From: a virus
Reading direction: 5' to 3' (one strand)
Length of the DNA stretch: 64,000 nucleotides
IMG/VR virus record: IMGVR_UViG_3300034088_000032
Span: 347 to 64,346 of that record
Part shown: positions 1-64,000 of the stretch, in pieces
Position numbering within the stretch: position 1 is the stretch's first letter
Layout: every line of letters begins with the position of its first letter
Notes under the pieces: model-generated
Database searches by the model: none
The model's input: only the letters and a program-made list of their open reading frames with translations
Told to the model about the DNA's origin: nothing
Program-made: the position numbers and the translations under genes

Positions 1-207
1 GTTCGGTGCACGTGACTGGCCGGACGAGCACTGGCGGCTCGTGTGGGCCGTGTTCCGGTGGGCCGTCGAGACCCGACGGCCGGGCGGAGGGTTCCAGGCG
101 GTCGCAGACCTGTGGTGTGTGGCGCGCAGGCCCACGGCGTATCGGTGGGTGTCACGAGCACGTGATCTCGTCGCGTTGGAAGATCCAGATTCACCGACGG
201 AGGGTGG

Positions 208-741
208 TTACGTCCCGCCGCGTGCGGCGAACCTGGCCTCGAACGCGTCGGCGGCTGCCTGCTCGTCGTAGCGTTCCTCGACCGTCATGCCTTCGGGTGT
301 TGCCGTGATGTCCCGGTCGAGCCTGGCACGCTGTTTGTCGTCGCTGTTGCGTGCCATCGTCTGGTAGACCGCGGAGCACCAGGCGGCGAGGGAGATGCTG
401 GTGGCGTCGACGGCGGCCAGGGCGAGTTCCCCCACGACGCTGGTCTGACTGGTGCCCGCGCCGATCAGGCGGACTGCGGCCCACCAGGGCATGCCGGCGG
501 CGGCGGCGACGGCGTCTTTCGCTGCGACGGTGAGGTCTGCGGCGACGATGTCGCCGCGGCTGATGCGGTCGGTCAGGTCGAGGTCGGACGGGTCGATCAG
601 GCCGGGCACGACGTCAGACCACGAGCTGGTGATGGCGACGATCCATTCGGCCGCGGGTCGCGGCGGGATCCGGTGCTGGCGGCCGGCGATGTCGACGTCG
701 ATCGGCCAGCACCGGATGGCGGCGAGCCCGTTGATCTCCAC
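208..741 (-). CDS. Tail assembly chaperone-like protein
   Basis: Last complete gene of the tail operon, where the chaperone usually precedes the tape measure; 177 aa, helical; call mainly by position. Confidence 0.55.
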   Translation of the reverse strand: MEINGLAAIRCWPIDVDIAGRQHRIPPRPAAEWIVAITSSWSDVVPGLIDPSDLDLTDRISRGDIVAADLTVAAKDAVAAAAGMPWWAAVRLIGAGTSQTSVVGELALAAVDATSISLAAWCSAVYQTMARNSDDKQRARLDRDITATPEGMTVEERYDEQAAADAFEARFAARGGT

Positions 742-748
742 TTACCGG

Positions 749-1323
749 TTACCGGGTGGCGAGTCTGGCTGTGCCCTTCGACCCTGCGGGTCTGGTGCTG
801 GCCTGACGGCGGCGTTCGGCCCGGTTGATCTGTTCTTTGTTGGCCTCAGACAGGGCGTTCATCGCGCTCCGCAGTAGGACTCCGGCCCCGGTGAGATCGT
901 CCTTGCCTTGGAGGAGCAGGTTTTCGACGAACTCGACGTCGGCGGGGTTTACCACGACGTCGTGATCGTCATCAGGACCCGGTCGTAGCCGTTCAGGGCT
1001 TCTTCGACGCTGCCGAGTCTGCGGCTGCCGTCTGGTCCGTAGTCCTTGTACTGGTCGGCCAGGCGGCGCATGACGACCAGCTGTTCGAGTGAGGGCAGTT
1101 TCACGGCGATGTCGCGGCCGTGGAACGGAACGATCGCCCCGACGAGGGTCATCTCCTCGCCGGTCTCGCCGGTCTCGTCGGCCTCGTCGGCCTCGTCGGC
1201 CGTGTGGTCCGGGTCGGGTTCGTCGGTGCTGTCGATGACGTCGCCGTCGATGACGGCCGGCTCGTCGGGCTGCTGCTGGGCACGTTTCGGTGTCTTCGCT
1301 GTGGTGCGTGCGCGTGGCGGCAC
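749..1323 (-). CDS. Tail assembly chaperone-like protein split by a -1 frameshift near 957
   Basis: ORF 949-1323 ends YDRVLMTITT-SW*; the -1 frame continues VVVNPADVEFVENLLL (749-955) as a seamless protein. Confidence 0.5.
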
Positions 1324-1361
1324 GGGATGTCCTCCTGATCTCGTGACCTGCTGGGTAGGTG

Positions 1362-1802
1362 CTAGGCCTGTTCAGCCGTCCACCGGTGGCCTTCCTGGAG
1401 AGCGACCTGCTGGGCTGCGCGGGCGAGCCACGGCCGGGCGGGCGATCCGGGGTGACGGACTGATCGAGCGTGGATCACGCCGTCTGCGCCGCTGAACCTC
1501 AGTGCCTTCCGCCGGCGGGCTCGGATGGTGTGCGCGACGGTGCCGTTGTGGACGGCGGCGGCGTACTTGGCGGTGTTGCCGACCTGGCCGCGGACCCGGG
1601 TAGCGGTCTCGGAGGTCCGCATGTAGTGCTGGCCTCGCAGGTTGCCGGTGTCGACCGGGCAGTTGACGCTGGCCTGATTGTAGATCTTTCGGGTGGTGTT
1701 CGTGACGAGCCTGCGTACGGCGTCCTTCGCGACGCCCATGGCCGCGGGCCGGATGACCTTGACGCGGATGCGGCGCATTCGGATCTCGACCTCGGCGGTC
1801 AT
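1362..1802 (-). CDS. HK97 gp10-family tail-completion protein
   Basis: CPVDTGNLR and YAAAVHNGT motifs; RPWL near the C-terminus. Confidence 0.8.
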   Translation of the reverse strand: MTAEVEIRMRRIRVKVIRPAAMGVAKDAVRRLVTNTTRKIYNQASVNCPVDTGNLRGQHYMRTSETATRVRGQVGNTAKYAAAVHNGTVAHTIRARRRKALRFSGADGVIHARSVRHPGSPARPWLARAAQQVALQEGHRWTAEQA

Positions 1803-1814
1803 CGCGTCTCCCGT

Positions 1815-2084
1815 CTACAGGGGTGCGGGCAGTACGAACCCGTCAACGCCGACGACGTCGACCCATCCCCTGTCGACCAGTGCGAGCGTGCGTTCGTCTA
1901 GCGGGCAGTCCCACCGGTCGCCGACAAGGTGCTCGTTGAACGAGACGACGGCCTCCAGGGTCACGATCTTCGGTGCAGGTGTGGCCAGGGGTACCCGCCC
2001 GGCCTCGTTGACGTCGCCGGGCACCGTGTCGTCCGGTTCGGCCGGTGTATCCGGCACTGTCACCGATCTTACTGTTCGTGTCAT
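1815..2084 (-). CDS. Hypothetical protein of the virion module
   Basis: In operon, GGA-type RBS before ATG, typical codon usage. Confidence 0.5.
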   Translation of the reverse strand: MTRTVRSVTVPDTPAEPDDTVPGDVNEAGRVPLATPAPKIVTLEAVVSFNEHLVGDRWDCPLDERTLALVDRGWVDVVGVDGFVLPAPL

Positions 2085-2094
2085 TGGTGTCCTT

Positions 2095-2652
2095 TCAGGT
2101 GATCTGATGGCAGTCACACGAGTCCCCGGCGATGGTCACCGTGATGGTCACCCCGACGCAGCCGCCTTCGGTCGACATCGGCGACTGCTGCCCCTGGTAC
2201 ACCAGCCGGTCGAGGTGCCCGTCCATCGCCTTGAACCGGCACAGGGCGCGCCGTAGCGCGGCACCGTCTTCGAGGGTGGCGAGGGTGGTGTCTGCCCATT
2301 CATCACAGGTGGGCAGCGTCTCGACGGTACCGACCGGTGCGCACCGCGCGGCTCCCAGCTCGAAAGCCACGGCGTAGCGGCGGATGTCGCACGGCTCGAC
2401 CCGCTCGTCGGGGGACGGGAATCCGGCTTGCGCCGAAGGCCAGTTACCTGCCGGCCGCAGCCAGACCAGGCCCGAGCAGCACTCGTCCTGGTTGGCCGAC
2501 AGCAGGAGCTCCATCCGTTCTCCGGGGCGCAGGCAGACCTGCCGCGGCTCGACGTGGTGTGCCGCATCGAGCGCGTTGAACTCGGCGGTCAGCGCGGTGA
2601 GCAGGTCGACCGCGAGCGGGGCGACGAGTAGGTCTGGTAGGGGGGCGCTCAC
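2095..2652 (-). CDS. Tail terminator / head-tail stopper
   Basis: Cys-containing actinophage neck-protein pattern (ECCSG, ARCAP, GGCVG); follows the adaptor. Confidence 0.6.
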   Translation of the reverse strand: MSAPLPDLLVAPLAVDLLTALTAEFNALDAAHHVEPRQVCLRPGERMELLLSANQDECCSGLVWLRPAGNWPSAQAGFPSPDERVEPCDIRRYAVAFELGAARCAPVGTVETLPTCDEWADTTLATLEDGAALRRALCRFKAMDGHLDRLVYQGQQSPMSTEGGCVGVTITVTIAGDSCDCHQIT

Positions 2653-3428
2653 GCGACCCTCCGGGGGTTCGGCAGGTCAGGGGTCAGTACCATCGGCGGG
2701 GCGGCGAGCCGGCCGGGGTTCTCGGCGAGGATCAACGCATCGACTTCGGTGATGCCAGTCATGATCCTTCCGGTCTCGTCGGTGAGATCGACCGCCTGGA
2801 CCTCGACGCCTTGACGGGTCAGGGTCCGGATGCGGGTGGGCAGTCGACAGTCGCCACCCTGGCAGCCTTTGGCGAGTTCGCACGCATACCGGTTGGTGGC
2901 GTGCTGTACGGCCGGGGGGATCGGCCGGCCTCGGTCGTAGACGATCTCGAACGCTGCGGACGGATCGCTGTAGTCGTGACAGGTTGGCCAGCAGGCGCCG
3001 TCGATCCGCACGAGCTGGTAGCCGTTATGGACCTCGTACGCTGCTGCTGCGATGAGGTTGCCGGCTACGGTCACGGAGACGATGCCGACCTTCGTGGTCG
3101 GCCCGTCGAGGGCGACCTCACACTTCGCCGAGCACGAACACGACGTGCCGCACGCGCTGTTGTGCCACTGGCCGTGGTCGATGTAGGCGGCCTGGTAGTC
3201 GGTGCCGAGCCCGCTCGTCTCGACGGGGTAGTCGAGGTACAGCACGTCGCCAGGCCGTACGCATGGTCGTACGGTGATTCGGCACAGCCCGTACTGTCGG
3301 CCGGTCGCGGCCCACATGATCTGGCACGCGATGGTCTCCGCGTACAGTTTCGCGTCCGGTCCGAGGCTGTCCCAGCACGTCGTGCCGCATCCACATCCCG
3401 TCACGGTCCATCCGCACGGTGCGCTCAT
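2649..3428 (-). CDS. Head-to-tail adaptor
   Basis: MWAATGRQYG..TVRPC, ACELAK.C, CRLP, TRQGV, TGITEVD pattern of actinophage adaptors. Confidence 0.75.
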   Translation of the reverse strand: MSAPCGWTVTGCGCGTTCWDSLGPDAKLYAETIACQIMWAATGRQYGLCRITVRPCVRPGDVLYLDYPVETSGLGTDYQAAYIDHGQWHNSACGTSCSCSAKCEVALDGPTTKVGIVSVTVAGNLIAAAAYEVHNGYQLVRIDGACWPTCHDYSDPSAAFEIVYDRGRPIPPAVQHATNRYACELAKGCQGGDCRLPTRIRTLTRQGVEVQAVDLTDETGRIMTGITEVDALILAENPGRLAAPPMVLTPDLPNPRRVA

Positions 3429-3438
3429 GATCGTCAGA

Positions 3439-3789
3439 TTACAGGTCGTTGACGGTCATGGGCCCGTACGCGGCTGTTCGCCGCGACGTACCGATCAGTG
3501 CGTCGACCCGCCACACCCGGTCGTACGGCAGGTTCGTCGCGGTCGCCGGGATGAACACCTTCGCAGTGATCGACGCGGCGGTGTGGGCGGTGATGAGGAC
3601 CTGCGTCGGGTCGGCGGTGGTGAGCCGGACGACTCCGGCCGCCGTATCGGCGACGCATACCCGGTCTTTGATGACCGCTTCGACGGCGGTGACCGCGGTC
3701 AGGTCGTCTGCGGGGTCCGCCGGTGTGATCACCACGACGACGGTGACGGCCTGGCCCTGGTCGACGGTGATGGGGCTCCAGGTTGCCAT
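3439..3789 (-). CDS. Small beta-sandwich virion protein (BppU-N-like)
   Basis: Start MATWSPITVDQG after GAGG RBS; alternating beta-strand pattern. Confidence 0.5.
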   Translation of the reverse strand: MATWSPITVDQGQAVTVVVVITPADPADDLTAVTAVEAVIKDRVCVADTAAGVVRLTTADPTQVLITAHTAASITAKVFIPATATNLPYDRVWRVDALIGTSRRTAAYGPMTVNDL

Positions 3790-3809
3790 TCCGGCCTCTT
3801 TCCTGATCG

Positions 3810-4772
3810 TCAGTGGACGGTGACCGCCGCGGTGAGCGTCTGGACGGTGACCGCCGCGGTGAGCGTCTGGACCGTGACCGCCGCGGTCAGTGCGGGCAGG
3901 ACCGTCGGGCGGAGGTCTGTGACGGCTGGTGTGCCTGCCGGTGTGACCGCGGGGGCGGTCGCCACGATGGTCAGATCGGTGACCCCTGCGGTCAGGGATG
4001 CCGGTACCGCGGTGGTGTGGACGGTGCCGGGTACGGCGACGAGGTCGAGGGTCCCCGCCACGAGAGTGAGCGCCGTCGCGGTGCCTGCTGGGGAGACACC
4101 TGCGGGTGACACCGTGGCTGAGACGTCCGGGGTCACCGTTAAGAGCAGGATGTACCGGTCGAGGACCGGGTCTGTCCATGAGACGCCCGGGGTCTCCGCG
4201 GTCAGGCCTGCGTCGACCCGGGCCGCGACGAACGAGGCGGTACACGCCCCGGCCCCGCTGATCGGGTCGCCGGCGAACGGGCCGGCGGCGACCGGGGTGT
4301 ACCCGGTGCTCCAGACCGGTGCCGTGGGAGCTGCACCACTGGCGGGGACTCCGTGTAACGCGGCGAACGCGATCACGAGTTCGTTTCGCGCGGCGAGGGA
4401 ACCGCTGGACACCGCGGGGGTTGATGTTCCGGCGGGGGAGCCGGCCAGTTCGTACGCTGCCTGATCTGCGGGACCACAGTTGCGCCACCGCGACCACACC
4501 ATCGTCGTGTTGTAGTTCCCGGTGGTCGTGACGGTGACGTCTGCCGGTTCGCCACCGGTGGCCTGGCGTCGGAAGATGTACGCGCCCATGGCGCTGACGA
4601 CGCTCGGGGCTGCGGCGAACCCGGCTGGGGTGGCGACGACCGTGTCGGAGTTGACGCAGAGGACGTCGAGGTCCCCGACGGTGGGGGGACCTGCGGGGAA
4701 CGTGTACAGGTAGCCGGCGCCGCCGGTCGCGAACGCGACTCCGTCGGCGGCGACGAGTTCGATGCTGGTCAT
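3810..4772 (-). CDS. Thr/Ala/Val-rich minor virion protein with C-terminal repeats
   Basis: Start MTSIELVAADG overlaps the upstream stop; LTAAVTVQT repeated about 3 times at the C-terminus. Confidence 0.6.
   Translation of the reverse strand: MTSIELVAADGVAFATGGAGYLYTFPAGPPTVGDLDVLCVNSDTVVATPAGFAAAPSVVSAMGAYIFRRQATGGEPADVTVTTTGNYNTTMVWSRWRNCGPADQAAYELAGSPAGTSTPAVSSGSLAARNELVIAFAALHGVPASGAAPTAPVWSTGYTPVAAGPFAGDPISGAGACTASFVAARVDAGLTAETPGVSWTDPVLDRYILLLTVTPDVSATVSPAGVSPAGTATALTLVAGTLDLVAVPGTVHTTAVPASLTAGVTDLTIVATAPAVTPAGTPAVTDLRPTVLPALTAAVTVQTLTAAVTVQTLTAAVTVH
3814..3890. repeat. 27-bp tandem repeat, ~3 copies, in frame
   Basis: TGGACGGTGACCGCCGCGGTGAGCGTC repeated. Confidence 0.9.
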
Positions 4773-5413
4773 GGCACCGGGAGCACGATTACACCGGATC
4801 CCCCGAAATCGATGTTGAAGGCGCCGCCGCCTCCGACCTGGTCTGACGCGTACGTCCATACCCCGATGAGCGGCTGGGACGAGGCGAGGGCCGGCGTTCT
4901 GTCGGACAGGACGACGTGACGGAACGGTCCTGCGGAAAACGCCGCCCACGCCGGTGTCAGGTCAGCGGCTCCGAGGATGACTGCGGCCCGGCCGATGCAG
5001 GACCAGACGACGCCGCCGTCAGTCACGGTCTGTCCGGCGGTGGTCGGATAGGTTGGCGCACCGGTGCCGGTCGTGCCGGCGGTGACGCACCGGTAGATCC
5101 GGTTGTTCGCCGCGGCTGGCCGGACGACTTCGCCGGTCGCGTACGCGGTCGCGTCCGCGCGGGTGACAGGCCAGGCCGACGCGGCGACGACCGTTGACGT
5201 CGCAGACGCGAGCGTTGTCCCTCCGACGGTGTACCCGTCCCCGGTCGTGAGTTCGTCGGTGAGGTCAGCGACGGTCGTGTGTGCGGTCACGTCGGGCCCG
5301 TACGCGGCGGTGTGCAGCGTCAACGTGAGGGCGTCGCCCGGCCAGTCGAGGTTTCCCCGCATGGCCGCGTCGAACACGGCGGCGTACAGGCTGAGTTGCA
5401 GCGTTGTTGTCAC
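4769..5413 (-). CDS. Virion structural protein with an inserted CBM5/12-like module
   Basis: DW..D.L.L.L...Y..GG scaffold; insert YATGEVVR..IYRCVTAGTTG..P.YPT..GQTVTDGGVVW.C. Confidence 0.6.
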   Translation of the reverse strand: MTTTLQLSLYAAVFDAAMRGNLDWPGDALTLTLHTAAYGPDVTAHTTVADLTDELTTGDGYTVGGTTLASATSTVVAASAWPVTRADATAYATGEVVRPAAANNRIYRCVTAGTTGTGAPTYPTTAGQTVTDGGVVWSCIGRAAVILGAADLTPAWAAFSAGPFRHVVLSDRTPALASSQPLIGVWTYASDQVGGGGAFNIDFGGSGVIVLPVP

Positions 5414-5438
5414 AGGTGTTGATCCCTCCGTGGGATGC

Positions 5439-5469
5439 CCCGGGCCCCACCTGCACGGTGGGGCCCGGG
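5439..5469 (-). terminator. GC hairpin after the major tail gene
   Basis: CCCGGGCCCCACC-TGCAC-GGTGGGGCCCGGG. Confidence 0.65.
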
Positions 5470-5474
5470 GTTGT

Positions 5475-6176
5475 TCAGGTCGCCAGGACGAGTGTCTGTG
5501 CGCCGCAGACCGGGTCCGGAGGTGCCAGGTTCACCTTGCTGATCATGTCGTGGGCAGTCGACGAGAGCGGCGTGAACAGCCGGGCGGCGTTACCGAGCCT
5601 GTCCCGCTGGATGTAGTGCGGGCCGAATCCCCACTGGTTTCCGCTACGTGTGATCCCGTCGGACAGCGTGAAGTTGACAGCACCGTTTTCGATCTTCGGT
5701 TTCCCGACGATGCCGTTGGTCAGCCAGGGAATCAGGTAGTAGCCCCAACGTCGTCCCGTGGTCGACGTCGGGCAGGATCCGGTTGCGAGGTTGGTCCAGA
5801 GTTCCAGGGCGACGTTGCCGGATGCGTATACCGCGTCGTCGGTGGTGAATCCGATGCTGATCGGCGATACCGCGTCGTCGGTGACGATCGGTGCTCCGGT
5901 CATCAAGTTGAACAGTTCGGGGTCGACCTGACAGAACTCAATGTTGATCTTCACACCGTTGAGCTGCGGAGGGGTCACCCGGTAGTAGCAGCGGGTACCG
6001 TCGGCGAGCGTCGGGCCGATTTCCTGGCCCTTCGACACGTCGTCCTCGGGTTCCACGCTGATGAATCCCTTTGTCACGACGTATCCGCCGGCACCAGCCA
6101 CAGGGGCACCACACGAGTCGAGCTTCGTCGCGCGGAGCCGTATTCCCTGGAGGTAGCTATCGCACGTGGCGCTCAC
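5475..6176 (-). CDS. Major tail protein
   Basis: RATKLDSCG, GFISVE, FCQVDPEL, ALELWT, GYYLIPW pattern of actinophage tail tubes. Confidence 0.8.
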   Translation of the reverse strand: MSATCDSYLQGIRLRATKLDSCGAPVAGAGGYVVTKGFISVEPEDDVSKGQEIGPTLADGTRCYYRVTPPQLNGVKINIEFCQVDPELFNLMTGAPIVTDDAVSPISIGFTTDDAVYASGNVALELWTNLATGSCPTSTTGRRWGYYLIPWLTNGIVGKPKIENGAVNFTLSDGITRSGNQWGFGPHYIQRDRLGNAARLFTPLSSTAHDMISKVNLAPPDPVCGAQTLVLAT

Positions 6177-6466
6177 TTGTCTTCCTTCCTCTTTCGCGTC
6201 GGACCGCCGGCACGCGGCCTCTGGGCCGGCGGCTGCGGCTTCTCCGGTTCGGCCTGCACGGCACCCTCCGCCTGGTCCGTGACGGTCGCGTCGACGGCGC
6301 TGGTCGCGTCGAGGTACGCAGCGAGGAACCGGAGGGCGACGGCCTCGGACACGACGATGCCGCCATACCCGGTATCGATCGTCACGTCAGGTCCGACGAT
6401 GTCATGAACCGCGTCGATCAATTCCCGTTCGGCGAGCCCCGGGATTTCCCTGAGGATTACTGTCAT
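6173..6466 (-). CDS. Hypothetical protein
   Basis: ATGA/GTGA coupling to neighbouring genes. Confidence 0.55.
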   Translation of the reverse strand: MTVILREIPGLAERELIDAVHDIVGPDVTIDTGYGGIVVSEAVALRFLAAYLDATSAVDATVTDQAEGAVQAEPEKPQPPAQRPRAGGPTRKRKEDK

Positions 6467-7257
6467 GATTGCGGCTGCCAATCGAACGCCGCCGACGCGG
6501 CCACGCAGTCATACGACACCGCGTATTCCCGTTCGGCGAGTAACGTGTACTGATTGGTGTTTCGGTTGAACGCAGACGCTCCCGGGGTGACGAACACGTC
6601 GTCGCTGCGCCAGACGGTGACCTGCCCGCTGATGTAGATCGTCCCGTCGTCCGGGTACCCGCCACCGAAAACCCACACGGTGCCCAGTTGTGTACGAAGG
6701 ACTTGACCGTCGCGGACGACCAGACCGTCCTCCGTCGCGTACGCGGCGATGCGCGGTGAGGTGTGCAGGTACCCGAGGTAGCCGTACCCGGCGTCGCCAG
6801 GCGTCTGCCCGTACAACCACTGTTCCAGTTCACCCACCACTGCGGGCAGGGACGTGGTGACGGGCGGAACGAGCGGTGTTGCCCCGGCGGCGAGGATCGT
6901 GGCCATCCCGGCTTCCGCGACGGTCTGTTCGCCGTCTGTGAGTCTGCGCCTCACCCGATCTTCGAGCTGGGCCGGTGTGGTACCGGCCGACCCGCAGAGG
7001 ATCGACGCGTAGGCGACGAACGATTCTCGTTCGACCGTCGCCTCGCCCGCGTCGAACTCCTTCGACGCTGCCTCCGTATGGCATACCGCGTCGTACATGT
7101 GGGCGATGCCGCATCCGACCGGCGTATAGGTCACCCCGCCTGCCAGCCCGTGCGGGGCTGGCAGGCTCAGGGGACCATTCGCGGCCGTGAGCAGCCCGTA
7201 CCGCAGCCCCCGGGGTTCAGGTGGGCTGACCACCTGTGGCGGGATCATGTTGACCAT
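6463..7257 (-). CDS. Major capsid pentamer / minor capsid protein
   Basis: YGLL..A, F..YA...C, EQ...E, T.LGT.WVFGGGY, AER.Y...DC pattern; directly after the hexamer gene as in cluster-B-like phages. Confidence 0.7.
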   Translation of the reverse strand: MVNMIPPQVVSPPEPRGLRYGLLTAANGPLSLPAPHGLAGGVTYTPVGCGIAHMYDAVCHTEAASKEFDAGEATVERESFVAYASILCGSAGTTPAQLEDRVRRRLTDGEQTVAEAGMATILAAGATPLVPPVTTSLPAVVGELEQWLYGQTPGDAGYGYLGYLHTSPRIAAYATEDGLVVRDGQVLRTQLGTVWVFGGGYPDDGTIYISGQVTVWRSDDVFVTPGASAFNRNTNQYTLLAEREYAVSYDCVAASAAFDWQPQS

Positions 7258-7304
7258 GGCATCTCACCGCCTCTCCTGGTCGTAGTCACGGAGTCTGCTG
7301 CCGG

Positions 7305-9047
7305 TCAGGACGGGCAGCAGGCAGTGACGCCGGACGGGTCGACGTTGACGGTGTACTGCCGGGCGATCGGCCCCATCTGGAGCACGGCCCATCCGTCCTC
7401 GGCGAAGATGGCCGTGTACTCGTTCGTGGTGAGTTTCGTCGAGTCGTAGATCGTGTCCAGGGAGATGACGTCCTGGACCGCCTTGACGAACGTTCCGGCT
7501 GGGTAGACCAGGAAGTTGCAGGTCAGGGGGAACGCGGTCAGTGCCGCGGCACCACCGGGGCCGGTCGCGAGGCCGCTGAACGAGTCCTGCCAGTCGTAGA
7601 CGAACCTGGGGACCGCGCGACGCTCGGCGAACCAGGCGACGATCTGGGCGTCGGTCAAGCTGACCATGTCGACGCCGTTGCGCCGGCTCCCGGCTGCACG
7701 CAGCTGGGCGAGGACCCACATCGGCAGAACGACCTCCATCGTCCCGCCGAAGCTCATGCGCGCCGAGTACTTGGCGTCGATGATCGCCAGGTCGATGCCG
7801 GCGAGGAGCGAGGAGATCGCGTCGTCACCTGACGGGTCGGCGGGGACCACGGTCGCGGCGCCGGCCGCGGTGACCATCGCACCGATGACACCCTGATTGA
7901 TCTTGTGGGCGAGTGCGGTGAACGCGCCGCGGGTGAACCGGGCGACGAGTTCCGGGTACCCGCGGCGCTGGAGCAGGCCGCCGGTCAGGCAGACATAGTC
8001 GACGCCCAGGCGTACATCCGTGAATCCGGGGCAGGGGATGTCGTAGCAGTACTTGGAGGTCTCGGAGATCACCCCGGCCTCGGTGATGTGGGTCGTTCCG
8101 CTGTTGCCGATGCCTGCCCAGATCACCGAGAAGGCGGGGCCGCCGCCGGTCGGGATGTTCCACCCGCCACGGCTGGTCTGGAGTTCAGGCAGGTCGAGGA
8201 TGCCGTCGAGCGTTTCCAGTTCGACGAGGTCGTACATCGTCTCCGACGGTGCACACCAGCCCGCCGCGGCGGTCAGTGCCCGCCCCGACTTCATGGCGAG
8301 CTCCATCGACTTGACGAGGCTGCCGCCCGGCAGGCGTCGCTCACTGGCCGCGTATTCGGCGACGCGCATGCCGTTGGTGTCGTCCGCACGCAGCTCGATC
8401 GGGAACGACCGGCGCAGCTGCACCGCACCGTGGCGGGCGTAGGAGCGCATTTCCAGCAGCCGGCCGTCCTCGGAGTACGCCGAGACCGGCCGTCGGTCGC
8501 CGATCTGCTGGGCCGTACCGGCGCCCATCGCCGGGTACTGGTCGAGTCGCGCGGCCAGGGCGCGGGCGGCGTCGTCGAAGCTGGCCAGGGCGGCTCCGGT
8601 CGAGAACCCGGGCACGTCGGCAGCCGCGGACATGGTCGCCCACGCGGACCGGTCGGGCAGGTCGAGGGCCGGGGTAGTACCTGCGCGGCGGGCGGCGACG
8701 TCGCGGACCGTGGGAGTCCGGCGTCCGGTCGCGGCGGTCACGGTCGCCGGCTCCGGGACCGGGTCGACGGTGGGCTCGACGGTCGGCTCCACCGCGGCGG
8801 TGGTCGCGGCGGCCAGTTCGCCGGCGAGGCTCGCGGCTTCCGCGGCGCGGTCGGCGCGGTCGCCGATTTCGGTGGTGACGGACACGGCCAGGTCGCGAAG
8901 GGCCCGCAGTGTCTCCAGGGTCTCGGCGGTGGCCGGAACGCCGTCGCCGATCAGGCCGGCGGAGAACTCGCGGATCTGGCCGAGCAGCGCGGTGAGAACG
9001 TCGTCGGAGGCAGTCGTCAGGTCCGGGACGTCGAACGGGAATTCCAT
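7305..9047 (-). CDS. Major capsid hexamer protein with N-terminal scaffold-like region
   Basis: LTAAAGWCAPSETMYDL, GILDLPE...RGG, K.C..IPCP.F, LQRRGYPELVA; AAGGA RBS before ATG 9047. Confidence 0.88.
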   Translation of the reverse strand: MEFPFDVPDLTTASDDVLTALLGQIREFSAGLIGDGVPATAETLETLRALRDLAVSVTTEIGDRADRAAEAASLAGELAAATTAAVEPTVEPTVDPVPEPATVTAATGRRTPTVRDVAARRAGTTPALDLPDRSAWATMSAAADVPGFSTGAALASFDDAARALAARLDQYPAMGAGTAQQIGDRRPVSAYSEDGRLLEMRSYARHGAVQLRRSFPIELRADDTNGMRVAEYAASERRLPGGSLVKSMELAMKSGRALTAAAGWCAPSETMYDLVELETLDGILDLPELQTSRGGWNIPTGGGPAFSVIWAGIGNSGTTHITEAGVISETSKYCYDIPCPGFTDVRLGVDYVCLTGGLLQRRGYPELVARFTRGAFTALAHKINQGVIGAMVTAAGAATVVPADPSGDDAISSLLAGIDLAIIDAKYSARMSFGGTMEVVLPMWVLAQLRAAGSRRNGVDMVSLTDAQIVAWFAERRAVPRFVYDWQDSFSGLATGPGGAAALTAFPLTCNFLVYPAGTFVKAVQDVISLDTIYDSTKLTTNEYTAIFAEDGWAVLQMGPIARQYTVNVDPSGVTACCPS

Positions 9048-9049
9048 CG

Positions 9050-9250
9050 TGTGTCCTTGGGTCGGATACGCCCAGCCGGACCGCGGCGGCACTGGTACGT
9101 CGCGTCAACCGGTCGGGCGGACCGCAGCTGCCCCGACCGCAGAAGTTGATCGCTGGTGGGCACCGTAACACGCGAGGGTCACGGGTAGGCTGTGACTCGC
9201 CACGAGGCCGGAGGCCAGCACCTTAGGGGTTGGGTGCTGGCCTCCGTGCG
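9050..9250 (-). promoter_or_regulatory. Structured intergenic leader of the capsid gene
   Basis: Hairpins GGAGGCCAGCACC..GGTGCTGGCCTCC (9210-9245) and CGGTCGGG..CCCGACCG (9110-9139). Confidence 0.45.
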
Positions 9251-9271
9251 TACGTCTCGGGAGGGGACGTC

Positions 9272-9970
9272 TCAACCCAGTTCCGCGAGGGCTCTGCGGG
9301 CCTCGTCGACGATGGGTGCCATCAGGGATGTGTGGACCGCCTTGCGGTAGCGCATGAATAGGTCGAGCCCTTCGTGTGAGCCGATGCCTGGGCTTATCCG
9401 CGGCATCGGCGGATGCCACAGGTGGTATAGGGACGAAGGCGACCGCCACGGGCCGCCTGCGAGAACGTACAGCGCTCGCGCCCATGACAGGTCTTCCTGC
9501 CCCCACCCTTCGAACCTGGGATCGATCGGTATCGTCCGGGCGGTGCCGATGGGTAGTACGACCATGCCGCCGCCCGGTTGGCCTACGTACCGGTCCGCCA
9601 GTGATGACGTCGGTACGGGCTCGTCTGGCAGGCGCCTGTCGGCGTACACCTGCGTCGTGGCGAGCGGGGACAGGCGTAGGACGGTACGGAATGGTGCAGC
9701 CCAGGCGTAGCCCTGCTCGACCGCCACGACGGCGAGGTTGACGCCGGGCACGATCACGTCGGCGTCGCTGATCACGACGTGTGTGGTGTCGACCTCGTCG
9801 AGGGCGCGGTCGACCGCGCATCCTTTGCGCCACTGCGTGTCCGGCTGGTGGGTGCCCAGCACGATCGGATACCGCGGGTGGTGCGTCGTCCACCAGTCGA
9901 CGACGTATTCGAGCGCTGCCTCCCGGTGTGGGCAGCCGGGCCTCCAGGGGATGACGACGGTGACGCTCAT
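9272..9970 (-). CDS. Glycosyltransferase (GT2/GT7-like)
   Basis: VVIPWR start, DAD motif, RFEGWGQED, YHLWH. Confidence 0.88.
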   Translation of the reverse strand: MSVTVVIPWRPGCPHREAALEYVVDWWTTHHPRYPIVLGTHQPDTQWRKGCAVDRALDEVDTTHVVISDADVIVPGVNLAVVAVEQGYAWAAPFRTVLRLSPLATTQVYADRRLPDEPVPTSSLADRYVGQPGGGMVVLPIGTARTIPIDPRFEGWGQEDLSWARALYVLAGGPWRSPSSLYHLWHPPMPRISPGIGSHEGLDLFMRYRKAVHTSLMAPIVDEARRALAELG

Positions 9971-10755
9971 ACCTGCCACCGCAGGTAGGGGGCAGGGTCC
10001 CTGACGAGACCATGGTCGTCTGGGTTCTGGTACCAGTAGTGCTCCTGGAAGACCAGTGCGAGTACCGACGGGCCGCCCGCGTCGAGGAGCTTGCCCCATG
10101 CGCGCCAGTGCGCGCCCTGGTCCTCGGGGAGGTCGGTCGCGGCGTACGCGGCAGCGCCTTGTCGGACCTTCGATATGAACTGGTCCGCAGACCGGATCAT
10201 GAAGTGACGGATCTCGATACCGATGTCGGTGGTGCCGGGCGCTGGGAGGTCGACGCCGTGGTTGCCCTGGTGAATGACCGCCCCTTCCTGGTAGCGGAAC
10301 GCGATTTTCGGTAGTGCGCCTGGGGTACGCGCCCGCCACACCATGGACCGGAACGGGTCGTCGCTCAACTCATCGAGCGACGTGCGGTAGTGATTGGTCA
10401 GGGATGCCGTGCAGGCCGTGACCGTGTCCGGGTATGCGGCGAGCACGTCGCGGAGCCGGCCGCTTGGGTGGTACCACAGTTCGTCGGCGTCGAACGGCAC
10501 GATCCACGTTGCGCCTCTCCTGTGCGCCTGTGCGGCGAGGCGGCTCATTTTGATCGACTGGTAGTACGCCGGGTCGCCGTCGTCGACGATCGTCATCGGA
10601 ATCGTCGACTCCATCGACGCCAGGATCTCGCGGGTTCCGTCCGTCGAACCGTTGTCGAGGACGATGATGTCGTCGACCTCGTCTGCCATGTGTTCGAGGA
10701 CGCCGGTAATGACGTCACGTTCGTTCTTGACCATGGTGATACCGACCGTGCCCAT
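9967..10755 (-). CDS. Glycosyltransferase family 2
   Basis: MVKNE, DNGSTDGT, WIVPFDADE, QGNH. Confidence 0.9.
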   Translation of the reverse strand: MGTVGITMVKNERDVITGVLEHMADEVDDIIVLDNGSTDGTREILASMESTIPMTIVDDGDPAYYQSIKMSRLAAQAHRRGATWIVPFDADELWYHPSGRLRDVLAAYPDTVTACTASLTNHYRTSLDELSDDPFRSMVWRARTPGALPKIAFRYQEGAVIHQGNHGVDLPAPGTTDIGIEIRHFMIRSADQFISKVRQGAAAYAATDLPEDQGAHWRAWGKLLDAGGPSVLALVFQEHYWYQNPDDHGLVRDPAPYLRWQV

Positions 10756-10756
10756 G

Positions 10757-11398
10757 TCAGTGCCTCCTGGCGTTGTAGAGCACCGGGTGTACCAGCGGCC
10801 ACACCGGGGCGAGTGGGGTGTCGAACAGGGCAGGGTACCGGTCTGGTACGCAAGTTGCGACGAGGATGTTCTGCGCATACCAATTTTCGATATGTGGATT
10901 CTCCCAGAACCGGAACCGTAATGCCCCCGAGCAGACGTAGCCGTGGCAGGCGAACGTGTTTTTCCAGTATTCCGGCCACTGCTCGTTTACGTGGCCGTGG
11001 CCGCCCTGTCCCGGAATCGCGGCGCTGAATACCACGGTCGGGGCGAGCCGGCACAGGTCTCCGACGAACGAGTTCGCCCGGTGCGGGGGCAGGTGCTCGG
11101 CGACTTCTAGGGATACCGCGAGGTCGAACGTACCGAGATCGTCGGGGAGCGCCTGGTCGAGGTCGACGCGGCGGAACGGGATGTTCGTCAGTGAGACGTC
11201 GGCGTCCCGGTCGACGCCGAGTACACGGCAGCCGTGCCCTGCGGCGAACTGACGTGCCCACCAGCCTTCGCCGCAGCCAACGTCAACGACCGTGGCGGGG
11301 TGTCCGAGTTCCTCGCAGAGCACGGGTACGACATGCTCGGCCGAGGTGATGATCCCCTGACGGATCACGTCGAAGAATCCTCGAGTATATTCGGCCAT
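10757..11398 (-). CDS. Class I SAM-dependent methyltransferase (glycan-modifying type)
   Basis: VVDVGCGEGWW, FDLAVSLEVAEHL, FSAAIPGQGG.GHVNEQ. Confidence 0.9.
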   Translation of the reverse strand: MAEYTRGFFDVIRQGIITSAEHVVPVLCEELGHPATVVDVGCGEGWWARQFAAGHGCRVLGVDRDADVSLTNIPFRRVDLDQALPDDLGTFDLAVSLEVAEHLPPHRANSFVGDLCRLAPTVVFSAAIPGQGGHGHVNEQWPEYWKNTFACHGYVCSGALRFRFWENPHIENWYAQNILVATCVPDRYPALFDTPLAPVWPLVHPVLYNARRH

Positions 11399-12084
11399 CA
11401 GTATCCCGTTCCGAGTCTGTTGATACCGATGTGCTCGACCATCGGTGGGCAGGCGTGCCCGCCCCAGTAGCCGAATCCGATTTTGTCGCCTTCGATATCC
11501 AGGTGTCCGGCCACTAGCAGCCGGTGAGTGAATCGTCCTTCGCTGCGCTCGCCCTTTGGCCACGGTTTCGTGCACAGCGACCGGTGGAACAGCGACGGGT
11601 TTGTGGTGAAGAACAGCCGGTGCCGCAGGTACGTGTGACCGTTGTGGGAACGCTCCTCGTATGCCTCGGGATGCATCTCGACCACGCCGCCCGCGGCGTG
11701 TTCCGGCGGCGCCCACGGCTGTCGACGCAACGCCATCTGGACCAGTGTCGGATCGTGTTCGAGCACGGACGCCATGGCGACGAGGTCGACGGGGCGCTCG
11801 AATACGAAATCCTGCTCGACATGGAACACCCATCGGCACGATGACCTGGTGGCGAGAGTGGACCAGGCGTGACGCATGGCTCCGCTGAATCCGCGGCGGG
11901 GCCCGTCGCCGAACAAGGTGAAGCCGGGGTAGCGGGTCGACAGGTCAGCACGTTGGACGGGGTCGCCGGTGTCGTCGTGCATCCACATTTCGCGGATCGG
12001 GCCTCGGAGGTTATGGAGACTGGCCATGCAGCGACGAAGATAGTCGTCACGGCCGTCCGTCATGATCAGTAATGCTATTCCCAC
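11398..12084 (-). CDS. Glycosyltransferase (GT2-like)
   Basis: TDGRDDYL, HDD, FHVEQDF, FTTNPSL, VEHIG. Confidence 0.8.
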   Translation of the reverse strand: MGIALLIMTDGRDDYLRRCMASLHNLRGPIREMWMHDDTGDPVQRADLSTRYPGFTLFGDGPRRGFSGAMRHAWSTLATRSSCRWVFHVEQDFVFERPVDLVAMASVLEHDPTLVQMALRRQPWAPPEHAAGGVVEMHPEAYEERSHNGHTYLRHRLFFTTNPSLFHRSLCTKPWPKGERSEGRFTHRLLVAGHLDIEGDKIGFGYWGGHACPPMVEHIGINRLGTGY

Positions 12085-12203
12085 GGGTGCTCCTGCGGCT
12101 GGTCGTCGGTATGGTCAGCGCGATCAGTTCGGTGCGGCCGCGAGGTTCCGGTGGGCGGGCAGGCCGGCCCCGGGATGGTTCGTCACGACGGTTGCCTTTC
12201 TGG

Positions 12204-12815
12204 TCAGGGCATGGGCAGGTTGTAGGCCGCGGCGATGGCACGATGGGCTTCGAGCCGTGCAGCGCCGACGACAGAACGGTTGCGGCTGTTGCGGCGTACG
12301 TGGGCACGGTAGATCGCCCAGGGGATCGCCTCGACGCTCGCCCCTGCCTGCCAGCAGCGGGCCCACATCGCCCAGTCTTCCGACCAGTCGAATGGGTGCC
12401 AGCCACCGACCTCGCGGAGCATGCTGGTCCGCGCGCACGCGCCGATCACCAGCCAGTTGCCGTACGGCAGGCAGTCACCGGTGCAGGCATGCGTATGCCC
12501 GGCGACCTTCGGCACGTACGGCCGTTGTGCCCGCCCACCCGGCATCACGTACCGCACGGCGGGGGCCCGGAGGTCACAGGTGCCGGTGGCCATTGCGGTC
12601 ACGTAGGCAGGTTCGAGTTCGTCGTCGGCGTCGAGGTAGATCACCCATTCGGTCTCGACCTGGTCGAGGACTGCGTTGCGGGCCTGGTCGAGGCTGGTGC
12701 CGTGGTGGTACACGACCGGTACGCCGAGGCCTTCGGCGGAGGGGATGGCGCGACGTTCGGCGAGGACGGTCCAGGCCGGGTCGCCGTAGGTGGCGATGCC
12801 GATGGTCACGTCCAC
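12204..12815 (-). CDS. Glycosyltransferase family 2
   Basis: ARN, WVIYLDADDEL, VGGW, EDWAMW. Confidence 0.88.
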   Translation of the reverse strand: MDVTIGIATYGDPAWTVLAERRAIPSAEGLGVPVVYHHGTSLDQARNAVLDQVETEWVIYLDADDELEPAYVTAMATGTCDLRAPAVRYVMPGGRAQRPYVPKVAGHTHACTGDCLPYGNWLVIGACARTSMLREVGGWHPFDWSEDWAMWARCWQAGASVEAIPWAIYRAHVRRNSRNRSVVGAARLEAHRAIAAAYNLPMP

Positions 12816-13462
12816 AGGTGCCTCCGTCTGCGGTAGATCCTGACGCCCCGAGCCATCCGGGAACGTTGAGCCGCGTACAGAGGGTCGTTTTCGCCTTTGC
12901 CCCAATTCGGGTGAAGGTGCTCGACGATGCTGTCGGTCGCCGCGGTGAAGGCACCGCGGTGCTTCGCGGTCTCGACGAACTCGTCGTCGACGTACTCGTG
13001 CCAGTACATCTCGCACAGCACCCGGTCTGGCTGGTCGATCGTGCCGTACTGGTTGACGTACTCGCGGGTCACGAGCGAGTGGGTCGAATGCTCGCCCTTG
13101 ATGACGCGGGGGCTGCCGAGATCGTTGGTTCCGACGACGCCGGCGGTTCCGTCGAGGTGGGCGACGGCGGCCTCGTACCAGCCCGGGTGGAAGGTCAGGT
13201 CGGATGCTCCGAGGAACAGGAGCGGCTCTCTGGTGTGCCTGTACCCGGTGTTGATCTTTCTGGCGTAGTCGCCGATCGGGTTGTACTGGACCGTGATCCG
13301 TTCGACCTGCGCCCGGTCGATCTCTGCGTGGACGGCGTGATCGTCGGGGCTCACGGCGAACAGCACCCGTGGGTCCGGGGTGGTGCTGTAGATCGATTCG
13401 AGGAGGGGTCTCACGTGGTGGGGCCGCCCGAGCATGGGCACGATGATGACGAGGCTGTTCAA
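12806..13462 (-). CDS. Glycosyltransferase (GT2-like)
   Basis: IIVPMLGRP, KIN.G, FLGASD, H.YVDDE, VEHLHP. Confidence 0.82.
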   Translation of the reverse strand: MNSLVIIVPMLGRPHHVRPLLESIYSTTPDPRVLFAVSPDDHAVHAEIDRAQVERITVQYNPIGDYARKINTGYRHTREPLLFLGASDLTFHPGWYEAAVAHLDGTAGVVGTNDLGSPRVIKGEHSTHSLVTREYVNQYGTIDQPDRVLCEMYWHEYVDDEFVETAKHRGAFTAATDSIVEHLHPNWGKGENDPLYAAQRSRMARGVRIYRRRRHLWT

Positions 13463-13489
13463 GGGCTCTCCCGGTCGGTGGCTGGTCGG

Positions 13490-13687
13490 TCAGTTTTTCG
13501 TGTACGTCGATCCGGGGTGTGTGGCGACGTAGAGTCTCGCGGCGATCTCGCTTGCCTTGATCACCATCGTGCCGTCCGTGGCGGTGATGGTGTAGGTGCC
13601 TGCGGTCGGGCCGGTGGTGGACCCGCCTGTGGTGTCCGCGGTGTCGCCTGACCCGCGGCTGCCGGTTACTCGCCGTCCGCAGCACAT
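13490..13687 (-). CDS. Small MCCG-start protein of the head module
   Basis: MCCGRR... 65 aa, coupled to the protease stop codon. Confidence 0.6.
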   Translation of the reverse strand: MCCGRRVTGSRGSGDTADTTGGSTTGPTAGTYTITATDGTMVIKASEIAARLYVATHPGSTYTKN

Positions 13688-15669
13688 CAGACCGTCACGT
13701 CCTCGATGAGCGGACGGCTCGTGAGGGGTCCGACGAGACGTTCGAGGTCCGCGACGACGGGCCCGGCGAGGGCGGTATTGATCTCCGAGAGCACTTCGGC
13801 GAGGGCGTCGTCGAGCGGGGTGACCGTCAACGAGCATGTCGTGACGGTCACGACGTGCTCGTTGACGGTCGCCGCCGTCGGGTCGACGGGCTGGTTCAGG
13901 TCGGGCGTGGTCGCGGCGGGGAATGTGTCGGCGATGCGGGCCATCACCTTGTCTGCTACCAGACTCGCCCACCGGTCGAGGTCGGGGTCCCCCGCCGCAG
14001 GTTCGCCGCCCGTGGGAGGCACGGGGCAGGCCGCGGTGAGCGACGCCATCCTGCCTGCGACCTGCCGGGCCCGGGGCAGGGGGAATCCGGGCTTCTCGCG
14101 GGCCAGGACCAGGACCTCGACGAGGGACAGACCACCGCCAACGTCGCGCCAGTCTCCGGAGACTTTGCGCCGGCTGAGCGTGCGGAGGTCGTCAACGGTG
14201 GCAGCCGGGTCGACGACACCGTTGATCACGATGGCGTTGTTGTCGGGGTCCTCGAAGGCCTTCACCCATGCGACCGTGGCGAGCTGGTCGTGGTGGGCCA
14301 TCGCCGCGGCGGCCGAGAGGTTGTTGCAGGCGTGGTTGTCGTTGCCGCGGCAGCAGGCGCACCGTGCGTGCTGGCCGTGTCCGACGGTGAGCCGTCCGAC
14401 GTGGTCGTACGTGCCTGGTCGGATCTCGAACAGGTACCTGTTGAAATGCGGGTACCCGGCTTCGTCGATGGGGGCGGTCATGCACACGTCGGTGAAGCCG
14501 CGGTGGCAGACGTCGTGGGTGGCGATGTGCCCGAACACGTGTCCGTCGTCGGTGACGGTGATCGGGGTGACGGCGGTGAGGACCGGCCGCTCGAACCACT
14601 CTGCCGGGTAGGCCGGCGCCGCGGCGGTCAGCGCGGCGTATCGTTCGTCCGCGCTGGGGTGGGCGATCGACGCCTCCCACGGCACGGCGATGGTGTCGTC
14701 GTCGAACTCGGCGGCCATGCGCTGGTACAGGCTCTCGACGACACCACGCATCGCGTCCTGGTCTGCGTCGGGGATCTTCGTCCCTCCCCGGCTGCCTTCG
14801 AGTACCGCGGCGACGGCGAACACCGCGGCGGGGACGATGGTCGGCTCGTCGTTGACGATGTCGACGATGCCGAACCCGTACGCTCCCTGACTCTCCGGGT
14901 CGGCGTCGCTGTCCTGGTAGAGGAATCCGGCCGCGTAGCAGGCGATGTCCATCGCGTCGTCGGCGGTGCAGTGTTCGGCCAGGCGTGCCGCTGCTGCGGC
15001 GCCGTCCCAGGTCGCGTCCCGCGCGGCCAGGGGCATGGATTCCCAGCCCTTCGACCGCACCGCCGCGGTCAGGGCCATTTCCGGGGCGTTCATGAGTTCG
15101 AACGGCCGGCACTGGGCGAACGCCGGGATGGCGACGAGTGTCGCTGCGGCGATCTCGTACTCGGTGAACAGGATCTCGATCCGAAGCTCCTCGCCGGATG
15201 TCTCGGCGGCCCACCACAGTGCTTCGAACGCTTCGTCGGTCAGCGGCTCTTCGCTGCCTTCCTCGACCATGATTGCGGACGCGGCGCCGGCGTCAACGCT
15301 CGGACCGATCACGCCTTTCGACGTGAGGAGCAGTGCCTCGCAGACGTCTTCCGCGAGCCGGGGCAGCCGTTCGGGGTCGGCGTCGTCGAACAGCTCGCCG
15401 GCGCCCCAGGCGCCGACGGTGTCGTCGTCCATGCCCTTGGCCGCATCGGCGGAGATCCAGTCGTTCGCGATCGCGTCGCGAACGGTTGCGATGTTGACCG
15501 TGTCGAACGACCCGACGATGACGGATGCGTCGTGGCCGGTTTCGTCGGTGCGCTGCCACTTCAGCGGCAGCGGGAGTTCTCTGGCGGTGACACCGGTCAC
15601 CTTGAATCTGCGGCCGTCGCCTGTCGAGATGCCGAGCGGGACGAGCAAGCCCCGCCACCTGGTTCCCAT
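13687..15669 (-). CDS. Capsid maturation protease (multi-domain)
   Basis: TGDGR, LPLPLKWQ, GH, GPSVD, AATLV.IPAF; C-terminal GHIA..CH and SGDWR; lies between MuF and capsid. Confidence 0.75.
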   Translation of the reverse strand: MGTRWRGLLVPLGISTGDGRRFKVTGVTARELPLPLKWQRTDETGHDASVIVGSFDTVNIATVRDAIANDWISADAAKGMDDDTVGAWGAGELFDDADPERLPRLAEDVCEALLLTSKGVIGPSVDAGAASAIMVEEGSEEPLTDEAFEALWWAAETSGEELRIEILFTEYEIAAATLVAIPAFAQCRPFELMNAPEMALTAAVRSKGWESMPLAARDATWDGAAAAARLAEHCTADDAMDIACYAAGFLYQDSDADPESQGAYGFGIVDIVNDEPTIVPAAVFAVAAVLEGSRGGTKIPDADQDAMRGVVESLYQRMAAEFDDDTIAVPWEASIAHPSADERYAALTAAAPAYPAEWFERPVLTAVTPITVTDDGHVFGHIATHDVCHRGFTDVCMTAPIDEAGYPHFNRYLFEIRPGTYDHVGRLTVGHGQHARCACCRGNDNHACNNLSAAAAMAHHDQLATVAWVKAFEDPDNNAIVINGVVDPAATVDDLRTLSRRKVSGDWRDVGGGLSLVEVLVLAREKPGFPLPRARQVAGRMASLTAACPVPPTGGEPAAGDPDLDRWASLVADKVMARIADTFPAATTPDLNQPVDPTAATVNEHVVTVTTCSLTVTPLDDALAEVLSEINTALAGPVVADLERLVGPLTSRPLIEDVTV

Positions 15670-15684
15670 CTTGCGGGCCCCTTT

Positions 15685-16509
15685 CTACTTGACCATCTGT
15701 CGGTGGGTGAGGTCGACGTCCTCGCCCGGTTCCATAAGCAGGGTGGTACACCGGCACTGGATGATTTCCCTGCCTGGCCCGAGCGGATCGCCTGGCCGGC
15801 GGAGCATCGAACCGCCGACGCGGAACGACTGTCCGACCGGTACGCGCTGGCCGTCCGCCGCCCGGTGGGTCGGGCGCGTGCGTCGATCGAGGGTGGCCAA
15901 CCACTGCTGCTCGAACGGCTGGTCCAATTCCTCGGCGACGGCCTCGAACGCGTCCGCGCGGCCGGCGTTGAGTGCACCGATGGTCTCCGTACGGGCGATC
16001 ACCGTTGCCCGGTTCGACCACCTTGGGGTGGCGGTGGTGTCGAGGACTTCCTCCACATCGGCGGCGATCTCCGGTATCGAACTGCCTGCGGAGGCACCCC
16101 GTGCGATCGTCGAGGAGATCACGGAGTGGACCTCGTCGGGGACCCGCACGAGCCGGTTGGTCACGCTGGACAGGTGGTCGACGACGGCCGGGCGCTGGTC
16201 GAAGCGGTACCCGCCGCCCAGAAGTTCGCGGTACGCGGTGCTGACGGCGTCGCGGATGGGCCCGTCGACGACCTCCTTGATCGCCGTTGCCCATCGCGGG
16301 TTGTGGGCGTAGATCGCGATCGGGTCGGGCCGGATCGTGTCGAGGACGCCTCTGCGTACGGCGACGATCCATTCGGACAGGGCAGACCAGACCTCAGCTC
16401 GGATGGCCTGTTCTGCCGCAACAATCTCGACCGCGGCGGCCAGGCGCTCGGGCAGCCATGGGTCGACGCCGTCTCCGTCCCATGCGGGGAGCTGCTCCGG
16501 TGTCGTCAT
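15685..16509 (-). CDS. MuF-like minor head protein
   Basis: RATVIARTE, WLATLDRRTRPTH..ADGQ, PGDP, IQCRC. Confidence 0.9.
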   Translation of the reverse strand: MTTPEQLPAWDGDGVDPWLPERLAAAVEIVAAEQAIRAEVWSALSEWIVAVRRGVLDTIRPDPIAIYAHNPRWATAIKEVVDGPIRDAVSTAYRELLGGGYRFDQRPAVVDHLSSVTNRLVRVPDEVHSVISSTIARGASAGSSIPEIAADVEEVLDTTATPRWSNRATVIARTETIGALNAGRADAFEAVAEELDQPFEQQWLATLDRRTRPTHRAADGQRVPVGQSFRVGGSMLRRPGDPLGPGREIIQCRCTTLLMEPGEDVDLTHRQMVK

Positions 16510-16739
16510 GTCGCGACCGCCCCGTCGTCGGTGATGAGCCATACGTCGCCGTCGGCGAAGAGATACCGGGCGTCGTGGATCTGCATCATGAGCCTGGCGT
16601 CGTCGGGGTTGTCCGGGTACAGGATCCCGCCGTCCGGGCAGACCATGGCGTTCCGGTGCAGGGCTGCCACCGTCGGGCAGTCGATTCGGTGCGGCGGTGG
16701 CTGCCCGCACTGGCAGACCATGTCGACCGTGGTACTCAT
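16506..16739 (-). CDS. Small Cys/His-containing hypothetical protein
   Basis: ATGA overlaps on both sides. Confidence 0.55.
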   Translation of the reverse strand: MSTTVDMVCQCGQPPPHRIDCPTVAALHRNAMVCPDGGILYPDNPDDARLMMQIHDARYLFADGDVWLITDDGAVAT

Positions 16740-18688
16740 GCGGCCACGGCCGTGGGGTGTCGCAGGCGTCGGAGGACGTCGGGCGAGGCGAGGAGGTCGG
16801 CGAGTATGCCGTCGTCGTGGGCCATGCCTCGGGTCAGGAGCATGGCTGCGTACTCGGTCAGCAGCTCGGCGAACGCGTCGGGGTCTATGCGGAGCTGGTC
16901 GACGACGCCGTCGTCGAGGTCGGTCCAGGCGCCGGCGAGAAGGGCAGGTACCCGGTCGGCGGGGACCGGCCCGTACCGGGTGTGGAGTTGGTAGCGGGCG
17001 ACGTTCGGGTACCGGTCACGGTCTCGGTGGGGTACCAGTCGGGACCCTGCGAGTTTCAGCGCGGTCCGGATGGCGAGCCGGGCGGTGGCGACCAGGGCCA
17101 GGGATGCGGGGCTGTCTCCCTGGTCTCCGGGTGGGTCGGCACGGTCGGGTTGTGTCGCGGGCGGCCCGTTCTCCTCCGGTGCCGGTGCTGGTGGCAGTTG
17201 GTTGGGCTGGCCGGGTTGGGTGTCGGCGGTGTCGGCGGTGCCGGTGAGGGCTGGGAGTCCGACGAGGGCTCGGATACCGGGGTCTGCGAGGGCAATCTGC
17301 GGGGCGGCGACGAGGATCTTCTCCGCGAGCCGGCGTGCCCGTTCGTCGTCGTCTGGTGCGTCCTCTTCTCCCCACGCGCCCGCGGTCCGTGCTGCCTCGT
17401 CGGAGAGCAGCAAACGGTCGTGGCCGGTGATGGCGTCCGCGGACCGGTTGGGCCGGACAGTGAGTGACGAATAGTCGAACGCGTAGGTGTATGCGTTCGG
17501 GTCACGTCCGAGCGCTTCCAGTGCTGGGGCCAGGTAGCCGATGGTGAGGGCCGCGGCGATGCGCAGCAGGATCGGCTTGATCTGCGTGTTGATCGCATCG
17601 TCCGAGACCGCCCACGCCGACCAATGGTTCGAGGAGCCGAGTCCCATGAGGACTTCGGGGGGTATGTCAAGGGCACGTGCCAGCGATTCGACCGCCTCTT
17701 TACGGAGGGGGAGGATCTGTTCAGACAGCGGCGACCAAAACGTGATATGCCTGATTTTGTCGAGTAGGTCTGCCTGCCCCGAGATGATGATCGGGACCAT
17801 CGCCTCCGCGGTCGACCGGTCCCGTAGGGATGCGGCCATGGCGCGTTGGAGGACGGCCTGGAACCCGGCGTGTCCTGGCGGGTCGTCCTGACCGCGGGGT
17901 AGGTCAAGCCCGTCAGGTAGTGCCAGCAGACCGGCTCCTGCGAGCCGGCTGTCGAGTTCGGCGAACTCCCGCTTCCGAAGTGCCTCGATCTCGCGGAGAT
18001 CGGGGATGGCTGACCTGGTCGGCGAGTCTGGTTCGCTGGTGCGTCGAGGGTGCGGAGTCCAGCACCGGATCAGTAGGTCGGTGCCGTCGCGGTACTGGAA
18101 CACCCCTCCGCCCAGGTGCGGTGGTCGGGCGATGGTGATCCGGTCGCCTTGCCGGCGGATCTCGCCGCCGGTGACCACCCACCAGTAGTCCTCGCCGTCG
18201 AGGCCAGCATCGCTCTCCGCGACGATGTACGCCTCGCCGGGCACGAACAGGTCGATGCCGAGCAGTCGCAGGGCTTCGGCCTTCGAGGCACCGACACCGA
18301 GGGGCCCTGCGGCGAGCGCGGCGAGCTGCTCGTCGTCGGTCACTTCTTTGCCTGCGTCGCCGTCGGGGTTGACCTCGGCGACGTACAGGCGGCAGCTGGA
18401 GATCGAGGATCCCAGCCAGTTGGACACGAACCGCAGGGGTCCGGTGATGTCGTAGAGCCGCCAGGCGTCGGCCTGCCAGGCGCGGTCGCCGAACCTGTAG
18501 TTCTTCCACGCGGCGCCGTCGAGGTTCACGGAACTGACCGCCGCCGTTAGCGCGGTCGACCGCAGGCCGGGGGGTGCCGCGGGTGGTCTGTCGACCGTCG
18601 TCAGTTCGGCAGGCGGCTCTGTCGGGACAGGAGTCTCGGGTGGCGTGTTGACTGCTGCTCTGCGCGTGCGGCGGCCCAGGACCCCCAT
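16736..18688 (-). CDS. Portal protein
   Basis: WQ.DAW..YD, VPGE, W.PHP, SRL.GAG, D.PPE.L.G.G.SNHWSAW. Confidence 0.88.
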   Translation of the reverse strand: MGVLGRRTRRAAVNTPPETPVPTEPPAELTTVDRPPAAPPGLRSTALTAAVSSVNLDGAAWKNYRFGDRAWQADAWRLYDITGPLRFVSNWLGSSISSCRLYVAEVNPDGDAGKEVTDDEQLAALAAGPLGVGASKAEALRLLGIDLFVPGEAYIVAESDAGLDGEDYWWVVTGGEIRRQGDRITIARPPHLGGGVFQYRDGTDLLIRCWTPHPRRTSEPDSPTRSAIPDLREIEALRKREFAELDSRLAGAGLLALPDGLDLPRGQDDPPGHAGFQAVLQRAMAASLRDRSTAEAMVPIIISGQADLLDKIRHITFWSPLSEQILPLRKEAVESLARALDIPPEVLMGLGSSNHWSAWAVSDDAINTQIKPILLRIAAALTIGYLAPALEALGRDPNAYTYAFDYSSLTVRPNRSADAITGHDRLLLSDEAARTAGAWGEEDAPDDDERARRLAEKILVAAPQIALADPGIRALVGLPALTGTADTADTQPGQPNQLPPAPAPEENGPPATQPDRADPPGDQGDSPASLALVATARLAIRTALKLAGSRLVPHRDRDRYPNVARYQLHTRYGPVPADRVPALLAGAWTDLDDGVVDQLRIDPDAFAELLTEYAAMLLTRGMAHDDGILADLLASPDVLRRLRHPTAVAA

Positions 18689-18691
18689 GGC

Positions 18692-19042
18692 TCACTCCCG
18701 TCCGAGGCTGTTGACCATGCCGACGATCTGACTTGCCGCAAGGGCGAGCATCGGGATCGACACGGCGGGGTTGTCGTACCAGTGGTAGACGATCGGCGCG
18801 GTTCCGGCCGCGACCCATACCGATGCGCACCACTGGCAGCCGTCCGCCCGGTCGTCGGCGCCACCGGTGAGATAGACGATCCACCGGTGGGTGCGACGGT
18901 GGGCGTCGAACCTACTGACGAGCTTTTCCCGGGCGGGCCGGGTGATCTCGTCGACGGTGACCAGACCGGTCAGGCGTGCCGCGGCCAGGACGTAGAGCGC
19001 GATGATCAGAACCGGCGGCATGTGGTGATCATAGGCGGTCAT
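18692..19042 (-). CDS. DUF1360-like membrane protein
   Basis: RLT.LVT.DEIT.P.R and CxWCxSVW, hydrophobic. Confidence 0.75.
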   Translation of the reverse strand: MTAYDHHMPPVLIIALYVLAAARLTGLVTVDEITRPAREKLVSRFDAHRRTHRWIVYLTGGADDRADGCQWCASVWVAAGTAPIVYHWYDNPAVSIPMLALAASQIVGMVNSLGRE

Positions 19043-19077
19043 GTGACGTAGTTGTCGTGGTTCTGTGGTAAGGCGCG

Positions 19078-19122
19078 GACGCCAGGACGCCCGGACCGCT
19101 GGTGTCCGGGCGTCCTGGCGTC
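19078..19122. terminator. Long inverted repeat
   Basis: GACGCCAGGACGCCCGGAC...GTCCGGGCGTCCTGGCGTC. Confidence 0.65.
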
Positions 19123-19200
19123 CTCGGCCTTACACCGGTCGCCTCGGCGCGTGCAGGTGCGTCGACCTCATACTCGCGATCATGATACCTGGGTAGTGGC

Positions 19201-19398
19201 TCAGTCGGTGCGGGACGCCTCGATGGCTGCCAGGACCTGGTCGACTGTCCAGCCCTCGACGAGTTTCATCGCGGCGTTCTCGCGGCAGTTGTCGCAGGCG
19301 CGGGCCGCTGTCCGGCCGTCTTGGCTGACCGAGAGGTAGCCGCACACGAGCGGGTCTGCGAGTGCCTGGTCGATGACTGTTGGTAGGTCAACGGCCAC
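19201..19398 (-). CDS. Hypothetical protein with CxxC
   Basis: GGAG RBS; overlaps the upstream gene. Confidence 0.5.
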   Translation of the reverse strand: MAVDLPTVIDQALADPLVCGYLSVSQDGRTAARACDNCRENAAMKLVEGWTVDQVLAAIEASRTD

Positions 19399-19864
19399 GG
19401 TTGATCTCCTCTTGGGCGAGGTCGAGTGCTGCGCGCAGCCACGCGACCGAGCCGTTGCCGTCCCGGTTGAGGGCCACGAACCTGGCGACGATGTCGGTCA
19501 GCAGGTCTGGACCGGCCCGGTCCGCGATGGCCAGCAGTTCCGTGATGAGCGCCGCGGCTCCGTCGGGGCCGAACGCATACCCGACCTGGACCTGCCTGGT
19601 CGTCTGGTTCACCCTGCCACCGAGCGTCATATAGATCATCTGCCCGTTGATTCGGCCGTCGCGGACGCCGTCGACGATGCAGACCGTAGCGTCGCCGAGC
19701 ATGACGCAGTCGGTCATGTCGAGCACCACTGCGCCCGCATCGTGTGGTCCCCCGGGGCCGGTGATGGCACCGCCGAGCGTGCGGGGGTCGGCGTTGCCCG
19801 TGGGTTGGACTTGACGGTACAGATGGTCGAACGGACCTGGTCGACGACGGGGCCTGTTACTCAT
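19388..19864 (-). CDS. Hypothetical protein
   Basis: AGGAG RBS, typical codon usage. Confidence 0.6.
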   Translation of the reverse strand: MSNRPRRRPGPFDHLYRQVQPTGNADPRTLGGAITGPGGPHDAGAVVLDMTDCVMLGDATVCIVDGVRDGRINGQMIYMTLGGRVNQTTRQVQVGYAFGPDGAAALITELLAIADRAGPDLLTDIVARFVALNRDGNGSVAWLRAALDLAQEEINRGR

Positions 19865-19928
19865 AACGATGATCTCCTATACCGGTGGTTGTCGTTTTCG
19901 GCTTCGATTCTGTACCGATGGTATCGCT

Positions 19929-21593
19929 TTATCCGAGGGGTCCGAACGCGCCCGTCGAGAACCCGCCACCGCCCAGTGCACCACCGCGGTCGAGCGGGGT
20001 CGACGCGGTGACCGGCATCGACCCGGACGGGGCTGGCGCCGCCTGCCCCTCGCTGGCCCGCGGAACGGTCAACAGTGCGTAGGCCAGGTACACCGACGCG
20101 TCGAGCCGGCCGGGGGAGTCCTTACTGTCCGCCTGCCAGGTCGCCCACTCCTCTTCGAGTTCCGGCAGGTACGCGGCAGTGCGGATGCGGTCGACTTTCC
20201 ACTGCTGCCCGACCGGGTCGGCACGCAGGCGTTTGTTCTTACGGGCCCGGACGGCTGCAACCATCGGGCACAGGCGGTAGAACGTTGCCTCGTCGCGGTA
20301 CCGCGGGTCGTTCGGGTCGCCGCCGTACTCGTCGAGTTCTTCACGACGGAGCTTGTCCCAGGCGGTACGGATGGTCAGGGTGGCCATGTCGCCGCCGAAG
20401 TTTACCTCGACGATGATCCGGTCGGCGTCGGTCGCGACCGCGAGCCGGCACGCCTTTTCCGCCCATTCGTCGGAGGCCATGACCCCTGACCAGTCGTGGG
20501 TGTAGTAGAGGCGTCCGTCGCTGCCCCGGTAGCCGGCGATGATGCCGGCGACGTCCCGGCCGCCGCCTGACGGGTCGACGGCGACCGCGGCCTTCACCGG
20601 GCTGGTGTCGCATGGCGATGACTCGGCGCCTTCGGCCCAGCATCGCCGTGCACGGAGGGTCGACCGTTCGAGGATCGCACCCTCGGCTGGCTGGGCGTCG
20701 AGTTGGTACAGGGCCGACCAGTCCTGCACGGTCGACGATGACCTCTTGTCCTCCCAGTGGGCGAGGGCCGCGGCAACGTCCCTGACCGGGATCTTCGGGT
20801 GTGGCAGCGGCGCACCGTAGGTGCGACCGAGCGGGTCGCGGTCGGGGTGGGTGCACAGGGCAGGCATGTCGACGACGAGCCACCGGCCGCCGTCTTCGAT
20901 ACGTCCTTGATCGGCGATGACCCGTGCGCCGAGGTCGTCAGGGTGCCAGGGCGTCATGACCATGATGACCGGGGCGCGGGGGGACAACCGGGAGATCACG
21001 TCCGCGGAAAGCCATTTGTATGCCCGGTCCCGGTACCGGAGGTTGTCCGCCTCCTCCCGGGACTTGTGGGGGTCGTCGATGAACGCAATGTCGCCGGGTG
21101 AGCCGGTCACGCCGGAGCCGATACCGACGCTCTTGACACCGCCTCCGGAGACGAGGCGCCAGTCGTCGACACGTTCGGAGCCGCGTTCGAATCGCAGCCC
21201 GTACCGGTGCCCGGATTCTTCGATCATCTTTTTGACGTCGCGGCCCCGGTCGACGGCCAGATCTGAGTTGTACGAGCCGATGATGACCCGGTCGCTCGGG
21301 TGGTTCGCGAGCCACCAGACAGCGGCCCCGACGACGGCCGTGACGGTCTTGCCGGTCTGCGGTGGTACGCGGATCAGCACCCGGTCGACCCGCCGGTCGG
21401 GGTCCATGACCCTGGCCACGGCCGCGGCGATGATCCGCAGGTGGGGGCGGAGCCGGTAGCCGAGCATCACTCGACGCATGAGGGTGGACGGGTCGCCAAG
21501 GGCTGCGATGTCTTCGAGGCGTTCGAGTTCCCTCGCCTGGCTGAGCAGTTCCCGGTCGGTCATGGTCGACAGCGGGCGGAGGGCCCCGGTCAT
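19929..21593 (-). CDS. terL: Terminase large subunit
   Basis: Walker A PPQTGKT, Walker B IDDPHK, MTPWH.DDL, nuclease VDPS, EVNFGG. Confidence 0.95.
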   Translation of the reverse strand: MTGALRPLSTMTDRELLSQARELERLEDIAALGDPSTLMRRVMLGYRLRPHLRIIAAAVARVMDPDRRVDRVLIRVPPQTGKTVTAVVGAAVWWLANHPSDRVIIGSYNSDLAVDRGRDVKKMIEESGHRYGLRFERGSERVDDWRLVSGGGVKSVGIGSGVTGSPGDIAFIDDPHKSREEADNLRYRDRAYKWLSADVISRLSPRAPVIMVMTPWHPDDLGARVIADQGRIEDGGRWLVVDMPALCTHPDRDPLGRTYGAPLPHPKIPVRDVAAALAHWEDKRSSSTVQDWSALYQLDAQPAEGAILERSTLRARRCWAEGAESSPCDTSPVKAAVAVDPSGGGRDVAGIIAGYRGSDGRLYYTHDWSGVMASDEWAEKACRLAVATDADRIIVEVNFGGDMATLTIRTAWDKLRREELDEYGGDPNDPRYRDEATFYRLCPMVAAVRARKNKRLRADPVGQQWKVDRIRTAAYLPELEEEWATWQADSKDSPGRLDASVYLAYALLTVPRASEGQAAPAPSGSMPVTASTPLDRGGALGGGGFSTGAFGPLG

Positions 21594-21633
21594 GGTCTTC
21601 CCCCCTCCCCTGTCGGCGGCCGACCTCCTCCGG

Positions 21634-22194
21634 TTACAGGCCGGCTACGGCGTTGAACTCGGCCCGGTACGGGTCGCGCAGGAGCTCTCCACGGTGCAGC
21701 GTGGTGACCATGGCCGCGGCTGGTCCGGTCGCAGCGCCGCGGAGAGCCATGCAGGTGTGGGTTGATCGGATCGACACCGCAGCACCCGCGGCGTTGAGAC
21801 CGGACATCAGCGCGTCAACGAGCTGGGTACCCAGCGCCTCCTGGAGTTGTGGCCGGCGGGCCAGCTCGTGCAGTGCCCTGGCCACCTTGGAGAGTCCGAC
21901 GACCCGGCCGCCCGGCTTCGGGAGGTAGCCGACGGTGGCGTGGCCCCAGAACGGCAGCATGTGATGCTCGCACAGGCTGACGAACGGGATATCGGTCACG
22001 GTGATCAGCTGTGGATCGTCGCCAACGGGGTCGAATTGGACGGCCAGGTGCTCGGCCGGGTCACCGCCGCGGGTCATCTCGACCAGAGCCCGTACGTACC
22101 GCATGGGGGTACGGGCGTCGCCGGTAACGCCGAGGACTGCGAGCATCGCCGCGTAGTGCGAGGCTGCCTCGTCGAGGTCGCAGGACGTGGACAC
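21634..22194 (-). CDS. folE: GTP cyclohydrolase I
   Basis: TPMR, SLCEHHMLPF, GLSKVAR, PQLQE, HTCMALRG. Confidence 0.95.
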   Translation of the reverse strand: MSTSCDLDEAASHYAAMLAVLGVTGDARTPMRYVRALVEMTRGGDPAEHLAVQFDPVGDDPQLITVTDIPFVSLCEHHMLPFWGHATVGYLPKPGGRVVGLSKVARALHELARRPQLQEALGTQLVDALMSGLNAAGAAVSIRSTHTCMALRGAATGPAAAMVTTLHRGELLRDPYRAEFNAVAGL

Positions 22195-22195
22195 G

Positions 22196-22246
22196 CTACC
22201 GCCCTTTCGCCTGACCTGGCCACAGCAGGACGTGGAGTCGGGTGGT
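22196..22246 (-). pseudogene. queE: C-terminal remnant of QueE
   Basis: TTRLHVLLWPGQAKGR* matches the RLH.L.W..RG end of QueE; sits directly before folE. Confidence 0.65.
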
Positions 22247-22529
22247 AACGGTCCCGGAGTGCGGCCCAGTTGCGGAACGACTTGACGGGGTCGCCGATGA
22301 CGTCGAGGGACGCAACCCAGCACAGGTGATCCCACCAGGTGCGGCACCAGCCTGCGTACGCGTCGAGGGCGATCGTCCCACCCAGCGACCAGGCCGAGAA
22401 CGCCCCGGAATCGCCGATGATCTGCCAGCAGTCTGCACGCACGAGCCTCGCCATGGCCTCGTCTTTGAAGTAGTAGTACGACGCGAGGACGTCGATCGGG
22501 TAGTCGAGTGACACGAACGGGGCGGTCAC
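22247..22529 (-). pseudogene. N-terminal fragment of a DpdA/TGT-like base-exchange enzyme
   Basis: LASYYY, DSGAFSAW, LDAY, LDVIGDP..S..NW; homology stops after ~95 aa. Confidence 0.75.
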
Positions 22530-23155
22530 CCGTGTTCCGACTCCAGTAGCCGGCCGAACGCCTCGTGCTCGTCGAGTCCGGATGCTTCGAGGTACGACTG
22601 CCACGCGGCGCGTACTTCCGGGGGTACGGCAAACCTGATGATGGGCCAGGTGTCGGACGGGTCGGGGTCGCCCAGCTCGTCTGCCAGGTCATCGAGGCTC
22701 GGCGGGGTGTTGGCTCGGATCAGGTCGTCGAGGGCGTCCTGGTCGAACGCGACGATGTCACGGAGGTCATCCGGGACGTCCTCGAGGAGCTTGCTCAGCC
22801 CGACGTGGTCCCAGCCGGCGACGCTGGGATGGTGGTTGTCGATCACGAGGACGGCTTTCGCCTGCGCGTCGGAGCGCGAGGACCAGCCGACCTGTACCGG
22901 GGCCAACCATCGGCCCTCGGCGTCGACGAGGATGCCGTCGGGCGGTGTCTCGCCCTTGTCCAGCCGGTCACGGAGGTTGTGCAGCCGGCCGTGCCCGGCC
23001 ACGAGCCGGCCCGTACGGTCGTCGCGGATCATCGAGTCGAACAGGCCGAACTCGTCGATGCTGGTGCCGATGCGCCGGTCGTCGTGCAGCTTGGGGTTGA
23101 ACTCGGCTTCGACGATCTCGGAGACTGGCACGTACTCGATTTTCAGCTCGGGCAT
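22526..23155 (-). CDS. ParB-like nuclease domain protein
   Basis: NPKLHD, SI.EFG, LVAGHGRL, DN....GWD. Confidence 0.85.
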   Translation of the reverse strand: MPELKIEYVPVSEIVEAEFNPKLHDDRRIGTSIDEFGLFDSMIRDDRTGRLVAGHGRLHNLRDRLDKGETPPDGILVDAEGRWLAPVQVGWSSRSDAQAKAVLVIDNHHPSVAGWDHVGLSKLLEDVPDDLRDIVAFDQDALDDLIRANTPPSLDDLADELGDPDPSDTWPIIRFAVPPEVRAAWQSYLEASGLDEHEAFGRLLESEHG

Positions 23156-23236
23156 CGGTACGTCCCTTTCGTTGTCGTGGCTGTTCCCGGATGGCGTCGG
23201 GGAACGCCTCAGGCGTTCCCCATGCTGCACCGCTGG

Positions 23237-23740
23237 TCAGGTGGCGGGCCCTTGCTCGTGACGGTCGTACGGCGGTTGTGGTGGTCCGGCCTCGTCGCTG
23301 TGATCGTTGACGGTGGGCTGTCCGTACCCGCCGTTGTACGGTGGCCAGCTCTGCGGGGCAGCGGTCGGCGGCGGCCAGGCGGCGGTGGGGGCGGGGGCGA
23401 TACCGGTCACCCTGCCGTACGTGTCGAGTGGGAGGGGCATGGAGGCGCCGCCGGCCGGTCCCGATGTCGGGGCCGTTCCGGTGACCGTCTGCTGTCGGGG
23501 CGGGCTGCTCACGGGGTGCTTGGCGCGCGAGAGCCACGCGTACGCTCCGGCGAACAGCGCCCATCCGGTCACGACGAGTGACAGCAGGTCTCGCTGCTGC
23601 GCGTCAGACAGGGGCACTCCGAAGTCGACCAGGACGGTCAGGAAAACGCCGCAGAACGCGGCGATCAGGTGCCCGATCATCTGGCCGTCGTTGCCTGGCC
23701 CGCCGTTCTGGGGCGGGGTCGGTGAAGTGTTGGTACTCAC
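23237..23740 (-). CDS. Holin-like membrane protein with Pro-rich tail
   Basis: Two TM helices around FGVPLSDAQQ; near the endolysin. Confidence 0.6.
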   Translation of the reverse strand: MSTNTSPTPPQNGGPGNDGQMIGHLIAAFCGVFLTVLVDFGVPLSDAQQRDLLSLVVTGWALFAGAYAWLSRAKHPVSSPPRQQTVTGTAPTSGPAGGASMPLPLDTYGRVTGIAPAPTAAWPPPTAAPQSWPPYNGGYGQPTVNDHSDEAGPPQPPYDRHEQGPAT

Positions 23741-23821
23741 GATGTCTCCCGGCTGCCCAGCGCGGTCGGACCGTCGTCACGACACTCCCAACGGTACCGG
23801 GTGTGATCATGACTGGTTCGG

Positions 23822-24412
23822 TCAGTCGTCATCATCATCGCTCGCGGTACCGGCGCGGCGGGCAAGCTCCGCGGCGATCTCGGCGAGTCGGGCCCTTCGC
23901 TCCTCACCGCTCAGGTTGGTCAGGTCCTCGGTCTGTACTGGTCCGCCGGTCGGGCCGGTGACGGCAACGTGCTCCTTCGGCAGGGCGAGGGTGGTGCGTT
24001 CAAGGTCGGTCGCGAGCTTGACCAGGCGCACGACGTCGCCTGCGTCAAGGAGGTGGGTCGGAATCTGCTTGAGCGCTGAAATCGCGGTCGAGAGCAGAGC
24101 ACCAGCGACCTTGCGGTGGCGTTCGACCATGTCGCGACGGTCGGTGATGAGCTGTTGCCGTTGGGTGTTGTCCTGGTCGAGGTCGTACGCTTCGGCGCGT
24201 TCGGTCCACCGTCGTTCCCAGGCGATCTGCTGGAGGGTACGGTGCGCAACGGTGTCGCCCTTGCTGTTCAGTGCTCGTACGCACATCTTCAGCGTTCGTA
24301 CGCGGCCGAGGTCGAGGTATACGGTCAGCCGGCCGAACTGGCGGGCGGTTTCGCCTGGTTGACGCTCCCAGGGGTCTAAGGTCGCGTCGAGGGTGATGGG
24401 GCCTCTGGTCAT
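23822..24412 (-). CDS. terS: Terminase small subunit
   Basis: PWERQPGET, YLDLG..RT, W.ERAEAYD, VTGP.GGPV. Confidence 0.75.
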   Translation of the reverse strand: MTRGPITLDATLDPWERQPGETARQFGRLTVYLDLGRVRTLKMCVRALNSKGDTVAHRTLQQIAWERRWTERAEAYDLDQDNTQRQQLITDRRDMVERHRKVAGALLSTAISALKQIPTHLLDAGDVVRLVKLATDLERTTLALPKEHVAVTGPTGGPVQTEDLTNLSGEERRARLAEIAAELARRAGTASDDDDD

Positions 24413-24456
24413 GGGCGGGTGATGGTCTCTCGCGTGGCTGGTCTACGGGTGCGGGG

Positions 24457-25317
24457 TCAGTCGCCGGCGGACTGCGCGGCGGTCAGGCCGGCGACGAGGT
24501 TTCGCAGGTCGGCGACGGTCGAGTTCGTGTCTCGGATCGCGTCGGCGAGTTCGCCGGTGAGGCGGACGGCCTGGCCGATGTCGTAGCCGTAGTGGTCGAG
24601 GTCGTTTTCCGGGCGGATCTTTCCGTTGTCTGCGAGGCCGCCGAGGGCCCTGGTCTTCGCCAGTGCGGTCTCGTTCGGGATGTGGTAGCGGGTGATTCCG
24701 TTGGCGCGCCAGACTTCGGGGTGGCCGGGTCGTTGGATCAGGATGTCGGGCATCGGTTGGTCTCCCATGAATGCTGATACGCGGGCGAGCAGGATGTCCC
24801 AGGGGAAGTCTGGGCCGGGGTCGGTGTGGTCGCCTTCGCCGAATGCGGCAGTGATGTCGTCGTGGCCGGCGAAGCCGTATGCGCCGGCTCTGAGTTGGTC
24901 GGCGCGGAGCCTGCGGGTGGGTATGACGTACTTGCTGGCGTCGCGGGCCATCTGGCGTGCGGCGATGGTGATCGTGGCGTCCGAGGCGGGGTCGAGCCAC
25001 TGTTCTCGGGTCTGTCTGGTGCCGCAGAGTTCGTAGTGGATGCCGATGTGGTTCCCGGTTGGGTAGGCGGTGTGCGCCATGTCCGTGGTGCGTACGCACT
25101 GGACGATGGAGTTCTGGTCGGCGTAGTAGTGCGCGCTGGTCTGGTCGGTCCGGCGCTGGTCGTAGGCTGCACCGTCTTCGGCTGAGGACGGGCCTTCGGA
25201 GCCGGCGGTGTGGTGGGCGACGATCACGCGGGGGACGTTCGCCCAGTTGCCTCGTCCCTGGGTGTATGACCGGGGTGGCGTCCATGGCAGGTCTGGGTAT
25301 TCGGGCGATTGTGTCAT
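24457..25317 (-). CDS. N-acetylmuramoyl-L-alanine amidase (endolysin)
   Basis: IVAHHT, SAHYY, AHTA, N.IGI.YELCG, GH.D, HTDPGPDFPW. Confidence 0.92.
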   Translation of the reverse strand: MTQSPEYPDLPWTPPRSYTQGRGNWANVPRVIVAHHTAGSEGPSSAEDGAAYDQRRTDQTSAHYYADQNSIVQCVRTTDMAHTAYPTGNHIGIHYELCGTRQTREQWLDPASDATITIAARQMARDASKYVIPTRRLRADQLRAGAYGFAGHDDITAAFGEGDHTDPGPDFPWDILLARVSAFMGDQPMPDILIQRPGHPEVWRANGITRYHIPNETALAKTRALGGLADNGKIRPENDLDHYGYDIGQAVRLTGELADAIRDTNSTVADLRNLVAGLTAAQSAGD

Positions 25318-25535
25318 GGTGTGTCCGTCATGTGGTGTCCCTCCGGTTGTTTGATCATCGTAGCTTCGAGGATCACGGCGTCTGGTTTGTTCGGTCCGCC
25401 GGTCGGTTGGCGTTGATCGTCCGTGTGGTTCGCTTCCGTGTGGTGGGTGGGTGCCTATCATTGGCGTGGGGTGAGGCCCGCTGGTGCGGGTGATGGTAGG
25501 TGCGCCGAGTGGTGTCGACGGATACCCTGGCGCAT

Positions 25536-25650
25536 GAGGACCCCGGTCGTGGTTGACGTGACGCGACCGGGGTCCTTCGCCGTGTGCGCCTGGTGTTGGT
25601 GCGCGGCTGGTGGATGCGGCAGGGCGCCCGTCGTGGTGACGGGCGCCCTG
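25536..25650. terminator. Two hairpins downstream of the LPXTG gene
   Basis: CAGGGCGCCCGTC..GACGGGCGCCCTG and AGGACCCCGGTCG..CGACCGGGGTCCT. Confidence 0.6.
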
Positions 25651-25693
25651 TGGTGGCTGGTCGGCGGGTCCTACGGGGACCGGTCGGGGTCGG

Positions 25694-26509
25694 TCAGGCG
25701 GTGAACCTGACTCGTCGCCGCCGTGCGGCAACGAAACCGAGCGTGCCGACGACCAGCAGCACGACACCGGTGCCGATCACGACGGGCATGTTCGCGCCGG
25801 TCACGGGCAGCGTTTCGTCGCCGCCGGCACCGCCTTTCGCGGCGCCGCCTGCACCGGGCTGGACGACAACCTCAGTGGTGGTGATCGTCGGGGCCGGGGT
25901 CGTGCACCCGGTCTTCGCCTCGTACTTGTAGTACGTGTGGATCGTGTCGGGGAACAGCTTGCCCTTGACGTAGATCGTGAAGTCGGCGAACGCCGTGAAC
26001 GTGACCTGAGCGCCCTTGGCGATGGTCGTGGTCATCTCGGTCGTCCGGCTGCCGACTTTCAGCGGCTCGACGCCGTCGATGTCAGGGTTGCGCACGATGA
26101 CGCGAAGCGCCTGGTTCTCGCACGTCGGGTTCACGACCTCGAACGTCGGCTTGCACTTGCCGGGCAACGTCCATGGTGTCGAGGGCGGCTGGGCGTCAAC
26201 GAACGTGGTCCCCTGCTTCCATTGGAGCGTGAGGGCCTTGCCCGCGCTGGGGATGGTGACGGTCTTCGGTGACGTCGCCTTCGTCACGGAGCCGGTCGCG
26301 GCCGGGGCGGTCACGCCGGCGATGACGATCTGGAAGTCGACGGCCTCGTCGCCCGCGGTACTCACCGCGGCCGTGACCTGGTTCGTCTTGCAGCCGTTGT
26401 CGAACGTGGCGGACGGCTTCACGCGGGCGTCTGCCTGCGCGGGAGTTCCGATCACGAGTGCGGCGAGTACGCCTGCGCCAAGCGCGGCGAGGAACTTGCG
26501 AGTCCTCAT
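25694..26509 (-). CDS. Sortase-anchored LPXTG surface protein
   Basis: Signal peptide ending PAQA; LPVTG plus TM helix plus RRRR tail; Lys/Thr-rich. Confidence 0.9.
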   Translation of the reverse strand: MRTRKFLAALGAGVLAALVIGTPAQADARVKPSATFDNGCKTNQVTAAVSTAGDEAVDFQIVIAGVTAPAATGSVTKATSPKTVTIPSAGKALTLQWKQGTTFVDAQPPSTPWTLPGKCKPTFEVVNPTCENQALRVIVRNPDIDGVEPLKVGSRTTEMTTTIAKGAQVTFTAFADFTIYVKGKLFPDTIHTYYKYEAKTGCTTPAPTITTTEVVVQPGAGGAAKGGAGGDETLPVTGANMPVVIGTGVVLLVVGTLGFVAARRRRVRFTA

Positions 26510-26729
26510 CGGTTCCTTCTCGGTCGGGGGGCCTGTCCTGGTTGTTCCGGTGGACGGTGGCCCCGGTACGGGGTATGGGGGTCGATTCTTGCTCGTACTG
26601 GTCGACGCCAGTCGTCGGGGTGTTGGTCAGACGAACGGCCGTTACCTCGTGGAGGGTAACGGCCGTGATCGTCGTTGGTTACGGTTGTGGTGCGACCGTT
26701 GGCGAAATATGATGCTTCGGCGCTATTTG

Positions 26730-26909
26730 CTACTCGTAGTCGGACAGGCCTTCCCACCAGGGGCGTTGTCCGTCGGGGGTGCCGTTGTGGTAGCTGGCGG
26801 TGTCTTCCTGGTCGGGGTCGGTCAACTGGGCGGTGTTGTCCTCGTCGCCCGCGCCGTCCGTCGCCGTGGTGGCGGTGTCTGCGCGGTGTCGCCAGGGGAG
26901 GAGGTTCAT
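26730..26909 (-). CDS. 59-aa acidic peptide (paralog of 62389-62574)
   Basis: MNLLPWRHRADTATTATDGAGDEDNTAQLTDPDQEDTASYHNGTPDGQRPWWEGLSDYE; read manually, below the ORF-track cutoff. Confidence 0.65.
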   Translation of the reverse strand: MNLLPWRHRADTATTATDGAGDEDNTAQLTDPDQEDTASYHNGTPDGQRPWWEGLSDYE

Positions 26910-26950
26910 CGCTGGTCCTCGCGCTGGTCTGGTGTCATCGCCACATAGAC

Positions 26951-26980
26951 ACTGTAACCAGTCCAGACCGTCAGACTCAA
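26951..26980 (-). promoter_or_regulatory. Class A leaderless promoter
   Basis: TTGAGT-18-TACAGT-6-GTG (12-aa uORF coupled to 26909). Confidence 0.65.
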
Positions 26981-27049
26981 TACGTTACAGTCGCTCGTTC
27001 GGGTGACACGGCGCGGCCCCGCGGCTGGTATGCAGCGGGGCCGTCCGGG

Positions 27050-27631
27050 TCAGCGTGAGGTCTGTCCAGGCGAGACGATGCCGATGTACATCGAGTCGAC
27101 CATGGCCTCCAACCAGGTGTACCCGTCGGTGTGGGCGCGGAACGTTTCGGTGATCACCCGGCCGGCGGCTCGGGCCTGGTCGCTGATCGACCGGTCGGCG
27201 CCGTTGGCCCACCGGTCGGGGTTCGTCAGGTCGACGACGACGCCCTGCGTATGCGTCGAGTCTTTCCGCACCGAGAGCCGGACGGGCGCGGGCAGGACCA
27301 GTGCGCCGACGGCGCGGGCCGCGCGGAGATCCTCGCGGACGAGCCGGGCGACCGTGACCGCGCCGCGGTAGTCGCGGGGGGCTTCACACCATTCGCTCGT
27401 CCGGGTGATGGTCGCGACCAAGCGCTCCTGGTTGCCCTTGGTGATGTGGCCGCGGTACATCTCGACGCGGTGGCCGTCGCGGGCGAGGTCGATGCCGTGG
27501 CGTCGCGCGGCTGCCTGGGTGGCGTGGTAGGTGGTCAGCATGTGGGGGAGCTTGCCGACGCACTCGTCGCAGTAGCAGCTCATGATGGTGGTGTAAGGGG
27601 TGCTGGTGACCGGTGGTGTTGTCGCCGTCAT
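27050..27631 (-). CDS. Hypothetical protein, leaderless
   Basis: TGGACT-18-TACAGT-6-ATG. Confidence 0.7.
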   Translation of the reverse strand: MTATTPPVTSTPYTTIMSCYCDECVGKLPHMLTTYHATQAAARRHGIDLARDGHRVEMYRGHITKGNQERLVATITRTSEWCEAPRDYRGAVTVARLVREDLRAARAVGALVLPAPVRLSVRKDSTHTQGVVVDLTNPDRWANGADRSISDQARAAGRVITETFRAHTDGYTWLEAMVDSMYIGIVSPGQTSR

Positions 27632-27671
27632 GATGTCACTGTAACGTGTGCGAACCGTTGGAGTCCAGGGA

Positions 27672-27848
27672 CTACGGCCGGTAGAGGACGAGGGCTGCAC
27701 CGACGACCACGGCGGACAACCCGCCGAGGGCGACCAGTGCGCAACGGGCCGGGTCTGCCCCGACGCCCAGGAATACCGTGGAGATCAGGCAGGCACCGAG
27801 GCCGAGGCAGAACAGCACCACGCCGGCCTGTTCGCGGAGATAGAGCAC
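27672..27848 (-). CDS. 58-aa two-TM membrane protein
   Basis: GAGGAG RBS; MLYLREQAGVVLFCLGLG... Confidence 0.6.
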   Translation of the reverse strand: MLYLREQAGVVLFCLGLGACLISTVFLGVGADPARCALVALGGLSAVVVGAALVLYRP

Positions 27849-27917
27849 AGGTGGTCTCCTCTTGAGCCGTGGATGCCCCGACCAGAGGGTGCCGGTCGGG
27901 GCGTGGTGGGCAGGGGG

Positions 27918-28373
27918 TCAGGCCGGTGGCATCACGTAGTCGAGGTACCCGCCGTCAGCGGTGAAGTAGGCGCTGCCCGCGACTTCCCACGCGGCGGCGA
28001 TGCCGTCACAGACGTCGGTGAGGGTCGCCTCCCAGTCCACGCCGGTCGGGCTGGCGGGGGCGTGCTCGAAGTCCTCGACGGCGTCGGGGTCTGCGATGAC
28101 GACACCGTCGGGGTCGCTGATGTCGTAGATCTCGCACGCATCGACGTGGAAGGTCAACCTTCCGGCGGCCGGGTAGTGCTGGCGGATGCGGTGGGTGACG
28201 ATCGCCATCTGGATGTCCGCGTACCGGTACGCGGCCTTCATGTGTGCTTCGGTCGCGGCGGTCAGAAGGGCGTCACGGCCGGCCTCGTCGGCGGAGACAT
28301 AGGTGTCGTATGTGTCGCTGCGGCTCGGGTTGCAGGTGAGGCAGGAGGCTGCCTCGTGGTTGGTCGTCGCCAT
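27918..28373 (-). CDS. Hypothetical protein, leaderless
   Basis: TGAACA-18-TACAGT-6-ATG. Confidence 0.7.
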   Translation of the reverse strand: MATTNHEAASCLTCNPSRSDTYDTYVSADEAGRDALLTAATEAHMKAAYRYADIQMAIVTHRIRQHYPAAGRLTFHVDACEIYDISDPDGVVIADPDAVEDFEHAPASPTGVDWEATLTDVCDGIAAAWEVAGSAYFTADGGYLDYVMPPA

Positions 28374-28513
28374 GTTGTCACTGTACCAGGTTCGTACCAA
28401 TGGTGTTCATCAGTGTCTCCGTGGCCGGTGTGTTGTCGGAGCTCCCGAACTGGGCGACGGATCGGACAGAACAACCCCCGGACGCAGGTCCGGGGGTAGT
28501 CTCGGTGAGGAGG

Positions 28514-29077
28514 TCAGTCGCGACCGGCGCTGCCGGGCATGAGCGTCATCGTCAGCCATCCGTCGATGCCGTTGCACCGGGTGGCACTCAGGCCGAGCCG
28601 CATGAACGCGTCGATCAGGCGCCGCTTGAGGGTGACCGCACGAACCTCGCCGGTGCGTCGGTCCTGAAGTCTGATCGTCAGCCAGCTGACGTCACCGTAC
28701 GTGCGGGTGATCGTGCCGTTGTCGATCAACGCGTACTCGGTGTCGTCGTCGGTGCCGTTGTCGCGCCAGGTGAGGGTGGCGAGGTAACGGTCGCTGGTGT
28801 CACCGTAGCCGGGGTCGTAGCGGACGACCTCGTCGTACGGGTCGCGGATGACCCGGCCGCCGCTGGTGATCCTGGGGGCGGTCTCGACACCGGCCTCGAT
28901 GGTCTCGACGACGGTCTCGACGACGGTCTCGACACGCTCGTGGTGGCAGTAGGTGTCGCAGTGTCCGGCGGAGATCATCGGCTCGTTGCAGCAGACCGAG
29001 TACCCGTCAACGCCGCGGTCGGTGCTTCCGCAGAACTGGCAGTGGTCGGGCTGGTCGAGAAAGTCTGTCGTCGTCAT
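28514..29077 (-). CDS. Hypothetical protein with Cys-rich N-terminus, leaderless
   Basis: TAGACA-18-TACACT-6-ATG; VETV repeats. Confidence 0.7.
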   Translation of the reverse strand: MTTTDFLDQPDHCQFCGSTDRGVDGYSVCCNEPMISAGHCDTYCHHERVETVVETVVETIEAGVETAPRITSGGRVIRDPYDEVVRYDPGYGDTSDRYLATLTWRDNGTDDDTEYALIDNGTITRTYGDVSWLTIRLQDRRTGEVRAVTLKRRLIDAFMRLGLSATRCNGIDGWLTMTLMPGSAGRD

Positions 29078-29218
29078 GTGAATAGTGTAACCCCTACCGC
29101 CTGCCGGTGTCTAGGCGTTGCAGCACGTGGAGTTAGCGCCCTGACGCGCAGCGACCCGGACACCCATGAAGGTGACCGGGCCGCGCGATGATGAGCAGAC
29201 TATCTTGGTTTGAACTGG

Positions 29219-29730
29219 TCAGATATCGGTGCGACAGCCGCACGTGTACAGGCGGTCGATGACTGCCCAGGCGTTCCACCGCTCCCGGTACTCCAGCGCG
29301 AGCGCCTGGGCGCGCGGGAACAGGCTGCCGCCGTCGAAGGTCTCGACGGTGTACCCGCCGTGGAGCACCGCGCCGTCGAGGACGGTCACGCGTACGGCGT
29401 AGCCGATGATGTCCTCGATCCGGTGGGAGTGCTGCGGGTGCTCGCCCATCGGGGAGAACTCGCCGATGCGACGGCCGGCGACGACGGTGTCATCGCTGTC
29501 ACGGCCGGCGGCGACTAGTTCGTCGAGGGTCGGGAGCCGGAAAGTTCCGGTCGCCAAATTGGCCTCGTCCCAGCCGGTCAGCCACTCGCCGAGGATCGCA
29601 CGGTGGCGGGGTCCCCGACGGGCCTGCCGTCGATCGCCGCGCGGATGCCTTGATCGAGCGATGGGGCGCGGAAAGTGCCTGCGGCGTGAGCGTCGCGGCC
29701 TGCCTGGCGGAAGTCTTGGGTCGTCGTCAT
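29219..29730 (-). pseudogene. Hypothetical protein with -1 frameshift near 29597
   Basis: GDPATVR continues in the -1 frame as ILGEWLTGWDEANLATGTF; promoter TGGACG-18-TACACT-6-ATG. Confidence 0.65.
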
Positions 29731-29837
29731 GAAGTCAGTGTAACGTATGCAACCCAACGACGTCCAGATACAGCACGGGCCGCGGCGGGAGCTAGTACGC
29801 CGCGGCCCGTGCGATCCGGCGAGGATCACCGGGAAGG

Positions 29838-30389
29838 TTACTCGTCGACGACCTCGACGTCCTCGGGGAATACGACCGGGGCCGACAACGTCTCGATCGT
29901 GTCGTCCATGGTGGTCATCGTGGTCTCGACGAATGCCACGCCCGCGGTCCGGTCGACCCGGTCGACCCACGTCAGTCCCAGGTACTCGCCTGCGGGCGAG
30001 TAGACGCGGACGGAGGCGCGGGACTTGATGGGCTTGCCGTTGCGGTCCCACAGTTCTCCCACCCTGGCTGCCTCGTCGCGGCGGCGGGCGTCGGGGGTAC
30101 CCGGGCGGTACGGGTGTGCCAGCTCGCGCGCCTGGCGCAGGCTGAGCATGAGCAGGTGGTCGGCGAACGTCGCGAGGACGTCGGGATCGTCGATGTCGAC
30201 GCCGGCGATCGTGACGACACTGCCCATGTTCTGTACGGTCAGGTGCCGGTGGACGGCCGGGCCGTCGCTTGAGCTTCGCCGTGGAGTTCCGACGAGCTGT
30301 GCGTGTCCCTGTGGCATGGTCAAGTACAGGCCGGGTGCGAGCGTGGTGTTGCTGGTGAAGGCCGGCTCGACGTAGTCGGGGATGGTCAT
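29838..30389 (-). CDS. Hypothetical protein
   Basis: GAGGAGG RBS. Confidence 0.7.
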   Translation of the reverse strand: MTIPDYVEPAFTSNTTLAPGLYLTMPQGHAQLVGTPRRSSSDGPAVHRHLTVQNMGSVVTIAGVDIDDPDVLATFADHLLMLSLRQARELAHPYRPGTPDARRRDEAARVGELWDRNGKPIKSRASVRVYSPAGEYLGLTWVDRVDRTAGVAFVETTMTTMDDTIETLSAPVVFPEDVEVVDE

Positions 30390-30472
30390 GAAGGCGCCTC
30401 CTCGGTTGGTGCTGGGCAGGTCTGGTCGACCTGGAGGCGTCCCGCGCGCTGGGCGGGACGCCTCCGGGTGGG

Positions 30473-30886
30473 TCAGGCCGTGAGGTACCGCCGGTTGGCG
30501 GGGCTCAGCTCCCAGGGGTTCTGGTTGGCGGGGAGCTTGCCGGTGTCGATCGCGTTCCACCACTTCAGCAGGGCACGGATCGCGGCGACGCGGTTGCGGG
30601 CCGGGGGCAGGTCGTAGACCGGGCCGGAGCCGTCGAAGATGAACTGACGGTTCGTGTAGGCGACGGGCTCCCAACGGCGCTGGCGGTCGTTGCGGACGAT
30701 GGCACCGATGACGGTGCCTGCGCGGCTGCTGGCGCCGAAGTGCTCGGCGGCCTGGAGGTCGACGGTTACGAGGTACACGCGGACCTCGTCGTCTGCCTGT
30801 TCGGGGCGGGTCAGGGTCGCGGTGCCGACGTTGTAGCGGTTGCCGGTGGAGGTGACCGTGATGGTCATGGTGTCCGTCGTCGTCAT
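30473..30886 (-). CDS. Hypothetical protein, leaderless
   Basis: TAGACA-18-TACAGT-6-ATG. Confidence 0.7.
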   Translation of the reverse strand: MTTTDTMTITVTSTGNRYNVGTATLTRPEQADDEVRVYLVTVDLQAAEHFGASSRAGTVIGAIVRNDRQRRWEPVAYTNRQFIFDGSGPVYDLPPARNRVAAIRALLKWWNAIDTGKLPANQNPWELSPANRRYLTA

Positions 30887-30919
30887 GCGTACACTGTAAC
30901 AGGCGCAACCCGTCAGTGT

Positions 30920-31081
30920 CTAGTCGTTGCGCTCTGGTTGTGGTTGGCCGCACCGACACCCTTCGACGCAGCAGGTGGGCCGCGGGTCGTCGGCCGACCA
31001 GATGTCGTGGAGGAGGCCGGGGTGCACACACCCCGGCTCGTTCGGGCAGCGCCACCACTGCGCGGCCGGCGCGCCGTTCAC
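30920..31081 (-). CDS. 53-aa Cys/His-rich peptide
   Basis: GTGA overlap; RCPNEPGCVHPGLLHD..TCCVEGCRC. Confidence 0.55.
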   Translation of the reverse strand: MNGAPAAQWWRCPNEPGCVHPGLLHDIWSADDPRPTCCVEGCRCGQPQPERND

Positions 31082-31263
31082 TGCTCGACCTGCCAGTCGC
31101 CGGCGGTCATGTCGTCACGGGTCGGGGTGTAGTCGATGAACCCGCTGCTACCGGTGAGCAGAACTTCCCGGCCGAAGCGCCAGGCGACCCGGGGGCCGTC
31201 GGGTCTGGTGACCACCCGACGGCCGTTCCTGCGGATCGAGGCCATGGCCTCGACGTACTGCAT
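31078..31263 (-). CDS. Tad2/DUF2829-like protein
   Basis: M.Y.EAM..I.RNG..V.R ... YTPT.DDM.A.DW.V signature. Confidence 0.5.
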   Translation of the reverse strand: MQYVEAMASIRRNGRRVVTRPDGPRVAWRFGREVLLTGSSGFIDYTPTRDDMTAGDWQVEQ

Positions 31264-31280
31264 GTGATCTCTCCTGTCTG

Positions 31281-31469
31281 TTACGCGAGATCGAGTTCGG
31301 CGGGCTGGAGTACCCAGGCCATGCCTTCGACGTACCGGCCGTTCTCATGGACGAACAGTCGTTCGCCCCAGGCGACGGCCTCGGGCGGGTTGCCGTTGGC
31401 CACCATCATGTCGAGGGCAGGCGATGCGGTGGTGCCGAGCTTGTTGCCGTCCTTCGTGTATAGGTCCAT
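31281..31469 (-). CDS. Hypothetical protein
   Basis: GAGG RBS, TTGACA upstream. Confidence 0.55.
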   Translation of the reverse strand: MDLYTKDGNKLGTTASPALDMMVANGNPPEAVAWGERLFVHENGRYVEGMAWVLQPAELDLA

Positions 31470-31510
31470 CCTGATACCTCACATTTGTTCGATAATGGTT
31501 CTTATGTCAA

Positions 31511-31726
31511 CTAGTGGATGGGGACGTGCCGGCCGATCGCCTCCTTGATCTCGTCGTCAGTACGGCCTGCCACGATCACGACCAGCATGGACGGCAGGCC
31601 CAGCTCCCCCGTGCTGAACAGGATCGGCTCGTCGGCGTACAGCCGGGTCACGTTCTCGCCGGTCAGGCCGATCAGCAGGACCGGTTGACCGGCTGACGTG
31701 CGGGACGTCGCTTTGATCACGCCCAC
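31511..31726 (-). CDS. Small conserved phage protein
   Basis: IKA..LIGL..ENV.RL...PI pattern. Confidence 0.6.
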   Translation of the reverse strand: MGVIKATSRTSAGQPVLLIGLTGENVTRLYADEPILFSTGELGLPSMLVVIVAGRTDDEIKEAIGRHVPIH

Positions 31727-32268
31727 CCGCCGACAAGTGCGCGAACCAGCTGCTGGCGCTGGCCCTGTTCTTCCGGACTGATGGCCCCGATGAGGGTGGT
31801 CACGTCGTCGGTCTCGCCGGCTCGCGGACCGGTGAGGTACCGGCGGCCGGTCCAGCGGAGCCCGTTACGGGCCGCGGCGTACACCGTGGTGATCTCGACG
31901 GCGTCCGGGTGGTCGCTGAGTTTCCCGTCGAATGCCATGCGTCGTGCGCGGTTCTCCGCGACCTCGTCGCCAGGGCGGTCGACGAGCCCGAACGCTTCGA
32001 TCGCAAGTCCCGCGAACCACGGCATACGCCTGGCGGTGCGCTGCTGCTGGACAGCTGCGGCGCGCAGTGCCTTGGCGATGAAAACCTCCGGCTTGTCAGA
32101 GTCCGGGGCTATCGCGTACATGGTCACATCGACGTCGTCGACCAGGCCGAGGGCGTTACGGGCGGACGGGTCGAAGCTGGCGACCAGCAGGTGGTGGATG
32201 CTCGCACCCGGTTTGGATGTCATCAGAAGTTCGTTCAGGTACCGGATGATGAGGGCGTCGGAGATCAT
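31717..32268 (-). CDS. Hypothetical protein
   Basis: Coupled operon. Confidence 0.6.
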   Translation of the reverse strand: MISDALIIRYLNELLMTSKPGASIHHLLVASFDPSARNALGLVDDVDVTMYAIAPDSDKPEVFIAKALRAAAVQQQRTARRMPWFAGLAIEAFGLVDRPGDEVAENRARRMAFDGKLSDHPDAVEITTVYAAARNGLRWTGRRYLTGPRAGETDDVTTLIGAISPEEQGQRQQLVRALVGGWA

Positions 32269-32744
32269 CGGGGCTCCAGCGGTTCGGTGATGACGCTGAA
32301 CGCGGTCAACGGCCGGTCGGGCTGACCGTCGGAACGGACCCTGCCCGACGCCGCCCGCCAGTAGGTGTGTGCCTCGCGGGTGGTCGCGAACCGGCGGGCG
32401 AGCGCGGGGTCGGTACTGCACACGACATGAGCGGTCATCGGGTGGCCGGTCGGGTCGAGCCCGGCCCGGCTCGGGTCGTACTCGACGAGCCACTGCCCAT
32501 CGAACGGGGACGGCCGGCCGGAGATCAGGCCGACGACACGGAGCCCGACCGGCCGGGGGTCATCGGAGCCGGTCGTCTGAGCGATACGGACGGCCATGTG
32601 GAGGCAGGCGGACAGGTGGCGCGCCTGGTCCGGGTCCTGTTCGGCCATGACGATCAGGGCCGCCTCGACCCCGTCCGGGTCGCCGGCATAGAGCGCTTTG
32701 TGGAAGGCCTGCCTGCACTGGTCGACGGTCGGTATGTCGGTCAT
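32265..32744 (-). CDS. Hypothetical protein
   Basis: Coupled operon; DGQWLVEYDP..A.RF..R.DGQPDRPLTAF. Confidence 0.65.
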   Translation of the reverse strand: MTDIPTVDQCRQAFHKALYAGDPDGVEAALIVMAEQDPDQARHLSACLHMAVRIAQTTGSDDPRPVGLRVVGLISGRPSPFDGQWLVEYDPSRAGLDPTGHPMTAHVVCSTDPALARRFATTREAHTYWRAASGRVRSDGQPDRPLTAFSVITEPLEPR

Positions 32745-32989
32745 GGCCGGCTCGTGAGGTGGTCGACGATGCGGCGGACCATGATGGCCGTACGTTCACG
32801 GCGGGGACGTCGCCACTCGCCGCACCAGCGCAGGTGTGCGGTGCCAGGCAGGTGGCATCCCTGGTACGCGCACAGGGTGTTGCCGTAGCCGGCGCCGCCT
32901 GGCGTCCGGTACCAATGCCGCCAGACCATGCCGAGAGGGCCGGCGATCAGTCGGTCGGTGATCGGAATCGTCTGTCGAAGCCGGGTCAT
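32741..32989 (-). CDS. Hypothetical protein
   Basis: ATGA overlaps. Confidence 0.5.
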   Translation of the reverse strand: MTRLRQTIPITDRLIAGPLGMVWRHWYRTPGGAGYGNTLCAYQGCHLPGTAHLRWCGEWRRPRRERTAIMVRRIVDHLTSRP

Positions 32990-33396
32990 CTGCGTGCCTC
33001 CGATTGGTCGAGGTTGGCCTTACTGATGATCATGAATACTCTGACGTCGTCGCCGTAGATCGCTCGGGCGACCCTGACGCAATCTGCCTGGGGGCGGGGT
33101 AGCTCCGCGATGGTGTACGCCTGTCCGTCGATGATGACGGCCGATGGGGAGATCAGGCCGCCCGGGCGGGCGCGGTGGAAGTGTCCGGCGGTGTTGAGCA
33201 GGGTCGCCGCGTGTTCGTTGCTCGGCGGGTCCAGGACCAGGAGTTCGGGCAGGCCGGCCTCCGTCATACCGACGGTATACGCGAACAGGGCGGTTTCGTC
33301 GGGTTGGACCGCGGCGGCCTGGATTGCCCAGCCGTGCTCGCGGATGGTGGAGCGGACCTGGTCGAGGTACGCGGCGATTCTCAGCTCGCGACTCAT
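32986..33396 (-). CDS. DUF4262-domain protein
   Basis: IREHGWAIQ, FAYTVG...GLPELL, LLN. Confidence 0.8.
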   Translation of the reverse strand: MSRELRIAAYLDQVRSTIREHGWAIQAAAVQPDETALFAYTVGMTEAGLPELLVLDPPSNEHAATLLNTAGHFHRARPGGLISPSAVIIDGQAYTIAELPRPQADCVRVARAIYGDDVRVFMIISKANLDQSEARR

Positions 33397-33929
33397 CAGG
33401 CTTCCTTCGGGTGGTGGTGCGCACCGGCCTGCTCGCAGTACCGCACGCCCAGCCCCTTCGCGTAGGCGCGGCCGGCTGCACGCAGCACGGTACGGGCGGT
33501 CGCCTTGTCTGGACGGGGGATGCCGTCGAGTTCACCGGCCGCGGTGGTGTCGTAGACCTCCCAGCCTCGGCCTGGTCCGAGACGGACCGCTTCGCCTATG
33601 CAGTGGATGAAATTGGGTATCTCGACGTGAGCCGCGGTGGGGACCAGGAGCATTCGGGGGGTTCTTATGTGGGTCGCGTCGACCAGGCGGACCTCTGGGA
33701 CGGCGGTGTACTGCTCGCCACGGGGGATGATCGCCTCGAACGTGCGCCAGCGGGGGAATTTCCACCCGTGCCCGTCGGCGCATTTGTCTGTGACGACGTA
33801 CCGGCCGACGCTGGTGGTTTCTTCGATACGTCGGATCGTTTCCCATCGGTGGAACGGGGTCCAGATCTGGCAGCCCGGGTACAGGTCGCCCAGCTCGTAA
33901 CGTGGCCGGTCGGCGGGGTCTGCGGCCAT
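33396..33929 (-). CDS. Hypothetical protein
   Basis: AGGAGG RBS. Confidence 0.6.
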   Translation of the reverse strand: MAADPADRPRYELGDLYPGCQIWTPFHRWETIRRIEETTSVGRYVVTDKCADGHGWKFPRWRTFEAIIPRGEQYTAVPEVRLVDATHIRTPRMLLVPTAAHVEIPNFIHCIGEAVRLGPGRGWEVYDTTAAGELDGIPRPDKATARTVLRAAGRAYAKGLGVRYCEQAGAHHHPKEA

Positions 33930-33951
33930 TGAGGGTGCCTCCTTTGTGGTA

Positions 33952-34227
33952 TCAGGTGCGCCGTGTGATGACGCGGGAGCGGTAGCAGGGGGCGGGGCAT
34001 GAGTACCGTTCCCTGTCTGGTCCGGTGTGGTCGATGGCCATCGGCTTGTCGCAGCGAGGGCAGAGCACGACCAGGTCGAAGGCGATCGAGCCGTCTCCGT
34101 GTTCCGGCTCGGTGTCGAAGTGGGCGGCGACGACACCGACCGTGGTGCCGTCCGCGGGACGCCAGTCACAGAACCGGCATTTCAGGGCCAGGCCGGGCCG
34201 GTAGGTCAGACGCATGTCCATGATCAT
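33952..34227 (-). CDS. Zinc-finger-like protein
   Basis: CRFC..H..H, CPRC, CPAPC. Confidence 0.6.
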   Translation of the reverse strand: MIMDMRLTYRPGLALKCRFCDWRPADGTTVGVVAAHFDTEPEHGDGSIAFDLVVLCPRCDKPMAIDHTGPDRERYSCPAPCYRSRVITRRT

Positions 34228-34595
34228 TCCCCGTTGTCTCGGTGGTAGCCGGCGGCGAGGATCGCGTCGGCGACGGCGCACGACGACGGTAGGGATCCGT
34301 GGTCGTAGGCAGCTCCGCAGGCTTCGCCGATGACGTTCGCGAGGTTGAGGACATCGGCGGGTTCGGGTAGTGCGCCGGACGGTATGCCGTGGCGGATGAC
34401 CTGGACGCGGGTGCCGTCGTCGGCTCGTCGGTATCTCTCGGCGCCGAGGGCAGCGGCTAGGTCACGCGCGGCGCGGTACGCGCGTTCGAGGTCTGGGCCG
34501 GGCATCGTGTGGACCTCGCGGCGGTGGTGGGTGATCCAGGCGGCGCCGAGGATCACGATCGGCTCGTCTCGGTCGGGTGTGGTGTAGCTGGTCAT
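34224..34595 (-). CDS. Hypothetical protein
   Basis: C-terminal ADAILAAGY. Confidence 0.55.
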   Translation of the reverse strand: MTSYTTPDRDEPIVILGAAWITHHRREVHTMPGPDLERAYRAARDLAAALGAERYRRADDGTRVQVIRHGIPSGALPEPADVLNLANVIGEACGAAYDHGSLPSSCAVADAILAAGYHRDNGE

Positions 34596-34614
34596 GGTTC
34601 GATCATGCGACATG

Positions 34615-34782
34615 TCATCCTGTGGCGGCCAGGATCGCGAGGAGCACGCCGCCGGTTGCCGCGAGGCAGACGAGAGTCGTTCCGATGGCGACGATGACCA
34701 GTGCGCGGGTTTCACCGCGGTTTGGGCCGAGGCGGCTGGGTGGAAGTTTGGTGTGGAGGGTGTCGTCGAGTTCGGGGGGCAC
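34615..34782 (-). CDS. 55-aa single-TM protein
   Basis: GGAGG RBS; C-terminal hydrophobic helix. Confidence 0.45.
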   Translation of the reverse strand: MPPELDDTLHTKLPPSRLGPNRGETRALVIVAIGTTLVCLAATGGVLLAILAATG

Positions 34783-34950
34783 GGTACCTCCGCTGGCTGT
34801 TTGCGGGCAGCGCAGATCGGCTGGTCATCTCGGGAGTTGGCACCGTCGGCCCGGTGGGTGCGATGGTGCCGCCGACATGATCTCAAGCGTGGAGGTTCCT
34901 TTCGCATGGGCCGGGCGGGCGGTGGTGGCCGCCCGCCCGGTCGTTGGTGG

Positions 34951-35520
34951 TCAGAGGCGACGGATCGCGCCGGCGTCGCGGAGGATGGAGTACCAGCCGT
35001 AGCCCTGACGTCGGATGCGGGCGGCCCGGTGGTGGGCGACGTAGCGGACGTCGTCGACGTTGACGGTGGCGGGGTCGATGGCGACGACCTTGTCGGCGGG
35101 CATGTACCGGAGTGTGTCCTCGCCGTCGACCTTGATTCCGACGCGCTTGGCGTCGGTCCGGTAGTTGTCGTCACCGATCCAGACCACGGTGCCCTCGATG
35201 CCGATGTTCTTGCCGCGGGTGGTCAGGGAGCGGACCTTGGCTCCCCTGCGGGCTCCGGCGGCCTCGTCGGCGGCCTCGCGGAACGCCTTGTCGTAGAGGA
35301 TCTCCTCGAGGACGCCCTTGGCGATGTCGAGGACGTCGTCGGTGGCGTCGGGGATGTTGCGGCGTGGGCCGCTGCTGGCGTAGGCGGTGGAGCCGGTCTC
35401 GGTGGCGCCGAAGGTGCGGGCCTCCGGGTCGAAGGTGATCGCGTAGAAGTAGCTGTCGTGGTAGCCGTTGTGCTCGTAGGTTTCGAGCTGGTACACGGTC
35501 GTCGTGGTCGCGCCGGTCAT
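34951..35520 (-). CDS. Phage protein with C-terminal SH3/KOW-like domain
   Basis: NGYHDSYFY; RGK.IG.EGTVVWIG..RVGIK; class B promoter upstream. Confidence 0.7.
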   Translation of the reverse strand: MTGATTTTVYQLETYEHNGYHDSYFYAITFDPEARTFGATETGSTAYASSGPRRNIPDATDDVLDIAKGVLEEILYDKAFREAADEAAGARRGAKVRSLTTRGKNIGIEGTVVWIGDDNYRTDAKRVGIKVDGEDTLRYMPADKVVAIDPATVNVDDVRYVAHHRAARIRRQGYGWYSILRDAGAIRRL

Positions 35521-35548
35521 TTGCGTCCCCTGCCAGTGTGTCGTCGTC

Positions 35549-35587
35549 GTTGACACCATACTAGCGTAGCATGGTGTCAACGTGCAA
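35549..35587 (-). promoter_or_regulatory. Class B promoter/operator, extended palindrome
   Basis: TTGCAC-18-TAGTAT; GTTGACACCAT..ATGGTGTCAAC. Confidence 0.75.
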
Positions 35588-35603
35588 GGGGGGACTACGA
35601 GTT

Positions 35604-35951
35604 CTACCTCTGGTCGTCGTCGTCCAGCGGGTGCGGGTCGTCCGGTCCTTGCCCGCGCAGGACGCACGGGTCGTCCGGTCCGTGTCCGTGCAGGACGATC
35701 CCGATGCCACACCCGCGGGTCCAGCCGGCGGCGTCGTACCCGTCGGCCCACTCACGACAGGCGATCGCGTTGCGCGTGGCCCGCAGGCCGAGGGCCAACA
35801 GCGGCCACGGGAGGATCTGCCACCAGCCGTGGCCTACGACAGTAACTTCCGTGACGGCAGTGCCGATGTAGAAGATCATGGCGGTACGTCTGGACAGGCG
35901 GGCATCGTTGCGTGCCTGGCCGGGGGTCCGGGTGGGGCGGATGTCGTCCAT
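35604..35951 (-). CDS. Small membrane protein
   Basis: Two hydrophobic segments. Confidence 0.45.
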   Translation of the reverse strand: MDDIRPTRTPGQARNDARLSRRTAMIFYIGTAVTEVTVVGHGWWQILPWPLLALGLRATRNAIACREWADGYDAAGWTRGCGIGIVLHGHGPDDPCVLRGQGPDDPHPLDDDDQR

Positions 35952-35959
35952 GGTGACCT

Positions 35960-36424
35960 TCAGGACCGGCAGGGGCAGGTGGCTGGGTGAGACTTGGTCT
36001 CGCTGACGATGCGGTGGACCCTGGCCCTGCTGAGTTCGGCCGTTGCCGCGATGTGCGTGATGGGGACCGGTGGCGTGAGCCGGGACAGGCCGCACACGAG
36101 TTCGGTGCGCTCGTCGAGGATTTTCCGCTCGGTGGCGATGGCGACCTCCTGTCTGACCTGCGCCGCCTCGACCGCGGCGGCGGCGGTGGCCCTGACGCTT
36201 TCCGCTGCCTTGCGCAGCTGGGCGAGGTCGCGGAGCCGGTCGAGCATGGGGCTGACGGCAGGGTTGCCGACCAGGTAGTCGAGCGATGTTTCAGTCGTCA
36301 GAGACCGAAGCTGCACGACGACGGCAGCGACCCGGCCGGGGTCGTCGCCTGCGGCGTACAGGGCGTCGACGAGACCCTGGAGGGTATCGCCGATCTCGGT
36401 CAGTGTGCGCATGGTCATGCCCAT
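35960..36424 (-). CDS. Coiled-coil protein with C-terminal HTH
   Basis: PITHIAATAELSRARVHRIV. Confidence 0.65.
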   Translation of the reverse strand: MGMTMRTLTEIGDTLQGLVDALYAAGDDPGRVAAVVVQLRSLTTETSLDYLVGNPAVSPMLDRLRDLAQLRKAAESVRATAAAAVEAAQVRQEVAIATERKILDERTELVCGLSRLTPPVPITHIAATAELSRARVHRIVSETKSHPATCPCRS

Positions 36425-36526
36425 ACGGTACAGACCCCGTAACGGTCCTCGCAACTGTTGCAGGTGCGATGTCGAACCGTGTGCAATGGATTGCGTCATA
36501 GCCTCACGTCATGTTACAGTGTACGC

Positions 36527-37165
36527 ATGACGACGAACTTCACGGTCCAGTTCACCAACGCCCTTCGGCCGAACATGACCTCACGTCATTCTGTCGACAC
36601 CATCGACGAGGCGCTGATACTGGCGGACAACCCGGATAACTGGCCGTACAACAACACCCGCGTGCAGATCTTCGAGCACGTCGACGACGAGACCAGGGAG
36701 GTCAACATCGACCGCGCAGTCACCCCGACGCCCGTGTACACCGACGCCGAGATCGCCCCGCTCCGCGCCGCGCTCGCCGCGGTGACCCGCGCACAGCTCC
36801 TCGAATCCGGTGACCTGGTCGAGATCAGCGACGACCTCAAGCGTGACGCGGGCCTGCGCGGCTCGGTCGCACTGACCCGCGCCGTCTGGGAGGACTGCGT
36901 CGCATGGTCTGGGGCCGACAACGCCCGCAAGGGCACCGTGCAGGACGAGACCGGACGCGCGTGGGACGTCGTATACATGCTCTCGCTGCGGTTGAAGTCC
37001 GGCCCGGAGCGGCCGGTGCCGGCCGATGGCCTGCTGTACCGCATCCTCCGGGTGCCTCGGCCCGGTCACGGCGTCCGGGCCCGTTACGTCACGCTCAAGG
37101 CCATGTTCGGTGGATGCGATGACGGCACGCCGGCTCTGACGATCTGCCTGCCCGACGAGGACTGA
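36527..37165 (+). CDS. DUF6573-like plasmid-associated protein, leaderless
   Basis: TRAQ...G.LV, VALTRAVWEDCV.W, QDE.GR.WDV, GxDDGxPxxTIxLPDED; TTGCGT-18-TACAGT-6-ATG. Confidence 0.75.
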   Translation: MTTNFTVQFTNALRPNMTSRHSVDTIDEALILADNPDNWPYNNTRVQIFEHVDDETREVNIDRAVTPTPVYTDAEIAPLRAALAAVTRAQLLESGDLVEISDDLKRDAGLRGSVALTRAVWEDCVAWSGADNARKGTVQDETGRAWDVVYMLSLRLKSGPERPVPADGLLYRILRVPRPGHGVRARYVTLKAMFGGCDDGTPALTICLPDED

Positions 37166-37170
37166 CCGCG

Positions 37171-37221
37171 GACACGACGAAGGCCCGGCACCCCCATCGG
37201 GTACCGGGCCTTCGTCGTGTC
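37171..37221. terminator. Bidirectional hairpin between convergent genes
   Basis: GACACGACGAAGGCCCGG..CCGGGCCTTCGTCGTGTC. Confidence 0.75.
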
Positions 37222-37262
37222 TGGATGAACTTGATGTTGCGATCCCCGATGGGGTGAATGAA

Positions 37263-37463
37263 TCAGCCTGCCGCCAACGGTACACCGTGACGGCGGATGG
37301 TCTCAACCTCGACGAGCCGGCCGAGTCGCCGGCACGCCTCGCCCAGGCGGTTGAGGCGATCGCCGGGCAGCTCCTCGACGATCGCGGACAGGTCCCGGTC
37401 GGCGTCGCGGTACGCGTCGAGGATCGTCCGGTACGCGTCGCAGGGGCATGCTGGGTTGGTCAT
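37263..37463 (-). CDS. Hypothetical protein
   Basis: GGAGG RBS, ATGA overlap. Confidence 0.55.
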   Translation of the reverse strand: MTNPACPCDAYRTILDAYRDADRDLSAIVEELPGDRLNRLGEACRRLGRLVEVETIRRHGVPLAAG

Positions 37464-38401
37464 GACCGGGCTCCTCCCTGGTCGAGCAGCTGGCCCACGA
37501 TGCCAACCGACTTGGGCGACCAGCGGCCCAGGCGGAGGACGTCGGAGATCTGGGCACCGCGGGCGAGGTCGTCGCGGCCTCCCCCGACCCGTAGTGCTCT
37601 TGGCGTACAGCGGGGTACGCCTGCACGGGTGACGTGGACCGCCCAGATCCGCGACAGTGCACCGACGCGCAGCCGGCACTGCTCCCCGAGGTGCCCGGCG
37701 AATGTCACCCCTGGCTGGCCGATCGTGTCGAATCGGTCGACCGGCCGGAACAGCGGTCCTGCGGTGACGCCTGCCGCGGCGAGTGCCGCGATCCAGCCGG
37801 CCGCGGCCTCGACCGGACAGATCCCGGGCGGGTCGTGGTCGTGGTCGAGCGTGACCGTGCCGTACCGGAACCGTACGGCCAGGTTCTCCCCGTCGATGTC
37901 GACGTCGGACAGGTCGAGGGCGACGAGGTCGTCGGGTCGGGCGAGGAGGTCCCACACCATCGTGATCAGGCACAGGTCCCGGCGGCCGGCGGCCGTGTCG
38001 AGGTCGCACGTCGCGGCGAGTGCCGCGACGATCGGCCGATCGGCCGGGTTGACCTTCGTCCTGGTTGGCGGCGTATGGTTGGCGGCACGCAGCACGAACC
38101 ACGCGGCTACGTCATCGGGTACGGGCGACCCGAGTTGACGGTGTCGGGTCTTCACCGCAGCGAGCCGTTTCCGGACGGTCGCTGGTGCGTATCCGCTGGT
38201 CAGTAGGTGCGTCGCGTATGCGGCGAGTGCATCGGAGGACCAGGGCATGAGCGATCGGCCGGTACTTCTGTACCAGTCCTCTGCCTCTGTCCACAGCTTG
38301 GCGTACATGGTCCTCGTGCGTTCGGAGAGTTTGCCCTTGCGGCCTTTCCCACCTGCGGTAACAGCCAGGTCTGCGATCTTGTCGTATCGAGGCTCGTCCA
38401 C
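37460..38401 (-). CDS. Cre-like tyrosine recombinase, catalytically degenerate
   Basis: SAM-like N-terminus (T...Y...W, APATVRKRL.AV), GRRD..L, LARPDDL, GPLFR; HxxR reads RALR and no Tyr follows GRW. Confidence 0.8.
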   Translation of the reverse strand: MDEPRYDKIADLAVTAGGKGRKGKLSERTRTMYAKLWTEAEDWYRSTGRSLMPWSSDALAAYATHLLTSGYAPATVRKRLAAVKTRHRQLGSPVPDDVAAWFVLRAANHTPPTRTKVNPADRPIVAALAATCDLDTAAGRRDLCLITMVWDLLARPDDLVALDLSDVDIDGENLAVRFRYGTVTLDHDHDPPGICPVEAAAGWIAALAAAGVTAGPLFRPVDRFDTIGQPGVTFAGHLGEQCRLRVGALSRIWAVHVTRAGVPRCTPRALRVGGGRDDLARGAQISDVLRLGRWSPKSVGIVGQLLDQGGARS

Positions 38402-38575
38402 GTCGGTGCCTGCCTTTTTCTGATCTTCCACCGGTCTGGTGTAAGGACCGAGAATACTCGTTCCCCCCTGTTTGAGGGGAATCCGGGCGGGACCCGGTGG
38501 TCCGGGCGATCTGCCTGGTGGCGGGTTCGCCCGGGGTGGCACCGGCCGTGGGGGGACGACTCTCCCGTGTTTGTC

Positions 38576-39295
38576 CTAGATTGACCAGATGTGGCCGCAT
38601 AGGGTGCAGCGCCAGAGCTTGCGGCCGGAGTCGACGAGCAGGGTTTCGAGGGTCCCCTGCCTGCTGGGGATGTCCTGGTGTGGGCATCGGGACCGCTTGG
38701 ACCAGGTGCGCGGGTGCCACGCGGCACGCCGGTACGCTTTCGCCCTGGTCGAGCTGAGGTGGCGCCAGGCGGCGAGGGCCGCGTGTGCGTCGTACAGCGG
38801 GTGGTGCGGGACGCCGACGATCTCGACGCCGGCCGCGGCGAGGTAACTGTCGACCGAGCGCGGGTCGTGGCCGTGGTCGGCGAGGGTGGTCGCCAGGTCG
38901 ATCAAGGGGTATGGCCCGGAGTGCTGGACCTGGTCGCGGTGGGCGTCGGCGAGGAATCCGAGTTCGAGCGGCCAGGCGACGTGTGCCAGGACGGCGTGGG
39001 TGGTGCGGTACGGGCCGTAGAACTCCCGCCAGGCGCGACAGAGGCCGCCGTATGAGCTGACGTCGACGGGTACCCCGGTTCTCGGGTCGTCGATGACCGG
39101 GAGCACGTGTTCCTTGACCCAATCGGTGCAGGTGGCGGGGGTCGGGCATCGGCTGGTCCATGAGCGGGACACCCGTCGCGTGGCGAAGTCGTAGACGATC
39201 CCGGCGACTGCGAAGGGTGGGGCGTCGAGACTCGGTGCCTCGGTGTCGATGACGATGAGTCCTTCGGGGTCCCAGCGGTCGTGGGTGATCGGCAC
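38576..39295 (-). CDS. DEDD 3'-5' exonuclease
   Basis: IDTE, LID, HHPLYDA. Confidence 0.75.
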   Translation of the reverse strand: MPITHDRWDPEGLIVIDTEAPSLDAPPFAVAGIVYDFATRRVSRSWTSRCPTPATCTDWVKEHVLPVIDDPRTGVPVDVSSYGGLCRAWREFYGPYRTTHAVLAHVAWPLELGFLADAHRDQVQHSGPYPLIDLATTLADHGHDPRSVDSYLAAAGVEIVGVPHHPLYDAHAALAAWRHLSSTRAKAYRRAAWHPRTWSKRSRCPHQDIPSRQGTLETLLVDSGRKLWRCTLCGHIWSI

Positions 39296-39316
39296 TGTTG
39301 TCTCCTTGGGCGCTTG

Positions 39317-39350
39317 ACGAGCCCGCCCCGGTGTTGGGGCGGGCTCGTCG
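39317..39350. terminator. Hairpin
   Basis: GACGAGCCCGCCCC..GGGGCGGGCTCGTC. Confidence 0.6.
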
Positions 39351-39359
39351 CTGGTCTGG

Positions 39360-40448
39360 TTACTCGTCGTCGGCCTTCGCAGGGCGGGACCGTCGGGTTT
39401 TCGGTGCTGGCCTGGCGGTGATGCGTCGGACTTTCAGGCTGCCCTGCCTGGTGGTCTTGGGGACCTCGTAGCCGAGGGCACGTAGGAGTGCGACCGCGGC
39501 GGCGTTGTCGACCTGTTCGACGGGTCGGGTGCGGCCGTACTCGTACTCGCCGTACATGCCGAACTTGACGTTGTCGAGGATCCGCGCGGCCTCCTCTTTG
39601 ATCCTCTTGCCGTCTCGTTCCATGTCCCGTCCGCGCTCGTATTCGGCGATGGTGCGGATGACATCGGAGTCGTCGGAGGGGGTGAAGTCGACCGACCCAT
39701 CGTCGTCGGGCCGGGCGAGGGGTCCCCAGCAGCGGCGGAGGAACGGGCACTCGTTGCAGGCGAAGCTGCCGCGGCGGCCTGGTCCGCGCATGGTTTGTCC
39801 GTCGATGTCTTCGCGGGGGGCGTCGTCGGGGTTGTCTGCCCAGTCGACGAGGTCGCTCACGCGGTCGACGACGAGGAGCACGTGGTCGTTGGTGAATGGT
39901 TCGACGATGACTTCGACGTCGCCTGAGGCCCGATCGAGGTACAGGGTCACCAGGTCCTCGGGTGGGCTGCCGGCTTGGAGGAGTGCGGTGGCGTAGCCGG
40001 CTTCCTGGATGGTGTGGTCGAGGTAGGCGTGTCCGGTTCGGCGGACACCTTGGAGCCGGTGCTCCCCCACGGTTTTCAGGTCGACGACGTCGCCGGGTGC
40101 GGACAGGTCGACGTGCCCGGGGATGGTCAGGCCGGCCGCGTGGAGTTCGACGGTGACCTCGTGCCGGGCGCCCGGGATGAGCGCGGCGAGTCGTGGTAGG
40201 AGCCATTCATGTTCGGCGGTGCCGAGGTTGGCCTGCCGGGCTTCGCGGGGGGTGACCTCGTCGCTCGGGTCGACCCGAGCGACGGCGTACGCCGCTTTGC
40301 GGGTGCAGGCGCCGAGTGCGGAGATGCCGAGGTCATGTGGTCCTCGTTGACGTTCGGCCGAGCCGGCGCGGAACGCCGCGCCGATCCGGTCGCGCCACAG
40401 GTCCGCTTTCGCCTGCTCGGGTGTAGTGGTGATGGCTTCGATCGTCAT
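39360..40448 (-). CDS. Cas4-like PD-(D/E)xK exonuclease
   Basis: S.LG.C.RK, GT..H, GHVD, DLKT, Q..GY, CxxCPFxxxC. Confidence 0.85.
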   Translation of the reverse strand: MTIEAITTTPEQAKADLWRDRIGAAFRAGSAERQRGPHDLGISALGACTRKAAYAVARVDPSDEVTPREARQANLGTAEHEWLLPRLAALIPGARHEVTVELHAAGLTIPGHVDLSAPGDVVDLKTVGEHRLQGVRRTGHAYLDHTIQEAGYATALLQAGSPPEDLVTLYLDRASGDVEVIVEPFTNDHVLLVVDRVSDLVDWADNPDDAPREDIDGQTMRGPGRRGSFACNECPFLRRCWGPLARPDDDGSVDFTPSDDSDVIRTIAEYERGRDMERDGKRIKEEAARILDNVKFGMYGEYEYGRTRPVEQVDNAAAVALLRALGYEVPKTTRQGSLKVRRITARPAPKTRRSRPAKADDE

Positions 40449-41548
40449 CGGGTTCCGCCTCGGTTGGCGGCCTGGGGACGGCCGCGGCGTGGGCGTGTGC
40501 AGTCGGGGCCGTGGGTGCCGGTCGCGGCGAGGTGGGCGGCGTTGCAGCCGCACTCGACGACGATCGGGGTTCCCGCGCTGGTGCGGGTGACGTCGCCGGT
40601 CCGGGTGGCCTCGGCGGTCTCGGCGGCGATCGCGGAGTCCAGGCCCCGGTGGAGCAGGTCGACGAGCTTGACCATGGTGCCCCCGCTGTCGGGAACCTCG
40701 ACTGTCTGGGCGTTGGGGTACCGGGTCGCGACGCGCATCGCCGTCTCGCGGATCGTGGCCGAGGAGCGGCGTGCCGCGAGCAGCCACGTGGCCAGGGCCT
40801 CGGCGACCACGACGTGTTCGGGTTTGACGTTCGCGGCCGGGTCGGTGACGGTCTGGTGTTCGCCTGCGGGCAGGGTATCGGCGACCGGATCGACCTGGTT
40901 GACGGTGTCGGGGTCGCGGGCGGCGACCTCGTCGGCGTCCTCGCCCACCGGGCCGGGGTCGGGCAGTCCGGCGCCGATCACGCCGTCGGAGTAGCCGGCG
41001 GGCTCGGCGAGTGTCGCGACGACGACCGGTCGGGAGGGGCCGTCGATGTTGTACAGCGACAAGCCAAACTGGTCGCCCAGTTTCTTCGCGGCCCGCTTGA
41101 GTGCATCTGAGGCGGCGGCCTTCGTGGCGAGGCTCGCGGCCTCTCCGTAGCTGACCTGGTTGACACCCTCACCGACGCCGACGCCGGTCTTGTGGGTCAA
41201 CTCTCGGCCGTATATGTCCTTGATCCTCAGTACCAGGGTGGCTCGTACGACGATGGTCCAGCGCTGCTTCTGCTGGTTGGTCTTCCCATCGATGACCGGT
41301 TCGCCGGCCTTCGTGAGCATCGGTGACGGTTCGGCGTGGAGCTGTTCGACGACGAGGTCCTCGTCGTCCCAGCCTGCGAAGCCGAAGATCTGCGTGAGCG
41401 TGCGCTCGACGTCCCAGGACGGGAGGTAGAACTTGCCGGCGGGGTTGCGCTGGACTCGGTCTTTCTGTACCGGCTGGAGGAGTTGGTCGTACTGGTCGGC
41501 GGTCAACGCCGGGAACGGCTGGACCGGTGGTGCAGTGTGGCTGGTCAC
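40445..41548 (-). CDS. Rad52/Sak-family single-strand annealing protein
   Basis: YL..WDV...L..IFGF.GW, AASDALKRAA..LGDQFGLSLY. Confidence 0.88.
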   Translation of the reverse strand: MTSHTAPPVQPFPALTADQYDQLLQPVQKDRVQRNPAGKFYLPSWDVERTLTQIFGFAGWDDEDLVVEQLHAEPSPMLTKAGEPVIDGKTNQQKQRWTIVVRATLVLRIKDIYGRELTHKTGVGVGEGVNQVSYGEAASLATKAAASDALKRAAKKLGDQFGLSLYNIDGPSRPVVVATLAEPAGYSDGVIGAGLPDPGPVGEDADEVAARDPDTVNQVDPVADTLPAGEHQTVTDPAANVKPEHVVVAEALATWLLAARRSSATIRETAMRVATRYPNAQTVEVPDSGGTMVKLVDLLHRGLDSAIAAETAEATRTGDVTRTSAGTPIVVECGCNAAHLAATGTHGPDCTRPRRGRPQAANRGGTR

Positions 41549-41653
41549 TCGTTTCTCCTGGTCGTGTGGCTGCCCGGTACGGTGGACGGTCGCACCGGGC
41601 GGTACCCCACGATCATATACCAATGGTCTAGGAAAGGCTCGCTGCCTGTAGAC

Positions 41654-41929
41654 CTACCGGCGATGACGTCGGGCACCTGCGACGGCGAGGCACCCCGCTA
41701 TCGTCACGCCGAGTACGCCGCACGCCGCGATGTCCCGGCCGACGCGCTCGTTGACGACGGCGTAGACCACGAGGCCGACGACGACGGTCAGCCAGGCGGA
41801 GACGCCGCCGATGTGGGCTGCCCAGAACAGGGCGGAGTGGCGGGGTCGTGGCATCGCGTGCCTCCTGGCGGTCCGGGGGGCCGCGGTGACCGGTGTACGC
41901 CTGGCTGCGGCAGCGGTGGTCATGCTCAA
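41654..41929 (-). CDS. Two-TM membrane protein
   Basis: Hydrophobic helices; coupled operon. Confidence 0.55.
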   Translation of the reverse strand: MSMTTAAAARRTPVTAAPRTARRHAMPRPRHSALFWAAHIGGVSAWLTVVVGLVVYAVVNERVGRDIAACGVLGVTIAGCLAVAGARRHRR

Positions 41930-42225
41930 GGTGTCGGCCTTCCGTCGGGGCTGGTCTCGTCGGTCTCAGTCTCGTCAATGCCCAGGTACGTCAGGAGACC
42001 TGCCTCCTGGGCCCAGCGGAGCACCTGCATCCGACGATGCCGCTCGGGCATCGGGTCGTCAACGACCTGGACCGTTTCGACGCCGTGTGCTGCGGCGTAG
42101 CCGGCCACGAATCCGATCACGTCGTTCTCCGCGATCGAGACCGTACGGCCGGCGGCGATCACCGTTGTGCCGGTCTCGACGACTGGGCCGACGCGTCGGG
42201 AGGGGAGGCGGACGACGAATTTCAC
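41926..42225 (-). CDS. Hypothetical protein
   Basis: GTGA overlap. Confidence 0.55.
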   Translation of the reverse strand: MKFVVRLPSRRVGPVVETGTTVIAAGRTVSIAENDVIGFVAGYAAAHGVETVQVVDDPMPERHRRMQVLRWAQEAGLLTYLGIDETETDETSPDGRPTP

Positions 42226-42587
42226 TGGTCCCACCGGGGTACCTCGACGTGGCAGACGAGGTCGACACGCCACCCGCCGATGGTGGCGGTGGTGCGGATG
42301 ATGCCGCCGAGCTGGTCGTCGCCGGGCAGGCCCAACGGACACGCGAGCATCGTGCACCACTCTCGGTAGGCGTCGATCGAGGGGAGAGTGACCGTCATGG
42401 TGGTGATCGTCATGTCGACGTCGACGGACCCCGGGGCCCCTGTTGTCGCGAGGGAGGCCAGGGACGCGGCCCAGCTCAGGACGGCCGTGGTCGATGCGTC
42501 GGCCGAGATCGGGCTGACCATGGGTACGGCTGGTTCCGCGGGTGGGCCGTCGGTTACGGTCTCGGGCTCGATGATGGTCGTGGTCAC
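42222..42587 (-). CDS. Hypothetical protein
   Basis: AAGGAG RBS. Confidence 0.6.
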   Translation of the reverse strand: MTTTIIEPETVTDGPPAEPAVPMVSPISADASTTAVLSWAASLASLATTGAPGSVDVDMTITTMTVTLPSIDAYREWCTMLACPLGLPGDDQLGGIIRTTATIGGWRVDLVCHVEVPRWDQ

Positions 42588-42615
42588 GGTGCGTCTCCTT
42601 CAGTTGCTCGTGAGG

Positions 42616-43110
42616 CTAAGGGGTCTCGGCTGTCGGGGCTATCGGCGGACGGCCGGTCTCGACGCGACAGGGGTCACAGAGTGGGGAGGCGGCGCCTGGG
42701 CCGTACCGGTACGGGTGACGGGTACGGCACCGCGCGCATGGTCCGGACCGGTCGGGCCCGCCGGTGGTGATCGCCGTGGAGCGCCGGATGGTGCCGGGGG
42801 CGACGGCCTGTTCGAGGCCTGCGTACTGGCCGGCGGCGGGGCAGGTGGTCCAGTGGGGGCTATAGCGGTGGCCGGTGGCGGCGAGGCGCTGGTCGTCGGA
42901 CAGGACCCGTACTCCCCAGTCGGTGCCGTCGCGCGCCGCGGTGAGGATGCCGGCCGGGTCCCGGTCGATGTCGATCGGGATGTCGCATCCGCGCCCCGGT
43001 CCGGACACGACGCGGACGTTGCGGATCGACGCGCCGCACGAGCAGGTGGCGCTCGGTTGGGCGACGCCGGCCCGTACGGGCCGGACAGGTCGGCTGGTCG
43101 TGGGGATCAT
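42616..43110 (-). CDS. Zinc-binding protein
   Basis: CSCGA.I, HWTTC, two further CxxC pairs. Confidence 0.65.
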   Translation of the reverse strand: MIPTTSRPVRPVRAGVAQPSATCSCGASIRNVRVVSGPGRGCDIPIDIDRDPAGILTAARDGTDWGVRVLSDDQRLAATGHRYSPHWTTCPAAGQYAGLEQAVAPGTIRRSTAITTGGPDRSGPCARCRTRHPYRYGPGAASPLCDPCRVETGRPPIAPTAETP

Positions 43111-43120
43111 GGCTGGCCTT

Positions 43121-43291
43121 TCACCGGCGGGTGCGGGTCGGTTGGCCCGGGCGGGCGGCGGTTCGCGGGGCGGTCGCGGGTGGGCTGGTCCAGTCGTGGC
43201 AGGCGCCGCAGTAGCCCTCGACGACGTCAGTCGGGTGGTGGCTGGTCCGTTTGCACACCGGACAGGTGATCGTCTGCGTGGCGCCGGTCAT
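43121..43291 (-). CDS. Small zinc-ribbon protein
   Basis: ITCPVC..TSHHP.D...GYCG.CHDW. Confidence 0.7.
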   Translation of the reverse strand: MTGATQTITCPVCKRTSHHPTDVVEGYCGACHDWTSPPATAPRTAARPGQPTRTRR

Positions 43292-44400
43292 GACGCCTCG
43301 ACCTGGTCGGGGTGGCAGCGGGTGCAGGGGACCATCGTTTCGGTGTCGTCGAGGTCCATGCGGGTCGGCTCGTAGCACCGGCCGCAGTGCGGCGGCCTGG
43401 CGGTGCTGACGGCGGCCGGGGTGCGGCGGGTGAGGTCGGGGAGCTGGTCGAGGCGGTACCGCAGGGCGCCGGCGACCCGGTCGGCGCTGGCGATGCCCTG
43501 CCCGAGCCGGGCGACGAGGTCGGTCGGTGACCATCCGGCGTCGAGGGCCGCGGCGATGCGGTCGATGAGGGTGACGGTCTGGGCACGGCCGGGCTGCTTG
43601 GCCTGGGGTACCTGTGCGAGGGCTTCGACGAAGACCCGGCGTGCCGTGTCGAGGTTCTGGTCGCCTGATTCCGCCCTACCTGCCCCGTGCTCGGCCGCCC
43701 CGGGCGTCGGGCTGCCGGCGGTGGGGGTTTGGGGGTTGGTTGGTTCGTCCGGTTGGGTTCTTCTGGTTAGTACCCCCTGTGGGGGGTGACCTGTTACCCC
43801 CTGTGGGGGGTGACTGGGCTGACCTGCGGTAACGGGTGTCTGCCCTGGTCGCGGCTGTCGCCCCCTCTCGGGGGTAACAGCGCTGACCTGCGGTTTTACC
43901 TGGTGTGAGTTATCCACAGGGCCGGTTTTCGCCTGCTCGCGACGTCGGGCACCGCGGACCGGGGTGCAGCGGGTGTCCGGGCTGTTGGCCCGGTACCAGT
44001 CGGCCAGGGTGAGCGGGCCGGTGTACCCCGCCGGCGGGGCGTCGTGGACGGTGTAGATCGTGCGCCGCGGCATGGTCGCAGTGTGCTCGATGGTGACCGC
44101 ACCACCGAGGCCGTCGCAGTTTGGGAGGTCGGCGGCGAGTTCCGCGATGTACGGTCTGATCTTGTCGCCCCGCGGGGCGGAACCCGTCACCCTCGAACCT
44201 TTCATCAGCATGGCGATCACCGTTTGGGTCGGCCAGACGAGGCCGTCGCCGCGGCTGGTGTTGCAGTGCGCCTTGAGGATCTTGTACACCTGCTGAGCTT
44301 GGACGCTGTACCCGGCGAACATGATCCAGTCCGGGACGGCGGACCAGGTCGGGCCGGTCCGTCCGGCCCTGATGATGATCTTCTGCGATGTGTCGGACAT
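43288..44400 (-). CDS. Replication initiator (N-terminal HTH, C-terminal Zn ribbon)
   Basis: WSAVPDW, VY..L, VWPTQ..IA; HCGRC..PC.RCHP; internal iterons. Confidence 0.8.
   Translation of the reverse strand: MSDTSQKIIIRAGRTGPTWSAVPDWIMFAGYSVQAQQVYKILKAHCNTSRGDGLVWPTQTVIAMLMKGSRVTGSAPRGDKIRPYIAELAADLPNCDGLGGAVTIEHTATMPRRTIYTVHDAPPAGYTGPLTLADWYRANSPDTRCTPVRGARRREQAKTGPVDNSHQVKPQVSAVTPERGRQPRPGQTPVTAGQPSHPPQGVTGHPPQGVLTRRTQPDEPTNPQTPTAGSPTPGAAEHGAGRAESGDQNLDTARRVFVEALAQVPQAKQPGRAQTVTLIDRIAAALDAGWSPTDLVARLGQGIASADRVAGALRYRLDQLPDLTRRTPAAVSTARPPHCGRCYEPTRMDLDDTETMVPCTRCHPDQVEAS
43771..43918. promoter_or_regulatory. Putative replication origin inside the initiator gene
   Basis: TACCCCCTGTGGGGGGTGAC x2 plus a variant at 43861; GCTGACCTGCGGT x2; TTATCCACA at 43910-43918. 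Confidence 0.7.
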
Positions 44401-44789
44401 CGATATTTCACCTTCCCCGGTACCCGCCGGAAGGTCCGCCCGGTACGCTGGGCTTATCTCCGAACGGGACCGTGCGTTTCAACTGGTCAGAACGTTGCGT
44501 GTCCCCAGATCGTGGCTGGTCGTTGGAGAGTGTCGGGGTCGCCCGAGGACGGGACATCCTTGGGCGGCCCTTTCTGTTGCCGCCTGCCGGACCTGGTCTC
44601 GACGTAACCGTTTGTACGAGGGCGGTCCATCCGTTACGCTTTCTGTTGCCCAGCGCGCTCGCGCGGTCACTTGACCGCGAGGACGCGGGTGCCTGACCCC
44701 GGTGACGTGCTGCGTAACACTCCCGGGCTCGCAAGGCACCGCCGCCCCCGGTCCGTTCACACGGCGGGGGCGGTCCTTGTTCTGGCAGG

Positions 44790-45155
44790 TCATCGCGGCT
44801 TGGTCCGCGGCCTGGTCCGTGGTCGGCCAGGCGGACCGAGTCTGAGCGGGCAGTTATCGAGTCCAAGTCGACCGGTCTGCCGGCCCCACTCGAACAGCGT
44901 GTCGAGGTCCCATACCGGGTCGCGGACCAGCCGGGCGAGGGACGGGGGCAGGTCGACCGGGTCGGGCAGCACGTTCAGCGAGGCGTGGTCCTCCTCGCCC
45001 GCGGTCCGTCCGATCGCGTTGCCGCGCCAGACCTTGACGGTAACGAGCTGAACGCCGAACAGGCGGGGGATCTCGTGGAGCCGGACGAGCCTGTCGAGGC
45101 GTGCTGCCAGGTCGTGCGGCACCGGGGGCACCGGGGGCGCCAGGACGGTTGTCAC
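44790..45155 (-). CDS. Excisionase/AlpA-like HTH protein
   Basis: LV.LHEI..LFGV...TV..W, LPDP, PVW.....EW...TGR. Confidence 0.7.
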   Translation of the reverse strand: MTTVLAPPVPPVPHDLAARLDRLVRLHEIPRLFGVQLVTVKVWRGNAIGRTAGEEDHASLNVLPDPVDLPPSLARLVRDPVWDLDTLFEWGRQTGRLGLDNCPLRLGPPGRPRTRPRTKPR

Positions 45156-45248
45156 TCTGTCTCCTTCACTCGCTTACCATGAACGACTATACCACGGGTC
45201 TACACGGCGGGACCCCCGCGCCCGGCGGGGGTCCCATCATTACGGCGA

Positions 45249-45803
45249 TCAGCCGGGGTACGGCCCATCGACCCGGAGCAGGCACTCACCGGTCGAGAGG
45301 TCGAGCCGGTGCCACAGCAACGGCCGGTAGCGGGTGAACCAGGCCAGCCACTCCACGGTGGGCTCGTCGTGCCACAGGTCGTCGCCCGGCCGGTCTGCGG
45401 GGCACGGGGCGCTGGGGACCCCGAGCGGGACGCGATCTCCGAGGAAGATCAGTTTCGCGTGGGTGGGTGAGGTCGCCCAGACGTACCCGGTCCTGCGGGT
45501 CGTGACCATGCGGTACAGCCGGGCCTCGGTCGGCAGCGGCATCGGGGCGGGCGCGGCCGTGGGCGAGACCTCGCCCGCGGGGCAGAACGGGCAGTCGCAC
45601 CATTCGCGGCCGGTACACCCAAAGGTCTCGGGTGTCGCCATCGCCGGGGGAACCGTCAGCGGGTCGTCGGCGCCGGCCAGCGCCCTCGCGCCCGCAACGC
45701 ACGCAGGACAGTTGGGGTTGAAGACGGCGCGGTTCGGACAGGTGTGCGACAGGCACACGGTTGTCGGGTGTTGTCCGTGGGTGCCTCGGGTCGCCCTGGT
45801 CAC
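45249..45803 (-). CDS. Cys-rich hypothetical protein
   Basis: Several Cys clusters; GTGA overlap. Confidence 0.5.
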   Translation of the reverse strand: MTRATRGTHGQHPTTVCLSHTCPNRAVFNPNCPACVAGARALAGADDPLTVPPAMATPETFGCTGREWCDCPFCPAGEVSPTAAPAPMPLPTEARLYRMVTTRRTGYVWATSPTHAKLIFLGDRVPLGVPSAPCPADRPGDDLWHDEPTVEWLAWFTRYRPLLWHRLDLSTGECLLRVDGPYPG

Positions 45804-46522
45804 CTCGCACCGTCCCGGGCCCGGTCGTACGCGAGCACGGCCGCGCGGCCAGTGTCGGTCAGCCGGTACCAGCGCCGGCCGTGCAGTGCCCGTGCGCCCT
45901 CCTCACACCAGCCGGCCGCGAGGACAGCCCTCGCGCGTTCAGTTCTGCTGCCGCCGTCCACATGCCACGCGCGGCCGTGCTCCGCGTATACCCGGCGGGA
46001 CTCCATCTCGTCGAGGAACCTGCGGCGGACAGGGGTCATCGCGGTGGGGACGCCGGTTCGTGGCGGAACCGGGCCGCACATGGGGAGAGTCTCGGATGGA
46101 CGGACTTCCTCCAGGTCGTGTCCGTAGACACGACGTTCGCCTGCACCGTAGGGGGCGAGCTGAGCGTCGAGGCCGACCGAGAGGCCGGACGTGTCCCATT
46201 CGGCGACGTGGCCGAGCGCGGCGGCGAGCGCCGCGACAGTGTCGCGACGGGCGGTGGCATCGTCGGTGCCGCCAGCGCCTGGAGACGTTACCTGGAGGCT
46301 GACATGCAGCCAGGTGCACGCGATCTCGTCGTCGTGGGTCCGTGCCCACTCCGCGAGCTGGTCTGCCGTGGCTCGGAGCCCGGCCACAATCGCGCCGATG
46401 CTGGTGGTCGTGGGGGCAGGCGGGTACTCGACGGTGGGCGGGCTGACGACGTCGTCATCCGTCGGGGTCAGCCGAAGGGGCGAGGCGGGTTGGGCCGTTT
46501 GATGGTCCGGTGTGCTGGTCAC
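45800..46522 (-). CDS. Hypothetical protein, possible C-terminal winged helix
   Basis: YRLTDTGRAAV; start uncertain. Confidence 0.5.
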   Translation of the reverse strand: MTSTPDHQTAQPASPLRLTPTDDDVVSPPTVEYPPAPTTTSIGAIVAGLRATADQLAEWARTHDDEIACTWLHVSLQVTSPGAGGTDDATARRDTVAALAAALGHVAEWDTSGLSVGLDAQLAPYGAGERRVYGHDLEEVRPSETLPMCGPVPPRTGVPTAMTPVRRRFLDEMESRRVYAEHGRAWHVDGGSRTERARAVLAAGWCEEGARALHGRRWYRLTDTGRAAVLAYDRARDGAR

Positions 46523-46566
46523 GGGCGTAACTCCGATCCGTGGGGGTCGTTGGTAGGTGCGTGATA

Positions 46567-46899
46567 TCAGGCCGCGGGGGTCAGGCTGTACCGGAGCTGG
46601 TCGAGCTTGGCCTCCTCGCCGGCGGTCAACGGGTCGACCTCGTCGATCATGTCGGCGATGACGTCGGCGAGGGTCCTGCTCCCCTGGTCGCGACGGCGAC
46701 AGATGAGGCTGTAGTCCAGACGGAGTCGGATGGCGAGGACGCTGGCGCACCGGCGGCAGAGGTGGCCCCGGTCGCTGGGCCGGACGTCCCGGGCCTTGAG
46801 GATCCGGCCCGAACCGGACCCGCAGTACGCCCAGCCGTGGATCGCCAGGTGCAGGCGGGCTCCGCGACGGTTGGTGACTTGGCCGACCAGCGTGTACAT
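46567..46899 (-). CDS. Zinc-binding hypothetical protein
   Basis: H..YCG..CRRC; GGAG RBS. Confidence 0.55.
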   Translation of the reverse strand: MYTLVGQVTNRRGARLHLAIHGWAYCGSGSGRILKARDVRPSDRGHLCRRCASVLAIRLRLDYSLICRRRDQGSRTLADVIADMIDEVDPLTAGEEAKLDQLRYSLTPAA

Positions 46900-47077
46900 C
46901 ACTCCGGGTACCCCCTCATCTCTATACCGACAGTCTATCACCTCTCGTCATGCTGTTCAACCACTGGTATAGTCACTGAGGTGAGGGTGCGTCCCCCAAA
47001 CGACCGACGGCGTCCCCGCCGATCACGGACCTACTCTCACCGATGAGGCCAGCCACGCCATGACCAGAGGAAATGCC

Positions 47078-47686
47078 ATGAATCTGGACGCTTTGAGCTG
47101 CGACTGTCCGGACTGCCCAGCCGGCATTCTCGCGCGTCACCTACTCGAGGAGAATGCCCGGCTCCGCAACCTCGCCGGCGCGGACGAGCTGACCGGGCTG
47201 CTCAACCGCCGCGGGATGCGCGCGACCTGGTCGACCTGGTGCCGCGCCGGAGGCGACCTGATCCGCGCGACCGTCGCGGGTGTCGCGATGCTCGACCTCG
47301 ACCTGTTCAAGCCGGTCAACGACAAGCACGGGCACGAGGCCGGCGACCGGGTGCTGCGACGTCTCGCCGACCTGATCCGCAGGACAGGCGGTACCGGGGT
47401 CCGGCTCGGCGGCGATGAGTTCGCCGTCTTCCTCAGCAACGCCCACGGTGCATACGACCCGTTCGACGCGCTACGGACCCTCGCCGCGGCCGTAGCGGAA
47501 CCGATCGCGGTCACGTCGCGCGACAAGGTCGAGGTGACCCTGTCGATCGGTGCGGTCGGGATCGACGAGGTCGACCAGGACGACGACCCGGAAACCTGGC
47601 TCGGCCACCTGCTGCGGACCGCCGACATGCGGCTGTACATGGCCAAGGACGCTGGCCGCGCACGGATCGTGGGGCCCGGACGATGA
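47078..47686 (+). CDS. Standalone diguanylate cyclase (GGDEF)
   Basis: DELTGLLNRRG, DLDLFK.VND.HGH.AGD.VL, RLGGDEF, SIG, AD..LY.AK..GR. Confidence 0.95.
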   Translation: MNLDALSCDCPDCPAGILARHLLEENARLRNLAGADELTGLLNRRGMRATWSTWCRAGGDLIRATVAGVAMLDLDLFKPVNDKHGHEAGDRVLRRLADLIRRTGGTGVRLGGDEFAVFLSNAHGAYDPFDALRTLAAAVAEPIAVTSRDKVEVTLSIGAVGIDEVDQDDDPETWLGHLLRTADMRLYMAKDAGRARIVGPGR

Positions 47687-48306
47687 TCGTCGACGAGTTC
47701 ACCTCGACGATCAGGTTGTCCTGCGGCCTCCAACGCGTCACGGTGCGCCTGGTGTACTGCGTCGACGACCCGGTCGCGGTACGCCTCGACATCAGCGCCG
47801 GCCAGACGACCAGGACATGGCGGTTCGCCCGGTCGCTGCTCGCCGACGCGGCCTGTCTCGGTGTCGCCGGTCTCGGTTTCGTCCGGGTCTGCCGGGTCGG
47901 CGTCCTGGGCTCCACACTGCTGTGGACCACCCTCGACGGCGCCAACGGCAGCGCCGACCTGGCGTTGCCCGGCGACCGGGTCGCCCGGTGGCTGGCACTC
48001 ACCGAGGAACTGTCACCCGTCGGGTCTGAGCACGTCGACGTCGACGGGCTGGCCTGGCGGTTGGTGACCGAGGCACCGGCCGGGCGGCTGGTCGCCGTCG
48101 CCGGCGACCCGGCGACAGTACGCGGCGCGCGCAGTCCCGGGGCGCTGGTGTGGACACGGCCGGGGCGTGCCCGGTCACGTCGGCACCGCGGTGAGGACCC
48201 GGTCGACAGGCCGCCCCGCAACCGGGCGACACGGAGCAGGCTTGGCGGAGTTCTGCCCGGGTCCGACGACGACGACGGCGACGAGCAGGCGGGGTCGTCG
48301 CTGTGA
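47683..48306 (+). CDS. SsgA-family sporulation/cell-division regulator with C-terminal extension
   Basis: L.Y..DDP.AV.L, W.FARSLL.D, AG.G.VRV, A.L.LP...V..WL..T..L.P.G.E. Confidence 0.75.
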   Translation: MIVDEFTSTIRLSCGLQRVTVRLVYCVDDPVAVRLDISAGQTTRTWRFARSLLADAACLGVAGLGFVRVCRVGVLGSTLLWTTLDGANGSADLALPGDRVARWLALTEELSPVGSEHVDVDGLAWRLVTEAPAGRLVAVAGDPATVRGARSPGALVWTRPGRARSRRHRGEDPVDRPPRNRATRSRLGGVLPGSDDDDGDEQAGSSL

Positions 48307-48404
48307 CAAGCAGTGCTAACGCGGCGCTTCCGGTCCTCGCGCCTGGCGGCGCTGCGGTCCGGGTCACCTTGTTCTCGGATCGGGTGGTCCAGGTCCGGAG
48401 GGCC

Positions 48405-48435
48405 TGGACCGTCAGGTCATACTAGTGTAGTATGG
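48405..48435 (+). promoter_or_regulatory. Class B promoter/operator
   Basis: TGGACC-17-TAGTAT; CATACTA-GTG-TAGTATG. Confidence 0.7.
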
Positions 48436-48468
48436 TCCCTGTCCGGTTACGACCAGCCAGGAGCGACC

Positions 48469-48927
48469 ATGACCATCCAGACCCCCACCGCCGACCAGCT
48501 CGCCACCATGCAAGAGATCGCCGGGCGCTACGGCAGCACGTCGGAGGCGCGCACCTGCGGGTACATCGCCCTCGACGGGTACACCGTCGTCCCCGAAGGC
48601 GTCGTCGTCACGGCCGGCGACCAGGTCGTCGTGCGTGGCCGCGGGAACCAGTGGCGCCGGGGTCTCGTGGTCGGCCTCGGGCGCACGCGGATCATGGTCG
48701 GCACGTTCAACAGGTCCGCTGCGCTGGACCAGGCCGTGAGGGTGGCATCGTACCCGCGGGCCGCCGTGATGCTCGCGACCCACACCTGCACACGGTGCGG
48801 GTCATTCATCCACCCGGTGTACGACGACCTCGACGCCGTCGACGTCACCGGGCGCCGGTACTGCTCGGACACCTGCCTCTACATCCACCGGGAGGCCGAG
48901 CGTCCGGTGGTCGGCGCGAACGCCTGA
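48469..48927 (+). CDS. Hypothetical protein with C-terminal CxxC..YCSxxC finger
   Basis: AGGAG RBS; CTRC, YCSDTC. Confidence 0.7.
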   Translation: MTIQTPTADQLATMQEIAGRYGSTSEARTCGYIALDGYTVVPEGVVVTAGDQVVVRGRGNQWRRGLVVGLGRTRIMVGTFNRSAALDQAVRVASYPRAAVMLATHTCTRCGSFIHPVYDDLDAVDVTGRRYCSDTCLYIHREAERPVVGANA

Positions 48928-48985
48928 CCAGCACACCTCCTGCGACCACCATTGCCTCGACCAGGGCGGGGTGGCCGCAGGCGGT

Positions 48986-49327
48986 TCAGGACTGTGTCAG
49001 GTGGTGTTTAGATTGGCCGGCGGGCCGGATCTGTACCCCCGCGCCGCGGAGGCGGTGGAGGATCGTGCCGGGGTCACGCCCGGCGTCGACGGCGATGGCC
49101 GTAGATGGCTCTCCGGCCCGGTAGCGGCGTGCCCACTCCGCGACATCGTCCCTGGTGATAGGGCGTCGGGGTTTGGGGCGGCGCATGATGCCGGCCACGG
49201 TGATGGCGTGGCGGACTGCACCGCGACTGCGGCGGGTGGCGATGGCGATGGCGCGGATGCTCTGGCGGCGCCGGTAGCGGCGGGTGATGTCGGCACGCTC
49301 GTCGTCGGTGAGCCTGGTTCCGGACAT
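48986..49327 (-). CDS. Double HTH DNA-binding protein
   Basis: RRY...SIRAIA....S.GAV..I..AG repeated twice. Confidence 0.8.
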   Translation of the reverse strand: MSGTRLTDDERADITRRYRRRQSIRAIAIATRRSRGAVRHAITVAGIMRRPKPRRPITRDDVAEWARRYRAGEPSTAIAVDAGRDPGTILHRLRGAGVQIRPAGQSKHHLTQS

Positions 49328-49616
49328 TGATTCCTCGGGCGGTGGTGGCGGGGTTTGAACAGTGGTGGCAGCGGTCCGAACCGAGGGGTGGCGTTTCGGG
49401 ACCGCGTTCCCAGCGCGCCGGTCCCCCGCCACCCCCCGGGTTCCCCCCTCCCGGTAGGGAACGCCTGGCCCCGCGATTCCCCCGGCTCCCGGCGTAGTGG
49501 GCAGGCGGACCGGTCCCAGACGATCACCGTACACGGAGCGTGTGCGAGATTGGGTTGCCGACCGAGCGTGTCTCACCGCCCTGTACGGTCGTACCACGCT
49601 AGTGTAGTATGACCTT

Positions 49617-49733
49617 ATGACCTTCCTTGTGCAGCAGCATTTCCCGCTCGGCGATGGTCGCCTGCGCCACTGCTCGTGCACGGCGTCCTGGCCCTGCCCG
49701 AAGCGGGCCAACCTCGCGGGAGTACTCCGGTGA
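49617..49733 (+). CDS. 38-aa leaderless peptide
   Basis: TAGTAT-6-ATG; H..CSC...WPCP. Confidence 0.5.
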   Translation: MTFLVQQHFPLGDGRLRHCSCTASWPCPKRANLAGVLR

Positions 49734-50063
49734 GCTTCCGATTCACACGCCGTAAGAACGGCCGTCACATGACGACCGTGCACACCCACCACCACATCAC
49801 CGGCGACGACCTGGTCGCCATCGTCGCGCCGTTCCTGCGCCCGGTCGACGTCGCCCAGGGTCGCCCGTTCACGGAGTTCCACACGATGTCGCGGGGCGAG
49901 ATCGTCGACCTTGTCCGCTCCGAACTGCACCGGTACGGCGCCGATGGGCACTGGTCGTGGCGCGACCAGTTCCCCGACCCGGACGAGGTCGACGCGCGCA
50001 AGGAGTTCGCCACCAACCTGATCGCCAACCGTGGCCAGAAACCGACTTCGACTTCGACGACTG
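49730..50063 (+). CDS. Hypothetical protein, probable -1 frameshift near 50030
   Basis: LIANR continues in the -1 frame as WPETDFDFDD*, ending before the next promoter. Confidence 0.5.
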
Positions 50064-50112
50064 AGCAGGCCGGGGGTTGTCGGCCGTACCACACTAGTGT
50101 AGTATGGGTGTC

Positions 50113-50664
50113 ATGACGACGACCGGCCTCCCCCGCCTGCTGACCAAGCGTCGGCACCAGATCCTCCGCGCCACCCGGAAAGGCGACGCACGCTGGAGGG
50201 TCCGCCCATCCGGACGGATCTTCACCGACGTCATCGGCACCAGCCGTAACCGGCCCTCCACCTACGAGATGGACCAGCTCATCGCCATGGGCCTGATCGT
50301 CCGCTCGAACACCCGTGTCGGCGAGTACGACGCCTGGTACTACGAGCTGACCACCGACGGCGTCAGGGCCCTCGAACAGGCCGACTGCCTGGTCGGTGTC
50401 CGGGTCATCGACGAGGGCACCACGGTCACGGCGTACGTGGCCGACTCCCCGATCGAGTCGACCGACGTCCTCCTGGCCCCCACGGCGCGCCCTGATGTTC
50501 ACGTCCTCGCTCGCGTGTCGCGCGTGTTCGCCCACTCGGGGGGAGCCTGGTGGGGGTGGATCGTCGACACCTACTCGACGAACTACCCGTTGCCGCGGGT
50601 CACCAAGGAGATCGCCGTCGCGTACCTGCTCGGCGAGGCCGCTGAGAAGAACCGCGGCGCCTGA
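50113..50664 (+). CDS. Winged-helix-like hypothetical protein, leaderless
   Basis: TTGTCG-17-TAGTAT-7-ATG; L.AMGLI..YELTTDG..AL. Confidence 0.7.
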   Translation: MTTTGLPRLLTKRRHQILRATRKGDARWRVRPSGRIFTDVIGTSRNRPSTYEMDQLIAMGLIVRSNTRVGEYDAWYYELTTDGVRALEQADCLVGVRVIDEGTTVTAYVADSPIESTDVLLAPTARPDVHVLARVSRVFAHSGGAWWGWIVDTYSTNYPLPRVTKEIAVAYLLGEAAEKNRGA

Positions 50665-50709
50665 CACCACCGTTGCGCATGCATGCCATGCTAGGGTAGT
50701 ATGGCATGC

Positions 50710-51009
50710 ATGACGACGATTGAGGACCGCAAGGCCCGGATGGCGGCGCTGTTCGCCCGGACCACCACACCGACCCTGATCACATCGCTCCTGACTCTCG
50801 CCACCATCGGTGAGAGGTCGAGCGCTGAGGAGCGGTGGGTCCACGCACAGATCATCAGCGAGTTGGAGCGCAGGCACCCGACGGCAGACGCGGCTGTCGA
50901 GGCCGCGTTCCTGGCGGCCGAGACCGAGATGGAGCGCACCGGCGAGTACGTCGAGGTCGACTACGTCGGCGTGCTCCTCGCCGCGATCGAGGCCACGCAC
51001 CGGGCCTGA
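50710..51009 (+). CDS. Hypothetical protein, leaderless
   Basis: TTGCGC-18-TAGTAT-7-ATG. Confidence 0.7.
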   Translation: MTTIEDRKARMAALFARTTTPTLITSLLTLATIGERSSAEERWVHAQIISELERRHPTADAAVEAAFLAAETEMERTGEYVEVDYVGVLLAAIEATHRA

Positions 51010-51084
51010 CGTCCCGACAAGCCAGGTGCCTCGCTGCGCTCGGCGCTGGTTTCCCTGGTATCGCCCGAGCTTGACCGCCCATAG

Positions 51085-51155
51085 CCCCAAATTCAAGGGC
51101 CGTAAACCATCTTGACTCCGTCAAGATCGTTTAGCTTTCCCCCTTGATTTCGGGG
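51085..51155. repeat. AT-rich nested inverted repeat
   Basis: CCCCAAATTCAAGGG..TAAACCATCTTGAC-TCC-GTCAAGATCGTTTA..CCCTTGATTTCGGGG. Confidence 0.8.
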
Positions 51156-51255
51156 ACCCCGATGGGCGGTGGCGGCGCCCGAAGGGCGGAGGGGGAGCCC
51201 CTCCGCCAGCTGACCGGGCGATACAAGACCCGCTCCGTCCCCACCGGAGGCCGAG

Positions 51256-51576
51256 ATGTCCGAGTTCCCGAACGTCCAGCGGGACTGGACCGACGAGATC
51301 GACCCAGCGACCGGCAACCGCATCGCGTGGGCCGAGAGCCCCGCCCTGGCGTACCGCAAGGGGCTCGACGATGGTGTCCGCCTCGGGTACGAACAGGCAC
51401 TCCGCGAACTTTTCGAAGGGTTCAAGGAGACGATCGGGGCGACGGGCAGCACCACGCTCAGGCAGGCCATGAGCCGTCAGATCGCCACCATGGAGGCCGC
51501 AGACCGGCGCCGTGAGTGGGACCGTACCGCCAGCCTTCCCAGGCCCGGCGACTTTCGCGGCCGTCAGGCCGCCTGA
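51256..51576 (+). CDS. Hypothetical protein
   Basis: GGAGG RBS; ends RPGDFRG. Confidence 0.65.
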   Translation: MSEFPNVQRDWTDEIDPATGNRIAWAESPALAYRKGLDDGVRLGYEQALRELFEGFKETIGATGSTTLRQAMSRQIATMEAADRRREWDRTASLPRPGDFRGRQAA

Positions 51577-51593
51577 CCAGAGAGGACCAACCC

Positions 51594-51788
51594 ATGGACC
51601 ACACAGAGTACGAGACGCTCGTCGCCGACATCAGACGCGTGCTCGATGTCGAGTTGGGCCTGGCGCGGGCGCTCAATTTCTCCGCCGATGGGTACAGCGA
51701 CGCGGCGGCGCAGGCGTGGGACGACTTCGCTGACCAGTTCGCCCAGCTGGCGCAGACCGCCCGAAGGATTGCGGAGGGTATGCGGTGA
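51594..51788 (+). CDS. Hypothetical protein
   Basis: GAGGA RBS. Confidence 0.6.
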   Translation: MDHTEYETLVADIRRVLDVELGLARALNFSADGYSDAAAQAWDDFADQFAQLAQTARRIAEGMR

Positions 51789-52000
51789 GCGAGATCCGGC
51801 AGTACACCCTCGTCGGGGTGACCGTGACGGCAACCTCCGTCATGGTCGACGCGACCGACCCGAACACGGGCAACGAGGTCGAGTTCGTGTTCGAGTTCGG
51901 CGGTGACCTGCTCCCGTCGCGACTTGCGGCGGCTGCCGCCCAGTTCGCGACCAGGGCCGCCGCCGACGCGGCGATCGTGGAACGGGCCGCGAAGCTGTGA
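51785..52000 (+). CDS. Hypothetical protein
   Basis: GTGA overlap. Confidence 0.6.
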   Translation: MSEIRQYTLVGVTVTATSVMVDATDPNTGNEVEFVFEFGGDLLPSRLAAAAAQFATRAAADAAIVERAAKL

Positions 52001-52114
52001 CCTGTTCACCATGTGTGGGCGTCGATGCAGGTCGGCGCCCTTTCCCTTGCGTATGATGCTATGCTAGTGTAGTATCGTATTTAGCAGGTTGATAACACCA
52101 CAGAGGAGTCAGGG

Positions 52115-52360
52115 ATGAACCTTCCGACCATCAGCGTCGACGGCGTCACCTACGAGGTCGAGACCGACCCCTTCGGTCAGGAGTGCCGCTACGACATGAC
52201 TAGCCCTGGCGAGCGTTGTCCGGTCGACGGGCACCTGCTCTCTACCCACATCGGCAAGAAGCCCTGCACCACCTCGGAGCCCCGCAGGGTCAGCAGCGTC
52301 CTCGGCCTTCCGATCGCCCGCTGGGCATGGGAGGGCGACGCAGCAGCACTCCGGGCCTGA
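52115..52360 (+). CDS. Hypothetical protein
   Basis: Class B promoter TTGCGT-17-TAGTAT at 52047-52075; GAGGAG RBS. Confidence 0.65.
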   Translation: MNLPTISVDGVTYEVETDPFGQECRYDMTSPGERCPVDGHLLSTHIGKKPCTTSEPRRVSSVLGLPIARWAWEGDAAALRA

Positions 52361-52426
52361 CGACCACCTTGCCCCCGCCCGCCGCGGCGGGGGCAAGTCC
52401 CCGACTCCACCGAGAGGACACCGGTC

Positions 52427-52621
52427 ATGAGTGACCTCCCCAGCCAGCTCCGCGCACTACACCCACTTGCCCAGGCAGGCAGGCCGGCCTGCTTCGACGT
52501 GCTGCTCGATGCCGCGCGAGAGATCGAGCGCTTGGAAGCCGTCGCCGCGGCCCAGGCCGAGACGATCCGCGAACTGTCCCAGCCCACCACCGGCACCACC
52601 TCCCGGAAGGAACACCGATGA
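52427..52621 (+). CDS. Small coiled-coil protein
   Basis: DAAREIERL. Confidence 0.6.
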   Translation: MSDLPSQLRALHPLAQAGRPACFDVLLDAAREIERLEAVAAAQAETIRELSQPTTGTTSRKEHR

Positions 52622-52923
52622 CGATCGTGCACACCGGCGCTGACGAGCCGTTGGTCGCCCTGTACCCCGACGGAAGCACCAGAGCCGGCACCATCGCGGA
52701 CCTCGTCGAGATCGCGGCCAGTTACGCCGACGCGCCCGAGACGGCGGCCGACGGGCTTCCGGTCGCGGTGTACCACCGCGTCGACGACCGGCTTGAGCCG
52801 GCGAACGTGTTCATCGACCACACCCCGGCCAGCCAGCCGGGTGGCCGGTGCGCTATCGCGATGCGGGTGTTCCGGTCGACGCCGGGTACCGGCGAGCTGG
52901 CGTCGGCCTGGACGACCTACTGA
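52618..52923 (+). CDS. Hypothetical protein
   Basis: AAGGA RBS, ATGA overlap. Confidence 0.6.
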   Translation: MTIVHTGADEPLVALYPDGSTRAGTIADLVEIAASYADAPETAADGLPVAVYHRVDDRLEPANVFIDHTPASQPGGRCAIAMRVFRSTPGTGELASAWTTY

Positions 52924-53012
52924 TCCTGTTCACCGCGTGCGGGTGGGGGCGTCGGCCGACGTCGGCGCCCCCGCCCTTGCGCGCGCATGACATGCTAGGG
53001 TAGTATCGCATC

Positions 53013-53717
53013 ATGACGACGACGACTTTCCCCATCGAACGGCAGATGACCGTCGGTCGCGACGGGTATCTGACCGAAGGGGTCACCGGCATCATCTTCC
53101 CGAGCACGACCGGGATGGACCACCTGTTCGTCGAGGTCGACGGCCTGGTATACCGCACCTGCCCCCGCTGTCTCGACGGATCCGGCACCCTGGAGCAGCA
53201 CAGCAACGTGTTCGGCGGTGTCTGCTTCGCCTGCGACGGGCGCGCACTGGGGACCCTGGTCAAGGGCGGCAAGGCCGAGATTGCGAAGATCGTCGCCCGT
53301 CGGGAGTACCAGCGCGTGCGCACCGAGGCCAAGCGTCTGGCGCGGGTCACCGCACGGGCCGACGAGGCCTGCCGTCGCTGGCAGGAGCAGATCGACCAGT
53401 GGCACGCCGAGGCCATCGAGATCGACAAGGCGCGCGACACCCAGCGCTGGGCCGCCCCCGTCGGCCAGGGTGTCGAGGTTGCCGGAACTGTCCGCGTGGC
53501 GATGCGGGTCGACACGATGTACGGCTCGACCTGCCTCATCGTCATCGACAGTGGCGACGGAGTCGTCGTCAAGGTCTTCTCCAGCAGCAAGGCCGCGCGT
53601 GCTCTCGAACGTGGTCAGGCCGTGCTCGTGGCCGGCCAGGTCAAGAGCCACGAGATCTACCAGGACGTCAAGCAGACCGTGGTGGCCCGTCCGGTGTTCA
53701 CCACCTCGACGGCCTGA
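53013..53717 (+). CDS. DnaJ-type Zn finger plus OB-fold protein, leaderless
   Basis: CPRC.DGSG..GVCFACDG; G.V..MYG..G.VK.H..Y..VKQT; TTGCGC-18-TAGTAT-6-ATG. Confidence 0.75.
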   Translation: MTTTTFPIERQMTVGRDGYLTEGVTGIIFPSTTGMDHLFVEVDGLVYRTCPRCLDGSGTLEQHSNVFGGVCFACDGRALGTLVKGGKAEIAKIVARREYQRVRTEAKRLARVTARADEACRRWQEQIDQWHAEAIEIDKARDTQRWAAPVGQGVEVAGTVRVAMRVDTMYGSTCLIVIDSGDGVVVKVFSSSKAARALERGQAVLVAGQVKSHEIYQDVKQTVVARPVFTTSTA

Positions 53718-53816
53718 CCCCGGAGGGGCGGGTACCGGCCGGCAAGCCCCGGTGCCGGTACCCGTCCCAGGTCGGTCAGACCTACCCATGATCCGTCAAC
53801 CGAGGAGGCACCTTCC
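53715..53816 (+). repeat. Conserved intergenic stem-loop element, copy 1
   Basis: TGACCCCGGAGG-stem-CCCAGG..TCAG; also at 54432, 55172 and 30390-30475 (-). Confidence 0.75.
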
Positions 53817-54434
53817 ATGACCGAGACCGTCAAGCACCCGCTGTTCGAGCTGCGGTACGGGCCCCTGGTCGTCAACTCCATCCCGGTCTACGCCGAGCCC
53901 GGCTCCCCGCTCGACGACGAGTACGACGCGATGCGCGCGCGGTACACGCAGATCACCGAGAACGTCTGGCACCTGCACGGCGTCGACTACACCAACGACT
54001 GGCCGGAGTGCGACGTGATCGCCTACGGCCACGACCACGGGGGCAACATCCCCGAGGACGACGTCGAGGCCGCGCAGATCTGGGCGTCCCGGTTCATCAG
54101 CGCGTCGACGGATTACCACGTCAAGGAGTGGCGCGGCCTGGTGCCGGTACTGGTCGAGATCCGGCACAGGCTGGTCATCGAGTTGACGACGACTCGCAAT
54201 GTGCAGATCGAAGTCAGCGAACGCGACGCCATCCAGATCATGAAGGCGTTCGCCAGCCCCGACTACCTGTTGCCCGACGCATTCGGCCGCCAGGTCGCAG
54301 CGACCCGGGACACGATCACGTACCAGTACCCCGACGAGGGCGACGGCGAGAGCAGGGCGGTCCGGATCAACCTGAACCATGTGGTCGCGATCTACCAGAC
54401 CGTGTGGACCCGTCCGGTCGAGCGTCTGGTCTGA
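53817..54434 (+). CDS. Hypothetical protein
   Basis: GAGGAGG RBS. Confidence 0.7.
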   Translation: MTETVKHPLFELRYGPLVVNSIPVYAEPGSPLDDEYDAMRARYTQITENVWHLHGVDYTNDWPECDVIAYGHDHGGNIPEDDVEAAQIWASRFISASTDYHVKEWRGLVPVLVEIRHRLVIELTTTRNVQIEVSERDAIQIMKAFASPDYLLPDAFGRQVAATRDTITYQYPDEGDGESRAVRINLNHVVAIYQTVWTRPVERLV

Positions 54435-54568
54435 CCCCGGAGGGTGGGGTACCGCGGAGTCGTCACCGCGGTGCCCTCGCCCAGGCCGGTCAGCCCGACT
54501 TGCCATGTGCGCCATGCTAGTCTAGTATGGCACTTGTACCGAGATTCGCCCCTACCGGAAGGAACCAA

Positions 54569-55174
54569 ATGCCCGCGATCGGCATCCGCACCGACGGCCA
54601 GAAGGTGTACGCGACCAGCCCGTTCCACCCGGACATGCGCGCCGGCGCGAAGCGACTCAACGGCCGGTGGCTCGACCCGGCGTGGGTATTCGACGCCCGC
54701 GACGAGGAACGCGTCCGCGACCTGCTCCGCAGCATCTACGGAACCGACGGCACCCCCTGTCAGACGGTGGACGTCCGCCTCGACGTCAAAAAGTGGTACG
54801 ACTACGACGCGGCCGGCGACGACAGGACGATCTACTTCGCCGGTCGTGAGATCGCCTACCGGCCGGCCCGGGACTCCGCGGTCCGCATCGGCGACGGCGT
54901 CGTCCTCGTCGAGGGGAGCTTCACCCCGACCGGCGGATCCGTGAAATACCCGAGCATCGGGGTCTCCTACGTCGACACGATCGTCGTCGAGGTCCGCGAC
55001 ATCCCGGCCACACACCCCCACGTGGTCGGCTCCACTGAGGCCGAGCAGGGCGTGACCGTCCTGACCACCGCCGTGGACGTCGAGGCGCTCAGGGCGGAGC
55101 GCGCGGCGTTGACCGCGCGTCTGGCCGAGATCGACGCCCAGCTCGGCGAGGTCTGGCCGAGTACGAAGGTCTGA
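54569..55174 (+). CDS. Conserved phage/plasmid protein
   Basis: SPFHP...AK.LNGRW..W.FD.RDE..VR.L...YGTDG; class B promoter TTGCCA-17-TAGTAT. Confidence 0.75.
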   Translation: MPAIGIRTDGQKVYATSPFHPDMRAGAKRLNGRWLDPAWVFDARDEERVRDLLRSIYGTDGTPCQTVDVRLDVKKWYDYDAAGDDRTIYFAGREIAYRPARDSAVRIGDGVVLVEGSFTPTGGSVKYPSIGVSYVDTIVVEVRDIPATHPHVVGSTEAEQGVTVLTTAVDVEALRAERAALTARLAEIDAQLGEVWPSTKV

Positions 55175-55255
55175 CCCCGGAGGGGCGGGCACCGCGGATC
55201 GTCGTCGTTGTCGCCGCGGTGCCCGTCCCAGGCACGTCAGCCCAAGGAGGTCCCG

Positions 55256-55543
55256 ATGACTGTTTCCCCAGGCAGGGTGCTCGTGGTGCGACCTGCCGGC
55301 CAGCTTGTCGCCGGGTCGCTGGTCTGGTACTGCACCACCGGCTCGTGGTCGCTCGTCGCAGCCGCGCGACGCTGTGACGGCACCGGCCCGGCCCATCCTC
55401 GTCGCGGCGACCCGTGCGCGGCACTGACCCTGCGGCCGGTCGCAGTGGTCGAGACCGGCCCGGTAGCTGAGGTTCACTTCGGCCTCGACACGCGGCTCGT
55501 GGTCGTCGCGGACGGGGAGGTTACCGGCGGACCGGTGCAGTGA
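55256..55543 (+). CDS. Hypothetical protein
   Basis: AAGGAGG RBS. Confidence 0.6.
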   Translation: MTVSPGRVLVVRPAGQLVAGSLVWYCTTGSWSLVAAARRCDGTGPAHPRRGDPCAALTLRPVAVVETGPVAEVHFGLDTRLVVVADGEVTGGPVQ

Positions 55544-55571
55544 CGTCGGCCCTTATACCAGCGAACTTGCC

Positions 55572-55606
55572 AAACCAGGCCATACTACGCTAGTATGGCC
55601 TGGTTT
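55572..55606. promoter_or_regulatory. Perfect class B operator palindrome with promoter
   Basis: AAACCAGGCCATACTA-CGC-TAGTATGGCCTGGTTT. Confidence 0.8.
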
Positions 55607-55677
55607 CGTCTGTGTGATGAGGAGGCCTTCATGTCAACCCCCGCTCGCCATCGCCTGCGTACCGCCGGTCGCACATC

Positions 55678-55917
55678 ATGAGCCGGGCCACACCCGCGGG
55701 CCGGCCTGTCCGGGCGTCGCGGGTCACCACATCGACACTGGTTCCGGCAGGTGATCCGCGCCGATCGGAGTGTCTGCCGGACGAGGACCCCGCGGCTCAG
55801 GCCGCGGACGAGCGGGCCGCCAGGCGGCGCCGCGCGAAGCTGCGGGTCATGATCCTGGTCGGGAGCCTGCTGCTCTGTGCAGTCGTCGGGTTCGTCCTTG
55901 GCTGGAACACCGCCTGA
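55678..55917 (+). CDS. Single-TM protein
   Basis: RRRR followed by a C-terminal hydrophobic helix. Confidence 0.5.
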   Translation: MSRATPAGRPVRASRVTTSTLVPAGDPRRSECLPDEDPAAQAADERAARRRRAKLRVMILVGSLLLCAVVGFVLGWNTA

Positions 55918-56044
55918 CCACCGCCGTCGAGGGCGGGTATCCCAGACCGGGGTGCCCGCCCTCGACGATGGAGGCGATCCTTGCACTGCCTGTGACCGAT
56001 GGACACCTTGCGCGCATGCGCCATGCTAGCGTAGTATGGCATAC

Positions 56045-56527
56045 ATGACGATGAAACTCACCCGCGACCAGATCGAAGCCATGGGTACGGCTGAGGTCGC
56101 CGCAGCCAGGGATGGGCTGCGCCAGGCGGTCATCGATGTCCTGTGCGAGATCGGCCTCGCCCGCGACATCAATCCCATCGAGGCGGCACGACACCTTGCC
56201 ACCAGGATCACCGACTACAGCCGAACCCGCGGATGGACCGACCAGCAGGTCGAGTATGCAGTCTCCTACCTCGCCGAGGTCGGCGCGACCCTCCAGGACC
56301 GATTCGACGTGGTGCTCGGCCGTCTGGTCGACCAGGGCGTCGACGTCTGGTGCCACGTCACCGGCGCACCCGCCCGGTACAGCGCTGAGACCGGCTGTTC
56401 GGCCTGCCGCTGCGACGGTGTCCACACCATCCTCGCGGAGGCGGCGAGGACCTGCACCCACGGCGCCGACTGCCGGTCCCACCCCGGGGTCACCGGCCCG
56501 CACAACTACGACCGCCCCCAGCTCTGA
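56045..56527 (+). CDS. Hypothetical Cys/His-containing protein, leaderless
   Basis: TTGCGC-18-TAGTAT-7-ATG. Confidence 0.7.
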   Translation: MTMKLTRDQIEAMGTAEVAAARDGLRQAVIDVLCEIGLARDINPIEAARHLATRITDYSRTRGWTDQQVEYAVSYLAEVGATLQDRFDVVLGRLVDQGVDVWCHVTGAPARYSAETGCSACRCDGVHTILAEAARTCTHGADCRSHPGVTGPHNYDRPQL

Positions 56528-56592
56528 CCGACCGGGCCGGATGCCGCCCCCGCGGCACCCGGCCCTCATCCTCGAAAGGGGGTCACCTCTCG

Positions 56593-57477
56593 ATGAGCGA
56601 TGGTACCGACGTCGAGTGGACCCACCGACCCGGGACACGAGCCGCGTCCCGGAATCCCGTGACCGGTTGCGACCAGATATCACCAGGTTGCGACAACTGT
56701 TATGCCCTGACCATGGCCCGCCGGTTGCAGGCCATGGGCTCGGCGAAGTATCAGGCCGACGGTGACCAGCGGACCAGCGGCCCAGGGTTCGGCGTCACCT
56801 GCCACCCTGGCGAACTGGCCAGCATGCTCCGCACGCTGGGCCGGTCCCGGTGGACAGTGTTCCTGCCCAGCATGGGCGACCTCGGCCACCCACGAGTCCC
56901 CCGGCCGTTTCTCGCCGCGACGCTCGCGACCATGGCCGCCTTGCCGAACTGCACGTTCATCTCACCGACCAAACGACCGGGCCGTCTGGCCCTGGCATTC
57001 AACGACCAGCAGTTCGTCGCCGAGGTCGCCCAGGCCGGTACCGGCCCGGTCAAGGTCGACGGCCTCGCCGCGCGGATGCCCGACCAACTGGTCTGGCCCC
57101 TGCCGAACTTGGAGATCGGCACGAGCGTGGAGTCGGACAGGTACGCGCGTCGCCGGGTCGACCAGCTCCGCGCGACGCCGGCCGCGTTGCGGTTCATCTC
57201 CGCAGAGCCGCTACTCGGCCCATTACACCTGGACCTCACCGGAATCGACTGGCTGATAGTCGGCGGCGAGTCCGGCCCGGGGGCGAGGCCGATGGAATTG
57301 AGCTGGGCGCTCGATCTGGTCGAGTCGGCGCGGGCCGCCGGCGTACCGGTGTTCATCAAACAGTTGGGCACCGTATGGGCCGCAGGCCACGGCAAGGGCA
57401 ACCGTCCCGAGGAGTGGCCTGAGAACCTTCGTATCCGTGAGTTCCCACCCGCTGCCCAGACCACACCGGAGGAGTGA
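56593..57477 (+). CDS. DUF5131 (gp37/gp68) radical-SAM-like protein
   Basis: VEWT, NPVTGC..ISPGCDNCYA, SMGDL, TKRP, EPLLGP, W.IVGGESG..ARPM, F.KQ.G. Confidence 0.92.
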   Translation: MSDGTDVEWTHRPGTRAASRNPVTGCDQISPGCDNCYALTMARRLQAMGSAKYQADGDQRTSGPGFGVTCHPGELASMLRTLGRSRWTVFLPSMGDLGHPRVPRPFLAATLATMAALPNCTFISPTKRPGRLALAFNDQQFVAEVAQAGTGPVKVDGLAARMPDQLVWPLPNLEIGTSVESDRYARRRVDQLRATPAALRFISAEPLLGPLHLDLTGIDWLIVGGESGPGARPMELSWALDLVESARAAGVPVFIKQLGTVWAAGHGKGNRPEEWPENLRIREFPPAAQTTPEE

Positions 57478-57875
57478 GCATGTCCGACATCGACACCGCA
57501 CGTAACGAATTGAGCCGTACCGATCACAAGGCCAGCACCATGCTGTCACTGGCGCTCGCGCTGCTGGCGGTCGGGTTGACCATCGGCGCCCGGGGGCGGC
57601 TGCACCTGGCCGTCATCATCGCCCTGTGGACCGCCGTGGCCGCACTCGTCGTCATGGTGATCGTATTGACGGCTGCCATCCGCCCCCGCCTCGACGGCGA
57701 CAACGGCATCGTCGCGTGGGCGCGCGGTGAGCGCAGCGACGAAGAGCAGGCCCTGGTGTGGGTCTCGCAGGCAGCGCTCAGGAAGCACCGCCTGATCTAC
57801 CACTCGATCACCTGCCTGTGGTTCGCCCTGGCTGCGGCCAGCGTCGCAGCGATCCTGTCCGCGGTACTGGCCTGA
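57474..57875 (+). CDS. Pycsar effector-family (PycTM/DUF5706-like) membrane protein
   Basis: EL.RTD.KAS.ML, AIRPRL, S..A..KH....; three TM helices. Confidence 0.75.
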   Translation: MSMSDIDTARNELSRTDHKASTMLSLALALLAVGLTIGARGRLHLAVIIALWTAVAALVVMVIVLTAAIRPRLDGDNGIVAWARGERSDEEQALVWVSQAALRKHRLIYHSITCLWFALAAASVAAILSAVLA

Positions 57876-57941
57876 CATCCATCGATGCAAGTCTCAGGAT
57901 GCCCGGTGCGGGAAGCACCGGGCATCTGTCATGCTGTGTCC

Positions 57942-58343
57942 ATGACCCATCTCGCGATCAAGCCTGGCGCGGTCGCTGAACCCGCTGTGCAGGTCGTCGA
58001 GCAGATCGGACAGTTCTACCAGTGGGCGCTCCGGCGTCCCGACGACCCGGTCGCCGGTGGGGTGATCGCAGCCGTCCGCTGGCTGACCGGCCGGCGGGGT
58101 ACCGGGCCGATGACGGACCGGCCGACCCCGAACTGCCTCGTATCGGTGCAGGCCGAATACGCGTACGCCATGGGTGCATCGCGCCGGCCCGGGTCGACGT
58201 CACGACGAGCGACCGGTGCGGCGTTGGTGCTGGCAGTGGCAAGCGGGGACCTGGGGATGGTGCCGACGCTGCTCGCGGCGATCGGGCCAGGGGCCCCGCT
58301 TGAGTCCTCGATCACTTACCACTGTGCTACCGGACCACGCTAG
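57942..58343 (+). CDS. Hypothetical protein
   Basis: GV.AA..WLTG....PMT. Confidence 0.55.
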   Translation: MTHLAIKPGAVAEPAVQVVEQIGQFYQWALRRPDDPVAGGVIAAVRWLTGRRGTGPMTDRPTPNCLVSVQAEYAYAMGASRRPGSTSRRATGAALVLAVASGDLGMVPTLLAAIGPGAPLESSITYHCATGPR

Positions 58344-58357
58344 TATAGTATGGCATT

Positions 58358-58723
58358 ATGACTCGCCGAACCGGAGCTCCATTCGAGCCCACCACCACCG
58401 GCCTACGTACGTGGCTGGACAGCATCCCTGCCGACCAGCGGGTCGAGCTGTGCATGTTCCTCGTCTCGACCGACGCGCGGTCGGTGGTCGCTGACCAGAT
58501 CGACGCCGCCGTCGCCCAGCTCGTCGAGCACTCCACGTACCTCGACGTCGCCCTGCGGTTCAAGTGGTCCAAGTCCAACGTGCAGCGCCGGGTGACCCGG
58601 TACCGCGCCCGCACCGGGCAGAAACGCCCGCCCCGGACACGACGCTCCGACCAGGCCGACACCACGACGAAGCCCGGCCGTCCCGCGGGCGCCGAACGCA
58701 CGCCATCGTTCGTGGCCCCCTGA
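58358..58723 (+). CDS. HTH protein preceded by its own class B operator (candidate repressor)
   Basis: TYLDVALRFKWSKSNVQRRV; TAGTAT-6-ATG. Confidence 0.65.
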   Translation: MTRRTGAPFEPTTTGLRTWLDSIPADQRVELCMFLVSTDARSVVADQIDAAVAQLVEHSTYLDVALRFKWSKSNVQRRVTRYRARTGQKRPPRTRRSDQADTTTKPGRPAGAERTPSFVAP

Positions 58724-58746
58724 CTGGTCTACTCCGGCCGGCGGTA

Positions 58747-58788
58747 ACGAGTGAGCCCCATGCACCGCGGTGCATGGGGCTCACTCGT
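58747..58788. repeat. Perfect 42-bp palindrome at a convergent junction
   Basis: ACGAGTGAGCCCCATGCACCG|CGGTGCATGGGGCTCACTCGT. Confidence 0.9.
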
Positions 58789-58796
58789 CGTACGGC

Positions 58797-59573
58797 TTAG
58801 ATCGTCTCGGCACGTTCAGCCTGGACTGCACCGACTGTCGGAGCTGGTGCCTGCCTCTGCCCGTGCGTCGACGCCCACCACGCGGCGACGTCCTCGAGGT
58901 GGTCGCTGCCACCAGGCACCCGCGGCGGCGCGTACGCGAACGAGCCGTCGGCCCGGTGGTCAGCCAACGTGCAACCCCCGAGCCCCTTCGCCAGGCGGTA
59001 TACGGTGTTCGGACGCCACCGGTCCAACCACTCCTCGACCCTGGTCGGATCGGAAGTCTTGCCGGTGTACGCGTGCTTCCACGACTGCCAGACACCGAGC
59101 AGTTCCGACACCGCCCACGGGTGGTACGCCCAACAGTGCGGTAGGGACGAGTCCGGATACCGCGCCCACACCTGCGCGATCCACTCCGCCAGGCCGTCGA
59201 GCAGGCGGCGGGACTGCTCGACGTCGTCGATCGTCAGCCACGACGGCTGGCCCTTGGGCTTCTTCTCGTCGTCTGCGGTCAGGGCTGCGATGGCCTCCTC
59301 GACCTCGGCTCGCCACGTGCCGTACCCGTCGAGATGGGCGCCCATCGCCTCGGCGAGTTTCGCCACATCCTCACGGGTGTGGCCGGCGGCGGTCGCCGCG
59401 GCTGACGCCTGCGCCGATGCCTGGTCGACGTCGCCGCGCATGTCGTTGATATCGCGGCCGATCACGTTCAGGGTCGCGCGGATACCGCGCAGCTGCTCGG
59501 GGGTGTCGTCGCCCCGGGGCCGGCGTTTACCGACGCCGGCCGCGCCCGGGAGTTGCTGCTGTTCGTCGCTCAT
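58797..59573 (-). CDS. DUF4913-like protein with N-terminal coiled coil
   Basis: L.EW...VW..Y, PHCWAYHPWAV.EL..VW..W..AY, W..RW. Confidence 0.7.
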   Translation of the reverse strand: MSDEQQQLPGAAGVGKRRPRGDDTPEQLRGIRATLNVIGRDINDMRGDVDQASAQASAAATAAGHTREDVAKLAEAMGAHLDGYGTWRAEVEEAIAALTADDEKKPKGQPSWLTIDDVEQSRRLLDGLAEWIAQVWARYPDSSLPHCWAYHPWAVSELLGVWQSWKHAYTGKTSDPTRVEEWLDRWRPNTVYRLAKGLGGCTLADHRADGSFAYAPPRVPGGSDHLEDVAAWWASTHGQRQAPAPTVGAVQAERAETI

Positions 59574-61249
59574 GCGTCCTCGCCGCCTGCATCGCGGGTG
59601 TCCTCGTCGAGTTCGGTCGCCGTCTCGAACGCCGTCTCGATCGTTGGACGCCATGGTGATCGTTTCATCGCCCGCTTGATGTCGCGACGCTTCCACGCCA
59701 TGCGGGTACGGACCAGGCAGGCGGGCATGCCTCGTGTGATCAGCATGGCGTGACCGGTGGGAAGGTTCGCGATCTGCGCGGTCGAGAGGACCGGCACCGC
59801 CCTGTGCGTCGACGAGATCACCCGGCCGCCCTTGTCCCTGGTCTCGACGACCTCCCGGCGTTCACCTGACAACTTGGAGAATGCGTCCAGGTCGGACGGG
59901 TCACGTGCCGCGCCGTACACGACGATCGAGGCAGCATTGTTCATGATCGTCCCTGCGCCCTCGTCGCCCCACCGTTGACGGAGTTGACTTCGTCCTTGCA
60001 CAGATATGACGATCTTGATGCATCGTCCGCCCATGTCGGCCGTCCACTGGTCCAGTGGCACCGGACAGACCAGCGCGGCTTCGTCGAGTGCGATCAGCAG
60101 CGACGGGTCGAGCCGCTCGCTTGCCTGGTCCGCCGCAAGGGCGTGCGCGGCTCGGGCGATTTCGGCCGTGAACGCCGCGACCAGCGCGGCCGTGGCACCG
60201 TCCTCCTTGCCGAGCAGGTACATCGTCCCCTTGTCCGCGATGAACTGCCTGACGTCGAACGGGTCGCCACCGACGACATCTGCGAGGGCCGCGGCCCTTG
60301 GGTCGAGGAGCCAACGCATGGCGGGCATCATAGTCGTGGTGATCGATGTCTTCGTCTTGTCGTTCGTCGTGAAGAACTGCATGCATGCGGCCTGCATGGC
60401 CTGTGCCTCCGGCGACTCCCGCAGCGCGTTATGGACCTCACGTGCTGACGCCTCGGTTGGGTTCGAGATCCACTGGTGGACCCTCGACATCGGCCGGTCG
60501 GCCATCGCCGCAGCGTGCAGCATCATGGCCAGAGCCCCCCGGGCCTGAACATCCCACCGTTCCGCCTCCGGGCTGTTCGCCGTCGGGATCATGTCGGCCG
60601 CCCTCGTCTGCGCGACCGACGGCACCTTGCAGCCCGCCAGAGGTGACCACTTCACTGTGGACGCCAGGCGTCCGAGCCCGGTCGGGTTGAACACGTGAAT
60701 CGGACCTACGTGCTGCCTCGTGGGGGCGGTCAGCTTGATGAGGTCGGTCCGCGTACTGGTGACGATCGCCGCGCCAGGCGCGTCGACGATCAGCCCAGCG
60801 ATCGCGCCCGTCTTGCCTGTCCGCGGTCCGCCGACAAACAACACCGTGTCCTCGACCGACGTCATGACCCGCCGGCGCCCATCACGCGCCAGCTCGTACG
60901 AGTAGTCGGTGACCGGGTGTCTGAGGAGTTCGTACCGACTGAGGCCGGCGAGCGATGGCTTGAGCTGCTGCGCACGGCGACGCATCGCCCGGACCGAGGT
61001 GACCTTCTCGTGGTTGATCCACGAGGCCGTCCCGCCGTTCCGGTTCGACGTGTGCTCCCACCTGGCCAAGAGCGCGTTCGTCGAGTTGCGGCGCATGTAC
61101 CAGAGCACAGGACGGCCAACCGTCCAGGCGGCCCCGCCCATCGTCAGGGGTACACCGATCTCGGGCCGGTACGACGACAGGACCAGGCCGAGCGACGCGG
61201 CGCCCGCCCCCACACCTGCACTGCTGAAAGGGAACCTGTATCCGCTCAT
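59570..61249 (-). CDS. Type IV coupling protein (VirD4/TraG-TraD family)
   Basis: N-terminal TMs; Walker A GGPRTGKT, TSTRTD, VFNP.G, WSPL.GC, LDEAA..CPVPL, QGRSQL..RWG. Confidence 0.9.
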   Translation of the reverse strand: MSGYRFPFSSAGVGAGAASLGLVLSSYRPEIGVPLTMGGAAWTVGRPVLWYMRRNSTNALLARWEHTSNRNGGTASWINHEKVTSVRAMRRRAQQLKPSLAGLSRYELLRHPVTDYSYELARDGRRRVMTSVEDTVLFVGGPRTGKTGAIAGLIVDAPGAAIVTSTRTDLIKLTAPTRQHVGPIHVFNPTGLGRLASTVKWSPLAGCKVPSVAQTRAADMIPTANSPEAERWDVQARGALAMMLHAAAMADRPMSRVHQWISNPTEASAREVHNALRESPEAQAMQAACMQFFTTNDKTKTSITTTMMPAMRWLLDPRAAALADVVGGDPFDVRQFIADKGTMYLLGKEDGATAALVAAFTAEIARAAHALAADQASERLDPSLLIALDEAALVCPVPLDQWTADMGGRCIKIVISVQGRSQLRQRWGDEGAGTIMNNAASIVVYGAARDPSDLDAFSKLSGERREVVETRDKGGRVISSTHRAVPVLSTAQIANLPTGHAMLITRGMPACLVRTRMAWKRRDIKRAMKRSPWRPTIETAFETATELDEDTRDAGGEDA

Positions 61250-61749
61250 GGGCGGGTGCCTCCTTGAGGAACGGTCATGCCGTCGACGACACGCCGGGGG
61301 ATGTTGGGCAGCGCGTACCGGGTGGGCCCGGCAACCGGCTGCGGCAGGTGACGGAGCCTCAGCTCCGCCAGCAGCGCGCCGACCGCATCCGCGGTCACCA
61401 CGGGCAGGTACGCCGCCTGCTCGAACGCGTGGCGCTCGTCAATACCGTCGATGTCGACGGCCACACGCAGCTCGATCCACGGCCTGCGGTGCACGGCGGC
61501 TACCCTGGTAGCGACGAGACGTCCCCAGTCGAGTACCCAGGTCGTCGCCGGCGACCGGTGCTGGCCTGTCGGATACCCGTACCGCGCGGTGCACGTGTGA
61601 TCCGAGGCGCACCAGTCCGGGCAACGGCGCGCTGCCCGACGCCAGCGACGTCCGGTCGAGGCACCTTCCCGACGGACCTCGTCACGTACATCAGCGAGCA
61701 CCTGTTGCAGGATCCGGATAACCCGGGGGGTGCCGATACGATGCCACAT
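61246..61749 (-). CDS. Hypothetical protein with CPxWC..H..C..H motif
   Basis: CPDWCASDHTC..GQHRS; ATGA overlap with the coupling-protein gene. Confidence 0.6.
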   Translation of the reverse strand: MWHRIGTPRVIRILQQVLADVRDEVRREGASTGRRWRRAARRCPDWCASDHTCTARYGYPTGQHRSPATTWVLDWGRLVATRVAAVHRRPWIELRVAVDIDGIDERHAFEQAAYLPVVTADAVGALLAELRLRHLPQPVAGPTRYALPNIPRRVVDGMTVPQGGTRP

Positions 61750-61827
61750 GCTGCCCTGTCCTCCGATCGGGTAGTGGCGCCCCTGGCCGTGGTCACGGCA
61801 CATGCTCGCGGCCGGGGGTCCAGCCGG

Positions 61828-62142
61828 TCAGGTCTGTCGTCTGACCGGTCGTGGGCCCGGCCTGCGAGGCGGCAGCCCGGCCTCTCGGCACAGGCTGGCC
61901 ACGGTCCGGCCGTTGTACGGCCGGTTCACCAGCTCGTGTGGGTCGACTCCGAGTCCGAGGGCATGGATGACCAGCGGTGCGGCGTGGGCGGCGATGAGCG
62001 CACGCGCCAGAGTCACCGACTGGTGTAGGACGGTCACAGCGTCGAGCATCGCCAATGTCCCCGCCCTGTCGTGCGGCGGCGGCGCGCTGAGCTGGGCAGC
62101 CAGACGCTCTGCCTCAACTCGTATTGATGTCGCGAGATCCAT
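61828..62142 (-). CDS. Hypothetical protein, possible HTH
   Basis: PY...TV..L.REAGLPP. Confidence 0.5.
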   Translation of the reverse strand: MDLATSIRVEAERLAAQLSAPPPHDRAGTLAMLDAVTVLHQSVTLARALIAAHAAPLVIHALGLGVDPHELVNRPYNGRTVASLCREAGLPPRRPGPRPVRRQT

Positions 62143-62388
62143 GGGCCCGAGCGTACGCGAGTTATGCGGGTGGTGCAAGAATCGGCCCCGGGGCTAGTCC
62201 CTGGTACGGTTGCGTATCTACCTCGTCAACCGGTAACGTAGTCCGTACACGTCCATGAACACCATCCCCGTGTACGACGAAGGCCCCGGCGAGGATCCCC
62301 ACCCCCGCCGGGGCCGACCACGACGGAGGCACCCGTCATGACCAATCATGCAGCACAACCCCACTACCCCGGCACCAGGTGACCGACG

Positions 62389-62574
62389 ATGTGGGGCCGA
62401 CAGACCAGCCAACGCCCGGCACGACTCTCCCCGGCCGACCTGGCCGAGGTCGCAGCGAACACAGCAGCGACCAGCGACCAGGACGACGCAGCCGACTACC
62501 ACGAAGGCACCCCATACGGCGGCACCGCGTGGTGGGAGCGAGCGGACACAGACGACGACTCGGACGGAACGTGA
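62389..62574 (+). CDS. 61-aa acidic peptide (paralog of 26730-26909)
   Basis: AGGTGA RBS; DQDDAADYHEGTPYGGTAWWE. Confidence 0.65.
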   Translation: MWGRQTSQRPARLSPADLAEVAANTAATSDQDDAADYHEGTPYGGTAWWERADTDDDSDGT

Positions 62575-62579
62575 TCTAG

Positions 62580-64000
62580 ATGAAGCAGTTCAACCTGCTC
62601 CTCGACTGGGGAGGTGACGTCTGGGACCGGCACGGCGACCTGATCCTCCTCGGGATCGGGCTCGTCGCCCTGGTCGCCGTGTGCGTCGCCTTCGGCCTGT
62701 TCCTCAAGGCCAAGGACAAAGGCGACGTCACCGCTAAGATCTCCGCGCTCGTCATCATGGCCTGGACGTCAGAAGGCGTATTCACGACCGCCTACGGCGT
62801 GTGGGACCTGCCCATCGCCTTCGTCGCCGCGACGTTCTTCGTCTTCGAGACGATGTACGCCGCAGCCTGGTTCAAGGCCGAGGCCAGCCGTAAGAGCATC
62901 GGCAGCCCAGGCCCGGCCGGCTGGTACATGTTCGTCATCGGCGCGTTCCAGGGCGGTGTCGCCGCAGCCGGCGCCACCATGGTCTCCCTGGGTGTGATGC
63001 GGGTCGTCCTGCCGGTGCTGTCGCTCGGCATGATGCTGATCTTCATGATCGCTCCGCGTGACAGCGACAGCGAGGACATCCGGACCAATCGCGCCACGCG
63101 GGCACGTCTCCGCGCCGCAACCTGGGCAATCACCCCGTCCCTGCTCCTGATCCGCATCGGCTGGATGGTCGCGGGCGAGGGGACCTCGGCGACCACGGCC
63201 CAGCTCAAAAGGGCGATCAACCGCATGGTCGCGGCGGCCGACACGATCGCGGTCTACGGCAGGCCGACAGGCCGCGGATCACGCAAGGTCCGTCGGGCCC
63301 GACGGCGCCTGCGTGTGATCATGCGGACTGCGACTCCCGCGATGATCGAGGAAGCCCGGCGGCTCGCTCTCCAGGCCTCCGCCGCGGAGATCCTGATCGT
63401 CCCGTCAACGACCACGATCGAAGCACTCCGGAACCACCTGGCTGAACACCCGGAAGCCGCTCTCGACCCGCTCCGGGTCGACGCTCAGGTCACCGACCTG
63501 GTCGCACCCCTCGACACTGAGGTCACCGACCTGGTCGCACCACCGACCGACCCGGTCGCGCTCGGGTCGGGCAGCCCGGCAACCCAACCGTCAAGGATCA
63601 ACGGGTTCGCAGGCACCTTCGTCGAGGACCCCGACCACACCCCCGACCAGAGCGACCCGGTCGCCCACGCAGACGACCAGGTCGACGACGACGACGAGGC
63701 CGGCGGTCCTGATGTGACCGCACGTCCCCAGGACGATCAGCTGCTCCTCGCCTGGTACCGCGACCAGCTGACCAGCGAGTTCGCAGCGGCAGTGTCCGAC
63801 ACCACCGGGAAAGCGAAGGTCACCGCGTACAAGGTCGGCCAGCTCGCCAGGGTCGACCGTCGCCAGGCCGAGCGGCTCATATCGACCGTAGCGGTCGATG
63901 TATTCCTCTCCCCACTCACCGCACTCGACGAGGCAGGCAACCTGACCCCGTCCGAGGTCGCACGTCTCTGCCGGGTCGCGAACGGACCCGCAGATCTGAT
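62580..64000 (+). CDS. SpdB/KilB-like multi-TM protein with C-terminal HTH (runs off the window)
   Basis: Open frame from ATG 62580: 4-5 TM helices, basic region, Pro/Asp linker, VTAYKVGQLARVDRRQAERL. Confidence 0.65.
   Translation, partial: MKQFNLLLDWGGDVWDRHGDLILLGIGLVALVAVCVAFGLFLKAKDKGDVTAKISALVIMAWTSEGVFTTAYGVWDLPIAFVAATFFVFETMYAAAWFKAEASRKSIGSPGPAGWYMFVIGAFQGGVAAAGATMVSLGVMRVVLPVLSLGMMLIFMIAPRDSDSEDIRTNRATRARLRAATWAITPSLLLIRIGWMVAGEGTSATTAQLKRAINRMVAAADTIAVYGRPTGRGSRKVRRARRRLRVIMRTATPAMIEEARRLALQASAAEILIVPSTTTIEALRNHLAEHPEAALDPLRVDAQVTDLVAPLDTEVTDLVAPPTDPVALGSGSPATQPSRINGFAGTFVEDPDHTPDQSDPVAHADDQVDDDDEAGGPDVTARPQDDQLLLAWYRDQLTSEFAAAVSDTTGKAKVTAYKVGQLARVDRRQAERLISTVAVDVFLSPLTALDEAGNLTPSEVARLCRVANGPADL

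What the first reader, a model, noticed from the sequence alone, without database searches (positions are those of the whole stretch)
47060..48306. Phage-borne diguanylate cyclase-SsgA operon: candidate host-development hijack module
Seen: an intact GGDEF protein with no sensor domain, only a CxCxxC motif and a short coiled coil before DxLT. It lacks the RxxD inhibitory site (reads RTGG) and is ATGA-coupled to an SsgA-like gene, transcribed divergently from the replication arm. Known: in filamentous actinomycetes c-di-GMP controls development through BldD and RsiG-WhiG, and SsgA-family proteins position sporulation septa. GGDEF genes occur on actinomycete integrative elements. Inference: a feedback-free cyclase plus a septation factor could delay or redirect sporulation or compartmentalisation to favour virion output or spread in the mycelium.
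Basis: partly seen in the sequence, partly recalled or inferred. Interest (0 to 1): 0.85.

Follow-up and report, generated by a model that had tools for sequence, protein, structure and literature searches.

The report
Phage c-di-GMP cyclase plus SsgA-like pair
An uncultured phage of a high-GC actinomycete carries a two-gene cassette, a sensor-less maker of the signal c-di-GMP joined to an unusual tailed copy of a host cell-division (SsgA/SsgB-type) protein, which probably lets the phage interfere with host sporulation and septation but has not been tested.

Summary
The window is a tailed-phage record (major head, portal and terminase; nearest isolate Actinoplanes phage phiAsp2). At 47078 (or 47060) to 47686 it encodes a stand-alone GGDEF protein with every catalytic residue, a conserved CxCPDCP motif, one stalk helix and no RxxD I-site. 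This gene overlaps by ATGA a 207-aa gene whose first ~130 residues fold like SsgB. The rest is a disordered Arg-rich then acidic tail.

New here:
- The two proteins co-occur on three further metagenomic contigs, judged by matching contig length and source. One contig is only 2,748 bp.
- The tail is as conserved as the SsgA domain and is seen in no other SsgA-like protein (SALP) cluster of a 1.84-billion-protein library.
- The cassette has its own promoter-like site and an end hairpin, and lies outside the phage's 11-site operator regulon.
- No GGDEF relative was found in any actinophage among 50,697 phage records.

Less new: SsgA-like genes are already known in Streptomyces phages (Dagobah; the ~130-kb phages), and RxxD-less cyclases are common. 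This scan also noted a cyclase plus SsgA-like set in another phage before (e1-6069208).

Best reading (about 0.6): a host-development and cell-division takeover cassette. Function, direction of effect, host and timing of expression are all inferred. I rate it a new variant of a known kind, interest 0.6.

The parts
46945..46973 (+). promoter-like site TCGTCA-17 nt-TATAGT with TG before the -10, in the 118-bp divergent intergenic region
   Evidence: the only site found in 46400-50200; shuffles give a mean of 0.2. It is a consensus match only. None of the 11 operator sites lies here.
   Evidence: TIGR00254 101.8 bits against a cut-off of 37.4; AF2 mean pLDDT 92.8; Foldseek top hits are diguanylate cyclases; start argued
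47099..47116 (+). CxCPDC motif (Cys8, Cys10, Cys13 of the 202-aa form) directly before the stalk helix
   Evidence: conserved in 6 of 7 close relatives; function unknown
47381..47392 (+). I-site position, reads RTGG instead of RxxD
   Evidence: alignment to SadC RDGD. The 7 family members read RTGG, ATGG, ATKH, KSNH, ATGG, ETGG, QHGL. A wider set of stand-alone GGDEF proteins has RxxD in the consensus.
47408..47422 (+). GGDEF active-site motif (residues 111-115)
   Evidence: invariant
47683..48306 (+). SsgA-like (SALP) gene, 207 aa; its ATG overlaps the cyclase stop (ATGA)
47737..48030 (+). SsgA domain (residues 19-116); the folded core spans about residues 1-130
   Evidence: Pfam; AF2 pLDDT 87-98 for residues 1-130; SsgB structures 6suj/6slc/3cm1 at TM (target) 0.76-0.79
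48139..48303 (+). conserved C-terminal tail (residues 153-207): GALV[WF]TRPGR.RSRR..[DE]DP.[DE]RPPR...RSRL, then an acidic end GDE
   Evidence: 60-79% identical among 4 homologues, as much as the SsgA domain (59-74%); the linker 126-152 is only 24-44% identical. Predicted disordered, pLDDT about 50. Absent from other SALPs.
48383..48413 (+). 14-bp GC-rich hairpin after the SsgA-like gene, without a U-tract; possible terminator
   Evidence: 126 nt, -65.1 kcal/mol, z -3.49, 0 of 200 shuffles as good; coordinates. The pattern scan found no canonical terminator.
48418..48434 (+). first operator-type palindrome of the + strand regulon; marks the downstream boundary of the cassette
   Evidence: 14 matches at 11 sites against 0.01 expected

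Best explanation
This is a two-gene phage accessory cassette aimed at the host's developmental and cell-division control.

Gene 1 is a constitutively dimerising, sensor-less and product-insensitive diguanylate cyclase. It raises c-di-GMP in the infected hypha. In sporulating actinomycetes, high c-di-GMP keeps BldD active as a repressor and keeps sigma-WhiG sequestered by RsiG. The cell is therefore held in vegetative growth, the state in which phages replicate and spread best.

Gene 2 is made in fixed proportion by translational coupling. It is a divergent SsgB-fold protein with an extra conserved basic-then-acidic tail. It acts at the protein level on the machinery that SsgA/SsgB-type proteins control (FtsZ positioning and septal wall synthesis), either as a decoy that blocks sporulation septa or as an ectopic activator.

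Shown here: the domains, folds, intact catalytic residues, missing I-site, coupling, co-occurrence on other contigs, and a separate promoter-like site. Inferred: enzyme activity, the c-di-GMP targets, the direction of the SALP effect, the host (a filamentous or sporulating actinomycete, possibly Micromonosporaceae) and the timing.
For: - Catalysis-competent GGDEF. D36, N43, R44, D73, K78, N81, D82, G85, H86, G89, D90, R109, G111, G112 and E114 are invariant across 45 stand-alone GGDEF proteins and all are present here. N81 and D90 are the guanine-specifying pair of canonical cyclases (role recalled).
- Fold matches c-di-GMP-bound cyclases, including the coiled-coil plus GGDEF enzymes DgcB (6ttr) and SiaD (7e6g).
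- No sensor domain: Pfam finds only GGDEF. RxxD is lost in all 7 family members.
- SALP fold: pLDDT 87-98 over residues 1-130, SsgB TM 0.76-0.79, and a profile hit to SsgB chains.
- ATGA overlap.
- Co-occurrence by matching contig length and source: cyclase and SALP relatives pair on contigs of 82,080 bp (P0004/P0125), 12,426 bp (P0006/P0002) and 2,748 bp (P0005/P0280). On the 2,748-bp contig they must lie within about 2.7 kb of each other.
- The tail is as conserved as the SsgA domain.
- The cassette has its own promoter-like site and an end hairpin, and sits outside the operator regulon.
- No integrase of either type and no EAL domain in the record. This favours a role during lytic growth and unopposed synthesis.
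- Published rationale: development contains phage infection in S. venezuelae (PMC10117723); the BldD c-di-GMP mechanism is conserved in sporulating actinomycetes (PMC5499655); SALPs mark septation sites and SsgB recruits FtsZ (PMC4255298).
Against: - There are no activity, expression or phenotype data of any kind.
- The host is unknown. The portal is only 42% identical to phiAsp2, and the habitat is freshwater or sediment metagenomes.
- One relative of the cyclase on a 14,979-bp contig (P0007) had no SALP partner detected.
- The SALP is divergent: 25-38% identical to cellular SALPs, the 'GDV' Asp is replaced, and it falls far below every NCBIfam SALP subfamily cut-off (33.6 against 185 bits). 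It may not do what SsgA or SsgB do.
- High c-di-GMP alone should already repress sporulation genes, so the need for a SALP is unexplained.
- The record is about 86% complete, so an integrase or a phosphodiesterase could lie in the missing part.
- The promoter and hairpin are only pattern and energy predictions.
Confidence: 0.6

Rival explanations
1. Lysogenic-conversion 'moron'. The cassette is expressed from a resident prophage or plasmid-prophage, not during lytic growth. It changes the lifestyle of the lysogen, for example prolonged vegetative growth, altered fragmentation or dispersal.
For: The architecture is moron-like: its own promoter-like site, an end hairpin, and a position outside the 11-site operator regulon that starts 5 bp after the hairpin. 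A small HTH_58/HTH_38 regulator gene lies nearby on the opposite strand. ParB-like and TraG/VirD4-like genes occur in the record. Prophage effects on Streptomyces dispersal are published (PMC11302927, search listing only).
Against: There is no Phage_integrase and no Resolvase match in the 64,346-bp record. The Cre-like ORF gives only a weak N-terminal SAM-like hit (E 0.003). None of 401 sampled genomes of the class of an Actinomycetota MAG holds a close relative of the cyclase at E <= 1e-25. The genome-contig scan found none above 43% identity, and that over a part only. So no integrated copies were seen.
Confidence: 0.2
2. The cyclase serves a purpose other than development. It could change the cell envelope or receptors (superinfection exclusion), or interfere with host cyclic-nucleotide immunity. 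In that case the SsgA-like protein is an unrelated neighbour or a scaffold.
For: GGDEF genes occur in phages of non-sporulating hosts: 70 phage records, including Bacillus phage SP-15 and Escherichia, Pseudomonas and Acetobacter phages. Seven PHROG families of unknown function also match. Phage GGDEF genes therefore need not target sporulation.
Against: The gene is translationally coupled to, and co-inherited with, a protein family confined to developmentally complex actinomycetes. Neither protein matches PADLOC. No effector or receptor gene lies in the cassette.
Confidence: 0.12
3. Recently captured host genes without a function for the phage (passenger DNA), or a catalytically dead GGDEF receptor.
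For: Both families are cellular in origin. No function has been shown.
Against: Four contigs keep both proteins at 55-79% identity, with all catalytic residues and the extra tail conserved. No close cellular relative was found. The next-best cyclase hits are at or below 42% identity. Only one SALP cluster with the tail appears among 1.84 billion representatives.
Confidence: 0.05

Closest known systems
SsgA-family gene of Streptomyces phage Dagobah (gp31, 154 aa) and the unannotated SsgA-like genes of ~130-kb Streptomyces phages (TunaTartare, BillNye, Ibantik, Patelgo and others)
   Same: A phage-borne single SsgA-domain protein with the same fold: BFVD hits TM (target) 0.66-0.82; tblastn of a Frankia-type SALP hits 39 Streptomyces phage records. 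It has been proposed, without tests, to manipulate host development (PMC7650747, passages; PMC10117723).
   Different: Only 28% identical over 98 residues to the Dagobah protein, and not detected by tblastn at E <= 0.01. Those phage proteins are 120-154 aa and have no C-terminal tail. None sits beside a GGDEF gene: the Dagobah neighbourhood is shown, and no Streptomyces phage appears among the 70 GGDEF-bearing records.
Cellular SsgB (S. coelicolor 6slc/6suj; Thermobifida fusca 3cm1)
   Same: Same fold (TM 0.76-0.79, 25-30% identity). Conserved SALP positions are kept: P30, W46, R50, L52, L53, G63, G65, V67, P112, G114, E116.
   Different: It is encoded by a phage. It has about 75 extra residues of conserved disordered tail. 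The Asp of the common G-x-G-D-V motif is replaced (F, A or T in the clade). It falls below all NCBIfam SALP subfamily cut-offs.
Minimal coiled-coil plus GGDEF cyclases (Caulobacter DgcB 6ttr; Pseudomonas SiaD 7e6g, which is switched on by a small partner protein, SiaC)
   Same: One N-terminal helix followed by a GGDEF domain, and no sensor domain. Like SiaD, it is encoded next to a small partner protein.
   Different: It has an N-terminal CxCPDCP motif and no RxxD site, and it is encoded by a phage. A partner interaction is not shown.
GGDEF genes of other phages and mobile elements (Bacillus phage SP-15 'diguanylate cyclase', Escherichia phages vB_EcoM-613R3 and vB_EcoS-683R6, Acetobacter phage phiAX1; SXT/R391 elements DgcK/DgcL, the last recalled)
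   Same: A mobile-element-borne cyclase that could rewire host c-di-GMP (annotations).
   Different: At most about 39% identical, in hosts that are not actinomycetes, and none paired with a SALP. 0 of 5 GGDEF-bearing IMG/VR records searched have an SsgA match.
Scan note e1-6069208: diguanylate cyclase, SsgA-like protein and truncated TetR in another uncultured phage
   Same: The same two families together in a phage, with the same reading.
   Different: It is an unchecked AI note. No word-level sequence similarity to this cyclase or SALP was found. That set lies among replication genes, and nothing says the two genes are coupled.

Membership tests
GGDEF diguanylate cyclases (Pfam PF00990 / TIGR00254) | Domain model above the curated cut-off | tested here: met
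   PF00990 89.4 bits against 23.8; TIGR00254 101.8 bits against 37.4
GGDEF diguanylate cyclases (Pfam PF00990 / TIGR00254) | GG[DE]EF active-site motif plus metal- and GTP-binding residues (DxLT..NRR, D-x-D-x-FK-x-x-ND-x-x-GH-x-x-GD) | tested here: met
   All 16 columns invariant in 45 stand-alone GGDEF proteins are present in the window protein; alignment to SadC. The roles of the residues are recalled.
GGDEF diguanylate cyclases (Pfam PF00990 / TIGR00254) | GGDEF fold | tested here: met
   AF2 mean pLDDT 92.8. Foldseek gives 96 PDB matches at E <= 1e-3; the top ones are cyclases, with TM (target) up to 0.84.
GGDEF diguanylate cyclases (Pfam PF00990 / TIGR00254) | Product-inhibition I-site RxxD, five residues before GGDEF (optional, not defining) | tested here: not met
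   RTGG here; absent in 7 of 7 family members
GGDEF diguanylate cyclases (Pfam PF00990 / TIGR00254) | Homodimerisation and synthesis of c-di-GMP from GTP | not testable with these tools
   Only a predicted stalk helix at residues 14-33. An enzyme assay is needed.
SsgA-like proteins (SALPs, Pfam PF04686) | Domain model above the curated cut-off, full length | tested here: met
   52.9 bits against 25, profile positions 1-98 of 98; 54.8 bits in the six-frame search
SsgA-like proteins (SALPs, Pfam PF04686) | SsgB-type fold | tested here: met
   pLDDT 87-98 over residues 1-130; 6slc/6suj/3cm1 at E 5e-9 to 3e-6 and TM (target) 0.72-0.79
SsgA-like proteins (SALPs, Pfam PF04686) | Small single-domain protein of about 120-160 aa | tested here: not met
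   207 aa with a conserved 55-residue tail plus linker. In the representative search, single-stretch SALP hits are mostly 111-195 aa.
SsgA-like proteins (SALPs, Pfam PF04686) | Membership of a named subfamily (SsgA, B, D and so on) | tested here: not met
   Only NF052496 SsgD, at 33.6 bits against a cut-off of 185
SsgA-like proteins (SALPs, Pfam PF04686) | Controls septum-site selection or FtsZ recruitment | not testable with these tools
   Needs localisation and interaction experiments in a host
Phage moron / auxiliary cassette | Its own promoter and terminator, and not needed for the virion or for replication | tested here: inconclusive
   One promoter-like site and a strong hairpin without a U-tract, outside the operator regulon. 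No transcript data.

The most novel reading that the evidence does not exclude
The pair is a self-contained phage second-messenger circuit, not two independent host mimics. The cyclase has lost its own RxxD product site. The conserved Arg-rich tail of the SsgA-like protein carries an RxxD-P-x-[DE]-RPPR motif in 4 of 4 homologues and would be the receptor for the c-di-GMP made next door. This would give a c-di-GMP-gated cell-division factor. Alternatively, the SALP would anchor the cyclase at future septum sites so that signalling is local. It would be the first SsgA-family protein wired directly to a nucleotide signal, and the first phage-encoded writer-reader pair for c-di-GMP.
Probability: 0.1. 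Interest if true: 0.85.

Novelty: new variant of a known kind. Interest (0 to 1): 0.6.

Why it matters
Phage manipulation of actinomycete development is widely suspected, from WhiB-, Lsr2- and SsgA-like phage genes, but it has barely been tested.

This cassette links the master developmental signal (c-di-GMP) and a division-site protein in one translationally coupled, co-inherited unit. That gives a compact, clonable test system. Expressing one gene, the other, or both in Streptomyces, Actinoplanes or Micromonospora would show two things: whether a phage can lock its host in the susceptible vegetative state, and what an SsgB-fold protein with a new tail does to septation.

A small, sensor-less cyclase that is insensitive to its product could also be a handy tool for raising c-di-GMP in actinomycetes.

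Against this, phage SsgA-like genes and phage GGDEF genes are each already known, and nothing here is functional evidence.

Tried and rejected
**Context of the relatives.** As a substitute I matched contig lengths and sources.

**Scans that found no close relative:**
- Viral contigs with the SALP, the cyclase, the 2-sequence SALP alignment, P0007 (9 loci, all at or below 37% identity) and P0125.
- A back-translated tail pattern (22 loci). None encodes a SALP relative by tblastn.
- Genome contigs with P0004 (41 loci, at or below 36% identity over most of the query; 40-43% only over a part).
- Metagenome contigs with the family alignment. All 80 loci were at or below 41% identity, so that scan was in effect wasted.

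**Other negative searches:**
- 0 of 401 sampled genomes had the cyclase at E <= 1e-25.
- Rfam over the whole window: no family.
- The 5' leader 46978-47085 folds no better than shuffles (z -1.23), so I dropped the riboswitch idea.
- PADLOC: no match for 5 proteins.
- ESM Atlas on the tail: no usable hit.
- WhiB, EAL, Phage_integrase and Resolvase: no match in the record.

**Complex prediction, cyclase with SALP:** no verdict (score 0.00, mark 0.32). It is not used as evidence either way.

**Sequencing runs:**
- No RNA holder is listed.
- Three DNA runs from 3 studies (freshwater, sediment) hold small, near-identical fragments, some inside the cyclase gene. One of them may be the source sample.
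- The depth spike at 47204-47470 comes from other organisms' GGDEF genes.
- No piece spans the cassette, so this says nothing about linkage.

**Readings rejected:**
- A Hypr-type (cGAMP-making) GGDEF, because the Asp of the GD pair is kept (the rule is recalled).
- A BldD-like bipartite RXD-X8-RXXD signature in the tail, which is not present (read by eye).

**Literature.** Six searches returned no paper describing a GGDEF gene in an actinophage or a cyclase-SALP pair. 'Streptomyces phage' plus 'GGDEF' gave 1 paper, with no such content. The gene tables of Hardy et al. 2020 and of actinophage regulator surveys could list such genes.
Full report
**What is there**

The window is positions 347-64346 of a 64,346-bp IMG/VR virus record with a CheckV completeness estimate of 86%. 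GC is 0.64-0.72 throughout. A GC3-based gene call puts nearly all genes from 1 to 46941 on the - strand. It puts most genes from 47060 onward on the + strand.

The - arm holds a major head protein (phrog_777, 2.3e-134), a portal (phrog_776, 1.6e-153), a large terminase (phrog_38, 1.1e-74), a ParB-like protein and a Rad52-family recombinase. The portal's best match among 50,697 phage records is Actinoplanes phage phiAsp2 (42% identity over 94% of the query, E 7e-106). The other hits are actinophages at or below 33%. So this is a tailed phage of a high-GC actinomycete. The host is otherwise unknown. Near-identical fragments occur in freshwater and sediment metagenome runs.

**The two genes**

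*Cyclase.*
- ORF 47060-47686 matches Pfam GGDEF (2.8e-25) and TIGR00254.
- The likely start is the second ATG, at 47078. It has a GAGGA box 6-7 nt upstream. The database gene call is 202 aa, and relatives begin MN...
- Numbering the 202-aa form, Cys8, Cys10 and Cys13 form CxCPDC. An AlphaFold2 model (mean pLDDT 92.8) has one helix at residues 14-33, followed by a GGDEF domain.
- Foldseek's best PDB matches are diguanylate cyclases. They include the coiled-coil plus GGDEF enzymes DgcB and SiaD.
- All 16 columns that are invariant in an alignment of 45 stand-alone GGDEF proteins are present.
- The position of the RxxD product-inhibition site reads RTGG.

*SsgA-like gene.*
- It starts at 47683 with an ATGA overlap and matches Pfam SsgA over the whole profile (3.6e-14).
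- Its AlphaFold2 model has pLDDT 87-98 for residues 1-130 and about 50 for the rest.
- The folded part matches S. coelicolor and T. fusca SsgB crystal structures (TM normalised to target 0.72-0.79, 25-30% identity).

**Relatives and conservation**

In the 5.8-billion-cluster collection the cyclase has six close relatives (59-78% identity) and then a sharp drop to 42% or below. The close ones keep CxCPDCP in 6 of 7 sequences. None of the 7 has RxxD.

The SsgA-like protein has three relatives, P0002, P0125 and P0280, at 55-58% identity. An exhaustive HMMER scan of 1.84 billion representatives gave 410 hits at E <= 1e-3 but only one at E <= 1e-30. That one is P0125. The rest are ordinary SALPs, mostly 111-195 aa, at E 1e-12 or weaker, plus a few long repetitive proteins.

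| Contig | Source | Cyclase | SALP |
|---|---|---|---|
| 82,080 bp | NCBI + Logan | P0004 | P0125 |
| 12,426 bp | Logan | P0006 | P0002 |
| 2,748 bp | ENA | P0005 | P0280 |

Adjacency is therefore inferred. It is close to forced only for the 2,748-bp contig. A fourth cyclase relative on a 14,979-bp contig had no partner detected.

The extra C-terminal part of the SALP is not junk. Residues 153-207 are 60-79% identical among the four proteins. The SsgA domain is 59-74% identical and the linker only 24-44%. The tail reads GALV[WF]TRPGR.RSRR..[DE]DP.[DE]RPPR...RSRL and ends in an acidic GDE stretch.

**Regulatory setting**

- The 118-bp gap between the first - strand gene (46567-46941) and the cyclase holds the only sigma-70-like site found in 46400-50200: TCGTCA, 17 nt, TATAGT, with TG before the -10.
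- After the SsgA-like stop there is a 14-bp GC hairpin at 48383-48413 (z -3.49).
- Five bases further on begins a 17-nt palindrome. It recurs at 11 sites (14 matches against 0.01 expected), mostly in front of + strand genes. None of these sites lies at the cassette's promoter.
- The next gene (48469-48927) therefore has its own control, and a - strand HTH_58/HTH_38 gene follows at 48986-49327.
- The cyclase-SALP pair thus looks like an autonomous two-gene unit under different control from the neighbouring regulon.
- No Phage_integrase, Resolvase, EAL or WhiB domain is detectable in the record.

**How it most likely works**

From established knowledge: c-di-GMP-bound BldD represses developmental genes. 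The c-di-GMP-binding signature is conserved in BldD of almost all sporulating actinomycetes (PMC5499655, passages). RsiG-WhiG control is recalled, not checked here. SsgA marks division sites and SsgB recruits FtsZ, and SALPs are confined to developmentally complex actinomycetes (PMC4255298, passages).

Luthe et al. showed that a vegetative-locked bldN mutant of S. venezuelae gives large plaques that do not shrink. A hypersporulating bldD mutant gives small plaques and fast regrowth of resistant cells (PMC10117723, passages).

A sensor-less cyclase without an I-site would push the host toward the state that favours the phage. The coupled SALP would act directly on the division machinery. It could be a decoy that blocks sporulation septa already licensed before transcription is shut off. 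Or it could be an ectopic activator. I cannot tell which.

I put 0.6 on this host-development and division takeover reading. I put 0.2 on the same genes acting as a lysogenic-conversion moron, 0.12 on a non-developmental use of c-di-GMP, and 0.05 on passenger DNA.

**Comparison with what is known**

Phage SsgA-like genes are known. Dagobah's is annotated and discussed (PMC7650747). A tblastn with a Frankia-type SALP finds 40 phage records at E <= 1. Of these, 39 are Streptomyces phages, and 23 of the 40 listed rows are at E <= 1e-3. BFVD has matching models from TunaTartare, BillNye and Ibantik.

This scan has several earlier notes of SsgA-like genes in uncultured actinophages. One of them (e1-6069208) describes a cyclase plus an SsgA-like gene in another phage. 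That note is unchecked, and its proteins share no words with these.

Phage GGDEF genes also exist, in 70 of 50,697 records, but none is from an actinophage. 0 of 5 GGDEF-bearing IMG/VR records that I searched have an SsgA match.

Three things are new:
- the coupled, co-inherited pair;
- the CxCPDCP cyclase lineage with no close cellular relative;
- a SALP with a conserved Arg-rich tail, seen in one cluster only.

It fails two SALP membership features, size and subfamily cut-off, while meeting the domain and fold features.

**Verdict**

I rate it a new variant of a known kind. Interest is 0.6: a specialist would find the pairing and the tail notable and directly testable, but each component class has precedent and there are no functional data.

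Noticed in passing
window 35557, 48418, 49595, 50090, 50687, 52060, 52991, 54513, 55581, 56022, 58336: A 17-nt palindrome (CATACTAGTGTAGTATG type) recurs at 11 sites: 14 strand matches with up to 3 mismatches, against 0.01 expected. Most sites lie in front of + strand genes. It looks like one repressor's operator set. The cyclase-SALP promoter lacks it.
   Followed up: partly
window 48986-49327 (-): A 113-aa protein with HTH_58 (5.8e-11) and HTH_38 (1.5e-8) domains is encoded on the - strand between + strand genes. It is a candidate for the regulator of the operator set.
   Followed up: no
window 59570-61249 (-): A TraG/VirD4-type coupling protein (T4SS-DNA_transf 1.5e-19, TraG-D_C 1e-18, TrwB_AAD_bind 1.9e-16) sits in a tailed-phage record. 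This is unusual for a phage.
   Followed up: no
window 37460-38542 (-): The Cre-like ORF gives only a weak N-terminal SAM-like integrase hit (E 0.003). The record has no Phage_integrase catalytic-domain match.
   Followed up: partly
window 28568-28660 (-): ARAGORN calls a 93-nt tRNA-Leu(CAA). It lies inside an ORF (28514-29077, -) that has strong coding GC3 of 0.90, so either the tRNA call or the ORF may be wrong.
   Followed up: no
window 48469-48927 (+): A 152-aa protein directly after the cassette has a C-terminal CxxC...CxxxC pattern. It has no Pfam, PHROG or PADLOC match and has its own operator-type promoter.
   Followed up: no
phage record MT838510.1 (5,175 bp, 'Bacteriophage sp.', human faecal samples): This record holds an SsgA-like match (34.9% identity, E 5e-13, to a Frankia-type SALP). 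That is an odd habitat for a protein family of sporulating actinomycetes.
   Followed up: no
window 9967-10878 (-): A glycosyltransferase-like gene lies between the head genes (phrog_13126, 6.9e-9).
   Followed up: no

What the first reader, a model, noticed from the sequence alone, without database searches (positions are those of the whole stretch)
58797..64000. Tailed phage genome carrying actinomycete conjugation genes (phage-conjugative hybrid)
Seen: the same window holds a near-complete head/tail/packaging/lysis module and an intact VirD4/TraG coupling protein coupled to a DUF4913-like gene, plus an SpdB-like membrane protein. Plasmid-type genes (DUF6573-like, Cre-like) lie in the phage arm. 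The small peptide family at 26.7 and 62.4 kb links both arms, arguing for one element. No relaxase or VirB4 is visible in the window. Inference: a dual-mode element spreading by virions and by hyphal transfer, or a coupling protein repurposed by a phage.
Basis: partly seen in the sequence, partly recalled or inferred. Interest (0 to 1): 0.8.

Follow-up and report, generated by a model that had tools for sequence, protein, structure and literature searches.

The report
Phage carrying a conjugation coupling ATPase
An incomplete genome of a tailed phage of filamentous actinomycetes carries, as part of its own DNA, the motor protein that plasmids use to feed DNA into a mating channel, but none of the other parts needed for conjugation, so it is a borrowed plasmid part of unknown use and not a shown phage-plasmid hybrid.

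Summary
The window is 64,000 of the 64,346 bases of a single linear virus contig. CheckV rates it 86% complete and it has no end repeats. It is a phiAsp2/Rosebush-type siphovirus. The contig breaks just before the tape-measure gene at one end and inside a gene at the other, so the claim of a "near-complete tail/lysis module" fails.

The coupling protein (T4CP, 59570-61249, minus strand) is real. It has three Pfam T4CP domains and intact Walker A and B motifs. It is translationally coupled to a 258-aa partner that follows T4CPs in 86 of 102 actinobacterial loci and is a distant DUF4913 relative. A divergent membrane protein (62580-end) has homologues beside T4CPs on two plasmid-like contigs, but no DUF2637/SpdB likeness by profile.

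In plasmids and ICEs the pair is normally followed by a MobF relaxase (78-80 of 102 loci). Here there is no relaxase, VirB4, TraB/FtsK, integrase, ParA or ParB.

The cassette belongs to the phage:
- contig-length matches place it with phage genes in two other, diverged assemblies;
- its composition matches the rest of the genome;
- natural variants in the T4CP are mostly synonymous.

None of 45 related virus records and none of 50,697 phage records has it.

This scan has noted relaxase+T4CP modules in other (pro)phages before. Dual-mode spread is not shown.

The parts
59570..61249 (-). Type IV coupling protein (VirD4/TraG/TrwB type), 559 aa, Walker A and B intact; N-terminal hydrophobic segments are weak
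   Evidence: Pfam PF02534, PF12696 and PF10412 above their cut-offs; NCBIfam VirD4-like matches below their cut-offs; motifs and hydropathy; 9 of 11 listed natural substitutions are synonymous
58797..59573 (-). Partner 'A', 258 aa: an N-terminal helical hairpin plus an all-alpha Cys/His/Trp-rich domain; a distant DUF4913 relative; ATGA overlap with the T4CP stop codon
   Evidence: A homologue lies downstream of the T4CP in 86 of 102 loci; alignment A2; hhalign against DUF4913 E 2.1e-5; Pfam DUF4913 model matched 0 of 22 members; fold; overlap
61246..61803 (-). ORF 'C', 185 aa, with a CPDWC...H motif; ATGA overlap with the T4CP start codon. The gene call is uncertain because the opposite strand is equally open
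   Evidence: Overlap and AAGGAGG ribosome-binding site; ambiguous GC-by-codon-position signal; short matches in L045 and G016 only; no family match
61828..62178 (-). ORF 'D', 116 aa, possible first gene of the T4CP operon; uncertain
   Evidence: ORF list; ambiguous coding signal; no family match
62389..62574 (+). Small acidic peptide gene that ends 5 nt before gene E; a paralogue of 26730-26909 (minus) in the phage arm
   Evidence: BLASTP 13 of 21 identical, E 5e-8; GC3 0.77; sequence
62580..64000 (+). Gene 'E': a membrane protein with several hydrophobic segments and a C-terminal HTH-like region (my reading of the sequence); cut by the contig end at residue 473; transcribed divergently from the T4CP operon
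   Evidence: Coding signal runs to the contig end; hydrophobic segments; homologous to the gene upstream of the T4CP on Natronoglycomyces plasmid p1 (E 1e-8) and, through that gene, to the gene divergent from the T4CP on a Jiangella contig; not DUF2637 by HMM or hhalign
58747..58788 (.). Perfect 42-bp palindrome (21+21) in the 73-bp gap between the convergent genes F and A; it looks like a two-way terminator hairpin; not an att repeat
   Evidence: the repeat finder I1; sequence
58358..58723 (+). Gene 'F', the last gene of the phage right arm; its promoter carries the last copy (58335-58353) of the 11-copy operator
   Evidence: Operator search: 11 sites from 35556 to 58335, none in 58.8-64 kb, 0.02 expected by chance
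56593..57477 (+). DUF5131 (phage Gp37/Gp68 family) gene of the right arm; used as a marker of linkage to the T4CP
   Evidence: Pfam 1.1e-60, PHROG 2045; homologues on contigs of 82,080 and 6,062 bases, the same lengths as the contigs that hold T4CP homologues
208..21593 (-). Packaging, head, connector and proximal-tail block, from TerL to the Pas25-like gene; the contig ends where the tape-measure gene should begin
   Evidence: PHROGs; collinear with phiAsp2 and with G005, G011, G008 and G016; tape-measure genes in relatives

Best explanation
SHOWN. The region is an accessory cassette that belongs to the genome of an approximately 80-kb phiAsp2/Rosebush-type siphovirus of a filamentous actinomycete. 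The window's contig holds about four fifths of that genome. The cassette is an operon of (D)-(C)-T4CP-A plus a divergent peptide-E unit. Its core, the T4CP and the DUF4913-like partner A, matches the front part of the T4CP-A-MobF relaxase modules of actinobacterial plasmids and ICEs. E has homologues at the same place on two plasmid-like contigs. The relaxase was left behind: a hairpin and convergent phage genes follow A directly. By synteny with relatives, the cassette sits where the tail/lysis operon and the right arm converge, a usual place for phage accessory genes. It has diverged together with the phage backbone and is under purifying selection.

INFERRED. The 64 kb seen hold no relaxase, no mating channel and no plasmid-maintenance genes, so this DNA cannot conjugate by itself. 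The most likely use is an interface with conjugative DNA transfer that other elements in the host provide. The phage's ring ATPase, with A as adaptor and E as a membrane-bound DNA-binding partner, would receive a relaxase-DNA complex. That complex could form on phage DNA that carries a mimic of a transfer origin, in which case the phage behaves as a mobilisable 'hitcher'. Alternatively it could belong to a resident MobF element, whose transfer the phage would then divert or block.
For: Phage identity and truncation. T4CP identity and intact motifs. Operon coupling.

A conserved T4CP partner: A lies downstream on the same strand in 86 of 102 loci. True DUF4913 proteins also follow distant T4CPs, in 4 of 4 above-cut-off hits. 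hhalign of the A family against DUF4913 gave E 2.1e-5.

Source module: a MobF relaxase lies within the fetched flank in 78 of 102 loci (query L001) or 80 of 102 (query L003), and is absent from the window. The L003 query is a TrwC relaxase-helicase. Annotated plasmids show the same layout. E homologues are shown.

The cassette belongs to the phage:
- The T4CP homologue P0002 (83%), capsid homologue P0122 (86%) and DUF5131 homologue P0242 (78%) each lie on a single 82,080-base NCBI contig.
- T4CP P0004 (76%) and DUF5131 P0243 (75%) each lie on a 6,062-base ENA contig.
- In the window these two genes span 4,657 bases, which leaves no room in 6,062 bases for a 4.2-4.6-kb relaxase between them.
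- The tetranucleotide signature of 58797-64000 correlates with the rest at r 0.944, against 0.901-0.953 for 21 phage segments.
- A peptide gene in the cassette has a paralogue in the phage arm.
- Short contigs from both arms occur at similar depth in metagenomes of three studies.

Selection: 9 of 11 listed substitutions in the T4CP are synonymous.

Place: in G005 and G011 the tail genes converge on the right arm.

No integrase was found in the window, G005 or G011.
Against: No relaxase, oriT, VirB4 or TraB was found, so the substrate and the channel are both hypothetical.

In the two host-type genomes where I could map positions, and on the complete 34-kb Streptomyces plasmid, no VirB4-like gene lies near the T4CP-A-MobF module. 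It is therefore unclear what channel such modules use at all.

The phage-clade T4CPs have weak N-terminal hydrophobic segments (KD19 maximum 0.84-1.42 in 6 of 6), against 1.99 or more in 9 of 14 other relatives. This hints at altered membrane anchoring and possibly another job.

The phage operator regulon does not extend into the cassette.

The right end of the contig is open, so phage DNA on the far side of the cassette has not been seen.
Confidence: 0.55

Rival explanations
1. True dual-mode, self-mobilising phage. The missing roughly 13-18 kb holds a MobF relaxase and oriT as well as the tail genes, so the phage nicks its own DNA and exports it through its T4CP. This would be a phage-IME hybrid, like the relaxase+T4CP (pro)phages that this scan noted on other DNA.
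For: The contig is incomplete and gene E runs off its end. The sister contig is 17.7 kb longer. The tail modules of relatives take about 8-12 kb, which leaves room for a 4.5-kb relaxase. On some plasmids the relaxase lies apart from T4CP-A or on the other strand. Earlier notes of this scan report relaxase+T4CP modules in other (pro)phages (these are unchecked leads, not evidence).
Against: In most loci the relaxase follows A directly, and here it does not. This relaxase-less junction appears to be conserved in the 6,062-base contig. No relaxase lies in the 64 kb. No mating-channel gene was found.
Confidence: 0.2
2. Repurposed motor. The T4CP no longer serves conjugation. It acts as a phage DNA or protein translocase, or as a developmental or host-takeover factor in hyphae. 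It would be a functional analogue of the FtsK/SpoIIIE-like proteins that many actinophages carry, including relatives of this one.
For: Relative G011 has a 749-aa P-loop protein near the end of its right arm that matches the PHROG 'FtsK/SpoIIIE-like protein' at E 5e-46. G005 has a 711-aa ORF at the same place. Streptomyces phage papers list FtsK/SpoIIIE-like genes as accessory genes (passages of PMC11536984 and PMC13587820). T4CPs are said to be related to FtsK/SpoIIIE (passage of PMC3429521). The phage clade has weak transmembrane segments. There is no relaxase. The neighbouring arm carries GGDEF and SsgA developmental genes.
Against: The plasmid-type partners A and E are retained with the T4CP, which suggests the original protein contacts still matter. 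BLASTP found no likeness between the T4CP and the G011 protein. Pfam sees only a Walker A motif in the G011 protein. No function is known for the phage FtsK-like proteins either.
Confidence: 0.17
3. An independent neighbour. The contig is a prophage with flanking host or ICE-remnant DNA, and the T4CP region lies outside the phage.
For: The cassette lies at the contig's end, and phage DNA beyond it is unseen. The place corresponds to where temperate siphoviruses usually carry attP. The only IMG/VR match to this T4CP family lies 3.5 kb from the edge of a record classed as a provirus, next to a MobF relaxase. The operator regulon stops at 58335.
Against: No integrase, att-like direct repeat or tRNA lies at the junction. 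The near-complete relatives G005 and G011 have no integrase. The record is classed as linear, not as a provirus. The same junction appears in relatives only 75-83% identical. Composition is the same. A peptide gene in the cassette has a paralogue inside the phage.
Confidence: 0.06
4. A chimeric assembly that joins a phage contig to a plasmid or ICE contig near 58.7 kb.
For: It is a metagenome-type contig. A 42-bp palindrome lies at the junction.
Against: Homologues of genes from both sides share contigs of identical length in two other assemblies. In run X1, contigs without differences cover 58355-58782 and 58776-58926 (this run may be the source sample). Composition is the same.
Confidence: 0.02

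Closest known systems
T4CP / DUF4913-like / MobF-relaxase modules of actinobacterial plasmids and ICEs (for example Streptomyces chartreusis plasmid unnamed3 NZ_CP108823.1, Natronoglycomyces albus p1 NZ_CP070498.1, Kribbella sp. GL6 plasmid)
   Same: The T4CP is 29-56% identical. The same partner gene lies directly downstream (86 of 102 loci). A membrane protein gene lies upstream, homologous to E in p1 and on a Jiangella contig. No VirB4 is annotated on the complete 34-kb plasmid.
   Different: The phage copy lacks the MobF relaxase that lies within the fetched flank in 78-80 of 102 loci. It sits in a tailed-phage genome. E is divergent rather than co-directional. The N-terminal hydrophobic segments are weaker.
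Integrative mobilisable elements and mobilisable plasmids that encode their own coupling protein but no mating channel (review PMC5704250: I saw only its search listing and the start of its abstract; the detail is recalled)
   Same: A T4CP without VirB4 or mating-pair genes, implying dependence on another element's channel.
   Different: As recalled, those elements carry a relaxase or at least an oriT, plus an integrase or replication genes. None of these was found here. This element makes virions.
Phage-plasmids such as P1, N15 and SSU5 (Pfeifer et al. 2021, PMC7969092, passages read; review PMC12282955, passages read)
   Same: A phage genome that carries plasmid-type genes.
   Different: Phage-plasmids are defined by plasmid replication and partition functions. 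No ParA or ParB was found here, and Rep was not tested. The passages I read treat transfer by conjugation and transfer in virions as alternatives, and they describe no coupling protein in a phage-plasmid.
FtsK/SpoIIIE-like accessory proteins of actinobacteriophages
   Same: A large P-loop translocase-type gene of unknown role in phages of mycelial actinomycetes. It is present in relative G011 near the same end of the right arm. Such genes are listed in Streptomyces phages.
   Different: It is a different family: there is no BLASTP likeness and no PHROG matches the T4CP. The T4CP comes with plasmid-type partners.
Actinoplanes phage phiAsp2 (NC_005885) and Rosebush-type cluster B mycobacteriophages (backbone only)
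   Same: Portal 42%, capsid 59%, and a collinear head-to-tail gene order.
   Different: tblastn of the window's genes against the whole phiAsp2 record found no match to the T4CP, A or E.
Relaxase+T4CP modules in (pro)phages noted earlier by this scan (e1-5948700, e1-5795074, e1-6071869 and others)
   Same: A tailed (pro)phage that carries a VirD4-type coupling protein, in two cases in high-GC actinobacteria.
   Different: Those notes report a MobF or MOBQ relaxase beside the T4CP; here none is visible. There was no sequence likeness to this window in the scan's index. They are unchecked AI notes.

Membership tests
Type IV coupling protein (VirD4/TraG/TrwB) | T4CP domain architecture (T4SS-DNA_transf, TrwB_AAD_bind, TraG-D_C) | tested here: met
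   All three Pfam families are above their cut-offs across residues 132-523
Type IV coupling protein (VirD4/TraG/TrwB) | Walker A and Walker B NTP-binding motifs | tested here: met
   GGPRTGKT at residue 140 and LIALDEAA at 384-391. G140, P142, G145, K146, D389 and E390 are invariant in the 20-sequence alignment A1
Type IV coupling protein (VirD4/TraG/TrwB) | N-terminal transmembrane anchor (two helices; a feature recalled from the family) | tested here: inconclusive
   Two Gly/Ala-rich segments reach only 1.42 and 0.98 on a 19-residue Kyte-Doolittle scale; 9 of 14 non-phage relatives reach 1.99 or more. This is a crude hydropathy measure only
Type IV coupling protein (VirD4/TraG/TrwB) | Works with a relaxase and a VirB4-type channel encoded by the same element | tested here: not met
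   No TrwC relaxase and no AAA_10 in the 64,346 bases. The contig is incomplete. Other relaxase families and CagE/TrbE-type VirB4 models were not searched
DUF4913 (PF16259) | Match to the Pfam model | tested here: not met
   0 of 22 members of the A family matched at E 0.1. There was no match in the genome at E 1
DUF4913 (PF16259) | Remote homology and the same gene position (directly after a T4CP) | tested here: met
   hhalign of A2 against four true DUF4913 proteins gave probability 76.6%, E 2.1e-5, over 131 columns, with the Cys-Trp-His-Pro, Ala-Trp and Cys...His motifs aligned. All four of those proteins follow a T4CP. The ESM Atlas gives a lead at 0.90
DUF2637 / 'SpdB-like' spread proteins | Match to PF10935 or to a profile of DUF2637 proteins | tested here: not met
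   No match at E 1. hhalign of A4 against A5 gave probability 0.5%. BLASTP against the L001 DUF2637 protein was not significant. Only language-model features at 0.92 point that way. The link between SpdB and DUF2637 is recalled, not tested
Self-transmissible conjugative element (T4SS type or actinomycete TraB type) | Relaxase plus oriT, or a TraB/FtsK translocase plus clt | tested here: not met
   PF08751 absent. PF01580 absent. MobF tblastn gave no hit. No non-coding 12-mer shared with the 99 T4CP loci searched (L004-L102) exceeded background (a crude test)
Phage-plasmid | Plasmid partition or replication functions beside the phage genes | tested here: not met
   ParA-type AAA_31 and ParB_N are absent. 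Plasmid Rep families were not searched. The contig is incomplete
Tailed phage (Caudoviricetes, phiAsp2/Rosebush type) | Terminase, portal, major capsid and tail proteins in collinear order | tested here: met
   The tape measure and distal tail are missing because the contig ends there

The most novel reading that the evidence does not exclude
A lineage of approximately 80-kb siphoviruses of filamentous actinomycetes keeps a plasmid-derived coupling ATPase cassette (T4CP, a DUF4913-like adaptor and a membrane/HTH protein) under selection. With it, phage DNA can pass from cell to cell, or from one hyphal compartment to the next, without virions. It would do so either through a resident element's transfer machinery or through a minimal, channel-less actinomycete transfer system of the kind suggested by MobF/T4CP plasmids that lack VirB4. 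This would be a second, contact-dependent route of transmission for a virus.
Probability: 0.2. Interest if true: 0.85.

Novelty: new variant of a known kind. Interest (0 to 1): 0.6.

Why it matters
Phages and conjugative elements are treated as two separate routes of gene transfer, and the review passages I read describe conjugation and virion transfer as alternatives.

I found no description of a coupling protein kept under selection inside a tailed-phage genome:
- four full-text searches found none, and 'DUF4913' occurs in no paper of the library;
- no PHROG family matched it;
- tblastn of this T4CP at E 1e-5 matched none of 50,697 phage records.

If the cassette lets phage DNA use mating machinery, or lets the phage control resident plasmids and ICEs, it links the two routes. 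That would matter for how genes move in antibiotic-producing, mycelial actinomycetes.

It also draws attention to the widespread T4CP-A-MobF modules of actinomycetes. In the cases I could check, these have no VirB4 nearby, and their transfer mechanism is itself unexplained.

If the cassette is only cargo, the finding is still a clean example of plasmid-to-phage gene capture.

Tried and rejected

I used the search for related loci and handles instead.

megablast of 57000-64000 and of 1-25000 against phages found no match.

A single-protein scan of IMG/VR with the T4CP found nothing. The alignment scan found one provirus record. The metagenome scan gave only relatives of 59% identity or less.

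Complex prediction of the T4CP with A gave 'no answer' (score 0.00). This is neither for nor against binding.

Fold of A (mean pLDDT 75.4): Foldseek against the PDB gave nothing at E 0.001. VIA-align wide matched only the coiled-coil hairpin (best Z 9.1). The C-terminal domain was not searched alone. A profile search of PDB sequences returned only coiled coils.

oriT search: 12-mers from the two intergenic regions were no more widely shared with the 99 T4CP loci searched (L004-L102) than background (one search timed out). The consensus scans for promoters and terminators gave nothing above shuffled sequence.

The idea that the FtsK-like protein of relatives is a T4CP homologue is not supported by BLASTP or Pfam. 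The Pfam FtsK_SpoIIIE model matched 8 of 45 related records, only 2 of them above the cut-off.

Sequencing runs: no RNA holder was listed. The laid runs are short contigs. None of the listed pieces spans 58.7 kb by 31 letters or more on both sides, and parts without cover say nothing.

A lookup in this scan's index by sequence and by relatives found nothing.

For the search of 45 related records I passed 45 of the 54 loci. I left out nine short contigs: L120, L128, L131, L134, L137, L138, L140, L144 and L146.

The substitution count uses the 40 differences printed of 135 (95 were not shown).

I did not search for lysis genes, plasmid Rep families, relaxase families other than MobF/TrwC, or CagE/TrbE-type VirB4 models. 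I saw no supplementary files of any paper.

Full report
WHAT THE DNA IS. The window is bases 347-64346 of a single 64,346-base record. The tools class the record as a linear virus contig without end repeats, 86% complete by CheckV. GC content is 64-72% throughout, with no break.

Genes from about 47 kb down to 0.2 kb lie on the minus strand. Among them PHROGs recognises:
- large terminase, 19929-21593;
- portal, 16736-18688;
- an SPP1 gp7-type head-morphogenesis protein, 15685-16710;
- major head protein, 7305-9092;
- major tail protein, 5475-6176;
- head-tail adaptor, 2649-3428;
- a neck protein, 1362-1802.

The closest isolated phage is Actinoplanes phage phiAsp2, with portal at 42% and capsid at 59% identity. 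The block is collinear with phiAsp2 from Pas3 to Pas25.

A second arm (47.06-58.72 kb, plus strand) starts with a GGDEF cyclase and an SsgA-like gene. It carries 10 of the 11 copies of an 8-3-8 palindromic operator; the eleventh lies at 35556 in the other arm. SsgA-like genes suggest a filamentous actinomycete host. So do capsid and DUF5131 homologues in Micromonospora genomes. This is inference, and the restriction of SsgA to such bacteria is recalled.

THE CONTIG IS TRUNCATED. The last structural gene (208-741) matches phiAsp2 Pas25. In the related IMG/VR records G011 and G005, a 1,193/1,202-aa tape-measure gene follows its homologue directly (PHROG E 5e-110 and 5e-117). The window has no tape measure and no distal tail genes.

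At the other end, the gene at 62580 runs off the contig with coding signal up to the last bases. The two ends share no repeat. The closer relatives are 77-83 kb at 93-96% completeness.

THE CASSETTE. The ORF at 59570-61249 (minus) is a type IV coupling protein. Three Pfam T4CP families score above their cut-offs. NCBIfam VirD4/TraG models match weakly. Walker A and B are intact, and their residues are invariant in an alignment of 20 relatives.

Its stop codon overlaps (ATGA) the start of a 258-aa gene, 'A' (58797-59573). Its start codon overlaps (ATGA) the stop of a 185-aa ORF, 'C', behind an AAGGAGG site. C and a further 116-aa ORF, 'D', have an ambiguous coding signal and almost no homologues.

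Divergently transcribed are a small acidic peptide gene (62389-62574) and, 5 nt later, gene 'E'. E has several hydrophobic segments in residues 17-161. By my reading of the sequence, it also has a C-terminal helix-turn-helix-like stretch.

A FAMILY OF T4CP PARTNERS. A tblastn search of A against 102 loci that hold relatives of this T4CP (plasmids, genomes, metagenomes) found it in 86. In all 86 it lies on the same strand downstream of the T4CP.

The family has invariant Trp, Cys and His residues. None of 22 members matches a Pfam family convincingly, and none matches DUF4913. However, true DUF4913 proteins in the same genomes also sit directly after more distant T4CPs, in 4 of 4 above-cut-off hits. 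Profile-profile comparison aligns their motifs with those of A (probability 76.6%, E 2.1e-5). 'DUF4913-like' is therefore fair as remote homology, not as membership.

The AlphaFold model shows a helical hairpin plus an all-alpha domain, with no informative PDB match.

GENE E. E is homologous (E 1e-8) to the gene just upstream of the T4CP on Natronoglycomyces plasmid p1. Through that gene it is related to a gene divergent from the T4CP on a Jiangella contig.

It does not match DUF2637 by HMM, BLASTP or hhalign, although DUF2637 genes do occupy the position upstream of other T4CPs. Only language-model features suggest a likeness.

WHAT IS MISSING. In 78 (query L001) or 80 (query L003) of the 102 loci, a MobF relaxase lies within the fetched flank, usually straight after A. 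The L003 query was confirmed as a TrwC relaxase-helicase.

In the window, A is followed by a 73-bp gap that holds a perfect 42-bp palindrome, and then by the convergent last gene of the phage arm. The whole record lacks:
- TrwC relaxase;
- FtsK/SpoIIIE;
- VirB4-like AAA_10;
- tyrosine and serine recombinase catalytic domains;
- ParA-type AAA_31 and ParB_N.

The cassette is therefore the front half of a plasmid mobilisation module, without the nicking enzyme.

DOES IT BELONG TO THE PHAGE? Several lines say yes.

1. The best T4CP homologue (P0002, 83%), the best capsid homologue (P0122, 86%) and the best DUF5131 homologue (P0242, 78%) each lie on one NCBI contig of exactly 82,080 bases. The T4CP homologue P0004 (76%) and the DUF5131 homologue P0243 (75%) each lie on an ENA contig of 6,062 bases. 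In the window, DUF5131 and the T4CP span 4,657 bases. Equal lengths are indirect evidence, but two coincidences are unlikely. The divergence is similar for backbone and cassette.

2. The tetranucleotide signature of 58797-64000 correlates with the rest at r 0.944, inside the range of 21 phage segments (0.901-0.953).

3. The peptide gene in the cassette has a paralogue in the phage arm.

4. Short contigs from both arms occur in sediment, freshwater and lake metagenomes of three studies at similar depth. Run X1 may be the source sample.

5. In G005 and G011 the tail operon converges on the right arm. In a complete genome the cassette would therefore sit at that convergence, inside the phage.

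6. No integrase or att-like repeat lies at the junction. G005 and G011 have no integrase either.

Against: phage DNA beyond E has not been seen, and the operator regulon stops at 58335.

RARITY. None of 45 related virus records has a T4CP (15 of them at least 90% complete; 45 of the 54 loci found). The positive control worked. The four closest relatives lack the T4CP, A, D and E. No PHROG family matches the T4CP. tblastn against 50,697 phage records found nothing at E 1e-5, whereas 322 plasmids matched.

SELECTION. Of the 11 substitutions listed inside the T4CP in runs X2 and X3, 9 are synonymous. The other two lie in a small indel-compensated patch.

HOW IT MAY WORK. T4CPs dock relaxase-DNA complexes and power their export, and they are related to FtsK/SpoIIIE (passage of PMC3429521). 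Without a relaxase or a channel of its own, the phage cassette can work only with partners supplied in trans, or in a new role.

I favour an interface with resident MobF-type elements: either mobilisation of phage DNA, or diversion or blocking of the residents' transfer. The reason is that both plasmid-type partners, A and E, are retained.

Two observations weaken the classical picture. The parent modules themselves have no VirB4 nearby in the cases I could map: a complete 34-kb plasmid and two genomes. And the phage-clade T4CPs have weak membrane segments.

Relatives carry an FtsK/SpoIIIE-like protein, by PHROG annotation, near the same end of the right arm. This keeps open a repurposed-motor reading.

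EARLIER NOTES OF THIS SCAN. These report relaxase+T4CP modules in other (pro)phages. I did not test them. They raise the odds that a relaxase lies in the missing segment, and they make this finding one more member of a recurring, unpublished pattern and not a singleton.

LITERATURE. Four full-text searches for phage-borne coupling proteins found no such description. 'DUF4913' occurs in no paper of the library. Of PMC12282955, PMC7969092, PMC3429521, PMC11536984 and PMC13587820 I read only the passages returned by 'find'. Of the other papers I saw only the search listings.

VERDICT. This is a real, conserved, phage-borne coupling-protein cassette, and a new variant of plasmid-to-phage gene capture. 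The hybrid, dual-mode reading is not shown, and it cannot be settled on this truncated contig.

Noticed in passing
G011:C1:53732-55981 (L168:13732-15981, minus); G005:C1:72428-74563: Related phages carry a 749-aa (G011) or 711-aa (G005) P-loop protein near the end of the right arm. G011's matches the PHROG 'FtsK/SpoIIIE-like protein' at E 5e-46, but Pfam sees only a Walker A motif. It may be a functional counterpart of the window's T4CP.
   Followed up: partly
L180 (NZ_CP108823.1, whole plasmid); G055:C5 about 687 kb; G057:C1 about 5.93 Mb: Actinobacterial T4CP / DUF4913-like / MobF modules have no VirB4-like gene nearby, and the complete 34-kb plasmid has no annotated VirB4 or TraB at all. 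How these elements transfer is unclear.
   Followed up: partly
window 47060-47686; L013:3088-3513 and 7 other T4CP loci; L180:14011-14604: Small sensor-less GGDEF proteins like the phage's occur within 10 kb of the T4CP in 8 of the loci searched (best 43% identity). One is annotated on the Streptomyces plasmid. This gene is shared between the phage arm and plasmid/ICE neighbourhoods.
   Followed up: no
L003 / G046 (IMG/VR record classed as provirus, 109,724 bases), 3529-10133: T4CP, A and a TrwC relaxase-helicase lie 3.5 kb from the edge of a record classed as a provirus. I did not examine whether they are inside the prophage or in its flank.
   Followed up: partly
window 59570-61249, residues 1-60: The six T4CPs of the phage clade (P0001-P0006) have much weaker N-terminal hydrophobic segments than 9 of 14 more distant relatives.
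   Followed up: partly
window 53013-53717: Of the natural variants listed for this right-arm gene in run X3, 5 of 6 change the amino acid. By contrast, 9 of 11 are silent in the T4CP and 7 of 7 are silent in 43288-44400. The gene may be evolving fast.
   Followed up: no
window 28568-28660 (minus): A tRNA-Leu(CAA), 93 nt, lies inside the middle region of the phage, overlapping the ORF 28514-29077 picked by my crude gene caller.
   Followed up: no
genome bases 52-617 (window 2-271, plus): An opposite-strand ORF with an HTH-like C-terminus fills the last 600 bases before the left contig end. It is at the position of phiAsp2 Pas26 and of the minus-strand ORF G011 41654-42157, just before the tape-measure gene.
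   Followed up: no
window 37460-38542 (minus): The 'Cre-like' ORF shows only weak, N-terminal-half similarity to tyrosine recombinases (NCBIfam E 1e-5; Pfam SAM-like domain E 0.003). No catalytic-domain match was found.
   Followed up: partly
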